From NCBI GenBank assembly GCA_965661285.1, contig CBFIDD010000002.1, forward strand, positions 128,001 to 192,000: a stretch of 64,000 bases of DNA. Direction: 5' to 3'. Both the position numbers and the translations under genes were made by a program. This document shows positions 1 to 64,000 of the stretch, in pieces (position 1 is the first letter of the stretch; each line of letters begins with the position of its first letter). The notes beneath the pieces are model-generated. The model worked only from the letters and a program-made list of their open reading frames with translations. It had not been told where the DNA came from and made no database searches. This DNA comes from Poseidonia sp. GTDB lineage: Archaea; Thermoplasmatota; Poseidoniia; Poseidoniales; Poseidoniaceae.

Positions 1-44
1 CCTGTTTTTGGGGTAGGCGGTCTAGTCTTTGAACTTGAGGGAGG

Positions 45-533
45 CTACCATTCGGTTTGCTCAAACTCAGACCCTTCAACCCAAGCCAGCAAATCAAGGG
101 CAACAACACACGACTCTGCCACTTCCGGCAAGGGGTCATTGACGAATTTTTGTAGCGTCGGCACCACACTTCGGTCGCCAATGGCTCCCATGGCTTCTGC
201 AGCTTCGTGTCGAACCATCACGTGTTCCTCATCGTCTTCAAGGCGGTCAACGAGCGTGGGCAGCGCTGCAGGGTTTTGCATCTGGCCAAGTACGTAGGCG
301 ATTTCGTGTCGTAAGAGCGCACTTTGACTCGAGAAGCCCTGACAGAGCGCTAAGCAAGCCTCTTCGGTTCGTTGATTCCGAAGTGCAAAGACAGCTCGCA
401 TGCGCTGAAACATCGGTTGGCTTTCATCGCACAACTGTTCGGTGAGCGTGTCCAAGACAGCAATTTGGGATGGGGGCGCTGGATCAACCGAGCCGTACTG
501 GCTCACTTGTGGTTTTCGTTCACTTGGCGTCAT
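45..533 (-). CDS. Deoxyhypusine hydroxylase-like HEAT-repeat protein (half-size, two His-Glu motifs)
   Basis: RMRAVFALRN, SALLRHEIAYVLGQMQ, MVRHEAAEAMGAIG and EVAESCVVALD match one dyad half of eukaryotic DOHH. Start overlaps the mqnD stop (ATGA). Confidence 0.8.
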   Translation of the reverse strand: MTPSERKPQVSQYGSVDPAPPSQIAVLDTLTEQLCDESQPMFQRMRAVFALRNQRTEEACLALCQGFSSQSALLRHEIAYVLGQMQNPAALPTLVDRLEDDEEHVMVRHEAAEAMGAIGDRSVVPTLQKFVNDPLPEVAESCVVALDLLAWVEGSEFEQTEW

Positions 534-1423
534 GGTTCATCCTCTGGCGCGCCGATGAATTTCATGGTGCTTGTGTCAAAATCACCTCGGATTAAGCCGA
601 GGTCTTGACCTTCTTTGATGAAACGTCGGATGGAGGCTCTTCCTTCCTCACGATAGTCAATGGTACGGTCGTTGACGTACATGCCAACAAATTCCTTGTT
701 CGTGTCGTCATCGATGCCTCGGCCCCATGCCTTTGCAAATTCCAAGGCCTCATCGGGTGATTTGAGTGCGTATTCAATGCTCATTTTGGTGTACATCGTG
801 ATGTCCTCCATCACCTTGTCGCCAAGATCACGCCGGACAACGTTTCCGCCGAGTGGCATCGGCCAGTTTGGTGTCCTGGCATTCCACCATTTTCCGAGGT
901 CTATGAGAACATCAAGGTCATGGTCAACATAGGTCAACTGACCCTCGTGAATGATGAGGCCGCTGAGGTATGTACCGTCAAGAATTCGCGGGATAATCTC
1001 ATCAAAAGGAACGACCGCAACCTCGCAGTCTCCCCAAGCCAGACGCAGGCCGAGATATGCACTTGTTTTCATGCCGGGGACGGCGATGGTGTGGCTTCTC
1101 GCTTCATCCTCTGTGACGCCGCTTTTGCAAACGATCATCGGACCGTATCCCTCGCCCATCGAAGCGCCGCAGTTCATCAGAGCATAATGTTCAGCGATGT
1201 CGGGAAAAGCATGAATAGAAACAGCCGAGACCTCGAGGTCTTGGTTCATGGCCCGGTGATTCAATGTCTCAATGTCTTGGAGTTCGTGAACAAAGTTGTA
1301 TCCCGGTGTAGGAAATGCGCCGGTGGTCATGGCGTGAAACATGAAGGCATCATCGGGGTCGGGACTGTGGCCGATTCGCACGATTTTATTGCCCGCTTCG
1401 TCGAGAGGAAGTTCAGCCACCAT
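530..1423 (-). CDS. mqnD: 1,4-dihydroxy-6-naphthoate synthase (futalosine pathway)
   Basis: GHSPDPDDAFMF, DIETLN, SMGEGYGP, IIHEGQLTY, PLGGN and MYVN motifs. Start trimmed to ATG at 1423. Confidence 0.9.
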   Translation of the reverse strand: MVAELPLDEAGNKIVRIGHSPDPDDAFMFHAMTTGAFPTPGYNFVHELQDIETLNHRAMNQDLEVSAVSIHAFPDIAEHYALMNCGASMGEGYGPMIVCKSGVTEDEARSHTIAVPGMKTSAYLGLRLAWGDCEVAVVPFDEIIPRILDGTYLSGLIIHEGQLTYVDHDLDVLIDLGKWWNARTPNWPMPLGGNVVRRDLGDKVMEDITMYTKMSIEYALKSPDEALEFAKAWGRGIDDDTNKEFVGMYVNDRTIDYREEGRASIRRFIKEGQDLGLIRGDFDTSTMKFIGAPEDEP

Positions 1424-1484
1424 GATTCCAACCACCGGTATGCCCTTCAAGAACATTCGTTTGGTCAGGCCATCAATGACTGTA

Positions 1485-2282
1485 TCAGTTCCACGCGAAT
1501 TGCGGCGTTGAATCCATGCCACATGCTGATTTCAAAAACCGGAACAAACCGTCCAGATGATGTTGATTGAGACGGTTAAACACCTCGCCATAATACTGGT
1601 CCAATCGTTCGTAGGTAAGACCTGATTTTTCCATGGACCACTGAATCACAGCCTCGCGCTTTGCGGCTTGAGATTCAAAGCCCTCAAGATTCGAAAGAAG
1701 GGCTGCATGTGCACGCTGAAGGGCCTCGATTGGCGTGTCTTTTCGGGCGACAAAAACGCCGAAAATCATCGGCAATCCCTCTTGTTGCATCCATGCAGTG
1801 CCAAGGTCCATTTGAACCATCTCGGGAAACTCGCGGGCGGCTTCAAGTGCGCGATCTCCGATGAGCAACGCACCATCGGCGATCTTCATCATGGAGTCGT
1901 AATCCGGACCCATGGAGACATAGTTCATCGCCCTCCCTTGTTGTGAGATGAGATGTTTCAGCAACGCCACCGATGTGGCTGAATCGCTGGGTAGCGCAAT
2001 GGTCTGCATCTTTGAGAGCGGGACGGCGCCGAAGAGGAGCACGCTCCCGACTTCGCCTTGGCTCCCGATGCCGATATCAGGCAAGAGGACCAATTCATTG
2101 GCGTGCTTGGCGTAGTCTGCTGCGGGTATGGGTGCCAGAATGCAATCTCTGCGAAGAACGTGGCCGGTGAGCCAAGACGGTGGGGCGGACAAGACCTTCC
2201 AACGTGTGTCGAGTTTGTGATACAACGGGTCGCAATTGATGAACGCCACCCGTCCGAGCGTGTTCGTCCAAGTATCAGCCAT
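1485..2282 (-). CDS. mqnA: Chorismate dehydratase (futalosine pathway)
   Basis: GRVAFINCDPL, GEVGSVLL, SATSVAL, LLIGDRAL, DLGTAW and LPMIFGVF motifs; lies between mqnE and mqnD. Confidence 0.9.
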   Translation of the reverse strand: MADTWTNTLGRVAFINCDPLYHKLDTRWKVLSAPPSWLTGHVLRRDCILAPIPAADYAKHANELVLLPDIGIGSQGEVGSVLLFGAVPLSKMQTIALPSDSATSVALLKHLISQQGRAMNYVSMGPDYDSMMKIADGALLIGDRALEAAREFPEMVQMDLGTAWMQQEGLPMIFGVFVARKDTPIEALQRAHAALLSNLEGFESQAAKREAVIQWSMEKSGLTYERLDQYYGEVFNRLNQHHLDGLFRFLKSACGMDSTPQFAWN

Positions 2283-2287
2283 GCGTA

Positions 2288-3499
2288 TCATCCTTGGGCC
2301 ATTGGCAGGGTGCGTCGTGTAGGCGGTGGTGGTGGCGTGTATTCCTCAAATTGTGAATACGTGGTGTTTCGCTGAATGGGTGAGCATCCAGCATCGTAAA
2401 TCAGGCGTGAAAGTTTGGTGCGGTCGTGGTCAAGGGGGGCTGTCGAACCTGCCAAATGCATGATGGATTCCTTCTGAACCGTACCGTCGATATCATCCGC
2501 CCCAAATTGGAGGGCCAACTCGGCAAGATGATCGCCGATGTTCATGCGATAAGCCTTGATGTGCGGTATGTTGTTCAACATCAAGCGAGAAACGGCGATG
2601 GTGCGGAGCACTTCTGTTCCGGTCGCTAACTGCGCTTCGGGGAGTCGCGTATGGTCGGGCAGGAACGGGTAGGGCACGAAACATTGGAATCCACGGGTTT
2701 CTTCATTGAGAGAGCGCAGGGAAATCATGTGTTGGAGGCGCTGTTCAAGATGTTCGATTGTGCCAAAAAGCATGGTGCAATTTGATGGCAGTCCGACCTC
2801 GTGAGCCTCTCGATGAATCTGGAGGTATTCATTAGAACTTTCTTTTCCGTTACAGATGTGTGCCCGCACCTCGTCATCGAGAATCTCTGCACCGCCACCC
2901 GGCAAAGACGTCAAACCTGCTGCTTTGAGACGGGTGAGAACTTCCTTTGTTGAAATGGAGGATTTCTGTGAGAGATGTTTGATTTCAACAGCGGTAAGGG
3001 CTTTGATGGAAATGTGCGGAAATTTCTCTTTGGTTGCTGCAAAAAGCCCTTCGTAGTGTTCCACACCCCAATCGGGGTGAAGGCCTCCCACAGAGTGAAC
3101 TTCGTCAACAGCGTGAGCGTATTGGTCCAAGTCGGCAAGGTATTGCTCAACCGACATGGCGTAGGCATCATCGGCTTTTGGACCGCGGCGAAACGCGCAG
3201 AACTTACACGCTAAGACACAGATGTTCGTCTGGTTGACGTGGACGTTGGAGTTGAAAAATGCGCGCAAGCCAAATCGAGCTTTGCGGACACAGTGAGCAA
3301 GCGCACCGAGTTCATGGAGGTCTGGATGTGTGTAGAGTATCATACCATCAGCAAGGCTAAGCGGCTCATTTCGGACCAATTTCTCAACGATGGGTTGGAG
3401 CGCAGGCGACCATGATGTTGATGCGATGTTTTCGGCAAGGTTGTCAAGCCAGTGCGCGGCTTCACCAGCAAGCGGTGCAGGCTGGAGAGAAGGAGCCAT
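2288..3499 (-). CDS. mqnE: Aminofutalosine synthase, radical SAM (MqnE; CofH/MqnC family)
   Basis: NQTNICVLACKFCAF (CX3CX2C), VGGLHP, SLPGGGAEI and HIKAY; mqn gene context. Confidence 0.8.
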   Translation of the reverse strand: MAPSLQPAPLAGEAAHWLDNLAENIASTSWSPALQPIVEKLVRNEPLSLADGMILYTHPDLHELGALAHCVRKARFGLRAFFNSNVHVNQTNICVLACKFCAFRRGPKADDAYAMSVEQYLADLDQYAHAVDEVHSVGGLHPDWGVEHYEGLFAATKEKFPHISIKALTAVEIKHLSQKSSISTKEVLTRLKAAGLTSLPGGGAEILDDEVRAHICNGKESSNEYLQIHREAHEVGLPSNCTMLFGTIEHLEQRLQHMISLRSLNEETRGFQCFVPYPFLPDHTRLPEAQLATGTEVLRTIAVSRLMLNNIPHIKAYRMNIGDHLAELALQFGADDIDGTVQKESIMHLAGSTAPLDHDRTKLSRLIYDAGCSPIQRNTTYSQFEEYTPPPPPTRRTLPMAQG

Positions 3500-3544
3500 G
3501 ATAGCGCCTCGGGGAATTCATTCAAGAAGATGTGCTTTCATCCG

Positions 3545-6439
3545 TCAACGACGGCGAACGGCAAAGAAACCTGATTTCGCGATAAATTTCCTGAACTCCT
3601 CGATGATGAACACGCTTGACGCCATGAGCACGATGATGCCCCAATCGCTTTGCGATAATGGATTGGTACGCAGGAGCGATCCGACTTCAATGCCCAGCAC
3701 AGGGATGGTCATCTCGGCAAGCTGCACAAAGAACAGGAGGAGGCCAGTGGAAATCAGCAGGGCATATGTGATGGCAGGATTTGAAAAGACGCCGAGTTCA
3801 AAGACGCTCTCTTCGTTGGACCGGCAGTTCATCACATTGAACAACTGATACACGATGAACACCGCGAACGTCATGGTCTGGGCGTGCTGGAAATGACCAT
3901 CGGCGTAGTTCTGCCAATCTTCAATCGCTGCTGGGTTCCCGTTTTCACACGCTGCAACATCAAACGCCGTCGTCGTGGTCTGGGATGGGAGCAATTCGCA
4001 CTGTGCATCCGGATTGGCCAGCCCCCCGCCACCGAGCCAGAAGATCATCAAGGACCCGATGACCATGACGATACCGAGGTAGAAAATCAACGAAATGTCT
4101 CGACCGTTGGGTAAACCCTCGTCCACGGGTCGTGGGGGTCGTTCCATCACGTTCCCGTGTTTCTTTTCCACCCCAAGCGCTACAGCCGGTGGGCCGTCCA
4201 TGAGGATGTTGATAACCAAAATTTGCGTTGCCGTAAGGGGTAATGCTTCGGGACCGAAAAACAAAGTTGCCAATACGAGAAGCGAGACCGCCGCCACATT
4301 GGTCGAAACCTGGTATCTAACAAAGTTTCGAATGTTTTGGTAAATTTTCCGGCCTTCCTCCACAGCGTGAACGATGTTGGCGAAGTTATCGTCTTGAAGC
4401 ACCATGTCGGCGGCATCTTTCGCCACATCAGTACCGGCAATCCCCATCGCAATGCCGATGTTCGCTCCGGATAGAGCGGGAGCATCGTTCACGCCATCGC
4501 CGGTCATGGCGACGATCTCACCTTGTTCTTGCAACGAGGAAACAATCCGCATTTTCTGGTCGGGCGTGACACGAGAGTAAACGGAAACGCCACCAGAGAC
4601 GGACACGAGTTCCTCATCACTCAACGCTGCGAGCTTCTTTCCGTCGAGGGAGGACGTTGATGCAATGTTCAATTCGGATGCAATGGCCGCCGCCGTCATC
4701 TTTTGGTCGCCCGTGATCATCTTTACCTTGATACCCGCTCGCTGACAGGTTTCAATGGCCGCTTTGACCTCTGGCCGTGGAGGGTCCATGATACCAACGA
4801 GGCCGAGGAAAATAAGATTCGATTCCATGGCGTTGATGTCCGTGATGTCCTCCCCGTCTTCGACCTTCCGCGCAAAGAGAGCGATGATACGCATCGCTTG
4901 GGAGCCCATTTCTTTGTTCATCGAGGATATCTGCTTCTTGTCTTCCTCGGTGAGGGGTACAACGGTATTGTCGACGATTTTGGATGTTGCCATCGACTTA
5001 AACCCACCAGCACTCCCCTTTGCAAAGACCCACTGAGCGCCCTCGTACTCGTGGACGACACTCATCCGCTTTCGTACAGAATCAAAGAAGAATTCATGTA
5101 GACGAGGGTGGCGATAACTGAATTTCTTCACATCCCCGTTAATTTTCCATCCTGCCACGGCGCATGCAGAATCGGTTGGGTCGCCAATGGCCTGCCATTG
5201 GCCCTCGGATTTGACGATGTTCGAATTGTGGCAAAGCGCAAGGCAAGACCCTAACAATCGGAAATTAAGGTCTGCTTGCCGGGATTGGAGGTCCTCATCC
5301 GTGAGGATAACCCCGTTTCGAATGAGGGTCCCTTCGGGATCGAATCCCTCGCCGGTGATGCCAAAGTTTCGCTGAAGGGTCTGAATCTCCCGCACCGTCA
5401 TCTGATTTTTCGTCAACGTACCGGTTTTATCCGAACAAATCACCGTGGTTGAACCCAACGTTTCAACCGCTTTCATGCGCCGAATGATGGCTTTATGTCG
5501 GGCCATGTTGCGCATTCCCAGGGAGAGCGTGATGACCAAAATGATGGGCAGGCCTTCGGGGACGATGGCGACAAAAATCGAAATCGCAATGATGAATTGT
5601 TGCACGAGCACTTCTTTGAGATCAACACCCGGTTTGCCATAGGACACGATAACATAGAGCGAGACGATGAGAACGGCGACGACCAGCGCGATGACACCGA
5701 GAAACTTTCCGAGGCTCTCGAGTTTCAACTCCAGCGGCGTCTTCGGTGTTTGCGCTTCCGCGATGTTGCTTGCGATTTTACCGAGTTCGGTTTTCATACC
5801 TGTGGCAACCACCAAACCAAGGCCTCTTCCGGAGGAGACCGTCGTTCCCATGAACGCCATGTTGCTTCGTTCAGCAAGGAGGGTTTCTGCCGGCAAAGCC
5901 TCGGTCGATTTTCGAATGGTCAGCGACTCACCGGTCAAGGCCGATTCATCGATTTTACACTGTTGAGACTGAAGGAGGCGAACGTCCGCAGGAACATTGA
6001 GTCCGGGTTCAAGACGAACGACGTCGCCGGGGACGAGTTCTGAAGTTGGAATTTCGTTTTCGTAATCGCCACGAATAACGACGCAATTTGAAACCGACAT
6101 TTGTTTGAGCGAATCCATGGCTTGTTCGGCTTGATTCTCCTGCCAGTATCCAAAAAATGCGTTGGCCGTCAGCACGATAAAGATGAAAATTGCATCACCG
6201 GGATGGTCTGGATTGATGATCAAAGCGATGAGGGCAGCCCCCATCAGAAGATAGTTCAGCGGGTCGTTGTACTGAGAGAGAAATCGAAGAAAAGCGGATG
6301 TTTTCTCCGCCTCGTCCAGTTTGTTATCGCCAAAACGTCGGCGTCGCTTTGAGATCTCATCGGGAGCTAGCCCGTTCTTTGTTGACGCTTGAGCGACAAG
6401 GCTGTCCTCAACAGAGAGGTTATGCCAGTAATCCTCCAT
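3545..6439 (-). CDS. P-type IIA cation (Ca2+/Mn2+) transporting ATPase
   Basis: TGES, PEGL, DKTGTLT, MITGD and GDGVND motifs; 10-TM pattern. Start trimmed to MEDYW. Confidence 0.92.
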   Translation of the reverse strand: MEDYWHNLSVEDSLVAQASTKNGLAPDEISKRRRRFGDNKLDEAEKTSAFLRFLSQYNDPLNYLLMGAALIALIINPDHPGDAIFIFIVLTANAFFGYWQENQAEQAMDSLKQMSVSNCVVIRGDYENEIPTSELVPGDVVRLEPGLNVPADVRLLQSQQCKIDESALTGESLTIRKSTEALPAETLLAERSNMAFMGTTVSSGRGLGLVVATGMKTELGKIASNIAEAQTPKTPLELKLESLGKFLGVIALVVAVLIVSLYVIVSYGKPGVDLKEVLVQQFIIAISIFVAIVPEGLPIILVITLSLGMRNMARHKAIIRRMKAVETLGSTTVICSDKTGTLTKNQMTVREIQTLQRNFGITGEGFDPEGTLIRNGVILTDEDLQSRQADLNFRLLGSCLALCHNSNIVKSEGQWQAIGDPTDSACAVAGWKINGDVKKFSYRHPRLHEFFFDSVRKRMSVVHEYEGAQWVFAKGSAGGFKSMATSKIVDNTVVPLTEEDKKQISSMNKEMGSQAMRIIALFARKVEDGEDITDINAMESNLIFLGLVGIMDPPRPEVKAAIETCQRAGIKVKMITGDQKMTAAAIASELNIASTSSLDGKKLAALSDEELVSVSGGVSVYSRVTPDQKMRIVSSLQEQGEIVAMTGDGVNDAPALSGANIGIAMGIAGTDVAKDAADMVLQDDNFANIVHAVEEGRKIYQNIRNFVRYQVSTNVAAVSLLVLATLFFGPEALPLTATQILVINILMDGPPAVALGVEKKHGNVMERPPRPVDEGLPNGRDISLIFYLGIVMVIGSLMIFWLGGGGLANPDAQCELLPSQTTTTAFDVAACENGNPAAIEDWQNYADGHFQHAQTMTFAVFIVYQLFNVMNCRSNEESVFELGVFSNPAITYALLISTGLLLFFVQLAEMTIPVLGIEVGSLLRTNPLSQSDWGIIVLMASSVFIIEEFRKFIAKSGFFAVRRR

Positions 6440-6594
6440 CAAAACCAATCCACCCCTCAATAGAGTATTGAGGCAAAACGAAGCAGAAATATGCCGCATA
6501 TTAGTTTGATGGACAAAATCCCATGGATAATAAGTGCCAGACGAAGTGAAACACACATCGTAGGCTATACCTACTGGGACGAATTGGAGCGAGC

Positions 6595-8640
6595 ATGAGC
6601 GGGAGTCAAGAGCCTTACATCCCCGCTCATGAATCGCCCAAGGAATTGACCGTTCGTGTAATCGTGGTGGGCATTGTCCTTGGCGTATTGATGACAGCAG
6701 CCAATGCCTACCTCGGACTCTATGCTGGCATGACCGTTTCTGCGAGCATACCCGCTGCGGTGATGTCGATGATCGTCCTTCGCACGATGTTCAAAGATGT
6801 CTCAATTTTAGAAAATAACGCCGTCCAAACGATGGCATCGGCCGGTGAATCCCTTGCAGCTGGCGTCATCTTCACCGTACCGGCTCTTCTCGTGATGAAT
6901 ATTTGGACATCAATTCAGTGGATGGAGACGCTCATCATCGCCACCTTGGGTGGTTTGCTTGGCACGATGTTCACCATTGCGCTGCGTCGCCTTTTCATCG
7001 TCGAGGAGGCGTTGCCCTACCCCGAAGGCGTGGCTTGCCGAGAGGTGCTGGTTGCCGGTGAAGAGGGCGGCGACGGCGCGCTGGCCATTTTGTATGCGCT
7101 GGCCATCGGTGGGATTTACGGGCTCATGGTCAAGGGTTTCGAGGTCACCCATCACACGGTTGAAGGCGCCTTCTCTTTTGTCTCCACTCGCCTTTATGCG
7201 GGCATGGATTTATCGGTCGCCTTGCTTTCAGTGGGCTACATTGTCGGCATTCGCATCGCCTCGTTCATCTTTTTTGGCGGCGTCTTGGGGTTCGGTATTC
7301 TCGTCCCTATGTACGGACTGATTTACGGTTGGCCTGCTACGGATTCGCTCGTCGATGGCTTCTACAGCATATGGTCAACCCAAATCCGCTACGTCGGTGT
7401 AGGAGCGATGGTGGTCGGTGGCATCTACACCCTCTGGTCCATGAGAAAAACCATCATCACGGGATTATCCAAAGCCTTCGTCAAATCCGATGAAGGGGCA
7501 GGCCTGCTACCTAGAACAGAGCAGGACATACCCATGAACCGTGTTTTCACGGTGTGCGGTGTGTTGGTCGTGCTGACCTTCTTCTTCTACTGGTGGGCCA
7601 CCGAATCCTTTGTCCTCGCCATGGCCGGTGCGCTGTTCCTCGCCTTTGTGGCCTTCTTTTTCGCAGCCGTTGCGGGCTACATCGCCGGTGTTGTTGGCTC
7701 ATCCAATTCTCCTGTTTCCGGAATGACCATCGCCACGCTTCTGTTTACGGTCGGCCTGGTGTACATCGTCGGTGATGTCTTCCTTGGGATGGCCAAGGAG
7801 GAACTCATGTTTGCCACCCTCCTCATCGCTGCCATCGTCGCCTCGAGCGCGGCGATTGCCGGCGACGTCATGCAGGACCTCAAGACCGGTCACATGCTGG
7901 GTGCCACACCAAGAAGGCAACAGGTTGCTGAAATCGTAGGTGTCCTGACAGGTGCGGTGGTGATTGGTCCAGTTCTGTCCTTGCTTCACGACGCTTTTCG
8001 CATCTCCCAGACGGCCTGCCAACTGAACCCGCTACCCGGCGACCCGACCTGCTCCAAGGCGCTCTTCGCACCGCAAGCTGAATTGATCGGTGCGATTGTT
8101 CAGGGTGCATTTGGTGGGGACTTGAACCTCCAGATGGTGGTGCTCGGTGCGGCCATTGCTGTCGCCCTCATTCGATTGCAAATGCCGGTGATGAGCGTGG
8201 CGATTGGGATCTATCTGCCGCTCGGACTCTCGGTCCCCATCATGACGGGCGGCATCATTTCGCACGTCCTCTTGCGAAGCGCTCACCTGCGAGTCGATGG
8301 GGTCCTGCGCAAGGAACCCTCTGAAAAAGCGATCGAAGCCGCCAAAGAGGTCGAGAGTCGGGGCGTGCTCATCGGTGCCGGCTTCATCGCAGGAGAGTCC
8401 ATCATGGGCGTGCTCATCGCGGTCCTCATCGTTGCAAAAATTGACCTCCCCGGTATCTTTGGGATTGATACGCTAAACAATCTCTTCTCCTTGGTGTTCT
8501 TCGCTTGGTTTGTCGGCGTCTTCATTTGGCTGGCGACACGCGCACTGCCGAAGGGTGGAAGTCTCGCTGGCGATACCGTGATGGTCGTGGCGGATGCATT
8601 CCGAAATATGTTGGATGCATTGACGCCGAAAAAGCGCTAA
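6595..8640 (+). CDS. OPT family oligopeptide transporter
   Basis: ANAYLGLYAG, SIPAAV, ENN, PYPEG, SPVSG, DLKTG and APQA motifs; very hydrophobic. Confidence 0.92.
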   Translation: MSGSQEPYIPAHESPKELTVRVIVVGIVLGVLMTAANAYLGLYAGMTVSASIPAAVMSMIVLRTMFKDVSILENNAVQTMASAGESLAAGVIFTVPALLVMNIWTSIQWMETLIIATLGGLLGTMFTIALRRLFIVEEALPYPEGVACREVLVAGEEGGDGALAILYALAIGGIYGLMVKGFEVTHHTVEGAFSFVSTRLYAGMDLSVALLSVGYIVGIRIASFIFFGGVLGFGILVPMYGLIYGWPATDSLVDGFYSIWSTQIRYVGVGAMVVGGIYTLWSMRKTIITGLSKAFVKSDEGAGLLPRTEQDIPMNRVFTVCGVLVVLTFFFYWWATESFVLAMAGALFLAFVAFFFAAVAGYIAGVVGSSNSPVSGMTIATLLFTVGLVYIVGDVFLGMAKEELMFATLLIAAIVASSAAIAGDVMQDLKTGHMLGATPRRQQVAEIVGVLTGAVVIGPVLSLLHDAFRISQTACQLNPLPGDPTCSKALFAPQAELIGAIVQGAFGGDLNLQMVVLGAAIAVALIRLQMPVMSVAIGIYLPLGLSVPIMTGGIISHVLLRSAHLRVDGVLRKEPSEKAIEAAKEVESRGVLIGAGFIAGESIMGVLIAVLIVAKIDLPGIFGIDTLNNLFSLVFFAWFVGVFIWLATRALPKGGSLAGDTVMVVADAFRNMLDALTPKKR

Positions 8641-8718
8641 CTGCGACCCACACCCACAGGAATAGCCTGCACAACCATCAAAGGCCATCCATGCGAGCCT
8701 CGGTGTGCTGGTGAACCG

Positions 8719-9543
8719 ATGACAACCATAACCGAACTTGAAGAACTTGCGCGAAGATGTCGCGTCCACATCGTCAACATGGTCCACCGTGCCCAAGCTG
8801 GCCACCCCGGTGGTTCACTCTCCGAAATCGACCTCTTGGCGGCGCTCTACAAAACCACGCTACGCGCCAAACCAGACCAGCCTGATTGGGAGGACCGAGA
8901 CCGATTCATTCTCTCCAAAGGCCATGCCTCACCCGGCATGTATGCCATCCTCGCCGAGATGGGGTTCATCAGCGTTGAGGACCTCGAATCGTACAGGGTA
9001 CTCGGTGGCGTGTGTCAGGGTCATGTGGACATGAAATGGTGCCCAGGCGTGGATTTCTCTGCAGGTTCACTCGGCATGGGCCTCTCGTTTGGCATGGGCT
9101 CGGCCATCGCAGGCCGCCTTGAAGGCAGCGAGCGTCAAGTCTACGTCATGCTCGGCGATGGGGAAATCCAAGAGGGAAGCGTTTGGGAAGCGGCCATGGC
9201 CGCAAGGCACCATGAACTTGGCAACTTGAACGTGATTCTTGACCGAAACCGAATTCAAAACGATGACTTTTGTGAAGCCCAAATGCGCATGTTTGACATC
9301 CCAGCAAAATGGAAGGCCTTCGGATGGAATGTGAAGGAAATTGACGGCCACAACATGGAGGAAATCGTCGACGGATTGAACTTCCTGCAACATTCAAACG
9401 ACGGCCCCTCCATCCTGATCGCTCATACCGTAAAGGGGCACGGCGTTTCCTTCATGGCCGACAATCCAGCCTTCCACGGTGCCGCACCCAATGACGAACA
9501 ATACGCTCAAGCCATGGCTGAACTCGGCGAGGTGGTCGCATGA
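8719..9543 (+). CDS. Transketolase, N-terminal subunit
   Basis: GHPGGSLS, DRFILSKGH, GSLGMG and the TPP motif GDGE...N. Confidence 0.93.
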   Translation: MTTITELEELARRCRVHIVNMVHRAQAGHPGGSLSEIDLLAALYKTTLRAKPDQPDWEDRDRFILSKGHASPGMYAILAEMGFISVEDLESYRVLGGVCQGHVDMKWCPGVDFSAGSLGMGLSFGMGSAIAGRLEGSERQVYVMLGDGEIQEGSVWEAAMAARHHELGNLNVILDRNRIQNDDFCEAQMRMFDIPAKWKAFGWNVKEIDGHNMEEIVDGLNFLQHSNDGPSILIAHTVKGHGVSFMADNPAFHGAAPNDEQYAQAMAELGEVVA

Positions 9544-10478
9544 GTAAGATGGCCGCCACCCGAGACGGGTACGGCGAGGCGCTCCTCGAACTTGCTTCCA
9601 ACCCCAAGGTTGTTGTCCTTGAAGCCGACCTCGGCAAGTCCACCAAGTCGCTTCACTTTCGCAAAGCCCATCCCGAACGAACCGTATCCTGCGGCATTGG
9701 TGAGCAAAACATGCTCCTCGTGGGCGCAGGCCTTGCGGCTTCGGGCTACATTCCATTTGCCAGCACCTTCGCCATCTTTACCGAGCGTGCCTTTGAACAG
9801 ATGCGAAACGGTGTTGCCAGGCCGAATCTTGCTGTCCATGTCTGTGGAAGCCACGGAGGAACGCATACGGGGACCGACGGGTCATCTGCACAATCCATTG
9901 AGGATCTCGCCATTTACCGCACCCTGCCCAACGTCATTGTCCTGCACCCAAGCGATATTGTTTCCACCAAAGTACTGACGATGCAACTGGCCGAAACCGG
10001 ATCACCCTCCTACACGCGCACAGCACGAAACAAGACGCCCGTCTTGTACGAAGGTCGCGAAACTGAAATTGAAATCGGCAAAGGCGTGATTCTGAAAGAA
10101 GGTACGGACGTTGCCATCATCGCCTGCGGCGTCATGGTTTCCCAGTCTCTTGAGGCAGCAGAGGCACTCGCTTCAGAAGGCATCAACGCCACGATTGTTG
10201 ACATGCACACCTTGAAGCCGCTCGACGGAGACCTCGTCAACCGCCTGGTGGAATCCTGCGGTGCGATCGTTACCGCAGAGGACCACAGCGTTATCGGGGG
10301 CCTTGGTGGAGCTGTCGCCGAACACTTGACGGCGAACACGTACGCCCCACTGGAGCGCGTGGGCGTTCAGGACCGATTCGGCGAGTCCGGTCAAGCCGAC
10401 GAGATGCTCGAAGTCATGCAAATTTCTGCACCCTACATCGCAGAGGCTGCGAAGCGAGCCATCGCTCGTAAGGGCTGA
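9540..10478 (+). CDS. Transketolase, C-terminal subunit
   Basis: ATRDGYG, GIGEQNM, EDHSVIGGLG and FGESG; ATGA overlap with the N-terminal subunit. Confidence 0.93.
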   Translation: MSKMAATRDGYGEALLELASNPKVVVLEADLGKSTKSLHFRKAHPERTVSCGIGEQNMLLVGAGLAASGYIPFASTFAIFTERAFEQMRNGVARPNLAVHVCGSHGGTHTGTDGSSAQSIEDLAIYRTLPNVIVLHPSDIVSTKVLTMQLAETGSPSYTRTARNKTPVLYEGRETEIEIGKGVILKEGTDVAIIACGVMVSQSLEAAEALASEGINATIVDMHTLKPLDGDLVNRLVESCGAIVTAEDHSVIGGLGGAVAEHLTANTYAPLERVGVQDRFGESGQADEMLEVMQISAPYIAEAAKRAIARKG

Positions 10479-10535
10479 GAACACCGCAACGTCCTCGGGG
10501 GAGAGTTCATAGAACCTCTTCATTGAACAGGGCTC

Positions 10536-11195
10536 ATGGAGTTCTTCCTTGACACCGCAGACGTTGACGAAATCAGAGAAATCGCCGCATGGGGCATCCT
10601 CGACGGCGTGACAACCAACCCGTCCCTCATCAAAAAATCCGGAAGGGATTTCAAGGAAGTTGTACGCGAAATCGCCGGCATTTGCTCAGGCCCAATTTCC
10701 GCCGAAGTCACCGCCATGGACACGCCTGGAATGGTGGAACAAGGGCGCGCACTCAAGGCAGAGCTGCCTGACAATGTCATCATCAAGATTCCATGCACGC
10801 CAGAAGGACTCGCAGCAACCAAAATTTTGACCGAAGACGGCATTGACACCAATGTCACGCTCATCTTCTCCGCATCACAAGCCCTGATGGCGGCCAAAGC
10901 CGGTGCTACCTACGTCTCCCCGTTCATCGGACGCATCGACGACACCGGCCACGACGGCATGGAACTCATCGCTGAGATCATGAACACCTGGGCCAATTAC
11001 AACCTCGACACGAAAGTGCTTGCTGCCTCTGTGCGTCACCCAACTCACGTGCTCCAGTGCATCCAACTGGGCGCACACACGGCGACCATGCCCGCCAAGA
11101 CCTTCCGCCAACTCATGAGCCATCCGCTGACCGACCGTGGACTCGAAGGCTTCATGCGCGATTGGGCCGAAGTCGAAAAGGCTGGCAAAGCGTGA
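10536..11195 (+). CDS. tal: Transaldolase (fructose-6-phosphate aldolase family)
   Basis: [13 protein letters not shown], Schiff-base [19 protein letters not shown] and HPLTD. Confidence 0.92.
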
Positions 11196-11227
11196 CACCG
11201 GCCGATCTCTGACATCCAACAACGGCC

Positions 11228-11770
11228 TTATTTGCCGTGAGAAAACGCCACCAAATCATCGATAGGGAGATGATCGGCTGTGTCCCTACAATAGTGGGCC
11301 TTCACCACCGTACCGGATTCGTCAATCAGTATGTCAGCTGGAATGGTCGAAAGTTTGGAGACAGAGAGGGTCAAGGGAACATAACCTCGCATGGTTGCTT
11401 GAAGGAGGGTTAACGGGGACTTTGCAGCACCAAAAACGAATTTCCCAAAGGATTTCCGGATGCCGTTGTTGAGGAAGTGCTCGTAGGTTTCATCGGCTAC
11501 GATGGTGAACGGAGCGCTGTGCTTCTTCATACGCTTGGCCAATTCGTCAACACCCGCATCAAAAACACCCACCATCACGGCGTCCTTGCTAAACTCGTCC
11601 CACCGCTGAACAATTCTTCTGATTCTCATGTTGCACAATGGACAAGATGAAAATCGAAAGAAGGTGAGAATCACGCGCTTCCCTTTAACCTTGGACAGGT
11701 CAAAGACGGAACCGTCGATAGCGGGCAGGACAAGGTTTGGTGCAGAAGTGCCAGCAACAAGTCGTGTCAT
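11228..11770 (-). CDS. Peroxiredoxin-like AhpC/TSA redoxin
   Basis: FFRFSSCPLC CxxC motif in a thioredoxin fold; PADILIDESG. Confidence 0.75.
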   Translation of the reverse strand: MTRLVAGTSAPNLVLPAIDGSVFDLSKVKGKRVILTFFRFSSCPLCNMRIRRIVQRWDEFSKDAVMVGVFDAGVDELAKRMKKHSAPFTIVADETYEHFLNNGIRKSFGKFVFGAAKSPLTLLQATMRGYVPLTLSVSKLSTIPADILIDESGTVVKAHYCRDTADHLPIDDLVAFSHGK

Positions 11771-11859
11771 GTAGTGAGCATCCTTGGCTCTTTAATCACC
11801 CTTCCTATTGTTGCGACCATCAGCCCCGGGGCCGGTGCACGAAGCCATGTTCTTTTTCC

Positions 11860-12885
11860 CTAGCGAGAAGCGAGCGTGAGGTTCTTCCACATCTCTTCTG
11901 GAACCTCCATGGCGAGTCGAAGACCGCCCATGGCGCCCAAACGGACGGGGTCGTCAACCACGTGAACGTTCACGTCGCCCATGTCGGAAAGGCGTCGCTC
12001 AATGAGGGCTCCAAGGCCCTTGATGGAGGAACCGCCGCCGGCGAGGACCATGTTCTTGCGGAACTCGTCGTGGTATTCGGGGTTGGACTCGGCGATGAGC
12101 TTCTTGACGTTCTCCACGATAGGGTCAACGATGGATTCGCAGGCGCGCTGCATGCAATCGGTGATGTCGAGGGTCATGGCCTTGCCTTCGATGGAAAAGT
12201 CAACCAGCACAGGCTCGTCAGGAGCGGCGGTGGACACGAAGGAGAACTGCTCTTTCCAGCGTCGGGCCATGTCCTTGGTGATTTGAGCACCGTTGTACTT
12301 GGACTGGATTTCCTTGATGAGTTGGTTGTCGACGAAGTCGCCAGCGTGTCCGGTGTGCATCTGGTCGCCAGGTCCGGGGATGGTTCCGTAGACACGGCAA
12401 AGGTCAGTAGTACCAGCGCCGATGTCAATGACGAGGGTGTGGGTGATCATATCAAGCGCGTAAGCGACAGCAAACGGCTCGGAGATGATCATGGCGGAGT
12501 TCACAGAGCCTGCGGCTGCGTCAAAAATGGCCGTTTTGTCAACGTGGCTGGCTTCAGCGGGCGCACCGATGACGGCGACCACACGGTCGTATTCCTCTGG
12601 GTCGGAAAGACCGATGAGGTGTGTGATGAAGTGAGCGATGAATTCGCGGTCTTCAAGAGTATCCTTGATGACGCCGAGTTCGAGCGGACGGAAGAGATTC
12701 AGTGCGAGGCGGTTCTTCAGCGCTTCATTGCCAAAAAGCACATCTCGCTTCAAGAAGTTGCGTGCAATAGGGTCCTTTGGCGTACCGATGACCGTCAATT
12801 CTTCCACTTCGTGGCTGTCGGAGGAGACCATCACCGAGCGGAAGGTTCCCAAGTCGATTCCAATATACAACACGTCGTTTGCCAT
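11860..12885 (-). CDS. Actin-like ATPase, MamK/salactin-like
   Basis: IGIDLGT, SEPFAVAY, IDIGAGTTD, KEQFSFV and LAGGGS. Closer to MamK (PKD, GTxPGPxDQ, KEQFSFV) than to canonical MreB. Confidence 0.88.
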   Translation of the reverse strand: MANDVLYIGIDLGTFRSVMVSSDSHEVEELTVIGTPKDPIARNFLKRDVLFGNEALKNRLALNLFRPLELGVIKDTLEDREFIAHFITHLIGLSDPEEYDRVVAVIGAPAEASHVDKTAIFDAAAGSVNSAMIISEPFAVAYALDMITHTLVIDIGAGTTDLCRVYGTIPGPGDQMHTGHAGDFVDNQLIKEIQSKYNGAQITKDMARRWKEQFSFVSTAAPDEPVLVDFSIEGKAMTLDITDCMQRACESIVDPIVENVKKLIAESNPEYHDEFRKNMVLAGGGSSIKGLGALIERRLSDMGDVNVHVVDDPVRLGAMGGLRLAMEVPEEMWKNLTLASR

Positions 12886-13007
12886 AGGCGTAACCGTCTT
12901 TCGGATACCGCTTCACTTTATGAAGAGTCCCCACCATCATGATTGGCAAGGGTGTACGAACGCCATCCCCGGCCTTCTATAGAACACTGAATGAGGGGCG
13001 CAAATAC

Positions 13008-14024
13008 TCAACACCAGGCCTCGCAAGCATGGCAATACCATGCGGCATGCTCCACATACATCTCGGCCATACCACCGCAATCTGTGCATTCCTTCAGGGT
13101 ATTTTCCCCGCAGATATCCACCACCATTTGGACGTGATAGGCTTCGTCGATCTTAAGTTGTTCCCGCATGGCCCAAAGCAGTTGATCTTCGCTTGGAGAA
13201 ATGATGCCGTCTTCAAGCACCATCTCAACCACGTTGCGGTAGTCTTGGATGGTTGAGAAGTCACGGTGGTCAAGGACCACACCGCCTTTTTCGGCCACGA
13301 TGTCCGTGCCACCGGGGTCGTCTACAAAGATCACGAAGGACGCTGGTTTGAGACTGTCATCTCGCAACTCAAAGGAAATCCGTGCACCGTCCAGGTTGGC
13401 GTAGACGAGTTTGGATGAGCGGTTGATGACGTTGGTGATCGAACGTGCGGTGGTTTCAGCGTTTGGTCCACGCTTCCAACCGGTTGGGCTTCGTTCGTTG
13501 TAGGCATAGAACTCCGTCCCTTTCCCGGGATATTCAAGACGAATTTCTTCTCCACCGTCAAAACCGTTGGAGACGATGGTGATGGCGGCGACTTCGGTTG
13601 AAAGGATGTTATCGTCGTCATCAAAGCTGATCATCAGCGGCTTGCGTTCCTCGGCCGCAGCGTTGTAGTGACCCTGCATGCCGCTCATCCATTTGTCTTC
13701 AAGCCGCTTGAGGGTTTGCTCTTGTTCTCCCGTGAGGTTCTTATCGATGCCGAGCACATTCGCGAGTTCACCTGCGGCCATCTCTTGTTTGAATTGCTCA
13801 ATTTTCTCAGCGTCTCTCCTGTGTGTCGGGGGCTGGATGCGCTTGCGTTCTTCTTTGTAGTTCGGGTCAGCCCACTCGTGGCCACATGAACCGCATTGAA
13901 GGTACCCCTTCATCGTCGAATCTTGAGCATCGCCACCGCATCGCGGACAATCACCATCTTCGTTGTAACCAAGGTTGGATTTGGCTTCCTCACGCCCTTT
14001 CCTCATGCCACCAAAGCCTGCCAT
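13008..14024 (-). CDS. Hypothetical protein: N- and C-terminal Zn ribbons, coiled segment, TerB-like helical domain
   Basis: CPRC..CGSC at the N-terminus, CTDC..WYCHAC at the C-terminus, and YRNVVEMVLEDGIISPSE..LL..MREQLKI. Confidence 0.7.
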   Translation of the reverse strand: MAGFGGMRKGREEAKSNLGYNEDGDCPRCGGDAQDSTMKGYLQCGSCGHEWADPNYKEERKRIQPPTHRRDAEKIEQFKQEMAAGELANVLGIDKNLTGEQEQTLKRLEDKWMSGMQGHYNAAAEERKPLMISFDDDDNILSTEVAAITIVSNGFDGGEEIRLEYPGKGTEFYAYNERSPTGWKRGPNAETTARSITNVINRSSKLVYANLDGARISFELRDDSLKPASFVIFVDDPGGTDIVAEKGGVVLDHRDFSTIQDYRNVVEMVLEDGIISPSEDQLLWAMREQLKIDEAYHVQMVVDICGENTLKECTDCGGMAEMYVEHAAWYCHACEAWC

Positions 14025-14061
14025 GTCGGTTTGGTAGACTTTGCTTTCTATGAATGCTTTG

Positions 14062-14892
14062 TTAGTCGTGAATGGTTCGTGCTTTGAGCCCGTACCTCAC
14101 CAAACCCTCTTGGCCGTAGAGTCGGCGGAACACCAACTCCATTTGGGCATCCATTTCGAACGTCGTGTCCTCATCATCAACGGTCAAGAAGACACCACTG
14201 GGGCCGTCTTCGAGGCTGAGGAGCACCGTGCTCATACCACCAAGAATCGGGGCACGTAGAGAAAATTCTGACGGCGCACCTGCAGCAGACAGGGTGGTCC
14301 ATGTTTGAATCGAACCGCGTCGCTGAAGGTTAACGCTGGCGGTGTTGGTTCCGTTCACCATGTGGGAAAATCGGGGCGGCCAAATGATGTCATCGTCGGC
14401 TGACTGTGCGTGAAGTTGCAGCCGTGATGATGCGGCCTCCTCGTATTGTGCCCGAGAGACATAGGCCCCTTGACTCACGTGAGCCTCGGAGAGTTCCTGA
14501 GTCCATGCGGCTTCAATGGCTTCATTGAAGGCTGGATCGACTTCAACCTCCAGGGCAACCTGAGCGATTTCAACGTCAGCACCTTTCTTCGCAACGACGA
14601 TGATCGCTTGGTCGCTCATCAAGACCTCCCAAGGTGATTCACCTTCGCTGTCATCATCGTGAATCGATACCCCCGTCGCAGCGCTAAGGCTGAGGTCGTC
14701 TATTCCATCAGGGACGGAAATGGAGGCGATCTCATCGTGATTTATTCGGTGGAGCAAACCGGCGACAGCAAGCGTGGTCGCATCGCTATCGGCACCAAAC
14801 ACCCGCACACCGTTGAGAACAAACGGAGATTGAACCACGGTGTAGGTCGACTCGTGATGAAGCACATAGCCCATCCACACTTCTGTTGACAT
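14062..14892 (-). CDS. DUF35/OB-fold thiolase partner with N-terminal extension
   Basis: WPPR, GSIQTWTTL, GAPSEF, VFRRLY and YGLK OB-fold motifs. Start overlaps the thiolase stop. Confidence 0.75.
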   Translation of the reverse strand: MSTEVWMGYVLHHESTYTVVQSPFVLNGVRVFGADSDATTLAVAGLLHRINHDEIASISVPDGIDDLSLSAATGVSIHDDDSEGESPWEVLMSDQAIIVVAKKGADVEIAQVALEVEVDPAFNEAIEAAWTQELSEAHVSQGAYVSRAQYEEAASSRLQLHAQSADDDIIWPPRFSHMVNGTNTASVNLQRRGSIQTWTTLSAAGAPSEFSLRAPILGGMSTVLLSLEDGPSGVFLTVDDEDTTFEMDAQMELVFRRLYGQEGLVRYGLKARTIHD

Positions 14893-16061
14893 CAGCGTTC
14901 CCTCCCGAACACGTGTACAGAACATGTGGCGCCGGAGCCGCCAACGTTGTGCGTCAGTGCATGCTCCGCATCTCGAACTTGACGGTTGGTGTCTGCTTGG
15001 CCGCGAAGTTGTTTGAACACCTCGACCACTTGCCCGGTCCCGGTTGCACCGAGGGGATGTCCTTTGGATTTCAGGCCTCCACTTGAGTTCACCGTGGTGG
15101 TTCCTTGGTTGAGGCGGCCTTCACCCTCTCGCGCAAAGCGCCCGCCCTCTCCACGTTGAGCAAACCCGAGGTCCTCTGTCGCAAGGACTTCAGCGATGGT
15201 GAAGCAGTCATGGACCTCTGCGACATCGATTTGGCGCGGCGTGAGTCCTGCCATGGCGTAGGCCTTGGAGGAGGCGGTTTGGGTGGCTTTGAGTTGGGTG
15301 ATGCTCGGGCGGTCATGGAGGGCAAGGTTATCCGAAGCGGCACCAGCTCCTTTGACCCAAACGGGTGTATCGGTGAACTTCTGAGCGATGTGGTCGGCGG
15401 CCAAGACCACGCATGAAGCACCATCTGAGGTCGGACAGCAATCGTACAGCGTCAGCGGGTCGGCCACCATGAACCCACCGGCTGCCTTTTCGAAACTGAC
15501 TTCTTTTTGGATGTGGGCGTCCTTGTTCATGGACCCGTGGAGGTGGTTCTTCACGCTGACATGGACCAAGTCATCGTGGGTTGCGTCAAATTCGTGAAAG
15601 TAACGACGGGCCATAAGCGCGTAGGTGCCTGGAAACGTCAACCCGGCCAAACGCTCCCATTCTGTGTCGCCCGATACGCCAAGCCAGTAGCGTTTTCGTT
15701 CGGGCGTGAGGTCGTTCATTTTCTCAATCCCACCGGCGACGACAACATCCGCTTGACCGCTCTTGATGGCCATCCAGGCGTCCCGGAACGCAAAACCAGA
15801 GGAAGCACATGCGTTCTCGACCCTACGGACCGCCACCCCTTCCATGCCCGAATGTTCGGTGAGCAAGGCGGCGGTGTTGCCAAGTTGCGACCCACCAAAG
15901 GCGATGCTACCAATGAACGCTTCATCAACGGTCGCAGGGTCAAAATCGCCATCAATGCTGGCGAAGGCCTTGGAGGCCGCTTCAGCCCACATGCCTTTGA
16001 GACCGAGCGGGTGATTTCCGAACTTTGTTTGGCCAGCACCGACGACGGCGACATCCACCAT
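14892..16061 (-). CDS. Archaeal acetyl-CoA acetyltransferase (thiolase)
   Basis: VENACASS, DCCPTSDGA, AEVHDCF, GHPLGATG and HNVGG. Confidence 0.92.
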   Translation of the reverse strand: MVDVAVVGAGQTKFGNHPLGLKGMWAEAASKAFASIDGDFDPATVDEAFIGSIAFGGSQLGNTAALLTEHSGMEGVAVRRVENACASSGFAFRDAWMAIKSGQADVVVAGGIEKMNDLTPERKRYWLGVSGDTEWERLAGLTFPGTYALMARRYFHEFDATHDDLVHVSVKNHLHGSMNKDAHIQKEVSFEKAAGGFMVADPLTLYDCCPTSDGASCVVLAADHIAQKFTDTPVWVKGAGAASDNLALHDRPSITQLKATQTASSKAYAMAGLTPRQIDVAEVHDCFTIAEVLATEDLGFAQRGEGGRFAREGEGRLNQGTTTVNSSGGLKSKGHPLGATGTGQVVEVFKQLRGQADTNRQVRDAEHALTHNVGGSGATCSVHVFGRER

Positions 16062-16168
16062 GAAGAGACGAGGAGGACGAGGCATTTCATACCCCCGCAT
16101 CGTTTGCCATCAAGACCGAAGGATTCACGCAACCCAGCCCGTAGGGTTCTTGAACAGGTCGCACCCGC

Positions 16169-16867
16169 ATGGATATCATGCTACGCCAATGTCGAGCCCA
16201 CGGACACTTCTCCGGGACCAACTGCCCGGTTTGTAATGACGAAGGTAAATTCATCATGAGCGACAGAGAAGCCAATTCACTCGGCCGTATCTTGGCCCTC
16301 GTGCTGCGCCACGCTCCTGAAAAATTCAACGTTGACATGGACATCAACGGATGGGTGAACACTCGAGAACTCTCAGAGGCCATTGGAAACCAGCGACGCC
16401 ACTACCATTGGCTTCGAGGATGGCACTTCGAGGCGATTGCCAACGCCGACGAAAAGGGACGATACCAAGTCGAAAACGGAATGATTCGTGCAACGTACGG
16501 CCACTCCATTGAACTGGACCTTGACCTCCCAACCGACGACATCCCCGAAGTTCTCTACTTCCCCTGCGAAGGTGAAGAGGTTGAAACACACCTCGAATTC
16601 GGATTGACGGGTGGCGACCGAAAGAACGTCCACCTTTCACGCTCCATCCACAACGCCATGGAAGCCGGCCACGTGCGTATCGACCGTCCAACGATTCTTG
16701 AGATCGACACCGTTCGTGCCATCGCAGACGGCCACACCATCTACCGTGCTGGAACCACGGTGTTCCTGACCGATGAGGTGCCGGGAGAATACCTCTACAA
16801 GGTTGATGAAGACGACCCCATGATCCAAGAAATGGTTGAACAGTGGGAACGTGAAGAAGAAGAGTAA
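16169..16867 (+). CDS. kptA: RNA 2'-phosphotransferase (Tpt1/KptA)
   Basis: LRHAP, GWV, GRY, IRATYGHS and VHLS; N-terminal CxxHG..CPxC. Confidence 0.9.
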   Translation: MDIMLRQCRAHGHFSGTNCPVCNDEGKFIMSDREANSLGRILALVLRHAPEKFNVDMDINGWVNTRELSEAIGNQRRHYHWLRGWHFEAIANADEKGRYQVENGMIRATYGHSIELDLDLPTDDIPEVLYFPCEGEEVETHLEFGLTGGDRKNVHLSRSIHNAMEAGHVRIDRPTILEIDTVRAIADGHTIYRAGTTVFLTDEVPGEYLYKVDEDDPMIQEMVEQWEREEEE

Positions 16868-16871
16868 TCGC

Positions 16872-17207
16872 TTACTTTTCGACACCGCACGCTGGACAAA
16901 ATGCCAAATCAGGTTCAAACACAGCTTTGCAAACAGAACAGTGGTCCGTCCCTGTCATCAGCGCTTCGACCTTTTTCGGAGCAGGTGCGGGCGTGATGCC
17001 GGATTCGGATTCAACCAATCGAATCGGGTCGATGCCATGGCGTTGAAGTTCCTCAATACGATTCTTGTAAATGATGGCTTCTTGGAGCGCACACTCGAGT
17101 TGCCACAGCCGTTGCTCTCGCTCCTTACCATCTGCAATGGTCTGTGCTTCCTCAACACAGACTTGCAAATGACGCATGAAGGCATCAACAGTTGGTTCCT
17201 CGGCCAT
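16872..17207 (-). CDS. Hypothetical coiled-coil protein with C-terminal Zn ribbon
   Basis: Helical N-terminus followed by CSVC...FCPACG. Confidence 0.65.
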   Translation of the reverse strand: MAEEPTVDAFMRHLQVCVEEAQTIADGKEREQRLWQLECALQEAIIYKNRIEELQRHGIDPIRLVESESGITPAPAPKKVEALMTGTDHCSVCKAVFEPDLAFCPACGVEK

Positions 17208-17318
17208 GAGGTGCACTCCCATACCGTTCTTCATCAAACCTTGCCCGAGACTGTGCCCACCTCTCAGCTTTGCTCAACCGTGCGGTAGCCTCATGACACG
17301 CTGCGGTGTGGGGGCATC

Positions 17319-18134
17319 ATGCGTAAACGCGTCGTCGTCAAATGGGGCGGGGGCCTCATCACGCAGAAAGATACCATGAAAACCGTACGACACGATGTGC
17401 TCGATGGTTTGGCGGAACAGTTGGAGGCGTGTCTCCTGGACGGCATGGATGTTGTGTTGGTTCACGGTGCTGGCTCATTTGGCCATCTCAAGGCGAAGCG
17501 GTACAAACTCGCCGAAGGAAAAGTGGACGATGAACATCTTCCAAGTGACCGCTCGCAAGAAGAGGCCGTGGTCGATGTTCGCAACGACATGCTCGAACTC
17601 AACCAGCACGTCTTAGCGGCGTTGACCAAACGAGATGTATCGGCGGTGTCACTCCCTCCACACCAGTGGGCACGCAATACGGGCCCGTCGTTCGAGGGAG
17701 ATTTGGCCCTCTTTGAATCAGCCCCTCAAGGCATCGTCGTGGTCACCCACGGCGATGTCGTCGATTGCGATGAGCCGATGCAGTTTGGTATTCTCTCTGG
17801 CGATGATCTGGTCTACCGTTTGGCTACCGAACTGAGTGGCGTGAAGCGCCTTGTCTTTGCCATGGGAGGTGTTGAAGGTGTACTTTCACAGCCGCCAAAC
17901 GGAGATAACGATGAGGAGAAACTCATCGCATCACTTCACCAACACGACGGATTCGAAGGCCTCCACATGAGTGGCATGGACGTCACTGGAGGTATTGGGC
18001 TCAAAGTTGAGCGTGGATTCCAAACCGCACAAAAAGGCATTGAGGTCCACCTCGTCAGTGGAGAACTTGAGCATCGTGTGCGAGATGCATGCCTCGGAAA
18101 GGATGTGCGTGGCACAGTTCTCCGTCCGTCATGA
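17319..18134 (+). CDS. ipk: Isopentenyl phosphate kinase
   Basis: KWGGGLIT, HGAGSFGH (IPK-specific His), SGDD and DVTGGI. Confidence 0.9.
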   Translation: MRKRVVVKWGGGLITQKDTMKTVRHDVLDGLAEQLEACLLDGMDVVLVHGAGSFGHLKAKRYKLAEGKVDDEHLPSDRSQEEAVVDVRNDMLELNQHVLAALTKRDVSAVSLPPHQWARNTGPSFEGDLALFESAPQGIVVVTHGDVVDCDEPMQFGILSGDDLVYRLATELSGVKRLVFAMGGVEGVLSQPPNGDNDEEKLIASLHQHDGFEGLHMSGMDVTGGIGLKVERGFQTAQKGIEVHLVSGELEHRVRDACLGKDVRGTVLRPS

Positions 18135-18185
18135 CGCAGAGAACTCTTCATGTAGCCTCCGCGACTCCACAAAGACGGTGAAACC

Positions 18186-19937
18186 ATGTCAGGGTACGGA
18201 ATTGAGGATGTACCGCACATGGAGCTGGATGACGACGGTGTTGCGTCGCTGACACAAAACAACCCGGACCAAGCGGCACTGATGGCCGAAGCCGTGATTC
18301 GAGTATCCGAGCAGGATATAGTCCTCGGCCCGGTCTCCAAGCTCGCGGCTCACCAACACGCCGGTGCATACCATCGGGCGTTCAGTGTCCTCCTGTTCAA
18401 CACCAAGGGAGAAATGCTTCTCCAACAACGTTCAGCCGACAAGGTCACCTTCCCGAACGTCTGGGCCAATGCGTGTTGCTCCCACCCCCTTCACAGTGAA
18501 GAGGAATTGGAGGAGGATGACGCCATGGGCGTGAAGCGAGCCGCCATTCGTAAGTTGGAGCAAGAATTGGGCATTGACCCGTCTTCCGTTTCAACCGACG
18601 GCATGACCTTCATGACCAAAATGCGCTACAGCGCTCGAATGAACCCTGAGTGGATCGAGCGAGAAGTTGACCACATCCTGGTGATGTGTGCTGATGTTGA
18701 CATTCAGCCAAACCCCAACGAAGTGGCCAACATCATGTGGGTCAGCCGCGACGCCTTGGAGGCGATGTTGATTGAAGAGCGTGAGGCGGACCAGGCCGTT
18801 GCCCCGTGGTTCAGGTGCATCGCTGCTCGTGTCATGACAGAAGCATGGTGGCAGCATTATGCCGACGGTGACAAACTCGCCGAACTCTCCGACGACCTCA
18901 TCCACGACATGGGCGACGTCACCTACATGCTACCAAACGCCGAAGGTGCGGATTTGTTGACATCCATTATGGAAGTCAAACCGTTGATTGAAGAACGAAT
19001 CTCCTTGAGTCTGCGAGCCTCACGCCACGAGCGCCTCGGCGACGCCATGATGCACCTCATCGAAGGCGGCGGAAAGCGGATGCGAGCGACCCTGCCGTGG
19101 CTGGTGGCGAAAGCAGTTGGTGATGCCCACGCAGGCCTTCTCGACATTGGTGCTGCCATTGAAACCGTTCACAATTTTACACTCGTCCACGATGACATCA
19201 TGGACAACGATGAGGTCAGGCGGGGGCGAAACGCCGTTCACGTCGAATACGGCATGCCCACGGCCATCAACGCTGGCGATGCCATGCTGGCCATTGCGTT
19301 TGAACGGCTTGTTCAAGCGGAAAATCTCGAGCCCGAAGATGTTGCACCCCTTGTCAATCGAATCGCTTGGATGGTTCGCCGGGTCAGCGAAGGGCAACAG
19401 TTGGATATAGAATTCGAAGACAGGCTTGAGGTCTCCGAGGACGACTACCTCGAGATGATCGAAGGCAAGACGGCCGTGATGTTTTGGATTTGTGCAGAAA
19501 TCGGAGCGCGGATTTCCGGTGCCGATGAGGAAACCATTCAGCTCATGGCTGAATGGGGCAAAGCCCTCGGTCTTTGTTTCCAATTGATGGACGACGTGAT
19601 CGACGTCCTGTCAGATTCGGAGACGCTCGGAAAGCCCGCTGGCTCCGACATTGCTCAAGGAAAACGCACGCTGATGATCATCCACGCATTACGCCAACCC
19701 GACAGCGATGTCAAACAACGGCTCCTGAAGGTGCTCGGCAAAGGGGAGGACGTTGCTCCCGAGGACTTGGAAGATGGTCTGGCCGCACTTGCAGAGCTGG
19801 GTTCGGTTGGCTACGCTCGCACGATGGCTGAGGATTTCCACGCTCAGGCGCACGCCTGTTTGGACCGACTTGTTGACAACCCGGCCATGGTGGCGTTGAG
19901 AGAACTCACGGATTTCCAACTTGCACGCCTTCATTGA
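18186..19937 (+). CDS. Fused type 1 IPP isomerase / geranylgeranyl diphosphate synthase
   Basis: N-terminal HRAFS, CCSHP and EREVD (IDI1). C-terminal GGKRMR, HNFTLVHDDIMD, GKT and FQLMDD (trans-prenyltransferase). Confidence 0.92.
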   Translation: MSGYGIEDVPHMELDDDGVASLTQNNPDQAALMAEAVIRVSEQDIVLGPVSKLAAHQHAGAYHRAFSVLLFNTKGEMLLQQRSADKVTFPNVWANACCSHPLHSEEELEEDDAMGVKRAAIRKLEQELGIDPSSVSTDGMTFMTKMRYSARMNPEWIEREVDHILVMCADVDIQPNPNEVANIMWVSRDALEAMLIEEREADQAVAPWFRCIAARVMTEAWWQHYADGDKLAELSDDLIHDMGDVTYMLPNAEGADLLTSIMEVKPLIEERISLSLRASRHERLGDAMMHLIEGGGKRMRATLPWLVAKAVGDAHAGLLDIGAAIETVHNFTLVHDDIMDNDEVRRGRNAVHVEYGMPTAINAGDAMLAIAFERLVQAENLEPEDVAPLVNRIAWMVRRVSEGQQLDIEFEDRLEVSEDDYLEMIEGKTAVMFWICAEIGARISGADEETIQLMAEWGKALGLCFQLMDDVIDVLSDSETLGKPAGSDIAQGKRTLMIIHALRQPDSDVKQRLLKVLGKGEDVAPEDLEDGLAALAELGSVGYARTMAEDFHAQAHACLDRLVDNPAMVALRELTDFQLARLH

Positions 19938-20394
19938 TGATGCGAACCGCATCACCAAGGCGTATGGAACCCGTTTGCTGAACACTGGCATACCAACGTG
20001 TTTGGCCTTCTGTTTTTTGATGACTCAGCGCTTTGAAATGTCCATTTTGAAATGATGCCCGAATCGTTTTGCACGGTGGAGCATCAGCGGTGATGGTCAA
20101 ACGGACTTCGCCGGCTTGCAATTGAACGCCTGGCTGCAACAGGCCCTCATCAAGTCCTTCGACGAGAACATTTTCTCCCGTCGTTCCCGGTGCGATTGGA
20201 TGACCGCTCGCTTGTAGACGCTCCATGACGCGAACCTCCATCAAGCACACGGCTCTGTTTGGACCGCCATGGTGCTTGGTATCGTTCTGCTTATCGCCAA
20301 CACATCCGGTTTTGTGAACCTTGAGGGTCTCAACGGGATGTTTTGGAACGCCACCCTCTGGGTTAACATGCAGGCCTCGTACGATGCCTGCCAT
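19906..20394 (-). CDS. MOSC domain protein
   Basis: GGVPK, GD.Q....HGG..RAV, GENV, PC and G.IRLGD. Confidence 0.85.
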   Translation of the reverse strand: MAGIVRGLHVNPEGGVPKHPVETLKVHKTGCVGDKQNDTKHHGGPNRAVCLMEVRVMERLQASGHPIAPGTTGENVLVEGLDEGLLQPGVQLQAGEVRLTITADAPPCKTIRASFQNGHFKALSHQKTEGQTRWYASVQQTGSIRLGDAVRIINEGVQVGNP

Positions 20395-20403
20395 GCAACG
20401 GCC

Positions 20404-22620
20404 TCAATCTGCGTAGTAGGATTCGGGGTTTGGTTCGGGCTTGAGACCCTTGCGTTGACGGATTTCACCGACCACCGTGTCAAACAGTTGAGGTGGCAAA
20501 ATCTCGAAGCCGAGGTTCTCGGTGTTCCAAACGGCGCGTCCCTGAGAGGCGGCACGGATGTCGTTGGAGAACCCGAAGGTCTCGGCGATTGGGATAATAC
20601 CGACCACGGTGGTCACGGCACCCTCGGATGGCATGTCTTCTATGATACCACGACGGGTGGTGACTTCACGGGTGACTTGACCGAGCCAATCGTTTGGTAC
20701 GGAGATAAACGCTTTCTGCATGGGTTCGAGAAGTACCGTCTTGGCTCGCATCATGGCACCCTTGATGCCGTTTCGAACGGCTGGGATGGTCTGAGCGGGG
20801 CCACGGTGAATGGCGTCTTCGTGGAGTTTGGCGTCAACCAGTCGAACGAACATCCCTTGAACGGGTTCGTCGGCAACCGGGCCCTTGACACAAACTTCGT
20901 TGAACGCTTCGATGATGAGTTCACGAGTTTCGTGAAGGTTCTGGATACCTTTGGTGTCGTTGACGAGAACGTTGGTGCCGTTGATGGCGTAGATCTTGCG
21001 CATCACGTCTTTGTCCATGCCGTATTCTCCGAACTTGCTGCCGACTTCCTTCGCATCTTTGTTTCGGACCGGGCCATCTCCGAGTTCACCTGCTCGCAAC
21101 GCAGCGACGACGTCGTCGGGAAGGGCTTCAATCTCAAAGAAGAAGCGGTTGTGGCGGTTGGGCGATTTTCCTTCAAAGGAATTCCCTCGGTTCGAACCCT
21201 GAATACCTTCTCGGTAAACGACGATCGGTGGGCTGACCTTGACCTTGATGTTCTGCTCTTCTTCAATGCGGTAAACGGTGATTTCAAGGTGGAGTTCGCC
21301 CATACCGGCCAGGAGAGCCTCTCCGGTTTCCTGGTTGGTCGTGACTTGCAACGAGGCGTCGGCCTTAGCCAACGAACGGAGTGCGTCGATGAACTTGGGC
21401 AAGTCCTTCATGCTCTTCGGCTCAACCGCAACGGTGACCACAGGGTCGGAGTAGTGGCGAATCGCTTCAAACGGCGTGAAGTCCTTGTCTCGAGAGAGGG
21501 TGACACCAGCAGCAGCCGAGCGAATACCGGTCACAGCTGCGATGTTGCCGGCCACGACTTTGGGCACGGTGATGCGGTCGCCCCCGACCATCATGGCCAC
21601 TTGCTGGACACGCTCGGGCTTTGCAGCACCGATGGCGTAAACGGATTCACCTTGGTTGATGGCCCCTGAGTACACACGACCAACAGCCACTTCACCGGCG
21701 TGAGGGTCCATCCAAATCTTGGTGACCATCATGGCGAGTTCTGCTTCGGGGTCGCAGTTCATCATAGCCTGACCGACCTCAGAGTCCAAATCGCCCGTCC
21801 AAATGTTGGGAATACGGTATTTTTGAGCCTCAATGGGGCCAGGGAGTTTGGTGACCGCCATGTCGAGCAAGACTTCGTGAACGGGTGCTTTCTGAGCCAG
21901 CGTCTTTTGGTCTTCGTTGTTACAGTACTCAAAGATCTCCTTGAACGAGATGCCAGACTTGGCCATGTAGGGCACGGTGATACCCCAGTTGTGGTAGGCC
22001 GAACCAAACGCCACCGTTCCGTCTTGAACAGAAACTTGCCAGGCCTTTTCCATTCCCTGCGGAGCAAACTGCTTGATGAGTTTGTTGACTTTCTTGATGG
22101 TCTCCGTAAATCGAGCCATCATGTCTTCGGGCGTGACCTGCAATTCGTTGATGAGGCGGTCCACCTTGTTGATGAACAACACGGGTTTCACCTTCTCTTT
22201 CAGAGCCTGGCGAACCACGGTTTCGGTTTGCGGCATCGGTCCTTCAACTGCACAAGCGAGGATAAAGCAGCCGTCAACAGCACGCATGGCACGGGTAACG
22301 TCGCCACCAAAGTCAACGTGGCCAGGGGTGTCGATGAGGTTGATGAGGTAGTCCGTCCCTTCAACGGCGTGGACCATGGAGGCGGATGCTGCGTTGATGG
22401 TGATTCCACGAGCGGATTCCTGTTCGTCAAAGTCAAGCACACGGGCAGCACCGGCGAGGTCGTTGGACATCATTCCTGCACCTGCGATGAGGTTGTCGGA
22501 CAGGGTGGTCTTTCCGTGGTCGATGTGAGCTGCGATGCACAAGTTCCTGATTTGAGGAAGAACGTGCATGACTTCTGTGGCCTTCTTGATGTTGTCTTCT
22601 TTGCGTCCCATGGTTACCAC
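20404..22620 (-). CDS. fusA: Archaeal elongation factor 2
   Basis: AHIDHGKTT, RGITI, DTPGHVDF, NKVD and the diphthamide loop HEDAIHRGPAQ. An alternative ATG lies at 22611. Confidence 0.97.
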   Translation of the reverse strand: MVTMGRKEDNIKKATEVMHVLPQIRNLCIAAHIDHGKTTLSDNLIAGAGMMSNDLAGAARVLDFDEQESARGITINAASASMVHAVEGTDYLINLIDTPGHVDFGGDVTRAMRAVDGCFILACAVEGPMPQTETVVRQALKEKVKPVLFINKVDRLINELQVTPEDMMARFTETIKKVNKLIKQFAPQGMEKAWQVSVQDGTVAFGSAYHNWGITVPYMAKSGISFKEIFEYCNNEDQKTLAQKAPVHEVLLDMAVTKLPGPIEAQKYRIPNIWTGDLDSEVGQAMMNCDPEAELAMMVTKIWMDPHAGEVAVGRVYSGAINQGESVYAIGAAKPERVQQVAMMVGGDRITVPKVVAGNIAAVTGIRSAAAGVTLSRDKDFTPFEAIRHYSDPVVTVAVEPKSMKDLPKFIDALRSLAKADASLQVTTNQETGEALLAGMGELHLEITVYRIEEEQNIKVKVSPPIVVYREGIQGSNRGNSFEGKSPNRHNRFFFEIEALPDDVVAALRAGELGDGPVRNKDAKEVGSKFGEYGMDKDVMRKIYAINGTNVLVNDTKGIQNLHETRELIIEAFNEVCVKGPVADEPVQGMFVRLVDAKLHEDAIHRGPAQTIPAVRNGIKGAMMRAKTVLLEPMQKAFISVPNDWLGQVTREVTTRRGIIEDMPSEGAVTTVVGIIPIAETFGFSNDIRAASQGRAVWNTENLGFEILPPQLFDTVVGEIRQRKGLKPEPNPESYYAD

Positions 22621-22683
22621 CGTGTTCTCGTTGCTTCGCCCACTGAAAAGGGGTTCTTAAGTGCCTCGCAGAAAGGCGAAGGG

Positions 22684-23073
22684 TCAGTATACGAGTTGGG
22701 CATCTGAGGTCGCCGTCAAGGCGATGACACCGGGTGGCCCACTCCACGCAATTTTGTCGTCCGGGAAATAGAGCGCCCCGTCGCCCTCCTCATGACCGAG
22801 GGTGGCCTTGACAGAGGCAAAGGAGCAATACAGATCTGCACCGGAAAGGAGTTTGTCCATGAATCCGTGAACCATGGACGACCCTTGCCCCATCTCAGCC
22901 TCCAATGTTTGCAGGAAACTCGGATCGAGAAGTCGGGTTCCGGCTGCTGCAAAGAACACTCGGACCTCATGCCCGTCATCAACGGCTTGTGCGGCGCATG
23001 CCAAGCCAACAATTGATTTCAATTTGTCATGTGAGGGGTCGGAGACGAACTTGACGAACACGGTGGAGGTCAT
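22684..23073 (-). CDS. DsrE/TusD-like protein
   Basis: GHEVRVFFAAAG, LYCS and C-terminal SDAQLVY fit the DsrE fold. Confidence 0.7.
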   Translation of the reverse strand: MTSTVFVKFVSDPSHDKLKSIVGLACAAQAVDDGHEVRVFFAAAGTRLLDPSFLQTLEAEMGQGSSMVHGFMDKLLSGADLYCSFASVKATLGHEEGDGALYFPDDKIAWSGPPGVIALTATSDAQLVY

Positions 23074-23134
23074 GGTGTAAGCAACGCAAACCAACCAATG
23101 AACGTTTGGAGGCCAAACGGATGCAAGGATGACT

Positions 23135-23749
23135 TCAACGGGCAGAGGCTGCAATGCGCTCCAATTCTTCCTTCTTGCCAACGGCGTAGGAAGTGACGTC
23201 GCCTTCGCTGGCCTTCGTCAGTTCGTTGATGATGCAGTTTTTGAGCGTCCGCTTGGATTTGTGGGTGCCCTGCTGTGCGCCCTTGGCAAGATTAGCCAGG
23301 GCAACGTCAAGGCGTCGAGATGGAGAAGAGTCAACGGCTTTGGGCTGAGAGACGGCGCCAAACTTGATTCGGGTGATCTCTTCCATGGGTGCAGCAGAGC
23401 AAATAGCGTCAACAAACACCTGCAGCGGGTTGTTGCCAGAGCGCTCTGCGATTTGGTCAAGCGCATCTTCAAAGGCTTTCATGGCGCCCATTTTCTTGCC
23501 GGTGTAGGCACCGGTGCGCATGAGTTTGTTGATGTAGCGCTCAACGACAGAGAGCTTGGATTTTCCAAACCAAGCATTGGCGTGGCGACCACCGGTGTGT
23601 GGCACACCTACGGTGGTGAGGTTGACGTAAGGAGCGAGACCTGGGTCTCGGCAAACGACTTCTGAGGCGTCCCACTTTCCGAACACATTGGTTCCGATAC
23701 CGGCGATGGGTTTGTTCTCAACAACAGGGGATTCTTCGTCGCTCATCAT
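23135..23749 (-). CDS. rps7: 30S ribosomal protein uS7
   Basis: FGKWD, PHTGGRH, NPLQV, AVDSSPSRRLD and ERIAASAR. Confidence 0.96.
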   Translation of the reverse strand: MMSDEESPVVENKPIAGIGTNVFGKWDASEVVCRDPGLAPYVNLTTVGVPHTGGRHANAWFGKSKLSVVERYINKLMRTGAYTGKKMGAMKAFEDALDQIAERSGNNPLQVFVDAICSAAPMEEITRIKFGAVSQPKAVDSSPSRRLDVALANLAKGAQQGTHKSKRTLKNCIINELTKASEGDVTSYAVGKKEELERIAASAR

Positions 23750-23756
23750 CAACACC

Positions 23757-24185
23757 TCAGCGGACTGGCTTCTCCTTTCGACCTCGAACCATTTCGTCGA
23801 GGGACACGCCGTTCACTTGAATGACTTTGTAGCGAACACCGGGAATGTCTCCGTACGAACGGCCCATGCGGCCGCCGATACCTTCGACCATGACCTCGTC
23901 GTGCTCGTCAATGAAGTTGATGGCGCCATCGCCGGGTGCGAAGGCCGTGAGTTTGTTTCCGTTTTTGATGAGGGAAATCTTGACGGCTTTGCGGATGCCG
24001 GAGTTGGGTTGTTTGGCCTCAATACCGACTTTTTCAACCACGATACCCTTGGCTTGGGTCGACCCTGCGAGTGGGTCGTGCTTGGCACGCGACTTGAGCA
24101 TGCGCTTCTTGTAGCGGCGGTCTGACCAACGGAATTTTTGTCGGTCCTTTGCCATCTTGGCACCTGCGAAGAGTCCTCTGCCCAT
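23757..24185 (-). CDS. rps12: 30S ribosomal protein uS12
   Basis: [10 protein letters not shown] and GDIPGVRYK; SD-like GAGGTGA just upstream. Confidence 0.97.
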
Positions 24186-24347
24186 CATCATCACCTCATT
24201 GAAGCATTTCGCCGACTTGCCGCCCCTATTTAATCAAATCCCTTTGGCCTACCGAATCAGAGGCGGCGTCGTTTGATTTGCAACAATCCACAAACCCTCT
24301 CACCATCCATGAACAACATTCAAACAACGGGTCTCTGTGGCAGGGCC

Positions 24348-25619
24348 ATGGCCTTCCGAGACCACTTGGCTGCAGCAACGGTGGAAACCTCCCCGGTGAG
24401 TCTCGTTCACGGGATGCTTCACCACTCACGGGGTACAGGCCACGCGATGACCGTCTTTGAAAACATCCCCGAATGCCCCGGGCACCGTGCAGCGGTGAAC
24501 ATGCTCACTCGAGACCGCCTTTGTGCAGCCATTGGCATTGAGCCGGAGGCGTACATTGACACGCTGGGTTGGGCGATGAGCCACCCGTCGACGCCGGTTG
24601 TTGTTGAAAAGGATGAAGCCGCTTGCTTCGAAAACACCGTGACCGACGTTGACCTCGGTACCATCCCCATCCCGCACCACTGGCCCCAAGACCGTGGACG
24701 CTACTCCTCTGCAAGCATCATCATCGCCCAGGACAGCGGCATACGAAACGTCTCCTTCCACCGTCAGTTCCTCCGCGATGAAAACCACCTCGTGGTCCGG
24801 TTGGTCCCCCGTCATTTGCGCACCATGGTCACCAACGCCCGAAAAGAAGGACGTGAGGTCAACGTGGCCGTCGTGAACGCCCCCGACCCTGTGGTGCTTC
24901 TCGCTGCGGCTATGTCGTTCAACGAAAACATCGACGAGTTAACCATTGCAGCCGCACTTCACGAGAAACTCTACGGCCGCCAACTGAAATTGGTTGAACT
25001 CCCAAACGGCGTTCACGTCCCAGCCGATGCAGAATATGTCTGGTGGGGCAGAATCACTCTCGACGATGACGATGAGGGCCCGTATGTTGACATCACGGGT
25101 ACCGTTGACGATGTTCGTCAGGAGCCAGTGATTGAAATCGACGGTTTAATTCATAGAGACAACCCCATCTTCCACGCCCTGATTCCGGGCGAAGCCGAAC
25201 ACAAGACCCTCATGGGACTGCCCCGTGCCCCCACCATCAAAGCGGCCGTCAACGACGTGGTGGAGTGTTTGGATGTTCACATGACCGAAGGCGGTTGTGG
25301 CTGGTTGGGTGCTGTCCTCAAGATACGGAAGCGCCACCAAGACGACGGCATGAAGGCGATCAAGGCGGCCTTTGACGGCCACAAAAGCATGAAGATCGTG
25401 ACCGTCGTTGACGAGGACATTGACATCACCGACCCCGTTCGAGTGGAGTGGGCGATGATGACGCGATGGCAGCCGGACAAAGACACCTTGATTTTGAGCG
25501 ACCAGCGAGGAAGTTCCCTTGACCCGTCGAGGTACGACGACGGCCGAACGTCAAAAATCGGCTACGACGCCACCATTGACTTTGGTGTTGATCGCGAGGG
25601 CTTCATGTCCGTGCAGTGA
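24348..25619 (+). CDS. UbiD family prFMN-dependent decarboxylase (probable anhydromevalonate phosphate decarboxylase)
   Basis: NVSFHR, VPADAE, EGPYVDITG, VVDEDID, GSSLDPS and KIGYDAT. Confidence 0.85.
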   Translation: MAFRDHLAAATVETSPVSLVHGMLHHSRGTGHAMTVFENIPECPGHRAAVNMLTRDRLCAAIGIEPEAYIDTLGWAMSHPSTPVVVEKDEAACFENTVTDVDLGTIPIPHHWPQDRGRYSSASIIIAQDSGIRNVSFHRQFLRDENHLVVRLVPRHLRTMVTNARKEGREVNVAVVNAPDPVVLLAAAMSFNENIDELTIAAALHEKLYGRQLKLVELPNGVHVPADAEYVWWGRITLDDDDEGPYVDITGTVDDVRQEPVIEIDGLIHRDNPIFHALIPGEAEHKTLMGLPRAPTIKAAVNDVVECLDVHMTEGGCGWLGAVLKIRKRHQDDGMKAIKAAFDGHKSMKIVTVVDEDIDITDPVRVEWAMMTRWQPDKDTLILSDQRGSSLDPSRYDDGRTSKIGYDATIDFGVDREGFMSVQ

Positions 25620-25628
25620 GGTCGTTTC

Positions 25629-26630
25629 ATGTCTGAAAGCCAAGACCTTCTGCAGCACCCCCGCAGAAACTTGGGTAACCGGTACAGGTCAACGGCCCAA
25701 AAATTTGCTAGATTGGCCAAAACCGACCCTGACAGAGCGGCTGAAAACATGGCCTGGGCGGAACAGAATGCTCGACAAGCCATCCTGCACGACTTTACCG
25801 ATGAACGCAATTGGCGGTACCTCGCTGAACTCAAGGTCATCAACAAGGACGCCGAAGGCTTGCATGCACTTCTGGAGGACGTGTTCGTCATTCTCGGACG
25901 CGACCCTGACAACCTTGACCAGCTCAGTGGCATTGACTACCTCGGTGTTGGCAGGGAATTGCTCGAAGCCGCCTTCGCTCGCGACGCACTTGACCCCGAT
26001 GCGTGGTGGGAGCGGATCACAGCCATTGAAGGACAATCTGCCATTGAGGAATTTGCCGAACGGTGCCGCCGACTCGATTTTCGAGACCAACGGGCCAACA
26101 TCGTTTTCGGTCGTCGCCTTGAACGACTTCGGTCGGCCGGCCATGAAGACATTTTCATTGACCTTGCAAAACATCTCCTCGCCCACCGACCCATCAACCA
26201 CGAATTATGGATGGAGATGGGGCGCCTTCATGAACGTAGAAACGAGGTGAACGAAGCATGGTCATGTTACGATCAAGTGCAACAATTGCGACCGCATCTC
26301 AACGAACGGGACCGCTTCCTCGAACGCTTGAAAGGTGAGATGGACGGCAAGGAACGTCAACCTTGGTCCGGACCTTCCATTGACCATCGCCAAGCCTTCC
26401 TCAAAGGCATGCAATCGCTGACTGACCGTATTTCCACGCCAGATGCACAAGCCCCATCGACAGAACCGCCCGAAGAGGACACGTCGGCCCATCCCGATGA
26501 AGCAAAACTGAGCGCTCTCCTTGCGCAGGGCGACGTCCAAGCTGCGTTCTTTTTGGCTCGACGTTTGTTGGCATCGGGAGAGGAATGGGCCGAGTCATGG
26601 CTTGACGAGATTCAATCCAAAATGGTGTGA
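25629..26630 (+). CDS. Tetratricopeptide-repeat-like protein
   Basis: PINHELWMEMGRLHE...EAWSCYDQVQQLRP TPR-like unit; all-helical. Confidence 0.65.
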   Translation: MSESQDLLQHPRRNLGNRYRSTAQKFARLAKTDPDRAAENMAWAEQNARQAILHDFTDERNWRYLAELKVINKDAEGLHALLEDVFVILGRDPDNLDQLSGIDYLGVGRELLEAAFARDALDPDAWWERITAIEGQSAIEEFAERCRRLDFRDQRANIVFGRRLERLRSAGHEDIFIDLAKHLLAHRPINHELWMEMGRLHERRNEVNEAWSCYDQVQQLRPHLNERDRFLERLKGEMDGKERQPWSGPSIDHRQAFLKGMQSLTDRISTPDAQAPSTEPPEEDTSAHPDEAKLSALLAQGDVQAAFFLARRLLASGEEWAESWLDEIQSKMV

Positions 26631-26633
26631 GCC

Positions 26634-27029
26634 ATGCCGTCAACACCGCTCTTCGTCTTGGCGTGGATCACGCGCAAAGGCGAGACGCCAACCGAAATGG
26701 GAGATGGGCGTGAAGTGCTCTTTGTTGAGCATCCCGAACGAGGCTGGGAAATACCCGGCGGGCATCTCGAGGAGAACGAAACAGCAGAGGAAGCCCTTCA
26801 CCGAGAAATCAAGGAGGAGACGGGACTGGCCGGAACCCTCGTATCTTGGAACAAAACCTACTATCCCAAGGGATGGGTTGCCCATGTTGAAGTGGACACA
26901 ACGACACCCGCTGACTGGCACGTAGAGGACAGGAACGTGAGCGCCGTCAAATGGTGGAAGGACGTCCCGCCTGTCAAAACATGGACCGTGGAAGAATTTG
27001 AAGACCTTGCTCGCCATTTCTCAGCCTGA
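26634..27029 (+). CDS. NUDIX hydrolase
   Basis: Nudix box GGHLEENETAEEALHREIKEETG. Confidence 0.9.
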   Translation: MPSTPLFVLAWITRKGETPTEMGDGREVLFVEHPERGWEIPGGHLEENETAEEALHREIKEETGLAGTLVSWNKTYYPKGWVAHVEVDTTTPADWHVEDRNVSAVKWWKDVPPVKTWTVEEFEDLARHFSA

Positions 27030-27030
27030 A

Positions 27031-28095
27031 TCAAGGCATGGCCAACTCGGAGAGGCGTTGGCCCCAAGCCGCCGTTTCTTCAGGTGTTGACGCGCAAGCT
27101 TGTGCAACAGCAGCCAGCATCGGGTCTTCCACCGCCGCGGGTTGAGCCATCAGCGATGCGAACCGTTCCATCTTGTCGAGACGGTGGGCAAGCGTGAGCA
27201 TGGCCCGAACGGCTGGACGTTCGCCCCCGCCCCAACCCGGCTCAAGATGGTCGCAACACCATGCGAAGACGCCGTTAATGTCGTCCGGGTGCACTGCGAG
27301 AACGGGAGGCTCTTCTTCAAGGTCGAGAGGTTTCGCTTCCTCAACTTGCACGTGCATGGGTGCTGCATCCATCGATTGATGCTCGATAGCCAAATCCAAG
27401 AATAACGAGCCTGCTTCAATCGCCATTTGCGTTTGTGAGGCCAGCATGGCGTGTATATGGGCATTCCATGCGTGCCTTCCGGCATCAAAGAGATGACCGA
27501 GCGCCTGTCGAATGCGACTTGCACCCAATCTTGAAATCGCGATGGTCTCGTGTGCGTGGCCCGCCTTTCTCGAAATATCGCCGTACACTTGGAGGGCCAT
27601 CAACGCCTCGCCTTGCGCCATGTGATAGGCTGCTTTATTGAGCAGAGAAAGGTCATGGTCTCGGCTTGCTTTGGCCACTGATTTTAGGCGTGTTTCAGCC
27701 CACGTCAAGTCTTCTTCTGCTCCCTCAGCGTCTCCAGCCTCAAAACGAGAAAGACCACGCTCCATGCGCAATCGTCCCTCCAGCGCCAAGTCCCTGGTTT
27801 CAGGCGTTCTCACAACCTCGAGGGCCGCCTCGAGGGCTTCGTCAAGATGCGTGTCTCCAAGCCAACGTCGGCGAACCAATCCAAGTACCGCATGTTCCCC
27901 TTTCGAGAGATGCGGCCCCATCGCCTCCAACAATTCGGGTGCATCCATGAAGAGGGCAGCCTCGGCCAGCGAGAGCCACGAGGGCCATGCAAGTTCTTCT
28001 TTCCATGCCACGAGCACCTCGCTGTCCACCGGACCTTCGGTACGCCATCTCGAAACAAACATGCCTGGTCCGTGGGGGGTTTTGATGGTCGTCAT
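27031..28095 (-). CDS. Hypothetical alpha-helical (TPR-like) protein
   Basis: Long Ala/Leu-rich ORF; ATGA overlap with the upstream DHH gene. Confidence 0.6.
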   Translation of the reverse strand: MTTIKTPHGPGMFVSRWRTEGPVDSEVLVAWKEELAWPSWLSLAEAALFMDAPELLEAMGPHLSKGEHAVLGLVRRRWLGDTHLDEALEAALEVVRTPETRDLALEGRLRMERGLSRFEAGDAEGAEEDLTWAETRLKSVAKASRDHDLSLLNKAAYHMAQGEALMALQVYGDISRKAGHAHETIAISRLGASRIRQALGHLFDAGRHAWNAHIHAMLASQTQMAIEAGSLFLDLAIEHQSMDAAPMHVQVEEAKPLDLEEEPPVLAVHPDDINGVFAWCCDHLEPGWGGGERPAVRAMLTLAHRLDKMERFASLMAQPAAVEDPMLAAVAQACASTPEETAAWGQRLSELAMP

Positions 28096-29102
28096 GAGTT
28101 CACCTCTCGCCTTGGTGTGCGGGCAACGGCATCGATAAAGGCGGTTTCTGCTTCAATCGGATCGCAATCTCCCGACCATCCCGCTGCACCGTCATGTCCA
28201 CCACCCTCACCGCCAATGGATTGTGCTATGATTTCCATGATTTCACCCATGTGCAAACCGGCGACGACACTGGAACGAGGCGCCCGTACGGTCAGCCGAG
28301 TTGAGCCGTTGCGGTGACGGGAAACGACCACCGCATCTGCACCCAATCCGTTGAGGAGAGAAGCAACCTTGCCCTCAAGCGTTCCCGCCGTTGTGCGTAA
28401 GACCGTCCAGGGTCCAGCTTCCGTTGTATCGGCCCGTTGAAGTCCGCGTAGGACGGCCCCCCGTTCGCTGGGTGTCATGGTGGCATCTTCCATCTCTTGG
28501 ATGAACTGCTGGTAGTCAAGCGCACCACGTTCAATGAGCATGGAGGCCGTGGAGAACGAGGTTGCGTCAGCGTGTCGAAAACGACCGGTATCGGTCACCA
28601 ACCCTGCCAAAAGGAACTCACACACTTGAGGCGTGAGACATTGAGGGGCGTGGTGCTCAAGGTAGCGACCCACCACCTCGGTGGTGGACCGAACATTCCA
28701 CTTGATGCGCACATCGTCATCGTTGAGTGTCCATCCATCCGTGGCGTGGTGGTCAATGATGCAAAGAGGCACGCTTGGAAGAGACAGACCGGTCTGGTCA
28801 GGTGCAGCAGCATCAACAACAACGAGGCCTGCGAGTTGTTTGGGCCAACCTGTGTTTGAGGCCTTCAGTGTGCGAAAGGGCGCCCGGTGACGTTCGATAA
28901 GCCGCTGAGCGACGCGACCCACATGAACACCTGCTGCCAGCAAGCTTGGGTGGCTTGCGGCAAGGGCGATGGCTGAGCCGACCGTATCCATGTCCCCGTT
29001 TTTTCCCGTAATCACGGCAACAGGACCATGTTTGGTGGCATTTGTGAGCCATTGATGCAGCCGAAGAAGGTCTTCGGCCTGGGCCTTGCTTGAGGCCGTC
29101 AT
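28092..29102 (-). CDS. DHH/DHHA1 phosphoesterase
   Basis: DMD, VVVD, IDHH, GLVTDTG and GGGHDGAAG. Confidence 0.88.
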   Translation of the reverse strand: MTASSKAQAEDLLRLHQWLTNATKHGPVAVITGKNGDMDTVGSAIALAASHPSLLAAGVHVGRVAQRLIERHRAPFRTLKASNTGWPKQLAGLVVVDAAAPDQTGLSLPSVPLCIIDHHATDGWTLNDDDVRIKWNVRSTTEVVGRYLEHHAPQCLTPQVCEFLLAGLVTDTGRFRHADATSFSTASMLIERGALDYQQFIQEMEDATMTPSERGAVLRGLQRADTTEAGPWTVLRTTAGTLEGKVASLLNGLGADAVVVSRHRNGSTRLTVRAPRSSVVAGLHMGEIMEIIAQSIGGEGGGHDGAAGWSGDCDPIEAETAFIDAVARTPRREVNS

Positions 29103-29416
29103 TCCTGCGCACCCTGCAAGGATTGCTTCAATTCGTCATAGGTTTGAATGAGTTGCTTTTCACGGTCTGTGAAGCGCTCGAGATGTGCGGTCAAGGATTC
29201 AAGCGTCTCCCGCAATTCACCCAACAAGGCTGCTTTATCGGAGACTTCGATGAGGACACCGCCCATTTGTCGGTGAAGTCTCAAACCTTCGGGCTGGGCC
29301 TCAACCGCAGCAATCGTTCCCTCAAGTTCCTGCACCTGTGCGCGCACACTGCTGACTTGTTGACGTGCTGATTGAACTTCCGCTACCACGAGTTGGAGTT
29401 GGTCGAGTTGTTCCAT
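29099..29416 (-). CDS. pfdB: Prefoldin beta subunit
   Basis: Coiled coil with hairpin LHRQMGGVLIE; superoperon position. Confidence 0.82.
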   Translation of the reverse strand: MEQLDQLQLVVAEVQSARQQVSSVRAQVQELEGTIAAVEAQPEGLRLHRQMGGVLIEVSDKAALLGELRETLESLTAHLERFTDREKQLIQTYDELKQSLQGAQE

Positions 29417-29448
29417 GGACTCACCTGTGCACAGCACCATGCCGAGGT

Positions 29449-29673
29449 TCAAGAATGCTTTCCGAAGACCTTCAGCACCGAATCGGTGGCGATAAGCCCA
29501 CGAAGCCTGGTGTTCCACATAGCTCGCAGGTCCTTGCAGGATGATTCTTCCAAGGTGATGGAAAATTGATGCTCATCCAGCCACGTGGTCTCGCAATCGG
29601 TGGCCAAGCAAGCGGCCAAGGAACGAGTGTCCTGCGTCGTTCGCGATTGGAGGGTGAGTGACAAATGCCACAT
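29449..29673 (-). CDS. pcc1: KEOPS complex subunit Pcc1-like
   Basis: Short ORF with DLRAMWNT (compare LRAxxNS), in the canonical position between L37Ae and pfdB. Confidence 0.65.
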   Translation of the reverse strand: MWHLSLTLQSRTTQDTRSLAACLATDCETTWLDEHQFSITLEESSCKDLRAMWNTRLRGLIATDSVLKVFGKHS

Positions 29674-29692
29674 CGCCAACACCGATGTTTGT

Positions 29693-30055
29693 TCACTCTT
29701 CCTCTTCAAGGGAGGGGCGGTTAGCCAACTCGCGCTCGTAGTTCATGGCGGCTTCCTGTGCGATGAAGGCCATGTCGGCGGTGGTTGCGCCGTCGACACT
29801 TCGGCGGAGAATACGGTTGTTGGCATCAGATGCTCGGGTAAAAGGTTCCCAAGCGCCGCCGGCAAAGGTGTGATCACACTTCTTGCACGACCAAATGCCG
29901 ACGGATTGCCGTTCAACTTTTTGGTATTGACAAACGGGGCACGTGTATTTGCGAGATCGCTTGGCCATGGCCGAGGCTGCATTACGACGGACGGATACAC
30001 CGTAGCGTGCTCCGAATCGTGCTGTTGCTCCTGCTTTCTGGGTTCGCTTTGCCAA
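29693..30055 (-). CDS. rpl37ae: 50S ribosomal protein eL43 (L37Ae) with C-terminal extension
   Basis: RFGARYG, CPVC, GIWSCKKC and AGGAW; TTG start. Confidence 0.93.
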   Translation of the reverse strand: MAKRTQKAGATARFGARYGVSVRRNAASAMAKRSRKYTCPVCQYQKVERQSVGIWSCKKCDHTFAGGAWEPFTRASDANNRILRRSVDGATTADMAFIAQEAAMNYERELANRPSLEEEE

Positions 30056-30841
30056 TCAGTTCCCCTCCTTTTCTGCTACGAGTTTTCGAAGTTCCACGCA
30101 TCGCTTTTGTGCCACATCGAAGATCTCGGCAAACTCGGCGGGAGTGAACACCCCTTTTAGCCCCTTCTGTAGGGAGTGGAGGTGGCCCTCGTCTCCAAGC
30201 GTGATGTGAATGCGCTCGTCGCCGCCGAGTTCTTCTTGCTCGTTGGCGTCAAGAACAAAGCGTCCGCCGACACGGGTGAACGATGCCATGATCGGCGTGC
30301 CGTTCACCTGTAGCGTGTGATCTTCACCGATGTCAAAGCGCTCGGCGGGAACAACGGCTGTGCGCAGGGCAGCGATGGCCGCCAAGCCGCAAGCATCGAA
30401 AATGTTCCCTTGGTCGGAGAGGACGTGAATATCGATCATGACACCCCAAACCTTCTCGCCGGGAACAATGCACAAACTCTCCATGTCGATGCAACCGGAC
30501 TCACGGATGCCTCGGTCAACCACACGGCCCAGTTCAATGGATTGGGGCGAAGGAGGACCTGGCTCGTATTTTCGGCCGGCGACAGGACGAAGTTCTGCGC
30601 CACACATCAAGGAGCCTTGGGTCGGTCGGTCCGGCCAAGGGGTACGGAGTTCAAACTTGACGCCTGCGTAAACGACGGTACCGCCCATGACGACCTTAGC
30701 GGACCCCTCAGCGTTGTACAAACAATCTGTCTCGAGTGTGACATCGCGTGCATCCCAGCGTCCACGACCATCGATTCGGTTGTCCTCTTCAGCCAGTCGG
30801 GCGAGTTCTTGGCGCAGCAAGGCAGGCACGAGTTCAACCAT
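30056..30841 (-). CDS. rrp42: Exosome subunit Rrp42
   Basis: RIDGR, AEGSA, PGPP, RVVDRGIRES and GNIFDA. Confidence 0.93.
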   Translation of the reverse strand: MVELVPALLRQELARLAEEDNRIDGRGRWDARDVTLETDCLYNAEGSAKVVMGGTVVYAGVKFELRTPWPDRPTQGSLMCGAELRPVAGRKYEPGPPSPQSIELGRVVDRGIRESGCIDMESLCIVPGEKVWGVMIDIHVLSDQGNIFDACGLAAIAALRTAVVPAERFDIGEDHTLQVNGTPIMASFTRVGGRFVLDANEQEELGGDERIHITLGDEGHLHSLQKGLKGVFTPAEFAEIFDVAQKRCVELRKLVAEKEGN

Positions 30842-31572
30842 CAGGCCTCACCTCCCTCGTATCGGCGCTTCAAGGCATCAACCATGATTTCGTGAATCTC
30901 CTTGGCGGCTTTGAAGTTGTATTCCATGGCGAGGTTGTATTCATCTGCCGAGAGGTCGCCGTCCATTTGCAGGAAGGCGATTTCTCCGGTATTTGGGAGG
31001 ATGCCGACCGGCAAGTCGGCTTGACCGTAGTTGTCTTCTGCCTTGTCGAGGTCAAGAACAACGGTGTCCTCAATCTTTCCAGAGGCAACACCGACAATCA
31101 TGTCTCGCATTGGAATACCGGCATCGGCAAGCGCAACGGCAGCGGCGGTGATACCCACACAGCGTGTACCTGCTTCAGCGGCGAGGATCTCGATTTCAAC
31201 GCGAATCTTAGAACGAGGGTAGCGTTCAACGAGGACAACGGATTCAAGCGCTTCGGAGGTTACCTTGGAAATCTCTCGTGAACGGCGATTGAAACCGGGG
31301 CGAATACGGTCGGAGGTTGAGAACGGGGCCATGTTGTAGCGCACATCGATGACTGCGCGGTCTTGGCGCTGAATCTTGCGAGGGTGCGCTTCCATTGGGC
31401 CGTACACGGCAGCCACAGCAACGTTGAGTCCGTGCGAGACCATGGCCGAGCCATCAGCGGCTGGCAAAACCCCAGCTTCAATTGAAACCGGACGCATTTC
31501 ATCCACTTTGCGGCCGTCCAACCGGCTGCCGTCGTCGTTGAGCAATCGTACATCTCCATATCCACCCATCAT
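30841..31572 (-). CDS. rrp41: Exosome subunit Rrp41
   Basis: RLDGR, YNMAPFS, RRSREIS, AGTR, catalytic ED..G.AD and QMDG. Confidence 0.95.
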   Translation of the reverse strand: MMGGYGDVRLLNDDGSRLDGRKVDEMRPVSIEAGVLPAADGSAMVSHGLNVAVAAVYGPMEAHPRKIQRQDRAVIDVRYNMAPFSTSDRIRPGFNRRSREISKVTSEALESVVLVERYPRSKIRVEIEILAAEAGTRCVGITAAAVALADAGIPMRDMIVGVASGKIEDTVVLDLDKAEDNYGQADLPVGILPNTGEIAFLQMDGDLSADEYNLAMEYNFKAAKEIHEIMVDALKRRYEGGEA

Positions 31573-32258
31573 GCATCACCTTTCGTTTTCTTTTCCATTT
31601 CGTTGAGAATCGATTCAAATTCTTTGGAATGTCCCTCGTTCACGAGTTTCTGAATCACTCCTCGGGCCCATGCGGTCCCTTCTGAAGAGCCTTCAATCCA
31701 AACACGGCCGTTTTCGCCGACCATAATTCGGCAGTCACAAGCATCTCGCATGCGCTGAAGCAGCGAGTTGCCTTCACCTCGAACCCGGTCAACATGTTGA
31801 ACCGGAATGGATTCAACGGCGCCTTGGTTCAGGCGTCGTAGACCAACGCCCTTCATGGTCAAGACCACGTTGTGGCACTCGTCCACCTCTTGCACACGTG
31901 CGAGGACGACATCTCCAACATCCATGTGTTGGCGGGCAGCGCCGAATTCCACTTTCCACGGGGCAAGGGACATCGGGAGCAAGCCTTGGAACGAACCGTT
32001 GATGTTCATGAACCAAAGGTTGTTTCGAACCTCAGCGACGATACCGACCACCAGGTCCCCGGAGCGGGGCATGTAGGCAGCGTTAATCGGGTCGATTGAG
32101 ACGGTGTTGTTTTGCTCTCGCAACCAACCAAGTTGCGTGGCGATAAAGGATTCTTCAGCAGCGATGATTCCGCTGCCTGCTCGCTTCCCGGCGGATGACC
32201 CAACGGCCATTCCCGGGGTCACCAGGCGCTGCTCGGCGCCGCTTCGACCTTGGGACAT
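31569..32258 (-). CDS. rrp4: Exosome RNA-binding subunit Rrp4
   Basis: LVTPG, YMPRSGDLVVG (S1 domain) and VGENGRVWI (KH domain). Confidence 0.9.
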   Translation of the reverse strand: MSQGRSGAEQRLVTPGMAVGSSAGKRAGSGIIAAEESFIATQLGWLREQNNTVSIDPINAAYMPRSGDLVVGIVAEVRNNLWFMNINGSFQGLLPMSLAPWKVEFGAARQHMDVGDVVLARVQEVDECHNVVLTMKGVGLRRLNQGAVESIPVQHVDRVRGEGNSLLQRMRDACDCRIMVGENGRVWIEGSSEGTAWARGVIQKLVNEGHSKEFESILNEMEKKTKGDA

Positions 32259-32322
32259 TCTTTTCTCTCCGATTGCGGCCACTCGCCAACCCATGATAAA
32301 GGGCACCCTCAAGCCACGGCGT

Positions 32323-33015
32323 TCAAGAACCGAGTTCTTTCACTTCCGCATCGGAACTTCTTCGCATGACTTGGCCGATGAGTTCGCCTTTCATGCCGGC
32401 GGGGCACTGGATAACACAGGCCCATGACCCGTCTTCAAGCCACCCTTCTTTTTGCTGATAAGAACGAAGGAGTTGAGACACGGAGCCGTACGCTGATCCT
32501 GGGACTTTGAACGCGAGGCGGACGGATTCAAAGGAAAGCGGGATGAGGGGTTTGAGTTTTGCAATGGCGTCTTTGACCTGTTCCTCAAGCCGCTTGAAGG
32601 GGTCGACAGAATAGCGTGATTCTTCAAGGGCCAACTCAATGCGAGTTTTCGGATGTGGCGACTTGGTTTTTGGGTCGACGGCTTGCGTGTGAACCTGGTG
32701 GATGATTTGTTGACGCATATTTTCCACCATCTGTTTTCGTTGTGCCGTGGTTAACTGGATGGAACCTTTCTCGAGAATTGTGGTTGTGATGGCCACGATG
32801 TCTTGCGTGCCAAAGGTCTTCTCAATCGCGTCTTCGGTGGGTCGCTCGCCACCACGTGCGTCATGGAAGACTTCGTCCATGGCGAGGAAATCGTTGATGT
32901 CAACGCTTTCTGGCGCCTCTTTGAACGCTTCCACCAACACAGGGTCAACGAGCACTTCGTACCGTTTGCCACCCTTCTCCATTCGAGCAAGGACGGCGTC
33001 GTCAAGACTCACCAT
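32323..33015 (-). CDS. Ribosome maturation factor SBDS/Sdo1
   Basis: YEVLVDP, GSIQLT, DPKTKSPHP and P(A)G C-terminal motif. Confidence 0.93.
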   Translation of the reverse strand: MVSLDDAVLARMEKGGKRYEVLVDPVLVEAFKEAPESVDINDFLAMDEVFHDARGGERPTEDAIEKTFGTQDIVAITTTILEKGSIQLTTAQRKQMVENMRQQIIHQVHTQAVDPKTKSPHPKTRIELALEESRYSVDPFKRLEEQVKDAIAKLKPLIPLSFESVRLAFKVPGSAYGSVSQLLRSYQQKEGWLEDGSWACVIQCPAGMKGELIGQVMRRSSDAEVKELGS

Positions 33016-33063
33016 GCTATCACGCAGTTGGTGCAAGGGAGGGGCTACGCTTCAACCTAACCC

Positions 33064-33786
33064 TCAGTCTTCGAGAGGCTTGAGGCGGTCAATTTGTTTG
33101 TTGACTTCGCCACGGTCCAGAACACGATAACCTTTGGAATCAACCACGGTGACCTCAACCGCTTCCCGGTTGAGTTCGGCGTCATTGGCAGAACGAAGTG
33201 CTTCCAGACCGAGTTTCATGGCGGCGTTGAGCGTCATGTTGGGTTTCCAGTTGTCTTCAAAGAATTCGATCACGGTGTTGCGTCCGCTTCCAATAGCACC
33301 GGCATGGTAGGATTGGTAAGCACCGGACGGGTCGGTTTCGTAGAGATGAATGCCGTTGTCATCGACCCCGCCAATGAGAAGCGCCGTGCCGAAGGGTCGC
33401 GAGCCACCGTACTGGGTGAAGGATTGCTTGAAGTCGCAAATTTTCTTCACGAGGACATCAACTGGAACCGTGGCGCCGTAGGTGATGCGGTTGATTTGGG
33501 CCTCAACACGAGCTCGTGCGACAAGTTGACGAGCGTCAGCGACGAGTCCAGATGTAGCAATGCCGACATGTCCATCGATTTTGAACATTTTTTCAATGGA
33601 TTCAGGGATGATGAGTCGACTGATGATGCGCTTGTCGCAGACAAGGACAACACCGTCTTTGAACTTGAGCGCAGCAGTTGTGGTCCCGCGCTTCACGGAC
33701 TCGCGGGCGTATTCGACTTGGAACAGTCGTCCGTCTGGGCTGAATGTCGTGATGCCGTGATCGTATCCTCTTCCGCTTGGTTGCAT
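33064..33786 (-). CDS. psmA: Proteasome alpha subunit
   Basis: YDHGITTFSPDGRLFQVEYA, RPFG and TDPSG. Confidence 0.97.
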   Translation of the reverse strand: MQPSGRGYDHGITTFSPDGRLFQVEYARESVKRGTTTAALKFKDGVVLVCDKRIISRLIIPESIEKMFKIDGHVGIATSGLVADARQLVARARVEAQINRITYGATVPVDVLVKKICDFKQSFTQYGGSRPFGTALLIGGVDDNGIHLYETDPSGAYQSYHAGAIGSGRNTVIEFFEDNWKPNMTLNAAMKLGLEALRSANDAELNREAVEVTVVDSKGYRVLDRGEVNKQIDRLKPLED

Positions 33787-33938
33787 GGTCTGACCTCATA
33801 TGATTGGCTCGGTTGACACTTTATGAGGATGAGGGTCATCTTCGATGAGTGCTGTCCCGATATGACCTCAACCATGGCCGACCTGTATGAACCCTACGAG
33901 ACGTACACACTCATCAAGGAGCGTCCCTTGGGAAGGTT

Positions 33939-34586
33939 GTGCGAGTGGCAGTGCTTTCTTCGGGCGGCAAAGATTCTGCCGCGGCGTGGTGGTGGGCAAC
34001 CTGCCGTGGGTGGGACGTTGTCGGGCTCGTCACCGTTTCCATCACGGGCGAGGATTCGCCCATGTTCCAAATTCCGAGCACGCATCTCGTCCAGCGCCAG
34101 GCCGACCTCGCCAACCTCCCATGGCACAACGTGGTCGCAACCGGGGAAACGCCTCAGGACATTGAAGCCCTCGAATCAACTCTCGGGGGTCTTGACATCG
34201 ATGGATTTGTCTCCGGGGCACTCCGTTCGGACTATCAGAAATCTCGGCTTGAACGGATGGCGGTGCGTCTGGGCATCAGGAGTTGGACGCCGCTTTGGCA
34301 CCAGTTAGGGAGCAACCATGTTCACGACATGATACAGCACGGCTTTGAAATCATGATCACGGGTGTCTCGGCAGAGGGTTTGGACGATGAGTGGCTCGGC
34401 CATATTCTTACGCCGTCCTCCTTCAAGCGCTTGGAAGCATTGGCCCAGCGCCATCGGTTCCATGTTGAAGGGGAGGGCGGTGAATACGAAACCCTTGTCG
34501 TTGCGGGACCCCACATGAACGGGCGTATAGAGGTCGAAGGTGACGTGATCTGGGACGGCGTCCGAGGTCACTTCGCGATTCATTGA
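33939..34586 (+). CDS. Diphthine--ammonia ligase (Dph6 family)
   Basis: PP-loop SGGKDS, SDYQ, PLW and GEGGEYET. Confidence 0.88.
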   Translation: MRVAVLSSGGKDSAAAWWWATCRGWDVVGLVTVSITGEDSPMFQIPSTHLVQRQADLANLPWHNVVATGETPQDIEALESTLGGLDIDGFVSGALRSDYQKSRLERMAVRLGIRSWTPLWHQLGSNHVHDMIQHGFEIMITGVSAEGLDDEWLGHILTPSSFKRLEALAQRHRFHVEGEGGEYETLVVAGPHMNGRIEVEGDVIWDGVRGHFAIH

Positions 34587-35929
34587 ATGGCTTGTCGGGC
34601 CAAAGCGACGCACTCGTCGACGATTTCACCGGAGACGCCAACGTGGTTGAGCGGGTCGAACATCGCTTCCAACTCCTCCGCCGAAAACGCGGCAGAAATG
34701 GCCGGGGTTCGGCTGCACACATCGATGAGTTCCTCACCGTTGGCCACCGCTTCAAAGGAGGCTTCACGCATCACTTCGTGTGCTTCATCGCGGGCAACAC
34801 CGTGGTCAACGAGTTCAATCATGACCTTCTCCGCCATCACCAAGCCCTTCTGAGCGTGAATATTCGCCAAGCATTGGTCCCGGTCAACCCACATGTTGGT
34901 GAGAACGTCCGCCGTTTTCGCCATCACGTCCTCAAGCAGAGCAGAAGCGTGGGAGAGCGTGAACCGCTCGCTGCTGGAATTGGCAAGGTCTCGTTCGTGC
35001 CAGAGCAGTGCATTTTCGTACGTCGGGATGATGAACGAGCGAACGATGCGGGCAAGACCAGAGGCATTTTCAGATTTAATGGGGTTCTTTTTGTGCGCCA
35101 TGGTGGACGAACCCACCTGCTTCTTGATGTCGAATCCTTCCCCCGCCTCGGCAAGTTCTGAACGCTGGAGATTACGAATTTCTTGCAGGACCTTTTCGCA
35201 GGTTGTGGCGACGTTGGCGAGCCATGAGATGTATTCCACATAGCGGTCTCGGCCAACAACCTGCGTGGTCGCCAAAGGTACACCGAGTCCCAAGTGGGTC
35301 AAAATGAGACGCTGCAGTTCTCGTGCGTTTTCTCCTTGAGCGGCACCTGTGCCGACGGCGCCGAGGAATTTTCCGACGGCGATTCGGGGCGAAGCCTCGT
35401 CCAAGCGAATCAGTTGGCGACGGAGCTCGTCCAACCAAACGGCAGCCTTCAGGCCGAACGTGATGGGAACGGCTGCTTGACCGTGGGTTCGCCCGAGCAT
35501 GACCGTGTCTCGCTCCCGCTCAGCAACATCAGCACAAACTGCGATGAGGTGGCAGAGTTTTTCACGCAGGAGCACGATGCTGTCTCGGAGTTGAAGGCCA
35601 ACCGCCGTATCAACGATGTCGTTCGAAGTCGCGCCGAGGTGAATGCACCAGCCAGCCTCACCTGCGGCTTCAGCCATGGCCTTGGTCAGGGCCATGATGT
35701 CATGACGGGTTTCGGCTTCGATTTCGCTGACCCGTTCTTTGGTCACATCCTTGGGATTTGAGATGGCGGCGACCGCATTGTAGTCATCTTCGGTTACTCG
35801 TCCGAGTTGCCAGTGGGCCCAAATCAAGGCGCGCTCGACCTCGAGTTGTCGCTCATGGCGGCCAAGTTCGGACCAAATGTGCTTGAAGTCTTGACAGCCG
35901 TAGCGGTAATCGAGCGGGCAGAAGGCCAT
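34580..35929 (-). CDS. purB: Adenylosuccinate lyase
   Basis: PLDYRYG, HDIMA, GATSND, GRTHGQ and GSSTMAHKKNP. Start trimmed. Confidence 0.93.
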   Translation of the reverse strand: MAFCPLDYRYGCQDFKHIWSELGRHERQLEVERALIWAHWQLGRVTEDDYNAVAAISNPKDVTKERVSEIEAETRHDIMALTKAMAEAAGEAGWCIHLGATSNDIVDTAVGLQLRDSIVLLREKLCHLIAVCADVAERERDTVMLGRTHGQAAVPITFGLKAAVWLDELRRQLIRLDEASPRIAVGKFLGAVGTGAAQGENARELQRLILTHLGLGVPLATTQVVGRDRYVEYISWLANVATTCEKVLQEIRNLQRSELAEAGEGFDIKKQVGSSTMAHKKNPIKSENASGLARIVRSFIIPTYENALLWHERDLANSSSERFTLSHASALLEDVMAKTADVLTNMWVDRDQCLANIHAQKGLVMAEKVMIELVDHGVARDEAHEVMREASFEAVANGEELIDVCSRTPAISAAFSAEELEAMFDPLNHVGVSGEIVDECVALARQAIQ

Positions 35930-35985
35930 GTTTTGAGGCGTGCGACTCGATTCATCAACCTTGCCACGCCCGACCATGGGCTCCA

Positions 35986-36435
35986 CTAAGCGACGGGATC
36001 GGTAGCGGCATTTCCCGTGCCGACGGGCGCCATCACGTTGCGAATCAAAAGGATAGCAAATACAGAGGAGATGACAAACGAGAGCCCCACCCAGGCCGAC
36101 ATGTTGTACCACAGCAGCGCAACGCCAATGAGCGACCCGTAGGAGACAACCTGGCACAAGGCCGAGGCCAACTCAAGTTTCCTCAAACGCTCCTGTGGGA
36201 GACGCTGTTCGTGCTCAAGAACGAAGGTGTACACCAAGAAATATATGGCCTGAAAAGGCAAGGCAGCAGCGATGATGGCAAGTGCCACCTCTCTGAGAAC
36301 GATGTAGTCCTTCGCTTGTTCAATCCCTTGAAACAACATCAACGCCGTGTTGGTTCCCAACAACGCAGCCATGATCGTCCAGCGCTTGTCTTGTGAGGAT
36401 GTCCTGCTCTCAACGTTGACCGATTCATCACTCAT
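35986..36435 (-). CDS. Small 4-TM membrane protein
   Basis: Four hydrophobic segments. Confidence 0.6.
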   Translation of the reverse strand: MSDESVNVESRTSSQDKRWTIMAALLGTNTALMLFQGIEQAKDYIVLREVALAIIAAALPFQAIYFLVYTFVLEHEQRLPQERLRKLELASALCQVVSYGSLIGVALLWYNMSAWVGLSFVISSVFAILLIRNVMAPVGTGNAATDPVA

Positions 36436-36499
36436 GCGGTCGCATCACGCCAGCGAGGATTTGATGTTTCCCTACCGCGGCAGGAACAAAGCGCTCAAT

Positions 36500-36709
36500 T
36501 CAGCCGAGTAGGCGAATGACCGTTCCCGTGATGGCAGCCACGATGAGAAGAAGCACCATCATCGCCACTGGGCCGTACTGGTTCTTGTCATCGAGGGCCG
36601 TACCGATAAAACCGTCTCGCTTGATGGCTTCAAAAAAACTTCCAGCTTCCTCAAACTGAGGGGGCTCTCGGCGCGGAATGCGTTCCCCTTTGCGAACTTC
36701 ACCAGCCAT
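36500..36709 (-). CDS. Small protein with C-terminal TM (tail-anchor topology)
   Basis: Polar N-terminus and one C-terminal hydrophobic helix. Confidence 0.55.
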   Translation of the reverse strand: MAGEVRKGERIPRREPPQFEEAGSFFEAIKRDGFIGTALDDKNQYGPVAMMVLLLIVAAITGTVIRLLG

Positions 36710-36795
36710 GATTCGCCCAGAGGGGCGGGGGTCATAGCCCTTGCGAAGACCATCCTCGCCGCAAGCCTCATTCACCGATGCCCAAACCATAGGCT

Positions 36796-37386
36796 ATGGA
36801 ACGGGTAGATTTTGGCCTGAACGGTGAACGAATCCATTTGGCCGTCGAAGGAAGCACCGGCGGCACAACCCTCGGACTCCACCTCGCTGCCGATGTCATC
36901 AATCAGGGAAAACGAGTCCTTTGGGCATCGGTTGAGATGCCAGACCCTGCTCGGTTTTCCCAACTTTTCCAACACCTTTCTCTGGTTGAGAGTGCACGAT
37001 TTCACGCCATGAATTTTGGTGGAAAATTCGACCGAGCCATCGATGCTCTCCTTGAAGCCGCTACATCGTTGCCCAGTGTCGGCCTTATCGTAATGGATGA
37101 TTGGTGTGCTTCGAGCGGACGAATCTCTGCCGAACGGCTTCAGCACATTGAACGCGTGGCAGTAGATGCCCCAAAAACCGCCACGGTCTTCTTGATTTCG
37201 AAAGGAAGCGTGGACGCCAGCGGTTCTACCGACGATCCCATCATCGCACGCTCAGCCGATGCGATGGCGGCCAAAGGATTCCAGATTTGGCGACTATGGC
37301 GTGGGGCAAACGGCACACAGCGAGTCCTCGCACGTGGAGAGGAACAGACCAATTTGGTGATTGAAGATTCAGGCTTCGTCGCTTGA
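36796..37386 (+). CDS. RecA-superfamily (RadB-like) protein with degenerate Walker A
   Basis: GSTGGTTLGLHLA, GKRVLW..VE, RFSQ and Walker B LIVMDD. Confidence 0.65.
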   Translation: MERVDFGLNGERIHLAVEGSTGGTTLGLHLAADVINQGKRVLWASVEMPDPARFSQLFQHLSLVESARFHAMNFGGKFDRAIDALLEAATSLPSVGLIVMDDWCASSGRISAERLQHIERVAVDAPKTATVFLISKGSVDASGSTDDPIIARSADAMAAKGFQIWRLWRGANGTQRVLARGEEQTNLVIEDSGFVA

Positions 37387-37626
37387 GTCTTCGTCTTCGC
37401 CGAGAAGTTTGGCCATTTCTTCAAGGGCATCTTCATCGGGTTCATCGAACTGTTGAGGGTTTCGTGCACCCCCGTCCATTTCGTCCTCACCTGCAATTTT
37501 TGGCCCGCTTGACTCAAGCATGGCCGATCGGTTTTTCATGGCACGTTGACTAATGAACCAGATCATGACAAGCAAACTCAATCCCATGATGGCGTAGGCG
37601 ATGTTCTTGGTGGTGTCCGGCTCCAT
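37369..37626 (-). CDS. Small single-pass membrane protein with acidic tail
   Basis: N-terminal TM; D/E-rich C-terminus. Confidence 0.6.
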   Translation of the reverse strand: MEPDTTKNIAYAIMGLSLLVMIWFISQRAMKNRSAMLESSGPKIAGEDEMDGGARNPQQFDEPDEDALEEMAKLLGEDEDSSDEA

Positions 37627-37673
37627 GGTGGAAACTGAACGCTGAACCTTTTCATGGTTTTGTAGCCATCATG

Positions 37674-38873
37674 TCATGGAAGACCGTCTTCCCATGAAAG
37701 CGGACGAGCGAGATGTCGACGGGCATCCACGGGTGGCTCAACCCACCCGATAAACGGGGGTTCCACATGCACATCCTCCCAACGGTCCTCCGACCTTGTT
37801 TTACACGACGGACACCGAAGGCCTTGGCCCTTCCCCATGCTCTTCAAACGAACCTGACATGCACCGCAACGGGGCCGCTGGAAGGTTCGTGCTTCCCAAG
37901 ATTCCACCATAAGCCGTTCTGCATGAAGGGTGCCTTCGGGATGGTTGAGACCTGCCACGCAGATCAGATCCCCTGCGGACAGCCATCGAGCGAGGGCATT
38001 GACCGGACCACCCTCAGCGTAAGCGACAACGGTGGGCCCGTCGGTTCGCACATGTGCGTGTTTCCGACTTGGATGCGTTTCGACGGCGACCACCCGAAGA
38101 TGACGGGGCGGTGGCAGATGGTCACCGCTTGCTTGGTTCGTTTGGAACACCCTCCAAGCAACCACCGCCTCGGTATCCGGAGCTGCGACCAAGTGTCGAC
38201 AAGCATGTTCGGCAGCCTCAAACGATGTTGCTCGAACGCCGAAAAGGACTGGGGAACGGCCTCGAGGCGCCACCAAGCTGTTTCCGTTTCTCGGGTCTCG
38301 CGAAAACACCACGCCGTCTCGCCCATCGACTTCTTCCAGAGCGTTGATGTCAATTTCTCGGTGGCGCTCAGCCGCTTCCTGCGTGCGCCAGGCAATCGCT
38401 TCCCATGTTGAGGTCAACGCAGGCCATGCTGCGGCAGCAGCTGCACCGATTCGACCGTGAACGCCCCAATCCTTGTCCGGTGCTGGGATGTCTGAAACAT
38501 GGACTTCGCCTCGAACAGCTCTCCAGTAAAATTCCTCTTCAGGCTGATGGGTGTAGTACACCATGCCGGGACTGGTGGCCGATTGAGGCCTGTCCGAGAT
38601 ATGTGATGGAGAACGTGCGCCAGCGAGCGGTGCAATGTGGTTCTCCCACCAAGCCTCAAGGTGAGCCAAGAGAGCCCCTTCGTCCTCACAGTGCAGTTCA
38701 ACGGCAAGGGCTGCATTTCCTCGCGTTCGACGTTGAGCGAAGGGCCATAGACGAACCAGTCGAGGAACTCCTATTCGGACATCATCGGGGAGATGCTCAA
38801 GCAAGGCATGGAAGTTCGCTGTCGTGCAACCACCTCCCAAAGAATCCGTATCGTCAAGACCCAGCCATCCCAT
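37674..38873 (-). CDS. tiaS: tRNA(Ile2) 2-agmatinylcytidine synthetase
   Basis: GLDDTDS..GGCTT, RTRGN, PVLFGVR, TNQASGDH, OB fold and CxxC..MG..QG.RC Zn ribbon. Confidence 0.9.
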   Translation of the reverse strand: MGWLGLDDTDSLGGGCTTANFHALLEHLPDDVRIGVPRLVRLWPFAQRRTRGNAALAVELHCEDEGALLAHLEAWWENHIAPLAGARSPSHISDRPQSATSPGMVYYTHQPEEEFYWRAVRGEVHVSDIPAPDKDWGVHGRIGAAAAAAWPALTSTWEAIAWRTQEAAERHREIDINALEEVDGRDGVVFSRDPRNGNSLVAPRGRSPVLFGVRATSFEAAEHACRHLVAAPDTEAVVAWRVFQTNQASGDHLPPPRHLRVVAVETHPSRKHAHVRTDGPTVVAYAEGGPVNALARWLSAGDLICVAGLNHPEGTLHAERLMVESWEARTFQRPRCGACQVRLKSMGKGQGLRCPSCKTRSEDRWEDVHVEPPFIGWVEPPVDARRHLARPLSWEDGLP

Positions 38874-38881
38874 GCACTCAC

Positions 38882-39541
38882 CTACGGTTCGAACAAGTCC
38901 CCGGGGTCATCGTCGTCAAGTAAACGGTCGTGAATTTGACCAAGACCGAGCGTTTTTGCAACCCGAAAGAGCCTGGCTCCGTAGGCCCATCCAGCGCCCA
39001 TATCGGATGTGCGGTCGCCGACCATGAGGTCCATTGGGTGAGGAGCGAGACGTTTCGAGCCCCACCAGTCGACCTGTGGTTTCTCGACGGCGTACATGGC
39101 AGGCGTGAGGGACGCATCCAGCCCGGGTTGTTTGCGAAGCAGGTCATGACCAAGAAGCAACATCGCCGGTGAGGGTTTTCTGCAAGCACAACGGTCCTCC
39201 CATCGATGCGGACAGGTCAGAAACGCGTCAATGAGGGCGTCTTTATTCAATTCCAACAATCGTTCCTGCAAGGTTACGTGGAGTACTTCTAGTCGTTCGG
39301 GTCCCCACAAGCCTCTTGAGATGGGCGACTGATTCGTCACGACGCAGATGAGGTAGCCTCGCTGGCGCAGCGCGGCAATACTGTTCGCTGCGCCGTCCAA
39401 AACGACGACCTCTTTGGGGAGATTGACGTAGCCCGCTTTTCCAAGATTCAACACGCCGTCCCGGTCTAGAAAGGCAACCGGCGAGGTTGTCCGAGTTTCG
39501 AACGGCACGTGCGGTGCTGTTTGCACATAGGGGCCGTCCAT
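38882..39541 (-). CDS. HAD-IIIA phosphatase (GmhB/HisB-like)
   Basis: FLDRDGV, VTNQS, CPH....CACRKP and VGDRTSD. Confidence 0.88.
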   Translation of the reverse strand: MDGPYVQTAPHVPFETRTTSPVAFLDRDGVLNLGKAGYVNLPKEVVVLDGAANSIAALRQRGYLICVVTNQSPISRGLWGPERLEVLHVTLQERLLELNKDALIDAFLTCPHRWEDRCACRKPSPAMLLLGHDLLRKQPGLDASLTPAMYAVEKPQVDWWGSKRLAPHPMDLMVGDRTSDMGAGWAYGARLFRVAKTLGLGQIHDRLLDDDDPGDLFEP

Positions 39542-39597
39542 GCGACGGGCTTTGGTTGGCGACTCATGGCCTTTGTTCTCGTTTGGAGACCTTCATA

Positions 39598-40527
39598 GTG
39601 CATCGCCTTCTCGCTCGTGATGTGCTCATCGAACGAGAAGCAGCCACCTTCATCGGTGCCCTCGGCATGGTGTTGCTCGGCGCTTCATGGTGGTGGCGAG
39701 GACGTTCACCTGTCCCGGTGGCCCAGGCAGGGTGGCTGCTGGTTGGTTTCTACTTCTTTTCCCAAGCGTGGACCTATCACGCCCACGACGACCCGATACT
39801 GACGGCCATGTCGGCCTTGACATTACCGCTGAGTGCCCTCGCTGCCTGGTGGGAGCAAACCGCTACGGACCAACGAAAGGATGCCATCGTTTGGGCGAGG
39901 GGGACCGTTGCGTTTGCGGGTGGACCTTACCTGCTCATCTCCTATGTCCCCTACTTGAGCGTCCTCGCGATTTGGTTTGTCGCCTCACAGTCTGCATGGT
40001 TCCTCGGATTTGCCACGGGACAAAACATCGAGATCGGAACCACGTGGGTCAACGACAGCGCCGGCAGAGTCTCATGGGAAGAATGGGACGGCAACCGCTG
40101 GTTTGCAACCGACTTTAGCGGAGAATATGCCTTCCAATCAGAGCTGCTTCTTGCAGACGGCACCATGATTGGGATTAATTTCGTGCTGGCCTGCACCGCC
40201 ATCCAATCCATGGTGCTGTTCATCGGCGCCATTTCCGTCCTTGACATGTCATGGAAGAAGCGCGTTCGTGCCTTGTTGCTCGTGATACCAACGATCCACG
40301 TCCTGAACTTGTTCCGAAATGCCGGACTGATTTGGATGCACATGACCTATACCCAATGGGATCTTTGGGGGATGAGCGTGTTTGAATTTGGGCACAGTTA
40401 TATCGCCCGTTTCGTGAGCCTCTTTGCCATGTTCCTTCTGGCGCTTATCATGTTTGAAATGCTGCCAACCATGCATCGCAACATCATGGCCCTGACCGGT
40501 TCAAACCAACGCACTGCACGGAAATAA
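39598..40527 (+). CDS. Archaeosortase (exosortase family)
   Basis: Multi-TM protein with Cys (LACTAIQS), Arg (NLFRN) and His (FEFGH). Start uncertain. Confidence 0.8.
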   Translation: MHRLLARDVLIEREAATFIGALGMVLLGASWWWRGRSPVPVAQAGWLLVGFYFFSQAWTYHAHDDPILTAMSALTLPLSALAAWWEQTATDQRKDAIVWARGTVAFAGGPYLLISYVPYLSVLAIWFVASQSAWFLGFATGQNIEIGTTWVNDSAGRVSWEEWDGNRWFATDFSGEYAFQSELLLADGTMIGINFVLACTAIQSMVLFIGAISVLDMSWKKRVRALLLVIPTIHVLNLFRNAGLIWMHMTYTQWDLWGMSVFEFGHSYIARFVSLFAMFLLALIMFEMLPTMHRNIMALTGSNQRTARK

Positions 40528-40529
40528 CG

Positions 40530-40601
40530 TGCAGGCGCCGGGAGTTGAACCCGGGTAGAGAGGTTGGGAACCTCCCATCATAACCACTAGATCACGCCTG
40601 C
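40530..40601 (-). tRNA. tRNA-Gly(CCC)
   Basis: Cloverleaf: GCAGGCG/CGCCTGC acceptor, anticodon arm GGAGG-TTCCCAA-CCTCT, T arm CCGGG-TTCAACT-CCCGG. CCA not encoded. Confidence 0.95.
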
Positions 40602-40679
40602 TCGCACGCCGTGGAGCGTAATTCCATTCAAGAGGGCTGTGGTTGGAAACCATGATGGTGGTCGTAAGGATGGCCGACC

Positions 40680-41768
40680 ATGCATCCCGCATTGAAACCG
40701 TTTGTGTTTCAGCGCGGAGAGCTCAGGGCCCGCAACAGAACCGTGTTGGCAGCCATGACCAACAAACAAAGTCACGACGACGGCCGGCTTTCGGTGGACG
40801 AAATCGAGTGGCTCGCTGCGCGTAGTGCCGGTGGTTTTGGCATCATCACCACGGCAGCCACCCATGTTGAGGAGGACGGGAAAGGCTGGGAAGGGGAGTT
40901 TGGCACATGGTCGGATGACCATCTCGAAGGCCTTGAAGAGATGGCGAGCAGCATCAATCGACATGGCGGGCTAAGTCTCGCTCAACTGTTTCATGGCGGC
41001 ATGCGAGCCCCCGAACGTCTGACGGGCCTTCAACCAAAATCAGCCTCCGAAAACGACCTCGGTCGTGGGCTTGGGAGCAGTCGGTCGATGACGCACCACG
41101 AAATCGAGGCAACGATCCGGGCGTTTGGGCAGGCAGCACATCGATGCGAAATGGCCGGGTTCCACGGTGTTGAACTTCATGGAGCACACGGGTATCTGAT
41201 CGCTCAATTCCTCGGCTCTTCCACCAATCGACGAACCGATGAATGGGGTGGAAACCAAGCGAAGCGGACGTCCTTTCTTGAAAAAATTGTCAAGGAAGTG
41301 CGTCGCACGACCGGCCCGGATTTTCTTGTCGGCGTACGTCTCTCTCCGGTGCTGAGTTCGTGCGGCTTGACCCTCGTAGATGCCCTTGAAACCCTGCAAC
41401 TTTGCAACCGTATGGAACTCGATTTTGTCCATGTTTCCTGTTGGGATATCACCGAGACTGGTGTCTACAACGGCAAAACGTTGCCATACACCTCGCACTT
41501 CAGAGATGTACTCGATACCAAAACACCGCTCATCACCACCGGTGGCGTGTGGAATGCGGATGAGGCTCAAGGTGCCCTTAAACAGGGTGCGGCGTTGGTT
41601 GGTGTGGCACGAGCCGGCATCGCACACCCGGACTGGCCGATGTACTTGGATGAACACAACGGAGAACCTGCTCGCCCGCCGTTTGACGAGGAGACATTGC
41701 GCAAGGCGAAATTGAATCCGACCTTCATCAACTACATGCGTCGATGGGACGGTTTTGTCTCCGATTGA
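40680..41768 (+). CDS. NADH:flavin oxidoreductase (Old Yellow Enzyme family)
   Basis: LAAMT, QLFHGG, ELHGAHGYL and NRRTDEWGG. Confidence 0.9.
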   Translation: MHPALKPFVFQRGELRARNRTVLAAMTNKQSHDDGRLSVDEIEWLAARSAGGFGIITTAATHVEEDGKGWEGEFGTWSDDHLEGLEEMASSINRHGGLSLAQLFHGGMRAPERLTGLQPKSASENDLGRGLGSSRSMTHHEIEATIRAFGQAAHRCEMAGFHGVELHGAHGYLIAQFLGSSTNRRTDEWGGNQAKRTSFLEKIVKEVRRTTGPDFLVGVRLSPVLSSCGLTLVDALETLQLCNRMELDFVHVSCWDITETGVYNGKTLPYTSHFRDVLDTKTPLITTGGVWNADEAQGALKQGAALVGVARAGIAHPDWPMYLDEHNGEPARPPFDEETLRKAKLNPTFINYMRRWDGFVSD

Positions 41769-41769
41769 G

Positions 41770-41841
41770 CGCCCCTGCCGCGATTCGAACGCGGGTTCCT
41801 GGCTCCGGAGGCCGGGGTGATATCCACTACACTACAGGGGC
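41770..41841 (-). tRNA. tRNA-Arg(CCG)
   Basis: Cloverleaf: GCCCCTG/CAGGGGC acceptor, anticodon loop CTCCGGA, T arm CCGCG-TTCGAAT-CGCGG. Confidence 0.93.
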
Positions 41842-41882
41842 GTTTTCTCCCCAGACTCTCACCCGTATCAGGTCTTCTCCCC

Positions 41883-44800
41883 TCAAGGCTTGGGCTCCCA
41901 AGGCAGGTCAGGCGATGCCCTCACCCACACCGAACCGCTGCCGGTAGGGTATTCCACCGTTTCAATCCCGTCCAGCATCATGCCCATCAAATCGTGATGA
42001 GGTGCGTCTTGAGTGGAGAGGTCGCTCAGAAGAGAGGAGGCTGCCTCATCCTGTTGCAGAATTGGGGCATCCGATACGGTGGGATTGGCCGCTGCCGTGG
42101 TGGCGGCATCGAAATCGAGTGGTTGCTTTGCGTAGGGAGGCGGCGAAGCTTCACCAAACATGGCCTCGTTCAGTTGGTTTTCATCGGACCAAACCTCGGT
42201 GTCTGTTCCTTGACTTCTGTTGCTCCTCAGGAACCCGAGCAGCAGGCCCGCCAAGACCAAGAAAAGAGCCCCGGCAGAGGCATAGATGATGTCATTGGAG
42301 ACGCTGGCCACGATGTCAGCGTTATCGCCAACACCATCACCGTCGGTGTCTTTTGTCTCCGTTGGGTCTTCTGGGAACGCATCATCTGCATCGGGCACAC
42401 CATCACCGTCACCGTCAAATGCGTCGTACGTGGTCTCACACACCACGATGAGCAACGAAAGTTCGTCGCGGTCAATCCGATCATCCTCGTTGATGTTGAT
42501 GAGATCGAAGTCGTAGTCGTTCACCCATGGATGGGACTGCAACGCAGCGAGGGATACACTGTCGCGTCCGTTCGAAAATTCGTCAAACACATACTCGAGT
42601 TCCGCGTCGCACGTGCATGAGAATTGCAGTGCTTCTCTGTACTCAACGAGGTTGTCCATGTTGACGTCCACGCTTTTCAGGTCATCTGTGGAAAAGCCCG
42701 CCAGTTTAATCTCTCGCTCATCGAGGATTCCGTCGTTGTTTTGGTCTGCATCCTCGAAATGTGAGGTCGTTTCCTCAACACAGGTTGGCACGCTGTCGGG
42801 CTCCTCATCACCACCGGGCTCAACGGGGTCAACGGGGAGTTCGGTTTCGTCCCAACGAGCGACCAAGGTAATTTCCTCTGCATCAGACAGTCCCGTCATC
42901 GTGATGTCAACGCGACCGTTCATTGGGAATTCAACGGTCACCTGATGGTTGGTCCCTTCCTTTCCGCTCGTGATATCAAACGGCGAAGTGGAGACGTCCA
43001 TGCCAAAGCCCGGACCTGGGCGCCCTCCGCCGTCAGTGAATTCAAGCTCATAGGCAACCCCCTCAACGGTGAGCGTGATGTCGCCCGAGCCACCGTAGGC
43101 TTCGAGCGTAAACACATTTCCGGGCGCATCAAGCATGGCGAAGAAGAAAACCTCCGCTCCTTTGGCGACGCTGATACCCTCGAGAGGCTCGTCGTGGAAC
43201 AGTTCAAGGGGCGTTCCGTCGTAGTCCCAGACGTACCTGTCCGTAAATTCGGCGACAATGTTGACGCCCGTAAAGGCTGATTCGGAGGTGAGAAGAATGT
43301 ACCACCAACCCGGCGTGGGGTCGTTGAAGGCGATGCGGTCGTCGGCACCATCAACGGTCGAGTGGTGGTCGTAGGTTGATGTTGTCGGGGCTTGGTCCAA
43401 ACGCATGTAGAGCGCAGCCTCACCTGCGCCATCGGTTAAGTCCACCACCAATCGCTCGGTGCCTTGGGGTACATCGACCTTGAAGTACTGCATCAGGCCA
43501 TCATACCCGCTCAGGAGGCCGTATTCAACACCCGGCGTGAGCGTGATGGCATCTTCAGGGTCAACGTTTTCTGGCGGGTAGACAAAGTCGGCAACGATGG
43601 TAAATTCCCGGGCGTTGCGGAAGGAATACGCCGTGATGTAATACAGTCCCGGCTCGACGTCGAACAGGTGAACTTCCTCTTCGTTGCCGGGTCCCGTTGA
43701 CCATGATTCCATGGTGGTTTCTTCGTTGCTCTTCTCGCCTGTGTCCTCATCAAACCCAATCGGTTCATCCCACCACAGCGTCGGCTCGGGCGGGCTGTAG
43801 TAGGATATACCAATGTCCACATTACCCTGGCCATCGTAGGTGCGGACACGAAGGTCGGCAAGCGGTTCGGTAACGTTCACGTAATAGAAATTCATGTTCA
43901 CATCACCGTTGTTGTACGAATCCCACGTCACATCCTGGTTGGTCACTGGAATGCTTTCTTTCAACTCGGTCATGTCGTCGAGTGTGGGGGGTGGGTCAGC
44001 GATATCGGCCGTCAGTTCGATGTACAATTCATCAACATCGGTCTCAAGAATCATGGTGAACCACATGACACCTTCTGCGGGCCACGACCACGTTTCGTAC
44101 ACAAAGCCCCACTCTCCGAACGAAGCCGTATCGTGGTTCCACTCGTCGGGGATCTCATTGGATTGTGCGTAGACCGTGTACTCGGTCATCTCTTCAAAAT
44201 CACCAAATTTGAGCGAATAGGAGGTCCAGTACAACTCCCGAGTGTATTCTCCAATTTCCACGAAGAAGAGTAAGGTGTCGCCTGCTGCTGCGGACTCGAC
44301 ATCATAGCCCTCACCGATGAAAAGTTCCACCGCTTGAGCCACGATACTGCCGTCTGGCATGACCCAGTCGGCGCCTTCGATGCTGGCCATGTACTCCTCC
44401 GCAGCATCCCATGTCTCACCGCCTTCTCCTTCGGGGAAATCCAGATGCAATCGCAACTCCATGGTGGTAGAGGAAGCGCCTGCTCTCACGGTGATGTTGT
44501 CGAGCACACCCTCGAAGTGGGAGCAATCGCAACCAGCACCCATCCGTGCGAGGTACAACTCATCGCATTCAAGGCCGGCTTCAAAGCAATCGTTTGAACC
44601 AAAATCACCCAGGGGGATGGAGGCGTCCTCGTCTGCAATGACGCCCGCTTCTTCGCCGTTGATGTGGAACGTGTATCCTTCGCCAACCACGACGTTCACT
44701 TGCACGTGAGACCACGTATCGGCTTCAACCGTTCCGTTTGAGATCGGATGGCGAGAGAGGCTGTATTCTGAAGAAAACGCCAGATGATCGCCCTGAAGGT

Positions 44801-45491
44801 ACATGCCCCAACCGTAGTCGCCCTTCATGAGGATGAACTGATTTGACTCGACATGGTAGGGGTGAACCCATGCTGATAGTTCGAGATGGGTGATGTTGGT
44901 CATGTCCAAATCGTCGTTGTGGTCGAGCACAACATGGTCGTAAGCACCGTCAAACCGCAGAGCATAATCGGCTCCCGGTCCGATTTCTACCACGCCGTAC
45001 ACCGGGAAGTACTGAGGGTCGTTTTCCAAATCGTTCCATGTGCCGGGGTCAATGTTGCCCATGTTGGTGCTGGCGATGTGGACAAAGTGTTCGTCTCCGC
45101 CTTCTGACGGTTGTGCTTCACCCCAGTTTCTGTACAAAAACGGCGTTCCGTCATGCCATCGATAGGCACCCTCGTTGGTTGCATCCGATAATCCGGTCCA
45201 CAGGTGTCGGGATTGATTGTCCCACGAAGCAAAGGTATCGAAGAGCCAGGTGTTTTCCTGTTCGTCGTCAACAGTCACCAAAAAGCCGTTCAACGAACGG
45301 GCATACGACGCCGCATCTTCCCATGACGATGCAGTCAAGAGGTGGTAGGTGTTGTTGTTGGCGGGATTGATAGCGGTGTGCAAGACGGTCATGCCTTCCT
45401 CGTCTGCTGGGTCTTCCGCAGCAACGGGCGCAGCGAGCGGTGAGGCAAGACTCAAGAGAAACAAGCCAACGAGCCAAAGGGCGTTCTTCAT
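41883..45491 (-). CDS. Large acidic membrane-anchored surface protein (C-type lectin, LamG, PPC repeats, EF-hand-like, TSP3-like, TM, cytoplasmic tail)
   Basis: Signal peptide; WTGL..EG.YRW.DG..NW..WND (CTLD); LSAWV/WSHV (LamG); PGLYYI and PGWWYI (PPC); DQNNDGILD; DGDGVPD..DAFP; one TM. Confidence 0.85.
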   Translation of the reverse strand: MKNALWLVGLFLLSLASPLAAPVAAEDPADEEGMTVLHTAINPANNNTYHLLTASSWEDAASYARSLNGFLVTVDDEQENTWLFDTFASWDNQSRHLWTGLSDATNEGAYRWHDGTPFLYRNWGEAQPSEGGDEHFVHIASTNMGNIDPGTWNDLENDPQYFPVYGVVEIGPGADYALRFDGAYDHVVLDHNDDLDMTNITHLELSAWVHPYHVESNQFILMKGDYGWGMYLQGDHLAFSSEYSLSRHPISNGTVEADTWSHVQVNVVVGEGYTFHINGEEAGVIADEDASIPLGDFGSNDCFEAGLECDELYLARMGAGCDCSHFEGVLDNITVRAGASSTTMELRLHLDFPEGEGGETWDAAEEYMASIEGADWVMPDGSIVAQAVELFIGEGYDVESAAAGDTLLFFVEIGEYTRELYWTSYSLKFGDFEEMTEYTVYAQSNEIPDEWNHDTASFGEWGFVYETWSWPAEGVMWFTMILETDVDELYIELTADIADPPPTLDDMTELKESIPVTNQDVTWDSYNNGDVNMNFYYVNVTEPLADLRVRTYDGQGNVDIGISYYSPPEPTLWWDEPIGFDEDTGEKSNEETTMESWSTGPGNEEEVHLFDVEPGLYYITAYSFRNAREFTIVADFVYPPENVDPEDAITLTPGVEYGLLSGYDGLMQYFKVDVPQGTERLVVDLTDGAGEAALYMRLDQAPTTSTYDHHSTVDGADDRIAFNDPTPGWWYILLTSESAFTGVNIVAEFTDRYVWDYDGTPLELFHDEPLEGISVAKGAEVFFFAMLDAPGNVFTLEAYGGSGDITLTVEGVAYELEFTDGGGRPGPGFGMDVSTSPFDITSGKEGTNHQVTVEFPMNGRVDITMTGLSDAEEITLVARWDETELPVDPVEPGGDEEPDSVPTCVEETTSHFEDADQNNDGILDEREIKLAGFSTDDLKSVDVNMDNLVEYREALQFSCTCDAELEYVFDEFSNGRDSVSLAALQSHPWVNDYDFDLININEDDRIDRDELSLLIVVCETTYDAFDGDGDGVPDADDAFPEDPTETKDTDGDGVGDNADIVASVSNDIIYASAGALFLVLAGLLLGFLRSNRSQGTDTEVWSDENQLNEAMFGEASPPPYAKQPLDFDAATTAAANPTVSDAPILQQDEAASSLLSDLSTQDAPHHDLMGMMLDGIETVEYPTGSGSVWVRASPDLPWEPKP

Positions 45492-45625
45492 GGTAGGCAC
45501 TCGTGCGAGATTGTATTTGAATCAAATGGTAAAACGATCGGACAGACCTCCCACAGGATTTGCTGCTTTTACTGCATCGTGGGATCGTTCAAGATTTCAA
45601 ATACTGGACCATACGGCCTGCCTCC

Positions 45626-46096
45626 ATGCACGACGAAGTTATGCTACGAATTGAGGGCCTTCTCAAGGGCGAAGACGACTGGGTGGCTGCGATGGCCACC
45701 GTGGTGTGCGAACTCCATCACGGCTTTGACCACTTTCACTGGACCGGTTTCTACAGAACGACACAACCGGGTCTTCTGAAAATTGGCCCCTACCAAGGCG
45801 GGCATGGGTGTCTGGAAATACCGTTTGACAAGGGCATCTGCGGGGCAGCGGCACGAACAGGTGAAACACAAGATGTACCGGACGTTCATGCTCGACCCGA
45901 TCACATTGCCTGCAGTTCATCCACCAACAGCGAAGTCGTGGTTCCCGTCAAAGACGTTTCCGGGGCGGTTGTGGCTGTCCTTGACGTTGATTCGGACACC
46001 CCTACAGCGTTCTCAGCTGAAGACGTTGCTTTCCTCGAAGGGGTCTGCAAAATGCTCGGCCAACGATTCCACAACGAGTCCAAGTCACAAAACTAG
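45626..46096 (+). CDS. GAF-domain free methionine-R-sulfoxide reductase-like
   Basis: WTGFY, GPYQG..GC, GICG, HIACS and VLDVDS. Confidence 0.85.
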   Translation: MHDEVMLRIEGLLKGEDDWVAAMATVVCELHHGFDHFHWTGFYRTTQPGLLKIGPYQGGHGCLEIPFDKGICGAAARTGETQDVPDVHARPDHIACSSSTNSEVVVPVKDVSGAVVAVLDVDSDTPTAFSAEDVAFLEGVCKMLGQRFHNESKSQN

Positions 46097-46350
46097 CTTC
46101 TCTTATCCTGAGATGCCTCCAATCGCTCAATGTATGCCATCTGTTCTCTTTGAACCGCCCGCGCATCTCTAGCCTCCTTCTCCTTGAGATAGGCCTGGTG
46201 TTCATCTTTGAGGTAGAGAGCAATGACTGCGAAACCACCAATGCAACAAAAACCCCCCAATATCCGTGAAAAGAAATCCCCCCCCATGAGCATGAGAGCA
46301 CCAATCGTTATCATAATGGAGGCTGAATACATTTCTATGCTGTTTTTCAC
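46093..46350 (-). CDS. Small 2-TM hypothetical protein
   Basis: Two hydrophobic helices and a charged tail. Confidence 0.5.
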   Translation of the reverse strand: MKNSIEMYSASIMITIGALMLMGGDFFSRILGGFCCIGGFAVIALYLKDEHQAYLKEKEARDARAVQREQMAYIERLEASQDKRS

Positions 46351-46401
46351 GGTAGAGCCTTGACGAAACTCAGTGAAATAGTTTGTCCCAACAGGGATGA
46401 T

Positions 46402-49400
46402 TCATCCGAGTTTCTTTCCACCGATGCGGAGTTCTGTTTGAAGCGGCATTTGGTGTTCCCAAGCGAATTCTTTGACGATGCGCCATGCCTTTTCAGAGCC
46501 CTCGTAATCTTTGACATCGATGATTTTGTTTCGAGTGTTGGCTTTGAAAGCGGCCACCGGCTCGGCATTCCGGAACACAAGGTAAGCCGAGCCAAAGCCA
46601 AAGCGTTCCTTCATGATGTCGGTGAAGTACGGAGCGATGGGGTCGGAAGGAGGCAAGACGAAATCACGAATCGCTGGAATGGAGCGGGCCTCCTCAAGCA
46701 GTTTCTTGCGACCCCAACACACTTGGTGGAAGTCCTCAATGAGGAAACCTTTGATCAGCGTTCCATCCTCCTCAAAGGAGTTCAGCACCGCCTTCAGTTC
46801 CTCGGGTTTGAAGGACGGACCTGCCAATTGTGTCATTTGACGCAGCGTGATGACCGGGAATTTTTCAACCAACTTTCGTATGTACTCTTTTCTTAATTCG
46901 GCCCTGTCAACGGCCTCTGGAACGAAAACACTGCGGAAACCACCTCGGAAATCCTGAACGATGTGGCCCGTTCGAATGAGCGGTTGAATCAGTCTCCTAA
47001 ATTCCGACTGCGAAAGCGCATGACGCTCCTTGAACAGGTTGGGGTCCGTGTGATTGCTAAAGAAGTCAACAATGTCCCACAGCTCCTCATCGGCGGGCTG
47101 GTTTCGGATGGCGAGAATTTGTTGGAAGTGTTCGTAGGAAGCCCACACCTGGTGGCCTCTCAAGTTGATGCCCTGATGGAGGCGATGGGCACTGGCCATG
47201 CTCTTCAGGTCAACACGGTAGAGTTCACTGCGGCCACGAAGGGCGAAATCATCGCGGATTTCATCCACCTTCTTGAGCGCCAAAATTTCATTTTCATGAC
47301 GTGTGGACTGGTGAAGATGGTGCTTGTGGAAGAGCGCCCGCTCAGCGATTTCACGGGGTTGCGGGTCAACAACAGCACCCCGAATCATGCGTTCTCCAGT
47401 CATTTTGAAACCAATGCGTTCCAAGGCTTGACGCGATGTCTCGTCGAGGGATGTGATGGGTTCGCTGTTGAAATTTGAGAGAACGGAGACATCGACGAGT
47501 TGGGCAGCGTGATTTTCCAACAGGACTTCGAACGCCTCACAGAACTCATCGAGATAGGCACTGGGCACGTGGAGGTCTTTGATTTCCAAGTAGTCGTTGA
47601 CCTTGAACATCAGGACCTTGCCAATCGGGTCAACGCCCTTGAAGATGGGAAGGTACCAACCTCGGTCCAAGACACTGCGAACTTCCCAGATAAATCGAGA
47701 CACATAGGGGTCGGATTGTGTCAAGATGCGAACGGTTCTGTCCTCACGACGGGGTCGCATCAATTCTTCAACTTCGTCCGGTGCGCAGAAAAACGCCTCG
47801 GGTTCGGGAACAAGCGCCATCACTTTTGCAATTCGCCCGGATGATTCCAGATTCATCAGCGCAATCGTCAACTCTTCAAAACTGCGCGAGACGTAAAAGC
47901 GGAGTGTGCTCGCCTTGACCGGTCCCATACGACGAATCACTTCCTCAAGAGCGTCCTCAAAGGAAAGTTGCGGGTAAACGTCCTGCACACGATGGAAGAG
48001 TGAAAGACGGCGGCGGCGCCCAGGAACTTCCTCGAATTGCTTGACGACGAGCATCTGACGCTCAAGATTGCTGAGTGCATTTTTCAAATCCCGTTGAAGT
48101 GATTTGTGTTCGTCACCTTTTGGATACCCCTGCATGATCTCCTGGCGAGTGACATTCTCTCCAGGTGGAATTTTGCTGAGGATTTCCTCTTCCATTGGCC
48201 CCATCCAAGGCTCGGGTTTCAATCCGAGCAACATGGAGATGTTTCGCTTCGTGGTGTAGCCGATGCGGTTGTGGAGCAAACGACCCATGACGACATCAGA
48301 ATCCAACTGCACATCCGTCCAGTCGCTGAAGGCGAATTGGTCAACTCGGTACAGCAATTCTTGTTGTTTTTGGAAGAGCACGTGCTCGTTGAACGCGGTG
48401 AAACTGTCATCGTACTGCTTGAAGGATTTGTCAAGCACCATGTTCTGAATCCAGCGGTATTCCACCACTTCTTCCTCGCCGCCCGTGAGGCGATGTTCGT
48501 CAATTTTCAGAATGTATTCCGCATCGTTGGTTTGGATGTAAAACCCAACAGAAATGACGTTTCGTCCTTCCAATTCGTGGAGGGTTCGCTCGATGAGCGT
48601 TTGCGGGAAGGGAAGACGGTCAACCATTTCCTCGGATGTTTTCGGCCCTTCTGAGCCCAACATTTCAATGATTTTTACACGCAGTGCTTCCTTAGGATCC
48701 CCGAGAACACATTCTTCCCACGCCAGCGGTTTTGTGCCGTCAAATGCCGTGGCCATTTTGTACGTGAGACCTTTGGTGTGGAGTTCGAGAACGTTCTCGA
48801 TTTCTTTTCCTCCGGCAACGGCGAGGCAACCAAGGGTGCCGTGTATTTCCGCCATGTAGGGTGCGAACCATTTTCCGTCCAGTTCTTCCTGACCCGTGCC
48901 ATCAAGTTTGGTGATTTGGCCGGACTGACACAATTCCTCGACCCATCCTCGAATGGTCTCAAGGGGAATGTCTGCGAGTTTTTCCTTGTAAAGCGGGTTG
49001 TTGAACTCACGGTCAAGCCCGCCGCCGTGGCTCATGAGCCGGAACAATTCCTTTGCGTTGGTGGGTATCGGTGCCTTATCGGCGTAGTATGTGTTCAGCT
49101 GTTCAGAGGATAGCTCGGTCGCAAGGGAACGTGTGCCGAGAAGTCGTTGGAGGATGCTCGGGTCAATGTCCTTGACGAGGAAGGCCCGTGTTTTCATCGA
49201 CATCAAATCTTCAAACGCCGACATGAAGAGCGACATACCCAATCTTGACGGTACAACGACCTTGGTATGGACGATGCGAGCATCACCCAAAACGCAGGCA
49301 TTGAGGAAGTGTTCCAAACCGATGAGGTCAATATCACCGAACATGATCTCGTTCTTTGCTTCCCGCATCAGCAAACTGGCATCCATCGTCCGGTGTTTCT

Positions 49401-51684
49401 GAAGCAGAGCTTCTGCACGCTGTTGGAACTGCTGCGGACTGATCTCTTCTGCACCCATGCGTTTGGGGATGATGAGAGAACGACCGGAGACCTCTCTGAA
49501 TCGCTTGGCAAAGATTTGGGTGTTGATGATGTAGCGCTCGATGACATCCAAGTGATTGTTTTCTCGAAACGCAGCGTACATCTCACCGGGGTTGACTTCT
49601 TGGGATGTTTTGAGCAGGAGGCCGTTTTCATCGAACGACATTTCGATGACGGCGACGTTGTTCGCCTCGGCAAGCCCAGCCATGAAATAACCCAGGGCTT
49701 TGTTGAACCCACGGCCGCGACAAGTGGTGATCATGTACGTCGGGAAGGCCCCACTGATAACTTGTTCGACCAGAATGCGTCGAGAATCGGGCACCTGAAA
49801 CGAATCGAGTGAATGTTCCTCAAGGTGCCGGGCAATGGCGTTGGCAACGTCATTGGACAACCCGTAAACCTCACGCAACAACAGCCTCGGGTCGGTTTCT
49901 CGTCGAAGCGCAACAATGCAGTGGCCGATCAAATCAAGAAGGGCTTGAGACAGTTCTCGGCTGCGGCTACGTGCTTCTCCCGACCACGAAGGGATGGTCG
50001 GACGGTGGCCTGTGACGCTGGTTACGTTGACCCGGGTGCCCTGGATGTTGGTCACCCGATAGGTGGAGCCGCCCAGTAAGATCACGTCGCCGGTGCGAAG
50101 GTTGGAAACGAATGAGCCGGACAATTTTCCGAGGATGGAGCCTTCTGCGTTGAAAACAAGATAGGAATTATCGGGAGCGATGGTCCCGATATTCGTGTAG
50201 TAAATCATTCGAGAATAACCGCGTTTTCCAAAAATATTCTCTTCCCAATCAACCCAAATTCGTCGCTCTTCCTCGAGCATGTCGAGAACTTCGATGAAAT
50301 CATCGTACTCGAAATTCCTGTACGACCACGAATTCACGATGATTTCGAACGCTTCATCAATATCCAACTCGTTGATGATGACCAAACCGATGATGAACTG
50401 GGCGACAACATCCAGACAGTTTTGTGGAAAATCCAACCGGTCCATGTCCCCGGTCTGAATCGCTGCTTGCAAGGCAGCGAGTTCAATGAGGTCGTCCACG
50501 CTCGTCGGCAAGAAGCGGGCGCGTGGTATACCGCCAACGTGGTGGCCAGCACGACCGATGCGCTGCAGGGCCGTGGCGATATCACCTGGGCTACCGACCT
50601 GCAGCACGAGGTCAACCGAACCAATGTCAATACCCATCTCAAGCGAGGAGGACGTGACCACGGCACGCAGATGGCCGTACTTGAGTTTCTTTTCAACATC
50701 CAATCGGATGTTTTTGTCCATTGAACCGTGGTGTCCGGCTACCAAATCGCCAAGGAAGGGTCGGAGTTTTTGCACGATGGTTTCCGTCATTTTTCTTGTG
50801 TTTGCAAACACCAGCGTCGTGGTGTGCGCACTGATGAGGTCAGCGATGGCTTCGATGTTGTATTCGAGGACCTTGACCATCGAGAGGTCGCTGAATTTTG
50901 GATGCGTGATCAGGATGTCCAAATCAAGTTCCCTCGATCCCGAAATTTTTGCAATGGACACCGAAGTTGGCTTGCCTCGTGCTTCTCGGTCATCACTGCT
51001 CACGAGGTACTCGGCCACGGTTTCAAGCGGCTCCATGGTCGCCGAGATGCCAATACGCTGAACGGGGTTCATCAGGAGCGAATCCAGCAAGGAAAGGGTC
51101 AACGAAAGATGTACACCTCGCTTGGTCGAGACCATCGAGTGCAATTCATCGATGATCATGTATTCCACTTCACTCACGATGGGTTGGAAACGAGGCGAGG
51201 TGATGGCGATGGCCAAACTCTCGGGTGTGGTGATCAAAATGTGGGGGGGTTTCCGCAACATCTTCTGTCGGTCAGACTGCGATGTATCGCCGGTGCGAAG
51301 CCCTACCCGAATTTCTTGAGCCCGGTCCGGAAGGTAGTTTTCCGTGATTTCATTGAGCGGTCCGATGAGATTTCGCTGAATGTCATTCGCAAGAGCTTTG
51401 ATGGGCGAGATGTAGATGGCGTGAACTTTCTTCTCGAGTTTATTGTCCAAGGCCAGGCGAACCAACTGGTCAATGACCGTCAAAAAGGCCGTCAGCGTTT
51501 TTCCAGAACCCGTCGGCGAACACAGCAGGAGGTGTTGATGATCCATAATGGCTGGAATGGCGAGTTTTTGCGGGCGAGTAAAATCGGGAAATTTGTCCTT
51601 GAACCACTGACGAACGGGGGGGCACAACCGCTCGTACAGGGCCTCGGATTCCAAAGGAGAATCCAAGTAGACTATCTCTGCCAT
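46402..51684 (-). CDS. lhr: Lhr family SF2 helicase with long C-terminal region
   Basis: PTGSGKT, DELH, SAT, HHGS, LEMGIDIG and QRIGRAGH, followed by about 900 aa beyond the core. Confidence 0.92.
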   Translation of the reverse strand: MAEIVYLDSPLESEALYERLCPPVRQWFKDKFPDFTRPQKLAIPAIMDHQHLLLCSPTGSGKTLTAFLTVIDQLVRLALDNKLEKKVHAIYISPIKALANDIQRNLIGPLNEITENYLPDRAQEIRVGLRTGDTSQSDRQKMLRKPPHILITTPESLAIAITSPRFQPIVSEVEYMIIDELHSMVSTKRGVHLSLTLSLLDSLLMNPVQRIGISATMEPLETVAEYLVSSDDREARGKPTSVSIAKISGSRELDLDILITHPKFSDLSMVKVLEYNIEAIADLISAHTTTLVFANTRKMTETIVQKLRPFLGDLVAGHHGSMDKNIRLDVEKKLKYGHLRAVVTSSSLEMGIDIGSVDLVLQVGSPGDIATALQRIGRAGHHVGGIPRARFLPTSVDDLIELAALQAAIQTGDMDRLDFPQNCLDVVAQFIIGLVIINELDIDEAFEIIVNSWSYRNFEYDDFIEVLDMLEEERRIWVDWEENIFGKRGYSRMIYYTNIGTIAPDNSYLVFNAEGSILGKLSGSFVSNLRTGDVILLGGSTYRVTNIQGTRVNVTSVTGHRPTIPSWSGEARSRSRELSQALLDLIGHCIVALRRETDPRLLLREVYGLSNDVANAIARHLEEHSLDSFQVPDSRRILVEQVISGAFPTYMITTCRGRGFNKALGYFMAGLAEANNVAVIEMSFDENGLLLKTSQEVNPGEMYAAFRENNHLDVIERYIINTQIFAKRFREVSGRSLIIPKRMGAEEISPQQFQQRAEALLQKHRTMDASLLMREAKNEIMFGDIDLIGLEHFLNACVLGDARIVHTKVVVPSRLGMSLFMSAFEDLMSMKTRAFLVKDIDPSILQRLLGTRSLATELSSEQLNTYYADKAPIPTNAKELFRLMSHGGGLDREFNNPLYKEKLADIPLETIRGWVEELCQSGQITKLDGTGQEELDGKWFAPYMAEIHGTLGCLAVAGGKEIENVLELHTKGLTYKMATAFDGTKPLAWEECVLGDPKEALRVKIIEMLGSEGPKTSEEMVDRLPFPQTLIERTLHELEGRNVISVGFYIQTNDAEYILKIDEHRLTGGEEEVVEYRWIQNMVLDKSFKQYDDSFTAFNEHVLFQKQQELLYRVDQFAFSDWTDVQLDSDVVMGRLLHNRIGYTTKRNISMLLGLKPEPWMGPMEEEILSKIPPGENVTRQEIMQGYPKGDEHKSLQRDLKNALSNLERQMLVVKQFEEVPGRRRRLSLFHRVQDVYPQLSFEDALEEVIRRMGPVKASTLRFYVSRSFEELTIALMNLESSGRIAKVMALVPEPEAFFCAPDEVEELMRPRREDRTVRILTQSDPYVSRFIWEVRSVLDRGWYLPIFKGVDPIGKVLMFKVNDYLEIKDLHVPSAYLDEFCEAFEVLLENHAAQLVDVSVLSNFNSEPITSLDETSRQALERIGFKMTGERMIRGAVVDPQPREIAERALFHKHHLHQSTRHENEILALKKVDEIRDDFALRGRSELYRVDLKSMASAHRLHQGINLRGHQVWASYEHFQQILAIRNQPADEELWDIVDFFSNHTDPNLFKERHALSQSEFRRLIQPLIRTGHIVQDFRGGFRSVFVPEAVDRAELRKEYIRKLVEKFPVITLRQMTQLAGPSFKPEELKAVLNSFEEDGTLIKGFLIEDFHQVCWGRKKLLEEARSIPAIRDFVLPPSDPIAPYFTDIMKERFGFGSAYLVFRNAEPVAAFKANTRNKIIDVKDYEGSEKAWRIVKEFAWEHQMPLQTELRIGGKKLG

Positions 51685-51721
51685 TTGTTTTTTCCACCCT
51701 ATTGTGTTGGAGCGGACTGAG

Positions 51722-51733
51722 TATATAAAAAAA
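51722..51733 (-). promoter_or_regulatory. TATA-like element / T-tract upstream of lhr
   Basis: Minus strand reads TTTTTTTATATA about 40 nt before the lhr ATG. It could also terminate the ferredoxin transcript. Confidence 0.4.
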
Positions 51734-51756
51734 GATTGCGATGATTTGAGGAAACA

Positions 51757-52071
51757 TCATGGCCAGCGCGTCGAGCGTTTTTTCCAACGAACAACGGTTT
51801 CTGTGGCCGGTCCATCGGAATGAAAAACGAGGGGGGAAACCGCTGCATTGGGCGGTACTGCGACTTCGTGAAGCGCATCGGTCGGGCATGAACCGATGCA
51901 GGACAGACACCCAACACATCGCTGCTCGAGCACGACCACAGGATGCTTGGCATGTTTTCGCCCTGGCGGGTTGACCTGAAGGGGCAACAAGGCCTCAAAC
52001 GGGCAGTGGAGAATGCACAGGTCACAACCCGTACAATCGTCTTCCACAATCGCCACCATGGCTTGACCCAT
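51757..52071 (-). CDS. 2x[4Fe-4S] ferredoxin
   Basis: CTGCDLCILHCP and CVGCLSCIGSCP. Confidence 0.85.
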   Translation of the reverse strand: MGQAMVAIVEDDCTGCDLCILHCPFEALLPLQVNPPGRKHAKHPVVVLEQRCVGCLSCIGSCPTDALHEVAVPPNAAVSPLVFHSDGPATETVVRWKKRSTRWP

Positions 52072-52189
52072 GAAGCCTGCTCGGTGCAGATGAATATAAT
52101 CCTGTGTCTCAAGAAGAGAACGAGCGGCTTCAGGAGCGTGGTGAAGTTCATAGGTTCGCCACAACAGCCAGCCAACAGAGGCGAGACGA

Positions 52190-53857
52190 ATGGCTGAGCA
52201 GGAACGACTCCAAAGGTTGAGCGAAATGCTCAAACGACGGGGTTTCCTTTTGCCTGCATTCGAAATTCACGGCGGTGCAAAGGGGCTGTATGACTTTGGC
52301 CCGGTTGGTGGACGCATGCGCTCTCGCGTCAATCAGCGATGGTTGGACCACTGGCTTCAACTTGGAAATGTCGTGGAATTGTCCTGTCCAACCGTGACGC
52401 CCTATGCTGTGTTGGAAGCCAGTGGGCACGTCGGTGAGTTTTCTGATTTTATGACACAGTGCCTCAAGTGCGAGGAAGCAAGTCGGGCCGATACACTCCT
52501 CGAAGCGCACCACCCAAATCCCGACGCTTTGAAACGGGACGAACTCCAATCGCTGCTGTTTGACATCAAACCTGCATGCCCGGCGTGTGGCGCTGCAGAA
52601 TGGAGCGACGTTACTGCACAGAATCTCATGTTCAACACCACCATTGGCGCCGGCCCATCTGGCCGACCCGGCTTCCTGCGACCGGAAACGGCGCAGGGTA
52701 TGTTCACCTCGTACAACGCACTGCTTCGGCATTTCAGGGACCGCCTACCCTTTGGGGCCATGCAGGTCGGTAAAGGCTACAGAAACGAAATCGCACCGCG
52801 ACAGGGGATGATTCGACTTCGTGAATTCAACATGGCAGAATTGGAGTATTTCATCGACCCAGAGGCGCCATTAAACGACGATTTGACACCGTGGGACAGC
52901 CACCCGATGGAACTGATCGCTGACGGTCAAGAATCTAAGGAAATGACGCTGATTGAAGCATGTAAGCAAGGACTTATCCGTCATTCAACCGTTGCGAAGT
53001 TCATGGGTATGACATGGGATTTCTTGACCGACATCGGTATTGACCCTCAGCGCTTGCGCTTCCGACAACACGAACAGGATGAGATGGCCCATTATGCCGT
53101 GGACTGCTGGGATGCCGAAATTGAGGGGAGCTACGGTTGGATTGAGTGCGTGGGCATCGCCCATCGAGGCTGCTACGACCTCGAAAGCCACGAAAACGCG
53201 ACGGGAAGAACCCTCAGAGCGCGAAGAGAATTTGATGAACCAAGGACAACCGAAATTGACGGTTGGACCATCGATGGTTCGAAAGCAGGACCGGCTTTCA
53301 AGGCGTTGGCTGGCTTGGTCAAGACCGCCCTCGAAGCCCTACCGAAGGCAACCAAGTTCCCTCTCGACCTTGAACTTTCGAACGGAGAAACCGTACGTGT
53401 GGAAGAAGAGCACGTAAAACCCAATCAAAAGACCATCAAAGAAACCGGTGAATGGTACATCCCACACGTCATTGAACCTGCTTTTGGTATTGACCGAATC
53501 ATTTGGCATGTTATCGATCATGCCTATCACGAAACGGAAAAGAACGGCGAGGCCTACTGCATCATGCAAATCCAACCCAGCGTAGTACCCGTGGACCATG
53601 CCGTTTTCCCGCTGTTTGAAAAGGACGGCATGGACGAACTGGCAGCGGACATCCATCGACGCCTGTGCCGCACACCTGGCGTGGTCTCCATGTACGACGG
53701 AACGGGTTCCATCGGGCGCAGGTACGCTCGTGCTGATGAAATCGGCGTCCCCACGTGTATCACGGTTGACCATCAATCCCTTGAGGACGGGACCGTCACG
53801 GTTCGCCAGCGAGACTCTGGAGAACAAACCCGAGTGAAAATATCAGAATTGGTTTGA
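52190..53857 (+). CDS. glyS: Glycine--tRNA ligase (archaeal/eukaryal type)
   Basis: LRPETAQG, RNEIAPRQG..RLREF, HVIEPAFG and IGRRYARADEIG. Confidence 0.96.
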   Translation: MAEQERLQRLSEMLKRRGFLLPAFEIHGGAKGLYDFGPVGGRMRSRVNQRWLDHWLQLGNVVELSCPTVTPYAVLEASGHVGEFSDFMTQCLKCEEASRADTLLEAHHPNPDALKRDELQSLLFDIKPACPACGAAEWSDVTAQNLMFNTTIGAGPSGRPGFLRPETAQGMFTSYNALLRHFRDRLPFGAMQVGKGYRNEIAPRQGMIRLREFNMAELEYFIDPEAPLNDDLTPWDSHPMELIADGQESKEMTLIEACKQGLIRHSTVAKFMGMTWDFLTDIGIDPQRLRFRQHEQDEMAHYAVDCWDAEIEGSYGWIECVGIAHRGCYDLESHENATGRTLRARREFDEPRTTEIDGWTIDGSKAGPAFKALAGLVKTALEALPKATKFPLDLELSNGETVRVEEEHVKPNQKTIKETGEWYIPHVIEPAFGIDRIIWHVIDHAYHETEKNGEAYCIMQIQPSVVPVDHAVFPLFEKDGMDELAADIHRRLCRTPGVVSMYDGTGSIGRRYARADEIGVPTCITVDHQSLEDGTVTVRQRDSGEQTRVKISELV

Positions 53858-53937
53858 GCGTTTCAACCCGTTCAAGTCATTGAACCCACGCTGCTCTCCA
53901 AGTGAAGGTTGATGAACCCTCCACGGCATCTTCCACC

Positions 53938-55521
53938 ATGGCTCAAGTAAGTGATTGGACCGAGCGGCACCGGCCGAACTCGGAACAGTTGCTTGAGGGG
54001 AACGAAGTTCAACGGCGGAAAATTCGGGCATGGCTCGATGAATGGCAAAACGGTTCGCCCAAAAAGAAGGCCATCTTACTCATCGGGCCTCCCGGTGTTG
54101 GAAAAACGACCGTAGCTCGTGCCATCGCTGAAGACATGGGCTGGAACGTGATCGAACTCAATGCAAGCGATGCACGAAACGCTGCGGCCATTCGAAAAGC
54201 GGCGACCAGCGGCGCCACCCACCGCTCCCTCTTCCACGACCCAACGGCACCGCCCTCACGGACCCTCATTCTGCTGGATGAAGTGGACCACCTCTCTGGA
54301 GGGTTGCGAGAAGTCAGCCAAAGCCGCATTGAAAAAGCCATGAGCGGGGAAGACGAGAGCCCCGGTGCAACCCTCAGAGGTGACTCCGGAGGGAAAGCCG
54401 AATTGCTTCGCCTCCTCGACCAAACCAAGCAACCGGTCATCTTGGCGTGCAACGAAGAGATGGGGTTGTGGGGTCGGAATTCGTCATGGCGCAGCACTCG
54501 AGACCGATTCACAAAGCATCTGTTGAAGATCAATTTCGTTCGAGCCAACGACGAGGCCCTTCGCCGAATTGCCAGACGTGTCTTGCGAGAAGAAGGGATC
54601 GCTTTTGATGAAAAGGCCATCAATGCACTCGCTCAAACCAATCACGGCGATCTGCGAGCGCTTGTCCGAGATTTGCAGGTACTCTCAACCGGGCTGAACG
54701 GGGCAACACTGACAGCCGCCATGGTCCATGCCCACACAGAAGCCAGTCAGCGCGACGTGAATGTGGAGATTTTTCCGGGTCTCGACCGACTCTATAGAGA
54801 GCGAGATAGCGAGGTTGCTGCCAGCCTCATTCGAACCATTGACAAAGAGCCATCAGAGTTTCTTAATTGGGTCCATTGGAACAACGCATCGCTCTTCACG
54901 CACGCACCCAGTATACGCCGAGGCGCTCGTACCTTGCTTCAGGCCGATCGTGCCATGATGGGTCGGTTTCTCAACACGGCTCATCGGTCAACCTACTGGA
55001 CACAACACCTCACAGCACTGGCAGCGTCAACAGCCAATGCCGTCCCGCTCCAAGGTCGAATTTTCCCCTCCTACCCAAATTATCTCAGGCGACGCGGGGC
55101 GACCGGGCGAGGGAGCATCGTGGAAAAGCTCGCTGACCTCTGTGGTACCAATCAAGCAACGACACGTGAGGAGTTTTTGCAACCCCTCTTCGCCTTGATG
55201 CAAGACGACCGCCCGCTCGGTGATTCGACGGATTTTGACATCTCCATCGGCCTAGGGCTCTCGGGCGAAGAGCACCTCTCGCTCGCAGGGTTGGCCAAGA
55301 CCCGGCGTTCCTCCAAGGCCCTCCTCAAATCCTACGATGAGGCAGAGGCAGTCCACAAAGAAGCGGTAGCAGAACACAAAGCGGCGTTGAAAGGCCAAGT
55401 TGTGGCGGAGGTTCAGGCACCCCCACCGATCATCGAACAGCAACCTCCCAACGAGAACGTTGAGTCACCAACCCAGGAGGAGGACGACGGACCTCCACCC
55501 GGTCAGATGAAGTTGTTCTAG
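53938..55521 (+). CDS. rfcL: Replication factor C large subunit
   Basis: WTERHRP, GPPGVGKT, IELNASD, DEVD, GDLR and C-terminal PIP-like QMKLF. Confidence 0.9.
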   Translation: MAQVSDWTERHRPNSEQLLEGNEVQRRKIRAWLDEWQNGSPKKKAILLIGPPGVGKTTVARAIAEDMGWNVIELNASDARNAAAIRKAATSGATHRSLFHDPTAPPSRTLILLDEVDHLSGGLREVSQSRIEKAMSGEDESPGATLRGDSGGKAELLRLLDQTKQPVILACNEEMGLWGRNSSWRSTRDRFTKHLLKINFVRANDEALRRIARRVLREEGIAFDEKAINALAQTNHGDLRALVRDLQVLSTGLNGATLTAAMVHAHTEASQRDVNVEIFPGLDRLYRERDSEVAASLIRTIDKEPSEFLNWVHWNNASLFTHAPSIRRGARTLLQADRAMMGRFLNTAHRSTYWTQHLTALAASTANAVPLQGRIFPSYPNYLRRRGATGRGSIVEKLADLCGTNQATTREEFLQPLFALMQDDRPLGDSTDFDISIGLGLSGEEHLSLAGLAKTRRSSKALLKSYDEAEAVHKEAVAEHKAALKGQVVAEVQAPPPIIEQQPPNENVESPTQEEDDGPPPGQMKLF

Positions 55522-57140
55522 GCGCCATTCTCGTCCTTCTCGAGGATGCGTTTGACCATGGACATGCCTTGGCGCTCACCGTCAGATTTCTCCTCACGCC
55601 GCCAGCTGTGTGGGTGAAGCACGATGATGGCGGTGAGGAGTTCGAGACGACCGAACCACATCAAAATGGACGTGAAGAGAAGCGAGCCCGAGTTCATGCT
55701 GGCCCATGTTTCGGTGGGACCGTAAGCACCCAAGGCAGGACCGGTGTTGCCCAAGCCAGATGCTGCAACGGAGAAAATTGTCTCGAATGAGGCATCGGGC
55801 ATCATCATCGCCAGAACGATGCAAGAGAAGCCGAACAGGATGACCCAAATGAACAGCATACCGACCACAAGGCTCACTTGCTTTTGTTCAACCACTTCGT
55901 TGTTCATGCGAATCATGTGAATTTTCCTTGGTTGAGCAATGCGTCCGAGTTCTCTGAAAGCGACCTTCAGTCCAATACGAATCCGCATCAGCTTCAATCC
56001 ACCACTCGTCGAACCTGCGCACGCTCCAACGATCATCAACAGGAAGAGAATAATCCGAGCAACCCCCGGCCACTGCGCATAGTCTGCAGAAGCGTATCCG
56101 GTTGATGTACCGATGGAAAGCACGTGGAACAAGGTGTCGAGCAAGGCCTCACCCATCGCCATCCCAACGAGGACGAGTGAGAGAGTGATAATGGCGACGG
56201 CGCCGAAAATATAGAACAGGTACGTGCGGAATTCCTCGTCTTGCCAAGCCGAACGAAAATCACCCGAACCCATGAGCCACATGAGTGTAAAATTCACGCC
56301 GGCAAGGAACATGAAGACGATGATGATGAGTTCAACTGTGGCGGAGTCGTAGTAGGCGATGCTGGCGTCCCTGGTCGAGAAACCACCGCTGGGCATGGTG
56401 GTGAAGGCGTGGTTGACCGCATCAAACACGGTCATGCCACCAATAAATTTCAGCGCCAGCATCTCGATGAGGGTCAACACCAGATAGAGGCCCCATAGCG
56501 CCATGGCGGTTTGACGGAGTTTAGGACGAAGCCGAGAAAGGGATGGGCCGGTGAGTTCCGCACGAGCGAGCGCCATACCACCGCCGATGATCCGTGAAAG
56601 GACCAGCATGCCCAACATCACGACCCCCATTCCACCCAACCACTGGGTGAGGGAGCGCCACAGAAGGAGGCCTCGGGGCTGGGCGTTGATACAGTCGGGC
56701 GTCGTGCCGGGAATACAGTTCGGACTCATGTTGTGGGAGAGAACCGTGGCTCCCGAGGTTGTGAAGCCCGACATGGATTCAAACCAGGAGTTGACAAATC
56801 CCCGCAGGATGTCAACCAAGAGGGCATCCTCAACAAATGGACCGATGAAAACACCACCGAACCAATAGGGCAAGGCCCCTATGAACACGGTGAGCGGCCA
56901 AACAAGACCAACCCCCACGAAGGCTTCCAAATCACGAAGGCGTTGTGCGGAGTCCGTACGTGTAAACAACCCGAGCATCGCTGCCCCCAAACCTCCACTG
57001 ATGAACATGGCAGGCAGGAATGCTTGAGCCGCCAATTGCCATCCGTCGAGCCAAAGCGTGATGACTGCGCATACCGCCAGCGGCACGAGAAGCGCCATCA
57101 GGGTCCAGCCCAGGATCAAGTTCAGCACGTCAGAGCGCAT
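55518..57140 (-). CDS. trkH: Trk potassium uptake membrane protein
   Basis: FESMSGFTT, QWLGGMG, GGFS, GSTSGG, GNTGP and GRLE. Confidence 0.93.
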   Translation of the reverse strand: MRSDVLNLILGWTLMALLVPLAVCAVITLWLDGWQLAAQAFLPAMFISGGLGAAMLGLFTRTDSAQRLRDLEAFVGVGLVWPLTVFIGALPYWFGGVFIGPFVEDALLVDILRGFVNSWFESMSGFTTSGATVLSHNMSPNCIPGTTPDCINAQPRGLLLWRSLTQWLGGMGVVMLGMLVLSRIIGGGMALARAELTGPSLSRLRPKLRQTAMALWGLYLVLTLIEMLALKFIGGMTVFDAVNHAFTTMPSGGFSTRDASIAYYDSATVELIIIVFMFLAGVNFTLMWLMGSGDFRSAWQDEEFRTYLFYIFGAVAIITLSLVLVGMAMGEALLDTLFHVLSIGTSTGYASADYAQWPGVARIILFLLMIVGACAGSTSGGLKLMRIRIGLKVAFRELGRIAQPRKIHMIRMNNEVVEQKQVSLVVGMLFIWVILFGFSCIVLAMMMPDASFETIFSVAASGLGNTGPALGAYGPTETWASMNSGSLLFTSILMWFGRLELLTAIIVLHPHSWRREEKSDGERQGMSMVKRILEKDENGA

Positions 57141-57142
57141 GA

Positions 57143-58555
57143 TCACACCTTGAATCGTTTCTGAGCGTCGGCAACCTTCTCCTTCATGCAAAACAACACG
57201 AGACGGTCGTTTTCGAGGAGGAGTTCGTCAGGTTCGGGTGCGATGGACTCCCAAGAACCTCCGATGTTTCGGCGCTTGATGAAGGCAGGACGCATCCAAT
57301 CAGGGAACTTGGCATCGGCCACCTTTTTGCCGGCGAATTTTGCTCGTTCGGTCACTTTGAGCGTGATGCCAACGACGTTCGGTAGTTCAGCCAAGAGGGC
57401 GTAATGGCCCGAAAGGCTGCGATGGACATGGGAGAGGATGTTGTTCACGGCGACACGATGGCGGTCCACGGCGAAGGAAATGCCCATGCGCTGGGTGACC
57501 TTTACCAAATCAGCATCGTAGAGCATGAGACCCGTGTGAGGTACACCCAAATCCGACATCAACAGCACCGCAGCGATGTTGGCGTGGTCGTCGTCCAAAG
57601 CGCTCAAAGCGACATCAAAACCATCGATTGAAATTTCTTCAAGGACGTTTTTGTCCAAGTGGTCTCCGTGGATGACGTCAATGTTGACGTTGCCACCCAT
57701 CTTTGAGCCTGCCAACTTGTTGGCGAGGTGGAGTTCCCGCTCAAGGACCGTAACGCTTGCCCCGTGTTTCAGCCAATCTTTGGCCATCTTCGTACCGATG
57801 GAAGAGGCGCCAACGATAACGACCTTGGGATTTTCTGGGAAGTAGGAAACTTCGTGGCCGAAGGTGATGAGTGCAGGATTGAATTCATCAAGACCGATCA
57901 CAGCTACAGCCAGTCGGTCGCCCACTTCAAGCACGCTCTCGTCGTTGGGAATGAAACTGCGCTGGCCGTCTCGTTTCACCCCAACGATGTTCGGGAAACG
58001 GTGAACGAAATCATCCTTGATGTCGCCAATCGGTCGCCCAACGATACTACGTGCCGTTTCGCCGATGTCAAATTCAATGACATAGGCATCATCACCGAAC
58101 GGGATGACCTCCTCGATATCGGTCGAACGCAGTCCTGCATTCAATCGTTGAATGGCGCCTTGGAGCGGATTGACGACATGGTTCACTTTGGCCCATTCAT
58201 TGAGATGGCCGTTGTTAAATTCTTCAACATAAGTGGCGTTTCGCAGACGACAAATGCTGGTCAATCGGTCTTCACCGCCGTTGGTCTCCTGTGCGTGTTC
58301 TGCAATCGAACAAGCGATGAGATTGATTTCGTCGGATGGTGTTGCGGCAACAAAAACACTGGCGTAGCCAATGCCAGCTTCCAAAAGCGTTTCGCGTGAG
58401 GTGATGTTGCCGTTGACCACCAGGCAGTCAAGCGACTGGGCGTTGGCCACCGCCCTTGAGTCGTTATCCACGATCACGATATCGTATTTTTCATCGGCCA
58501 AGGCTTTCGCGAGCGCAAATCCTACTCGCCCAGCACCACCAATAATGACACGCAT
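57143..58555 (-). CDS. trkA: Trk potassium uptake NAD-binding protein
   Basis: Two RCK units (GAGRVG; GASSIG); adjacent to trkH. Confidence 0.9.
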   Translation of the reverse strand: MRVIIGGAGRVGFALAKALADEKYDIVIVDNDSRAVANAQSLDCLVVNGNITSRETLLEAGIGYASVFVAATPSDEINLIACSIAEHAQETNGGEDRLTSICRLRNATYVEEFNNGHLNEWAKVNHVVNPLQGAIQRLNAGLRSTDIEEVIPFGDDAYVIEFDIGETARSIVGRPIGDIKDDFVHRFPNIVGVKRDGQRSFIPNDESVLEVGDRLAVAVIGLDEFNPALITFGHEVSYFPENPKVVIVGASSIGTKMAKDWLKHGASVTVLERELHLANKLAGSKMGGNVNIDVIHGDHLDKNVLEEISIDGFDVALSALDDDHANIAAVLLMSDLGVPHTGLMLYDADLVKVTQRMGISFAVDRHRVAVNNILSHVHRSLSGHYALLAELPNVVGITLKVTERAKFAGKKVADAKFPDWMRPAFIKRRNIGGSWESIAPEPDELLLENDRLVLFCMKEKVADAQKRFKV

Positions 58556-58571
58556 GCATTCATCACCTCAC

Positions 58572-60149
58572 TCACAATATTTCAGGATACATCTTGACCT
58601 TGTATGTGCCACCATTCAGCTCAACGGCGCCAAAGGTTTCGTAGCTCTTGACTCGATCAAAATCGCACGGCTGTGAACATGAATCAAACGGATAGTAATA
58701 GCGATTAACCAATCTTCCTGAAGCATCGGCTTCCTCGACCCAGTCCACATACGCAGTCGGTGTTGAGAGGAGCCATTTGTTGTTCACCACATCGACTTGG
58801 GCCTCAACAAAACAGGTCTGGAGAACGATTTTTCGCTCTTCGCACCAACTGTCTTTCAACGGAAGCTGGATGTAGCCCCAGGCGTGGGCCTCCCACCCTT
58901 CGTTGGAAAAGAACGGGTCGCCCAGCACACCAAAGGCGTACCAACCTGGAACGCCCCGGGTTCTCAGGATACTGAAGAACGCATTGGTTTGTTCGTCGCA
59001 ATCACCTGTTCCAGCAGCAAGACAGGCAGGACCGGAACGGGCCGGACTGGGCGCCTCACGGTCGTAGGAAACATAGGCGTGCAGATAATCGAAGGTCGCC
59101 CGAGAAAAAGCGTAGGCATTCTCAGAACTGCCCTCTGGCAGACTCGAGGCGATGGTGTCGGCCGTGGCCATGACGATAGCATCCTGCGCATTGATGGCAA
59201 AGCCTGCCCCGGGGCCGCGGTCGTACCACAGGTTGCTTCCAAATTGACCTTGTCGGACCCCGTTCCCTCGCTGTGCCAAGTCGTCAAAGGTCCCAGAATT
59301 CTCGACATTGATGCCGGTTTCCTTACCAGCGATTCGTGCGTCCACACGCCCCTCGTCCCACCAAGAGTATGACGTTGATTGCATGTGGAGGTTCAATGTA
59401 TACCGTACGTCGCCAGCCGATAGGAAATTGGTTCGGACCTTAATGCACTTCGCAAGCGGGCACTGCTCGTCGCCATCACCCACCGATGGCCACCACACCT
59501 CATGCCCACTTGGCGTCGTGATGGCGCTTGCGTAATCGCGGTCAGGCATCCCATCCAGCGGGACATTGATGTCTTGACCGTCGATAGAAAGCGTGATTTG
59601 AAGCGTCTGTTGAAGGGTAACAGGCGCGATCTCATCCGTTCCATCCGTGTAGGCAAAAGCGGTTGCACCGGTGAGCGTGGACTGAACCGTGGGTGGAATC
59701 AGGATGTTTTCTGTTTGGGAGGACGGGCCATTGGCGGTCAGATCAGAAATCTTGGAAAGCGTGTACGTTGCTTCGTTTGGATAGACGTGATATGGTGCGA
59801 GTTGGGATTGAAGGAATTCCTCAATGCCACCGAATTCTCCAAACACAGCCTCTTGTGCCTGTGGAGAGAGCATGACAAAAGCCACAAGTCCAAGCATGGC
59901 GATGCTTCGAAATCGGTTCTTTCGCCGTCTCATAATGTTGCGCTGCCGACCGGTGTGGGTTTGAACAACACCCCGCTGGGACGGCTTGGCGGCCATTTTG
60001 TAGGTGGTCTCTTTGTTTTTCTTGGATTTCGCAAATTGTTGCTCGAGCCGATAACTCCCTCGGTCGCCTTTCGGGAGAACACGACCGCAGGAATAGCAAA
60101 TCGTGTCGCCCGGCAGTGACGCACTGCGACAGTAAGGGCAAGCACCCAT
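58572..60149 (-). CDS. Membrane-anchored transglutaminase-like protein with N-terminal Zn ribbon
   Basis: CPYC..CYSC, basic stretch, one TM, and GDCDE / HAW / D triad. Confidence 0.8.
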   Translation of the reverse strand: MGACPYCRSASLPGDTICYSCGRVLPKGDRGSYRLEQQFAKSKKNKETTYKMAAKPSQRGVVQTHTGRQRNIMRRRKNRFRSIAMLGLVAFVMLSPQAQEAVFGEFGGIEEFLQSQLAPYHVYPNEATYTLSKISDLTANGPSSQTENILIPPTVQSTLTGATAFAYTDGTDEIAPVTLQQTLQITLSIDGQDINVPLDGMPDRDYASAITTPSGHEVWWPSVGDGDEQCPLAKCIKVRTNFLSAGDVRYTLNLHMQSTSYSWWDEGRVDARIAGKETGINVENSGTFDDLAQRGNGVRQGQFGSNLWYDRGPGAGFAINAQDAIVMATADTIASSLPEGSSENAYAFSRATFDYLHAYVSYDREAPSPARSGPACLAAGTGDCDEQTNAFFSILRTRGVPGWYAFGVLGDPFFSNEGWEAHAWGYIQLPLKDSWCEERKIVLQTCFVEAQVDVVNNKWLLSTPTAYVDWVEEADASGRLVNRYYYPFDSCSQPCDFDRVKSYETFGAVELNGGTYKVKMYPEIL

Positions 60150-60268
60150 GACTTGAGGCTAGGACGGCGTCGTATAACGATTGTCCATGAAGGCCCCCGG
60201 CTTTTCCGGATTTCAACCGTGGAATTATGGCCATCAAAACGATGTCTTGCGCTGAAGTGAGATGATAC

Positions 60269-61051
60269 TCACTCTTCCTCAACACTGGACTTACCGTTCG
60301 AAGCGCCCGTTGAGGCTGAACGTTCTCGGGCTTGTTCGGCCCAAATTCTGCGCAATCTTCGTCGCCCCTCTTTTGGAACCGATTCCCAGATCCATGTTTC
60401 GGCGTTGGGGTTGGCCAAAATGACGAACGGCAGGATGAACACCCATCCCTCCGGGTTAAACACAACAAAGTACAGACCAACCAACAGCGCTGCTCGCCAG
60501 AAGGCTGACCGGAGAACGGCGCTCCAGCGCCGGTCTTGAAGCATCATGTAGCCATGACGAGCGGTGATCAGCGCCTCAGCACGGGGTGCGACCGTCGAAA
60601 TCAGCGCGATGTTGATGAGGCCGAGAGGAGAGAAGATGTTCTCAAATTCAAACATTCGAAACATCAACACCATCGCCGTCATCCCGCCTATGGCCAGGCC
60701 AAGGGCCCAACCGCTGGAGGGTTGCGAGCCACCCTTACGAACCCGCTTTCGTCGCAGAAGCAAGTGCGAGAACACCGAGGCAAACATCACGACCATCATG
60801 AGCGAGATGACATTCAGACCGGTGTAGACCCCATCGTTGGTGGTCACCGTGGTGTAGTAAGGACGGAAAAGCATGCCATCGGCCATGACGGCGTACACCC
60901 CACCCAGCACGATGCCCCAAAAAACCTGGCTCCATGCCGTTGGTAAGTCGTAAAATCCAGCAAATTTGGTCATGACACCACGCCAGCCCAAGGTCATGCC
61001 GATGAGCGCACAGAAACTCGACAGCTGAAACAGCACGAGTTCTGAAACCAT
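60269..61051 (-). CDS. Multi-pass membrane protein of unknown function
   Basis: About 7 hydrophobic segments and a basic C-terminal tail. Confidence 0.65.
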   Translation of the reverse strand: MVSELVLFQLSSFCALIGMTLGWRGVMTKFAGFYDLPTAWSQVFWGIVLGGVYAVMADGMLFRPYYTTVTTNDGVYTGLNVISLMMVVMFASVFSHLLLRRKRVRKGGSQPSSGWALGLAIGGMTAMVLMFRMFEFENIFSPLGLINIALISTVAPRAEALITARHGYMMLQDRRWSAVLRSAFWRAALLVGLYFVVFNPEGWVFILPFVILANPNAETWIWESVPKEGRRRLRRIWAEQARERSASTGASNGKSSVEEE

Positions 61052-61140
61052 GGAGGGCCCTGCGTGCTTCCCTTCATCAATTCGTTGGCGTTTGATAGGG
61101 CGAGGGAGGGATTCAAACACTTCCACCGATTCCGCCATCC

Positions 61141-62397
61141 ATGGCACGACTCCTGCTCTTCGGCGGAAAAGGTGGTGTTGGGAAAACGACCACGTCGTCG
61201 GCAACCGCTGTTTGGCTGGCCGATGCTGGACTCAAGGTCCTCTTGGTGTCCAGCGACCCTGCGCATTCAACATCTGATTCGCTTGACGTGCAACTTGGTC
61301 CTGTCCCTGTTGAGGTGGATGGCGTCCCAGGACTGTACGGTCTTGAGATGGACCCCGAAGCCAAACTCTCGAACCTGCTCCCGAAGGTCGGTGAAGCGAT
61401 GAACAACATGGGTTCGGGTGGTATGGGCGGTTTTGGCGGACTTGGGATGATGCTTGACCCGTCGGCAAAGGACGAACTTTCCGAGATGAAATCCGATATC
61501 AAAACCGCCGATATGATTCTTCCTGGACTTGACGAAGCCCTCGCCTTCGATGAGTTGCTCAAGCACATGGAAAACCCGAAGTGGGACGTGGTGGTGTTTG
61601 ACACCGCTCCCACCGGCCACACCCTCCGCTTTCTTTCACTCCCGGAACTCATCGAGGCCTGGTCGGGCCGACTTTTGCGATTGATGCGGGTCTCCGGTGG
61701 TCTGCGGTCAATGCTGTTTGGTCGCAAGGAAAGCGACGCCATGAAGGAGGAACTGGAACGGTTCCGCCGGCGCGTTCTTCACGTTCGCCGCGTGCTCAGC
61801 GACCCTGCCACCTCGTCGTTCACGCTCGTCACCATTCCCGAGCGAATGGGCATCAACGAAACGCTGCGGGCCTACGAGTCACTCTTGGAGTACAACCTTC
61901 CCATCGGTGGATGTTTGGTCAACCGAATCACCCCTGAATTTGATCATGAGTTTTTGCAAAAACGCCGAGCGCAAGAACTCGACCGCATCGCTGAACTGGA
62001 TGCGAACTTAGCAGGCGTGAACGTCGGCCAACTCGAATTGGCCGACAGTGAGATTGTTGGTGTTCCCGCCCTGCGGGAAATTGGCAAATTACTCTACGGA
62101 GAGCCCAGCGAACTGCCATCTGAAATCGGACCTCACGCCATTGGTGATGTCCTGCACCATGAGGTCCATCGCGGCATGGTCGCTGAAGTTGAAGACGACC
62201 ATGAGCGAATCCGCCTTCACTTCCCGGGGCTGGAGCGAAGCGACCTGTCGTTGCGCAGTGAGGACGGCGTCCTCTTCGTCGGCGTCAACGGTCGAGAACA
62301 GGCGATTCCCACCGAAACGCACGTCAAATCAAGCCTCGTCAAAGCCTCCCTGGAAGGTGATGTTCTGGTGCTGCTCATCCCACGCACGTCCTCCTAG
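61141..62397 (+). CDS. ArsA/Get3-family ATPase with C-terminal HSP20-like domain
   Basis: GKGGVGKTT, SSDPAHS, PGLDE, DTAPTGHTLRFL and C-terminal alpha-crystallin-like strands. Confidence 0.88.
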   Translation: MARLLLFGGKGGVGKTTTSSATAVWLADAGLKVLLVSSDPAHSTSDSLDVQLGPVPVEVDGVPGLYGLEMDPEAKLSNLLPKVGEAMNNMGSGGMGGFGGLGMMLDPSAKDELSEMKSDIKTADMILPGLDEALAFDELLKHMENPKWDVVVFDTAPTGHTLRFLSLPELIEAWSGRLLRLMRVSGGLRSMLFGRKESDAMKEELERFRRRVLHVRRVLSDPATSSFTLVTIPERMGINETLRAYESLLEYNLPIGGCLVNRITPEFDHEFLQKRRAQELDRIAELDANLAGVNVGQLELADSEIVGVPALREIGKLLYGEPSELPSEIGPHAIGDVLHHEVHRGMVAEVEDDHERIRLHFPGLERSDLSLRSEDGVLFVGVNGREQAIPTETHVKSSLVKASLEGDVLVLLIPRTSS

Positions 62398-62452
62398 GGC
62401 GTGCAGACCCAACAGGGCATGGTTTGAAATGGGTCAACCATAACGCCCTTCC

Positions 62453-63823
62453 ATGGCACTAGAGGGCTTGTCGCGAGGCATCTTCCGCTCGCTGGGCCTG
62501 TTGAAGAACAAGCGCAAGTTGGACGAGGAAGAACTGCGCGAAATGACACGGAGCCTCCGTCGAGCCCTCCAAGAAGCGGATTTCAACATCCGCCAGACCA
62601 AGGAGATCGTCGACCGTCTCGAGACACGCATGCGGGAGGAGGAACCACGACCCGGCTTGACGATGCAAACCCACGCCATGAACATCCTTTACACCGAACT
62701 GGTTCGAATCCTCGGCCCACCAACGACGTTCCAGCCCAGAGGCGCCACGCTTCTCCTCGTCGGCCTTTACGGTCAAGGAAAAACCACAACAACGGCCAAA
62801 CTGGCCGAATGGTACCGCAAGAAGCACGGTCTCCGTGTGGCCGTCATTGAAGCGGACGTTCACCGACCAGGTGCCTACGCCCAGCTTTCTCAACTTCTTG
62901 AGGACACCAGCGTTCAAGTCTACGGAGAGCCCGAGAACAAAGATGCTGTGTCCATTGTGAGGAACGGCTTACAAGCCTGTGCCTCTGCAGATTTGGTCAT
63001 TGTTGACACCGCCGGCCGCCACCAACTTGACGAGGAACTCGTGGAGGAACTCGAGCGCATCGCCGGACTCACTCGAGCAACCGACCGTTGGTTGGTCATT
63101 GACGCCCAAGTGGGTCAAGCCGCTGGTCCGGTGGCTGCTTCGTTCCACTCGTTGGCCGGTGTGACGGGCATCGTCATCACCAAACTCGACGGTACGGCTC
63201 GCGGTGGTGGCGCTCTCTCGGCTGTGGCCGCCACCGGCGCACCCATCGTTCACATCGGTGTAGGCGAACGTATTCAGGACTTGGAGAAGTTTGAGTCGGA
63301 CCGCTTCATTTCTCGCTTGCTCGGCATGGGCGACATCCAGGGCCTCATCGATTTGGCGCCCGAAGACATGGACCAGGAAGAGGCCATGCGCTTGACGCAG
63401 CGCCTCATGAGCGGTCGGTTCACCCTTAACGACATGTACAAGCAGATGGAGATGATGTCCAAGGTTGGCACGATTGACAAATTGATGTCCTTCCTCCCCG
63501 GTAGCATGCTGGGCGGCATGGGCGCCATGTCCAAGAGCCAAAAAGAAGCGATGCAGGCCAATCTTGACCGCTACCGCACCATCATGGATTCCATGACGGC
63601 GTGGGAAAAGAACGAACCCGCGAAGATCAAGGCCGACCGCATCCGTCGTATTGCCCGAGGCTCGGGTGTGCGAGAAAAGGACGTACGCGAACTCATCGGT
63701 CAGTGGAACCGTTCACGCAAGATGATGAAGGGCATGGGCGGCAACCGTAAATTGAACAAGCAAATGCGGAAGATGATGAAAGAGGGCGACATGGACATCG
63801 ACCCGTCCTCCTTCGGCATGTGA
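62453..63823 (+). CDS. srp54: Signal recognition particle 54 kDa protein
   Basis: GLYGQGKTT, DTAGR, TKLDG, SRLLGMGD and Met-rich M domain with RIARGSG. Confidence 0.96.
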   Translation: MALEGLSRGIFRSLGLLKNKRKLDEEELREMTRSLRRALQEADFNIRQTKEIVDRLETRMREEEPRPGLTMQTHAMNILYTELVRILGPPTTFQPRGATLLLVGLYGQGKTTTTAKLAEWYRKKHGLRVAVIEADVHRPGAYAQLSQLLEDTSVQVYGEPENKDAVSIVRNGLQACASADLVIVDTAGRHQLDEELVEELERIAGLTRATDRWLVIDAQVGQAAGPVAASFHSLAGVTGIVITKLDGTARGGGALSAVAATGAPIVHIGVGERIQDLEKFESDRFISRLLGMGDIQGLIDLAPEDMDQEEAMRLTQRLMSGRFTLNDMYKQMEMMSKVGTIDKLMSFLPGSMLGGMGAMSKSQKEAMQANLDRYRTIMDSMTAWEKNEPAKIKADRIRRIARGSGVREKDVRELIGQWNRSRKMMKGMGGNRKLNKQMRKMMKEGDMDIDPSSFGM

Positions 63824-63839
63824 TGTTGGACGTGCTGCC

Positions 63840-64000
63840 ATGAGACTTGAATGGCCCGTCTACGTCTTCACGGCTTGCGTTTTCCTGGCCTTCGCCCTTG
63901 GCGTCCAATTCCTGAACCTCGGCACCGGTGCTGTGGTGGGTTTGTTCGTCCTGCTGACCGTGGCCTATGGGTGGGTTGCCTGGGTGATGATCAAGCAGAA
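63840..64000 (+). CDS. Partial small membrane protein (runs off the window)
   Basis: Open frame MRLEWPVYVFTACVFLAFALG... with two hydrophobic helices. Confidence 0.45.
   Translation, partial: MRLEWPVYVFTACVFLAFALGVQFLNLGTGAVVGLFVLLTVAYGWVAWVMIKQ

Follow-up and report, generated by a model that had tools for sequence, protein, structure and literature searches.

Eukaryotic deoxyhypusine hydroxylases (DOHHs), such as human DOHH (PDB 4d4z), yeast Lia1 and Drosophila nero, are chains of about 300 amino acids with eight HEAT repeats and four His-Glu (HE) motifs. They are composed of two four-repeat units packed face to face, with the HE motifs between them. The relevant passage of PMC3306375 names H56, H89, E90, H207, H240 and E241 as the iron ligands of human DOHH. 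The same source states that neither archaea nor bacteria possess DOHH, and in the passages on archaea in three papers deoxyhypusine synthase (DHS) is present and a DOHH homologue is absent (PMC3306375, PMC5178350, PMC7773846). The preliminary description of our locus, according to which no clear archaeal DOHH is established, agrees with these passages.

Two other groups of described proteins use the same building block. Generic HEAT_PBS and alphaRep proteins (3ltj, MTH187 1te4) have the same repeat type and form a helical solenoid, and the phycobilin lyase group (CpcE/CpcF, CpeY, NblB) is also built of HEAT_PBS repeats.

Here we analysed an archaeal protein, called half-DOHH below, which is near certain to be a true half-size homologue of DOHH. 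It has the HEAT fold, the aligned His-Glu motifs and 42-58% sequence identity in common with eukaryotic DOHH, but its 162 amino acids comprise just four repeats, with two HE motifs. It further differs in its archaeal host, in its coupling to the gene mqnD in one order and in its activity, which is putative in the archaeal protein. Half-DOHH is thus a member of the DOHH lineage outside the defining eight-repeat, four-motif architecture. Since each chain has one four-repeat unit with two HE motifs, the active site must form symmetrically between two chains, and the protein, if active, must act as a homodimer.

Half-DOHH is named by automatic database annotation only, and we came across no published description or analysis of it. 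In a full-text search of non-subscription journals we found no paper on hypusine in Marine Group II/Poseidoniales and no relevant paper on DOHH-like proteins in archaea, Asgard or Thaumarchaeota. The protein bears on how and whether archaea hydroxylate deoxyhypusine and on where eukaryotic DOHH arose. Because it is conserved in abundant marine archaea, both questions can be put to the test, and the protein is small and probably soluble.

A half-size DOHH homologue in a Poseidoniales genome

The window, a stretch of 64,000 nucleotides (C2:128001-192000), belongs to a 1.98-Mb genome in 8 contigs that is 93% complete. The full-length SSU rRNA of this genome matches the archaeal model at 1456 bits. 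The aIF5A model gave 100.8 bits against a cut-off of 75.45, which otherwise only four archaeal control genomes pass. This aIF5A has 131 amino acids and the loop SKSKPGKHGSAKA, from which Lys37 is expected to be the modified lysine. The genome also encodes two DHS homologues (PF01916 at 297.5 and 140.9 bits), so aIF5A with its target lysine and DHS are found in the same genome as half-DOHH. A search of the whole genome found one DOHH-like gene only. The features of the locus are collected in Table 1.

Table 1. Half-DOHH, its motifs and the adjacent menaquinone-type genes in the window
Feature	Position	Strand	Basis
Half-size DOHH homologue, 162 aa, four HEAT repeats	45..533, CDS 48-533	-	ORF, phmmer, AF2
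Start ATG at 533; stop TAG at 45-47	half-DOHH ORF	-	bases read
N-terminal tail motif SVDPAPP, residues 15-21	471..491	-	alignment of archaeal homologues
First His-Glu motif H76-E77, codons CAC GAA	303..308	-	bases read
Second His-Glu motif H109-E110, codons CAC GAA	204..209	-	bases read
mqnD-like gene, PF02621, 330 aa	530..1522	-	Pfam VitK2_biosynth 209.9 bits
mqnA-like gene, PF02621, 268 aa	1485..2291	-	Pfam 162 bits
Radical-SAM gene closest to aminofutalosine synthase MqnE, 403 aa	2288..3499	-	TIGR03700 417.1 bits, cut-off 434.55

The four peptide segments quoted in the preliminary description were all located in the half-DOHH ORF: RAVFALRN (residues 46-53), RHEIAYVLGQMQ (75-86), MVRHEAAEAMGAIG (106-119) and ESCVVALD (140-147). 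Near-identical 162-aa homologues are named Poseidonia or Poseidoniales (Marine Group II) where the sources give names. NCBI labels the homologues 'HEAT repeat domain-containing protein', JGI/IMG labels them 'deoxyhypusine monooxygenase', and the cluster names of the ESM Atlas likewise carry the latter label automatically. A promoter and terminator scan of window positions 1-3800 gave counts at the level of shuffled sequence, and such a scan is uninformative for an archaeon.

Pfam recognised only generic repeat families in half-DOHH, namely HEAT_2 (63.7 bits), HEAT_PBS (60.3 bits), HEAT_EZ and HEAT. When all PDB chains were searched with phmmer, human DOHH 4d4z matched at E 2.3e-70. Each half of the human chain was matched, at chain positions 143-293 with 130.7 bits and at 12-138 with 110.4 bits. 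The best non-DOHH matches in this search were designed alphaRep HEAT proteins, none of whose single stretches exceeded about 37 bits. The phycobilin-lyase models of NCBIfam stayed far under their cut-offs (30.9 bits vs 300, 24.9 vs 600 and 23.8 vs 330), and the lyase-group structure 5n3u was a weak match (34 bits, Z 13.4). Phycobilin lyases also have other conserved residues, and the host is, by context, without phycobilisomes.

We next compared the HE motifs. In the HMMER alignment to 4d4z, H76/E77 aligns with the HE motifs of both human halves (H56/E57 and H207/E208), and H109/E110 aligns with H89/E90 and H240/E241, where the human residue numbers are inferred by assuming a 5-residue tag in the deposited chain. 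H76, H109 and E110 therefore align with named iron ligands of both human halves. In the alignment of 60 archaeal half-DOHH homologues (A1), which has 21 invariant columns, H76, E77, H109 and E110 are invariant in 60/60 sequences. G83, Q84 and E113 and the tail residues D17 and P18 are invariant in A1 too.

A profile made from the archaeal halves scored eukaryotic DOHH halves at about 100-200 bits each, while segments of giant generic HEAT proteins reached 19-59 bits. Ten residues are conserved at 85% or more in two archaeal groups and in both eukaryotic halves (F49, S71, L73, H76, E77, Q84, H109, E110, E113 and C142). These residues are not the consensus in the HEAT outgroup, which has other residues at the HE columns. 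The generic HEAT_PBS and alphaRep proteins, with 25-30% identity to half-DOHH, have neither the ten family-specific residues nor the His-Glu pairs.

Among the best 120 longer proteins, eukaryote-type DOHHs of animals, fungi and protists are 42-58% identical to half-DOHH. Since all 120 are eukaryote-type DOHHs, the frequency of mqnD fusions is not readable from them. Among 1.84 billion representatives, 483 proteins were found at E <= 1e-30. Giant repeat proteins aside, the best of these are proteins of about 300 aa which match in two stretches with 45-51% identity, and one 159-aa half-size representative is also among the best. We looked up eight of the ~300-aa proteins by cluster, and those with a record carry a eukaryotic or a JGI deoxyhypusine monooxygenase label.

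Fold and predicted homodimer

The AlphaFold2 model of half-DOHH (pLDDT 88.8, pTM 0.83) contains eight helices, which make up four repeats with the two HE motifs; the eight repeats and four motifs that DOHH has in a single chain are not there. With Foldseek, the model superimposed on the C-terminal half of 4d4z with a TM of 0.84-0.86, an rmsd of 2.2 and 50% identity. VIA-align gave Z 22.1 and an rmsd of 1.9 over 149 residues (model residues 6-154 on 4d4z chain positions 134-285). The alphaReps were less similar to the model, with a TM of about 0.66 in Foldseek and a Z of about 18 with an rmsd of about 5 in VIA. Fold and sequence likeness together make half-DOHH a true relative of DOHH, yet with one four-repeat unit instead of the eight-repeat dyad. 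According to the preliminary description, the protein is half of a eukaryote-like DOHH, carries two HE motifs and belongs to an archaeon, and the phmmer search, the alignment, the fold and aIF5A bear this out. Nor does the protein cluster with generic PBS-lyase HEAT proteins, as the NCBIfam scores, the archaeal-half profile and the tree described below show.

It had also been proposed that a homodimer could rebuild the di-iron site. We predicted the complex with ESMFold2 from two copies of half-DOHH, supplied as alignment A1, together with two Fe. The prediction was a dimer that brings the HE motifs together, scoring 0.89 (median of 0.88, 0.89 and 0.92), while the best of 3 controls scored 0.00. 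In the calibration, which was made with no ligand, 20 of 30 proteins whose solved structures are pairs of one chain attained this mark, as did 1 of 23 whose structures are of a single chain. At least 96% of contacts were common to the dimer runs, and the partner pLDDT was at least 92. The predicted interface is symmetric and includes H76, H109, G83, Q84, E113, M106 and residues 6-21. M106 touches M106 of the other subunit in the predicted dimer and so marks the two-fold axis. Seven of the ten family-specific residues lie within the predicted interface.

If a di-iron site were rebuilt between two chains, it would be expected to look like the predicted interface, and a homodimer with a common di-iron site is likely on the basis of the model. 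The presence of residues 6-21 in the predicted interface is a possible reason for the conservation of the N-terminal arm. The pass may, however, stem from the model's memory of human DOHH, where the same packing occurs inside one chain. We therefore read the dimer prediction as support for the likeness to DOHH and not as proof of dimerisation.

Distribution, gene neighbourhood and putative function

Half-DOHH was found in 152 of 201 sampled Poseidoniales genomes (E <= 1e-20), with 83/99 in family f1, 2/2 in f2 and 66/99 in f3. Among the genomes of this sample that are at least 90% complete it was present in 42 of 61. Since 49 of the 201 genomes do not have the gene, near-complete genomes included, the gene is dispensable. 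In the sample of the whole phylum (401 genomes) half-DOHH was present in 109, distributed over f1 (51/57), f3 (23/37), f29 (18/19), f10 (7/9), f26 (3/3), f28 (2/6) and f18 (1/1), and also over single genomes of f33, f34 and f48. In the same sample none was found in f4 (0/10), f6 (0/48), f16 (0/53), f19 (0/24), f5 (0/14) and f35. Family f4 alone among the other families belongs to the class of Poseidoniales.

A pattern scan of one genome per species (185,579 prokaryotic species) yielded 402 relatives. The best 80 of the 402 are labelled Thermoplasmata, Thermoplasmatota, Poseidoniales, 'Euryarchaeota', 'Methanobacteriota' or 'Halobacteriales', with three labelled bacterial, and as the scan used narrow patterns and the labels cover these 80 relatives, it is no measure of confinement to the phylum. 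Two of the three bacterial-labelled loci, L092 and L110, have the Poseidoniales gene order and are probably mis-binned contigs. The ESM Atlas holds 165-aa HEAT clusters in Bathyarchaeota and Nitrososphaerota with a score of 0.96.

The median dN/dS was 0.07 over the 24 of 78 within-genus pairs with dS < 3, synonymous sites being saturated in most pairs. Half-DOHH is under purifying selection.

We then looked at haem-copper oxidase subunit I in the phylum sample. It is present in every family that bears half-DOHH, in f1 (56/57), f3 (34/37), f10 (8/9), f18 (1/1), f26 (3/3), f28 (6/6), f29 (17/19) and the f33, f34 and f48 genomes. The families without the oxidase (f5, f6, f16 and f19) are also without half-DOHH, while f4, f22, f23 and f35 have the oxidase and no half-DOHH. 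Outside Poseidoniales, a comparison of the two tables showed that 32 of 34 half-DOHH genomes also have the oxidase, although relatives are not independent. This co-distribution is a pattern only, which fits an O2-dependent enzyme.

In the window, the TGA stop of the mqnD-like gene overlaps the half-DOHH ATG by 4 bases (ATGA). The TIGR03700 score of the MqnE-like gene falls just below its cut-off, and a second radical-SAM gene, which is MqnC-like, lies elsewhere on the contig. In 36 of 38 Poseidoniales loci, half-DOHH is the next gene 3' of mqnD and has the same orientation. In one further locus (L046, family f3) the two are fused in frame in a 460-aa ORF. This comes from one metagenome-assembled genome and may be a sequencing error. 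Only one of the 38 loci (L056, family f2) is without mqnD nearby. The adjacency also occurs in 58 of the best 80 loci of the species scan, some of which are likely the same genomes as in the 38-locus set. The mqnD-half-DOHH pair is kept while mqnA and mqnE switch strand or sit 2.3 kb off. Neither the linkage nor the fusion was part of the preliminary description, and they raise a rival reading of the function.

Across lineages, half-DOHH and mqnD do not go together. Half-DOHH is present without an mqnD-like gene in f29 (18/19 vs 0/19), f26 (3/3 vs 0/3) and f28 (2/6 vs 0/6), and f10 has both genes, on different contigs. Conversely, mqnD is present and half-DOHH absent in f35, and mqnD was kept with no half-DOHH found in six genomes from genus g2 as well as in several f3 genomes. 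Outside Poseidoniales, we found no Mqn gene within 5 kb of half-DOHH in 20 loci and no DHS, aIF5A or quinone operon among the 127 ORFs of 21 loci. No neighbourhood, inside or outside Poseidoniales, ties half-DOHH to DHS or aIF5A. Peptidase_M28 and PurH recur near half-DOHH in f29.

We propose that half-DOHH is a putative homodimeric di-iron hydroxylase acting on aIF5A. This is the most probable function and one which we hold with somewhat better than even confidence. The reading is based on homology, ligand conservation, fold, selection, the presence of aIF5A and DHS in the genome and the oxidase-bearing families. Two identical subunits would most likely pack face to face, like the N- and C-halves of eukaryotic DOHH, with each N-terminal tail lying across the partner subunit. 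His76, His109 and Glu110 of each subunit would bind one iron, and the di-iron centre would form at the two-fold axis of the dimer. DHS would build the deoxyhypusine side chain on Lys37 of aIF5A, which the di-iron centre would then hydroxylate with O2 to hypusine. For half-DOHH itself, we infer iron binding, O2 chemistry and aIF5A as the substrate. If the enzyme is active, hypusine and not deoxyhypusine alone is predicted in Poseidoniales, and the enzyme would show how a di-iron oxygenase site, later fixed in one eukaryotic chain, can be housed in the symmetric interface of a homodimer.

The linkage described above could instead mean that half-DOHH works with MqnD in menaquinone synthesis by the futalosine route and is unconnected with aIF5A. 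As an O2-dependent iron subunit or partner it might modify a naphthoate or quinone intermediate, or it could stabilise MqnD. The adjacency in the Poseidoniales and species-scan loci, the fusion, the 4-base overlap and the way the pair stays joined while mqnA and mqnE move all speak for such a partnership. On the other hand, several families have one gene without the other, the f10 genes lie on different contigs, no Mqn gene stands within 5 kb in the 20 loci outside the order, and the single fusion is a possible error. An identity of 45-55% to eukaryotic DOHH and the retention of every signature residue also argue for the same job as in eukaryotes. The futalosine route is not known to require a hydroxylation after MqnD. 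We therefore consider a role with MqnD improbable and regard the linkage as an operon that is old and specific to the order, rather than as proof of a common pathway. The operon may group O2-dependent functions. The mqnD link, an unexplained extra, could point to their co-regulation.

The aIF5A-hydroxylase reading has also to be weighed against an iron oxygenase of the DOHH lineage, homodimeric or monomeric and mononuclear, that acts on something other than deoxyhypusine in aIF5A, for example a free polyamine or another modified lysine. Conserved metal ligands and fold are compatible with another substrate, many relatives do without the gene, and it has no DHS or aIF5A context. The concave-face residues around the HE motifs, G83 and Q84 included, are nevertheless invariant and the same as in the eukaryotic enzymes. 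In human DOHH, Gly63/Gly214 and Glu57/Glu208 are needed for substrate binding. The relevant passages of PMC3306375 and PMC9117371 give eIF5A as the only known substrate of the DOHH family in eukaryotes. Speaking for another substrate, early amino-acid analyses found mainly deoxyhypusine in Euryarchaeota including 'thermoplasmales', as reported in a passage of PMC5178350. This fits the absence of half-DOHH from f35-like genomes, and the passage is silent on Poseidoniales. Altogether we find a different substrate rather unlikely. A non-catalytic HEAT-repeat or PBS-lyase-like scaffold would agree with the purely generic Pfam families and with the NCBI name, but lyase scores of 24-31 bits against cut-offs of 300-600, invariant HE motifs at columns where the outgroup has other residues, and the long, well-supported branch to the generic HEAT outgroup (1.64, 92/90) make this reading very improbable. 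The deoxyhypusine passage of PMC5178350 mentions no member of the families that bear half-DOHH. Hypusine in Sulfolobus is not accounted for by the half-DOHH family.

Origin of the single-unit form

Every archaeal homologue examined was half-size. The long ORFs L027, L030, L036, L039, L042 and L043 were rejected as fusions, as they are Arg/Pro-rich read-through in GC-rich DNA.

To place the archaeal form, we built an LG+C20+F+G4 tree from 129 core columns of 104 rows, with the tail and the linker excluded. The rows comprised 39 of 58 archaeal sequences (near-duplicates were dropped), the separate N- and C-halves from 29 of 83 well-behaved representatives of eukaryotes and, as the outgroup, 7 four-repeat segments of generic HEAT proteins. 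The eukaryotic C-halves formed one clade (support 100/98), as did the N-halves (80/92). Poseidoniales and f29 grouped together (ArchA, 98/97), and the remaining archaeal families made up a loose group (ArchB, 88/19). The branches that join these four groups are weak (48/74 and 50/84). The outgroup, set apart by the branch given above, placed the root between ArchB and the rest, on long branches.

AU tests did not reject all archaea as one clade (p 0.376), the eukaryotic N- and C-halves as one clade (p 0.443) or ArchA with the C-halves as one clade (p 0.354), where ArchA was named after the tree was seen. The preliminary description had suggested a tree with the separate DOHH halves and generic HEAT proteins, and a possible pre-duplication relative of DOHH. 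The generic HEAT proteins indeed stood apart, while the pre-duplication placement was neither supported nor rejected (AU p 0.35-0.44).

The mean core identity of ArchA is 44.9% to the C-halves and 42.4% to the N-halves, whereas N- and C-halves are 36.5% identical to each other (37.6% within one protein). These values put the archaeal form near the centre of the DOHH family. At 60% consensus, N and C can be told apart at just three columns, and there the archaea are N-like at L74 and G119 and C-like at S141. The motif DP[AST]P occurs in 71 of 83 eukaryotic inter-half linkers and in 58 of 58 archaeal N-tails. In its longer form, (Y/F)xSVDPAPP, it precedes a four-repeat unit in archaea and in eukaryotic DOHH alike, and it is found in the eukaryotic N-terminal leader in 1 of 83 only.

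We also considered a recent transfer of the C-half from a crown eukaryote. This is not favoured, as no archaeal row falls inside the N- or the C-half clade. The central identity, the mixed N/C columns and the linker-type motif in the N-tail together make such a recent capture unlikely. A very early transfer of one half to archaea is possible. An ancestral single unit with its arm, which was duplicated and fused in the eukaryotic stem, would account for the data simply.

In its full form, this scenario makes half-DOHH the survivor of a single-unit DOHH, that is, a homodimeric di-iron hydroxylase which forms true hypusine on aIF5A in aerobic Thermoplasmatota, while an archaeal half-size gene of this type gave rise to the eukaryotic eight-repeat enzyme by tandem duplication and fusion. 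We put this forward tentatively, as conceivable rather than probable. If it is true, half-DOHH would be the first archaeal DOHH, and an oxygenase active site would have begun as a homodimer interface. The SVDPAPP arm of the second copy would then have become the inter-domain linker of the eukaryotic enzyme.

Gene neighbourhood of the half-DOHH gene

The gene for the half-size deoxyhypusine hydroxylase homologue (half-DOHH) closes a same-strand run in the order P-type cation ATPase, MqnE-like radical SAM, MqnA-like, MqnD-like and half-DOHH. Since this run supplies MqnE-, MqnA- and MqnD-like genes and an MqnC-like gene lies elsewhere on the same contig, the futalosine-route menaquinone set of the source genome seems complete. 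In one Poseidoniales genome of family f3 (locus L046) the two last members are joined in frame, with the MqnD-like domain at about residues 1-295 and the half-DOHH unit at residues 304-455. This was the sole such fusion among the loci examined; it could be genuine, of the Rosetta-stone kind, or could stem from an error in assembly.

The half-DOHH gene is followed on its strand, after about 310 bases, by an ORF that contains a DLDGDH motif and resembles the small subunit of DNA primase. The half-DOHH gene of an f2 genome (L056) is likewise neighboured by a primase gene (PF01896). The only RNA families found within the 64,000-nt window were tRNA-Gly(CCC) and tRNA-Arg(CCG).

Coordinates of the genes and ORFs discussed (C1 and C2, contigs of the source genome G000; L, fetched loci)
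Feature	Location	Strand	Remarks
Gene run leading up to half-DOHH	window 530-6556	-	same strand
P-type cation ATPase	window 3545-6556	-	first in run
MqnC-like	C2:52267-53322		away from run
MqnD-like/half-DOHH fused ORF	L046:4983-6365	-	460 aa, single frame
Primase-like ORF	L001:2-1183	-	at least 394 aa; just beyond window start
tRNA-Gly(CCC)	window 40529-40601	-	
tRNA-Arg(CCG)	window 41769-41841	-	
Deoxyhypusine-synthase family (PF01916)	G000:C1:449207-450118	-	L002
Deoxyhypusine-synthase family (PF01916)	G000:C1:364697-365602	-	L003

Deoxyhypusine synthase genes

The source genome carries two PF01916 genes, scoring 297.5 and 140.9 bits. The lower-scoring one may be a paralogue with a different polyamine-transfer role.

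Copies and possible relatives in other assemblies

The Poseidoniales mqnD-half-DOHH pair also turned up in MAGs that bear the bacterial labels Yoonia sp. and Rhodobiaceae bacterium (L092, L110); the contigs that carry it look like archaeal ones placed in bacterial bins. A half-DOHH copy of the ArchB type, a loose tree group of the other archaeal families, occurs in a locus labelled Proteobacteria (L065). In a single MAG (G061), the mqnE-mqnA ... mqnD-half-DOHH region appears twice on separate contigs (L053, L054), the copies sharing 54-56% identity with the window protein. Either the region is genuinely duplicated, or the bin contains two strains.

The ESM Atlas contains clusters from Bathyarchaeota and Nitrososphaerota whose members are HEAT_PBS proteins of 164-170 aa (feature score 0.96); these might be additional half-size relatives or simply generic HEAT proteins.

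What the first reader, a model, noticed from the sequence alone, without database searches (positions are those of the whole stretch)
11860..12885. MamK-like actin in a genome region with no magnetosome genes
Seen: IGTPKD, SEPFAVAY, DIGAGTTDLC..GTIPGPGDQ and KEQFSFV, which track magnetosome MamK much better than MreB. No mreC/mreD or mam genes are nearby. Known: haloarchaeal salactin is a MamK-related dynamic filament linked to DNA partitioning. Inference: a filament-forming positioning or segregation actin. Its codon usage looks like that of a highly expressed gene (by eye only).
Basis: partly seen in the sequence, partly recalled or inferred. Interest (0 to 1): 0.7.

Follow-up and report, generated by a model that had tools for sequence, protein, structure and literature searches.

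The report
MamK-type actin of marine archaea
This is a real, very conserved and probably highly expressed actin-like gene of the abundant but uncultured Marine Group II ocean archaea; it is related to the bacterial magnetosome actin MamK rather than to MreB, always sits beside an unknown zinc-ribbon gene, and probably builds an uncharacterised cytoskeletal filament.

Summary
ORF 11860-12885 (-) encodes a 341-aa actin-fold ATPase whose best matches are MamK (NCBIfam 363.8 bits, cutoff 400; PDB 5ljw 8.9e-76; model TM 0.89 to the MamK filament subunit). MreB scores far lower (95 bits; 1.6e-14). The window is a chromosomal stretch of a Marine Group II archaeon (Poseidonia) with no mam, mreC or mreD genes.

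New findings:
- The protein is not a magnetosome MamK, BeeR, salactin or MreB. It belongs to a separate Poseidoniales clade.
- That clade holds two paralogues, A (this gene) and B (46% identical, encoded elsewhere).
- The nearest relatives outside it are long coiled-coil-actin fusions, two of them named from KSB1 bacteria (weakly supported).
- An orphan 338-aa double zinc-ribbon gene lies directly upstream in 78 of 78 informative loci.
- A TATA-like box upstream of the actin is present in 78 of 78 loci.
- Codon bias is the highest of 51 non-reference genes, and the protein changes least among the six genes compared.

Best reading: an abundant ATP-dependent filament, with the zinc-ribbon protein as adaptor or regulator. 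Polymerisation, binding and cargo are inferred, not shown. The databases call it "rod shape-determining protein", yet MGII cells are cocci. It is a new variant of a known kind, of moderate to good interest.

The parts
11860..12885 (-). Actin paralogue A: a 341-aa MamK-superfamily actin-fold ATPase of Poseidoniales
   Evidence: ORF. NCBIfam MamK 363.8 bits (cutoff 400), BeeR 212.7, MreB 95, salactin 60. PDB MamK 8.9e-76. AF2 pLDDT 90.5. Foldseek best hit 5ljv MamK filament, TM 0.89/0.93. D11, G13, E136, D154, G156, T159 and G283-285 conserved. 75-98% identical across Poseidoniales.
12915..12924 (-). Conserved TATA-like box (TTCATAAAGT, preceded by GG.A), about 30-39 nt upstream of the actin ATG; the likely archaeal promoter of the actin gene itself
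   Evidence: Near-invariant block in an otherwise variable spacer (alignment A3). The motif TT[CG][AT]TAA[AGC][GC]T is present within 70 nt upstream in 78 of 78 loci, with its start at a median of -39. It occurs once in the 64-kb window. Promoter function is inferred.
12975..12984 (.). 10-bp palindrome TTCTATAGAA between the partner's stop codon and the actin promoter; a candidate operator or terminator-associated element of unknown role
   Evidence: Unique in the 64-kb window, with 0.03 matches expected by chance. TTCTATAG is present within 200 nt upstream of the actin in 57 of 78 loci at a median of -102, and only 8 times elsewhere in 1.07 Mb of loci.
13008..14024 (-). Orphan 338-aa partner gene: N-terminal and C-terminal CxxC...CxxC zinc ribbons flanking a conserved alpha/beta core and a helical region
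   Evidence: Directly upstream on the same strand in 78 of 80 loci; the 2 misses are loci cut off at the actin start. The pair stays together in L075-L080, where the other neighbours are rearranged. Spacer 95-160 nt. 303 homologues; the 120 listed are 65-93% identical, every organism name shown is Poseidoniales/Thermoplasmatota-type, and none has a Pfam family other than a zinc ribbon. Invariant C26, C29, C47, C313, C316, C331, C334. AF2 pLDDT 68. No meaningful PDB fold match, TM at most 0.23.

Best explanation
The gene encodes one of two paralogous actins specific to Marine Group II archaea (order Poseidoniales). They belong to the MamK/BeeR branch of the actin superfamily. I propose that it binds and hydrolyses ATP and polymerises into cytoplasmic filaments with MamK-like longitudinal contacts. 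It is made in large amounts from its own BRE/TATA promoter. The lineage-specific double zinc-ribbon protein encoded directly upstream would act as its adaptor or assembly regulator, in the way that MamJ, ParR or arcadins serve their actins. The system would be a housekeeping cytoskeleton that organises or positions cell contents in a small, wall-less coccoid cell. It would not be a magnetosome track or a guide for wall synthesis. Shown: identity, fold, intact active site, phylogenetic position, gene pairing, conserved promoter-like element, codon bias and strong purifying selection. Inferred: polymerisation, high expression, physical contact with the partner, and the cellular role.
For: Family and fold. 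Active-site and nucleotide-binding residues are conserved across 80 family members. The model is closest to the polymerised MamK subunit 5ljv (TM 0.89/0.93, rmsd 2.1). Relatives on both sides are known polymers: MamK filament entries 5ljv and 5jyg, and BeeR, which polymerises with ATP (PMC11929497, passages). Constraint: median non-synonymous difference 0.060 against 0.13-0.38 for five neighbouring genes, and dN/dS 0.024 in the 42 of 80 comparisons with unsaturated dS. Median protein identity is 91.8%, against 44-81% for those five neighbours. Abundance proxy: CAI rank 1 of 51 non-reference genes, plus a TATA-like box in 78 of 78 loci. Partner: adjacency in 78 of 78 informative loci, and it is the only adjacency that survives the rearrangement in L075-L080; the partner family was found only in the same lineage. 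There is no N-terminal amphipathic helix or other extension, because the first strand starts at residue 5, so any link to membrane or cargo would need an adaptor. Not MreB-like biology: an archaeal host with no mreCD and coccoid cells of about 0.7 um (PMC6864105, passages).
Against: No experiment or complex prediction supports polymerisation or partner binding. The window protein, like the 3 other paralogue-A proteins compared, carries Asp at the position aligned to MamK A278, and A278D is the non-polymerising MamK mutant of PDB 5ljw. That column is hypervariable, with D or E also in 3 of 11 core-clade MamK rows and 7 of 14 BeeR-like rows, so this is a caveat only. The actin seems to have its own promoter and much stronger codon bias than the partner (CAI 0.727 against 0.588), so the two need not be co-regulated or stoichiometric. 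The other upstream neighbours are also widely conserved among these closely related genomes (thiolase in 70 of 80). All 80 loci are the best matches: 79 carry Poseidoniales-type or broader archaeal labels and one a bacterial label, and no Thalassarchaeaceae locus could be examined. The partner model is only moderately confident (pLDDT 68) and its fold says nothing about function. CAI rests on a reference set of only four genes.
Confidence: 0.5

Rival explanations
1. It is a DNA-segregation machine of the ParMRC, Alp7 or salactin kind. The actin filament pushes or pulls chromosomes or extrachromosomal elements, and the zinc-ribbon protein is the DNA-binding adaptor that couples a centromere-like site to the filament.
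For: Actin plus an adjacent small adaptor gene is the architecture of ParM/ParR, AlfA/AlfB and AlpC/AlpA (abstracts listed). Zinc ribbons often bind nucleic acid; the weak hits are to TFIIB- and transposase-type ribbons. A unique conserved palindrome lies between the two genes. Salactin is MamK-related (PMC10746226, passages); its link to DNA partitioning is recalled, not seen in the passages. A weak PHROG 'partition protein' hit, 7.8e-8.
Against: There is no iteron or repeat array near the genes; the only element is a single 10-bp palindrome, present in 57 of 78 loci. The adaptor is upstream rather than downstream. The setting is chromosomal core genes, not a plasmid or virus. Codon bias as strong as that of the translation machinery fits a bulk structural protein better. 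DNA binding by the partner was not tested.
Confidence: 0.2
2. It is a canonical MreB, as the public annotation 'rod shape-determining protein MreB' says, and it guides envelope synthesis to make rod-shaped cells.
For: The best Pfam hit is MreB_Mbl, 94.2 bits. JGI and NCBI name the homologues MreB or rod shape-determining protein.
Against: Pfam has no MamK model. The NCBIfam MreB models score 95 and 86.9 bits against cutoffs of 293 and 365.75, while MamK scores 363.8. Identity to true MreB is 26-29%. In both trees three MreB sequences are separated from the whole MamK-like group by branches of 1.67 and 1.9 substitutions per site on each side of the root, with 100% support. No mreC, mreD, rodA or PBP genes are present. 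The host is an archaeon without murein (established knowledge), and MGII cells are cocci.
Confidence: 0.03
3. It is a true magnetosome MamK and reveals magnetotaxis in an archaeon.
For: The highest-scoring curated family and the closest solved structure are both MamK.
Against: It scores below the MamK family cutoff (363.8 against 400), while 18 of 76 representatives pass. It lies outside the clade that holds the highest-scoring MamKs, including the one representative named a magnetosome protein; forcing them together costs 54.6 log-likelihood units, AU p = 0.0012. No mam gene is found in 64 kb. Relatives occur in non-magnetotactic lineages: BeeR in Verrucomicrobiota, and relatives named from ANME-2, Nitrospira and KSB1.
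Confidence: 0.01
4. It is a non-polymerising actin-fold ATPase, such as a chaperone-like or regulatory protein, that has lost filament formation.
For: Native Asp at the position where A278D abolishes MamK polymerisation.
Against: The column is hypervariable and acidic in many relatives, including 7 of 14 BeeR-like rows. Extreme surface-wide conservation, high predicted expression and closest similarity to the filament-state subunit fit a polymer better.
Confidence: 0.08

Closest known systems
MamK (magnetosome actin of magnetotactic bacteria; PDB 5ljv, 5ljw, 5jyg; NCBIfam NF040964)
   Same: Closest curated family and closest solved structure (39-40% identity, TM 0.89/0.93). Same length and no N-terminal extension. 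The DIGAGTTD, SEPF and GGGS nucleotide motifs are shared, and E136 and D154 align to MamK E143 and D161. The role of those two residues in MamK ATPase mutants is recalled, not read here.
   Different: Below the family cutoff. In a separate clade, with the AU test rejecting union with the core MamK clade. Archaeal host. No magnetosome genes. A different, orphan partner gene. Asp at the A278-equivalent position.
BeeR (three-stranded tubular actin of Verrucomicrobiota; PDB 8r2n; NCBIfam NF053558)
   Same: A MamK-related actin in non-magnetotactic organisms, which is a precedent for MamK relatives with other functions. Second-best PDB hit (3.7e-43; TM 0.82).
   Different: Scores 212.7 bits against a cutoff of 530. 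BeeR forms its own clade (99/99). It lacks the 30-50-residue disordered N-terminal extension that the BeeR paper calls the family hallmark.
Long coiled-coil-linker-actin fusion proteins (523-1232 aa; two are named from candidate division KSB1 bacteria, the rest are unnamed metagenome proteins)
   Same: Nearest lineage outside Poseidoniales (44-48% identity). Also present as two paralogous subgroups.
   Different: They carry an N-terminal coiled-coil module of about 110 residues and a long disordered linker that the archaeal proteins lack. The sister relation is weakly supported (90/20). The N-terminal module is unrelated to the archaeal zinc-ribbon partner.
Salactin (haloarchaeal actin; Pfam PF25229, NCBIfam NF053533)
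   Same: An archaeal actin that its authors place nearest to MamK (PMC10746226, passages).
   Different: Only 60 bits (cutoff 400) and 51 bits (Pfam), so it is not an orthologue. It lacks the long charged N-terminal tail described for salactin.
MreB
   Same: Actin fold; this is the name given in the public annotation.
   Different: 26-29% identity, far below the family cutoffs, no mreCD context, and a coccoid archaeal host.
Actin-plus-adaptor modules (ParM/ParR, AlfA/AlfB, crenactin/arcadins, MamK/MamJ)
   Same: An actin gene invariably adjacent to a small lineage-specific gene.
   Different: The partner shows no similarity to any of these adaptors, no centromere repeats are present, and contact between the two proteins is untested.

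Membership tests
MamK (NCBIfam NF040964; magnetosome actin) | Scores at or above the curated family cutoff (400 bits) | tested here: not met
   363.8 bits. Three other MGII paralogue-A proteins score 367.5, 375 and 384, and paralogue B (P0126) scores 329.8. 18 of 76 representatives pass.
MamK (NCBIfam NF040964; magnetosome actin) | Falls inside the clade of magnetosome-associated MamKs | tested here: not met
   The core clade (P0161 at 508 bits; P0167, named 'Magnetosome protein MamK'; P0190) has 100/99 support and excludes MGII. The AU test rejects union, p = 0.0012 (the group was named after the tree was seen).
MamK (NCBIfam NF040964; magnetosome actin) | Encoded within a magnetosome gene cluster (mamAB-type genes nearby) | tested here: not met
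   No Mam-type families in the 51 ORFs scanned across the 64-kb window. The rest of the genome was not seen.
MamK (NCBIfam NF040964; magnetosome actin) | ATP-dependent assembly into two-stranded, non-staggered filaments | not testable with these tools
   Only monomer modelling was possible.
Polymerising actin-like ATPases (actin/MreB/ParM/MamK superfamily) | Actin fold with intact phosphate-1, phosphate-2 and adenosine motifs and the catalytic acidic residues | tested here: met
   AF2 pLDDT 90.5. All listed structural hits are actin-family chains or entries that contain actin. D11, G13, E136, D154, G156, T159 and G283-285 conserved.
MreB | Scores at or above the MreB family cutoffs | tested here: not met
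   PRK13927 95 bits against 293; TIGR00904 86.9 against 365.75.
MreB | Associated with mreC/mreD and the elongasome in a murein-walled rod | tested here: not met
   No such genes in the window. Archaeal host. Cells coccoid.
BeeR (NF053558) | Family cutoff of 530 bits and a disordered N-terminal extension of 30-50 residues | tested here: not met
   212.7 bits. The first beta-strand starts at residue 5. The hallmark is taken from PMC11929497.
Salactin (NF053533 / PF25229) | Family cutoff | tested here: not met
   NCBIfam 60.1 bits against 400. Pfam 51.4 bits exceeds its gathering score of 27.1 but is outscored by MreB_Mbl at 94.2 and, in NCBIfam, by MamK.
ParMRC-type segregation locus | Actin, an adjacent DNA-binding adaptor and a repeated centromere site, usually on a plasmid or prophage | tested here: inconclusive
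   An adjacent partner is present, but there is no repeat array, the context is chromosomal core genes, and DNA binding by the partner is untested.

The most novel reading that the evidence does not exclude
Marine Group II archaea run a previously undescribed two-actin cytomotive system. In this reading paralogues A and B, which arose by duplication in the Poseidoniales stem after the gene was exchanged with bacteria, form either a heteropolymer or two specialised filaments. The orphan double zinc-ribbon protein couples them to a cargo, either the nucleoid or a membrane structure. This would give one of the ocean's most abundant archaeal groups its own actin-based segregation or positioning machine, unlike MreB, MamK, crenactin, salactin or volactin systems.
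Probability: 0.25. Interest if true: 0.75.

Novelty: new variant of a known kind. Interest (0 to 1): 0.55.

Why it matters
Marine Group II archaea are among the most abundant archaea of the surface ocean, and they remain uncultured. Almost nothing is known about their cell biology. A pair of order-wide, strongly constrained and apparently highly expressed actins, with a private partner gene, would be their main candidate cytoskeleton. It would add an archaeal branch to the MamK/BeeR group, whose known members already build very different filaments. The finding also corrects a systematic misannotation, because thousands of database entries call these proteins "rod shape-determining protein MreB" although the organisms are wall-less cocci. 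Finally, it gives a concrete target, three small soluble proteins, for in vitro reconstitution without needing a culture.

Tried and rejected
1. Rosetta-stone idea. I tested whether the N-terminal extensions of the long fused relatives are homologous to the window's zinc-ribbon partner. phmmer of the partner and of the 287-aa ORF against all 150 representatives gave nothing better than E = 0.3, so I rejected this.

2. The 287-aa ORF 14062-14925 as part of the module. It travels with the thiolase when the neighbourhood is rearranged and has a weak DUF35-type OB-fold hit, so it more likely belongs with the thiolase. Rejected.

3. The downstream redoxin 11228-11770 as part of the module. It is present in only 8 of 80 loci. 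Rejected.

4. Fold of the partner. The AF2 model is moderate (pLDDT 68). Foldseek against the PDB gave only TM values of at most 0.23, to flagellin and phage-sheath domains, which is not meaningful. The ESM Atlas returned only the partner's own Thermoplasmatota clusters.

5. Complex prediction for actin plus partner was unavailable.

6. The bacterial sigma-70 and terminator scan does not apply to an archaeon, and its counts were near the shuffled expectation.

7. The plasmid collection held only canonical MreB at 26-29% identity. PADLOC and PHROGs gave only marginal hits, so there is no sign of a mobile-element or defence context.

8. Co-occurrence of paralogues A and B in one genome. Accession series from the last cluster look-up did not overlap, so this stays unresolved.

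9. Literature. Searches on 'Poseidoniales'+'actin', 'Marine Group II'+'MreB', 'archaeal actins'+'MamK', 'MamK-like'+'non-magnetotactic', a five-term MamK/MGII search and 'MamK'+'Thermoplasmat' found no paper describing this protein. The Poseidoniales phylogenomics paper PMC6461757 has no occurrence of actin, MreB or cytoskeleton in its main text. Lowe et al. 2016 on MamK structures is not held.

10. Not checked. The single genome-contig scan returned only the 80 best loci, so the neighbourhood in Thalassarchaeaceae, the neighbourhood of paralogue B and the neighbourhood of the long fusion proteins stay unchecked.
Full report
**What is there.** The minus strand of the window carries an ATG-started ORF at 11860..12885 encoding 341 residues. 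They align with the matching MamK segments. A 401-aa ORF on the opposite strand (11737..12942) is a shadow of this gene.

**Which family.**
- Pfam has no MamK model. Its best hit is MreB_Mbl (94.2 bits), followed by Salactin (51.4), Actin (34.8) and Volactin (34.0, below its cutoff).
- NCBIfam separates the families clearly: MamK 363.8 bits (cutoff 400), BeeR 212.7 (cutoff 530), MreB models 95 and 86.9 (cutoffs 293 and 365.75), salactin 60.1 (cutoff 400).
- Against PDB sequences the best hits are the three MamK entries (8.9e-76 to 1.2e-74), then BeeR 8r2n (3.7e-43), then MreB (1.6e-14).
- An AlphaFold2 model built on a 44-sequence alignment is confident (pLDDT 90.5, pTM 0.87). It superposes best on the MamK filament subunit 5ljv (TM 0.89/0.93, rmsd 2.1 A, 39% identity), then the MamK monomer, BeeR (0.82/0.79) and MreB (about 0.79/0.80).
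- The phosphate-binding and catalytic positions D11, G13, E136, D154, G156, T159 and G283-285 carry the majority residue of 80 family members, and three MreB sequences have the same residues.
- E136 and D154 align to MamK E143 and D161. The role of those two residues in MamK ATPase mutants is recalled, not read here.

So the observation, MamK-like rather than MreB-like, is confirmed.

**Whose genome.**
- Pfam annotation of 46 further ORFs shows an archaeal chromosome: exosome subunits Rrp4/41/42, L37ae, prefoldin, SBDS, TiaS, diphthamide synthase, aEF-2, S7/S12, an RFC-like AAA protein and SRP54.
- No Mam, MreC or MreD family was found. Together, the actin ORF and 50 other ORFs of at least 90 aa were scanned. 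The three ORFs at 8719-11195 were only read by eye, ORF 36500-36790 was not scanned, and the shadow ORF was left out.
- A scan of one genome per GTDB species found 175 stretches encoding relatives among 204 pattern matches. The best 80 loci are 88-98% identical to the window protein. Most are titled Poseidonia, Poseidoniaceae or Poseidoniales; the rest carry broader archaeal names (Methanobacteriota, Euryarchaeota, Thermoplasmatota). One contig is labelled Verrucomicrobiales (L018) yet has full MGII synteny, so it is probably mis-binned.
- In the 5.8-billion-protein set, the 120 best hits are 75-96% identical. They include Poseidoniaceae- and Thalassarchaeaceae-labelled proteins, and where they carry a name it is mostly 'rod shape-determining protein (MreB)' or 'hypothetical protein'.
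- MGII cells are coccoid and about 0.7 um across (PMC6864105, passages), so that name is a misnomer.

**Where it sits in the family.**
- An exhaustive HMMER search of 1.84 billion cluster representatives gave 1346 hits at E <= 1e-3 and 151 at E <= 1e-30.
- Of the 76 full-length representatives among the best 150, 18 reach the MamK cutoff and one reaches the BeeR cutoff. The window protein and three other MGII proteins (367.5-384 bits) do not reach the MamK cutoff.
- A quick ML tree (83 rows) and a careful one agree. The careful tree used 60 rows, LG+C20+F+G4 PMSF and three MreB outgroups. For it I dropped 27 long-branched or divergent representatives and added four paralogue-B rows.
- In the careful tree the MGII proteins form a clade with 100/99 support. 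Its sister (100/98) is a second MGII family represented by P0126.
- Together they group, weakly (90/20), with 14 long proteins; with P0138 added, support is 97/92.
- The highest-scoring MamKs form a separate clade (100/99). These include P0161 (508 bits), P0190, and P0167, which is named 'Magnetosome protein MamK [uncultured bacterium]' and is in fact an FtsZ-MamK fusion.
- BeeR-like proteins form another clade (99/99).
- Forcing MGII and the core MamK clade together costs 54.6 log-likelihood units (AU p = 0.0012). The caveat is that I named the group after seeing the tree.
- Named relatives in the wider clade include ANME-2/Methanosarcinales proteins, and elsewhere in the tree a Nitrospira protein.

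**A second paralogue.**
- P0126 (335 aa) is 46% identical to the window protein (154 of 338).
- It has 987 homologues. The 120 listed are 83-100% identical to it, and where they carry an organism name the source is Poseidoniaceae, Thalassarchaeaceae, Poseidoniales, Thermoplasmatota or the older euryarchaeal labels.
- Each paralogue family therefore spans both MGII families, so the duplication predates their split.
- Paralogue B is not in the window or in any of the 80 loci; tblastn found only the A gene, at 45-46% identity.
- I could not show that A and B lie in the same genome.

**The long relatives.** The 14 long proteins (523-1232 aa) have a conserved N-terminal coiled-coil module of about 110 residues by my reading, a long low-complexity linker and a C-terminal actin domain 44-48% identical to the query. 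Two of them, one from each subgroup, are named from candidate division KSB1 bacteria. The rest are unnamed metagenome proteins.

**The neighbourhood.**
- tblastn of the window's ORFs against the 80 loci shows that ORF 13008-14024 (338 aa) lies directly upstream of the actin on the same strand in 78 loci. The other two loci are cut off at the start of the actin.
- The remaining upstream genes are also widely conserved: the 287-aa ORF in 75 of 80, thiolase in 70, Tpt1 in 67.
- In L075-L080, however, the thiolase block is inverted and moved, and only the 338-aa gene stays with the actin.
- Downstream context is variable; the redoxin is present in 8 of 80.
- The 287-aa ORF travels with the thiolase and has a weak DUF35-type OB-fold hit, so it is not part of the module.

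**The partner protein.**
- It has invariant CxxC...CxxC zinc ribbons at both ends and a strongly conserved core.
- It has 303 homologues. The 120 listed are 65-93% identical, and every organism name shown is Poseidoniales/Thermoplasmatota-type.
- It has no curated family beyond the ribbon, and its Atlas look-alikes are only its own Thermoplasmatota clusters.
- It shows no similarity to the N-terminal modules of the long fusion proteins.
- Its model is moderate (pLDDT 68) and matches nothing meaningful in the PDB (TM at most 0.23).

**Expression signals.**
- The spacer between the partner's stop codon and the actin ATG is 95-160 nt long (median 125) and variable, apart from two elements.
- The first is a TATA-like box, TT[CG][AT]TAA[AGC][GC]T, preceded by GG.A. 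It starts a median of 39 nt before the ATG and is present in 78 of 78 loci. In the window it lies at 12915-12924. If it is a TATA box, the transcript has a leader of only a few nucleotides.
- The second is the palindrome TTCTATAG(AA) at a median of -102. It is present in 57 of 78 loci and occurs only 8 times elsewhere in 1.07 Mb of loci. In the window it lies at 12975-12984 and occurs nowhere else in the 64 kb.
- No repeat array of the centromere kind is present.
- With EF-2, S7, S12 and L37ae as reference, the actin has the highest CAI of the 51 other genes (0.727; Nc 39.9; GC3 0.716). The partner is average (0.588, rank 19 of 55).
- The actin is also the slowest-evolving of the six genes compared. 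Its median non-synonymous difference to the 80 loci is 0.060, against 0.13-0.38 for the others. Its dN/dS is 0.024 in the 42 comparisons with unsaturated dS.

**A caveat on polymerisation.** PDB 5ljw is titled 'MamK non-polymerising A278D mutant'. The window protein, and all four MGII paralogue-A proteins compared, have Asp at the aligned position, D273. The column is hypervariable: D or E occurs in 3 of 11 rows of the core MamK clade, 7 of 14 BeeR-like rows and 3 of 14 long forms. BeeR polymerises (PMC11929497, passages). I therefore treat this as a point to test, not as evidence against filaments.

**Interpretation.**
- Shown: a MamK-superfamily actin-fold ATPase with an intact active site. 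It belongs to a Poseidoniales-specific clade with two paralogues, is chromosomal, is invariably paired with an orphan zinc-ribbon gene, carries a conserved promoter-like element, and is strongly biased in codon usage and strongly constrained.
- Inferred: that it polymerises, is abundant, works with the partner, and serves intracellular organisation in a small wall-less coccus.
- I rate this reading at about 0.5.
- A ParMRC-like DNA-segregation role with the partner as DNA adaptor is the main rival (0.2).
- Loss of polymerisation (0.08), canonical MreB (0.03) and magnetosome MamK (0.01) are unlikely.

**What is known.** MamK-related actins outside magnetotactic bacteria have precedents. BeeR is described as closest to MamK and present in non-magnetotactic Verrucomicrobiota. 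Salactin's authors place it nearest to MamK. Six searches of the held library and the main text of the Poseidoniales phylogenomics paper turned up no description of an actin in MGII archaea. Subscription papers and the salactin supplements (closed) could not be checked. I therefore class the finding as a new variant of a known kind. It matters mainly because it gives a tractable entry into the cell biology of a very abundant uncultured archaeal group, and because it corrects a widespread misannotation.

Noticed in passing
not in the window; proteins P0126 and P0420-P0538: Poseidoniales carry a second, equally conserved MamK-like actin paralogue (334-336 aa, 46% identical to the window's). It is encoded elsewhere in the genome; its neighbourhood is unknown, and so is whether it co-occurs with paralogue A in one genome.
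   Followed up: partly
proteins P0124, P0125, P0127-P0137, P0139: A family of 523-1232-aa proteins joins a conserved N-terminal coiled-coil module and a long disordered linker to a C-terminal MamK-like actin. It forms two paralogous subgroups, and the only named members are from candidate division KSB1 bacteria. As far as I could see it is undescribed.
   Followed up: partly
protein P0167: A 768-aa protein named 'Magnetosome protein MamK [uncultured bacterium]' is a fusion of a full FtsZ (TIGR00065, 351.5 bits) and a MamK domain (446 bits).
   Followed up: no
window 12975-12984: The perfect palindrome TTCTATAGAA is unique in the 64 kb. It is conserved about 100 nt upstream of the actin in 57 of 78 loci and is rare elsewhere (8 occurrences in 1.07 Mb). 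Its role as operator, terminator element or something else is unknown.
   Followed up: partly
locus L018 (NZEQ01000006.1): A contig labelled 'Verrucomicrobiales bacterium isolate ARS100' carries the actin at 96% identity and the complete MGII gene order. It is probably an archaeal contig binned into a bacterial MAG.
   Followed up: no
window 14062-16100 (-): A thiolase is overlapped at its 3' end by a 287-aa ORF with only a marginal DUF35-type OB-fold hit. This may be a divergent, enlarged DUF35 partner of the archaeal thiolase/HMG-CoA synthase system. It is poorly conserved (median 44% identity).
   Followed up: partly
window 530-3499 (-): Two VitK2_biosynth (MqnA/MqnD-type) genes and a radical-SAM CofH/MqnC-type gene lie together, suggesting the futalosine route to menaquinone in this archaeon. 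A UbiD-family decarboxylase lies at 24273-25619.
   Followed up: no
window 11737-12942 (+): A 401-aa open frame lies antisense to the actin gene. It is a shadow ORF, and gene callers could mis-call it.
   Followed up: yes
window 41883-45500 (-) and 46402-51684 (-): Two very large genes: a 1205-aa protein with C-type lectin and PPC domains, probably a surface protein, and a 1760-aa Lhr-type helicase.
   Followed up: no
window 12067-12069 (codon for D273 of the actin): Native Asp at the position where the engineered A278D change makes Magnetospirillum MamK non-polymerising. It is invariant in the four MGII paralogue-A proteins compared.
   Followed up: partly
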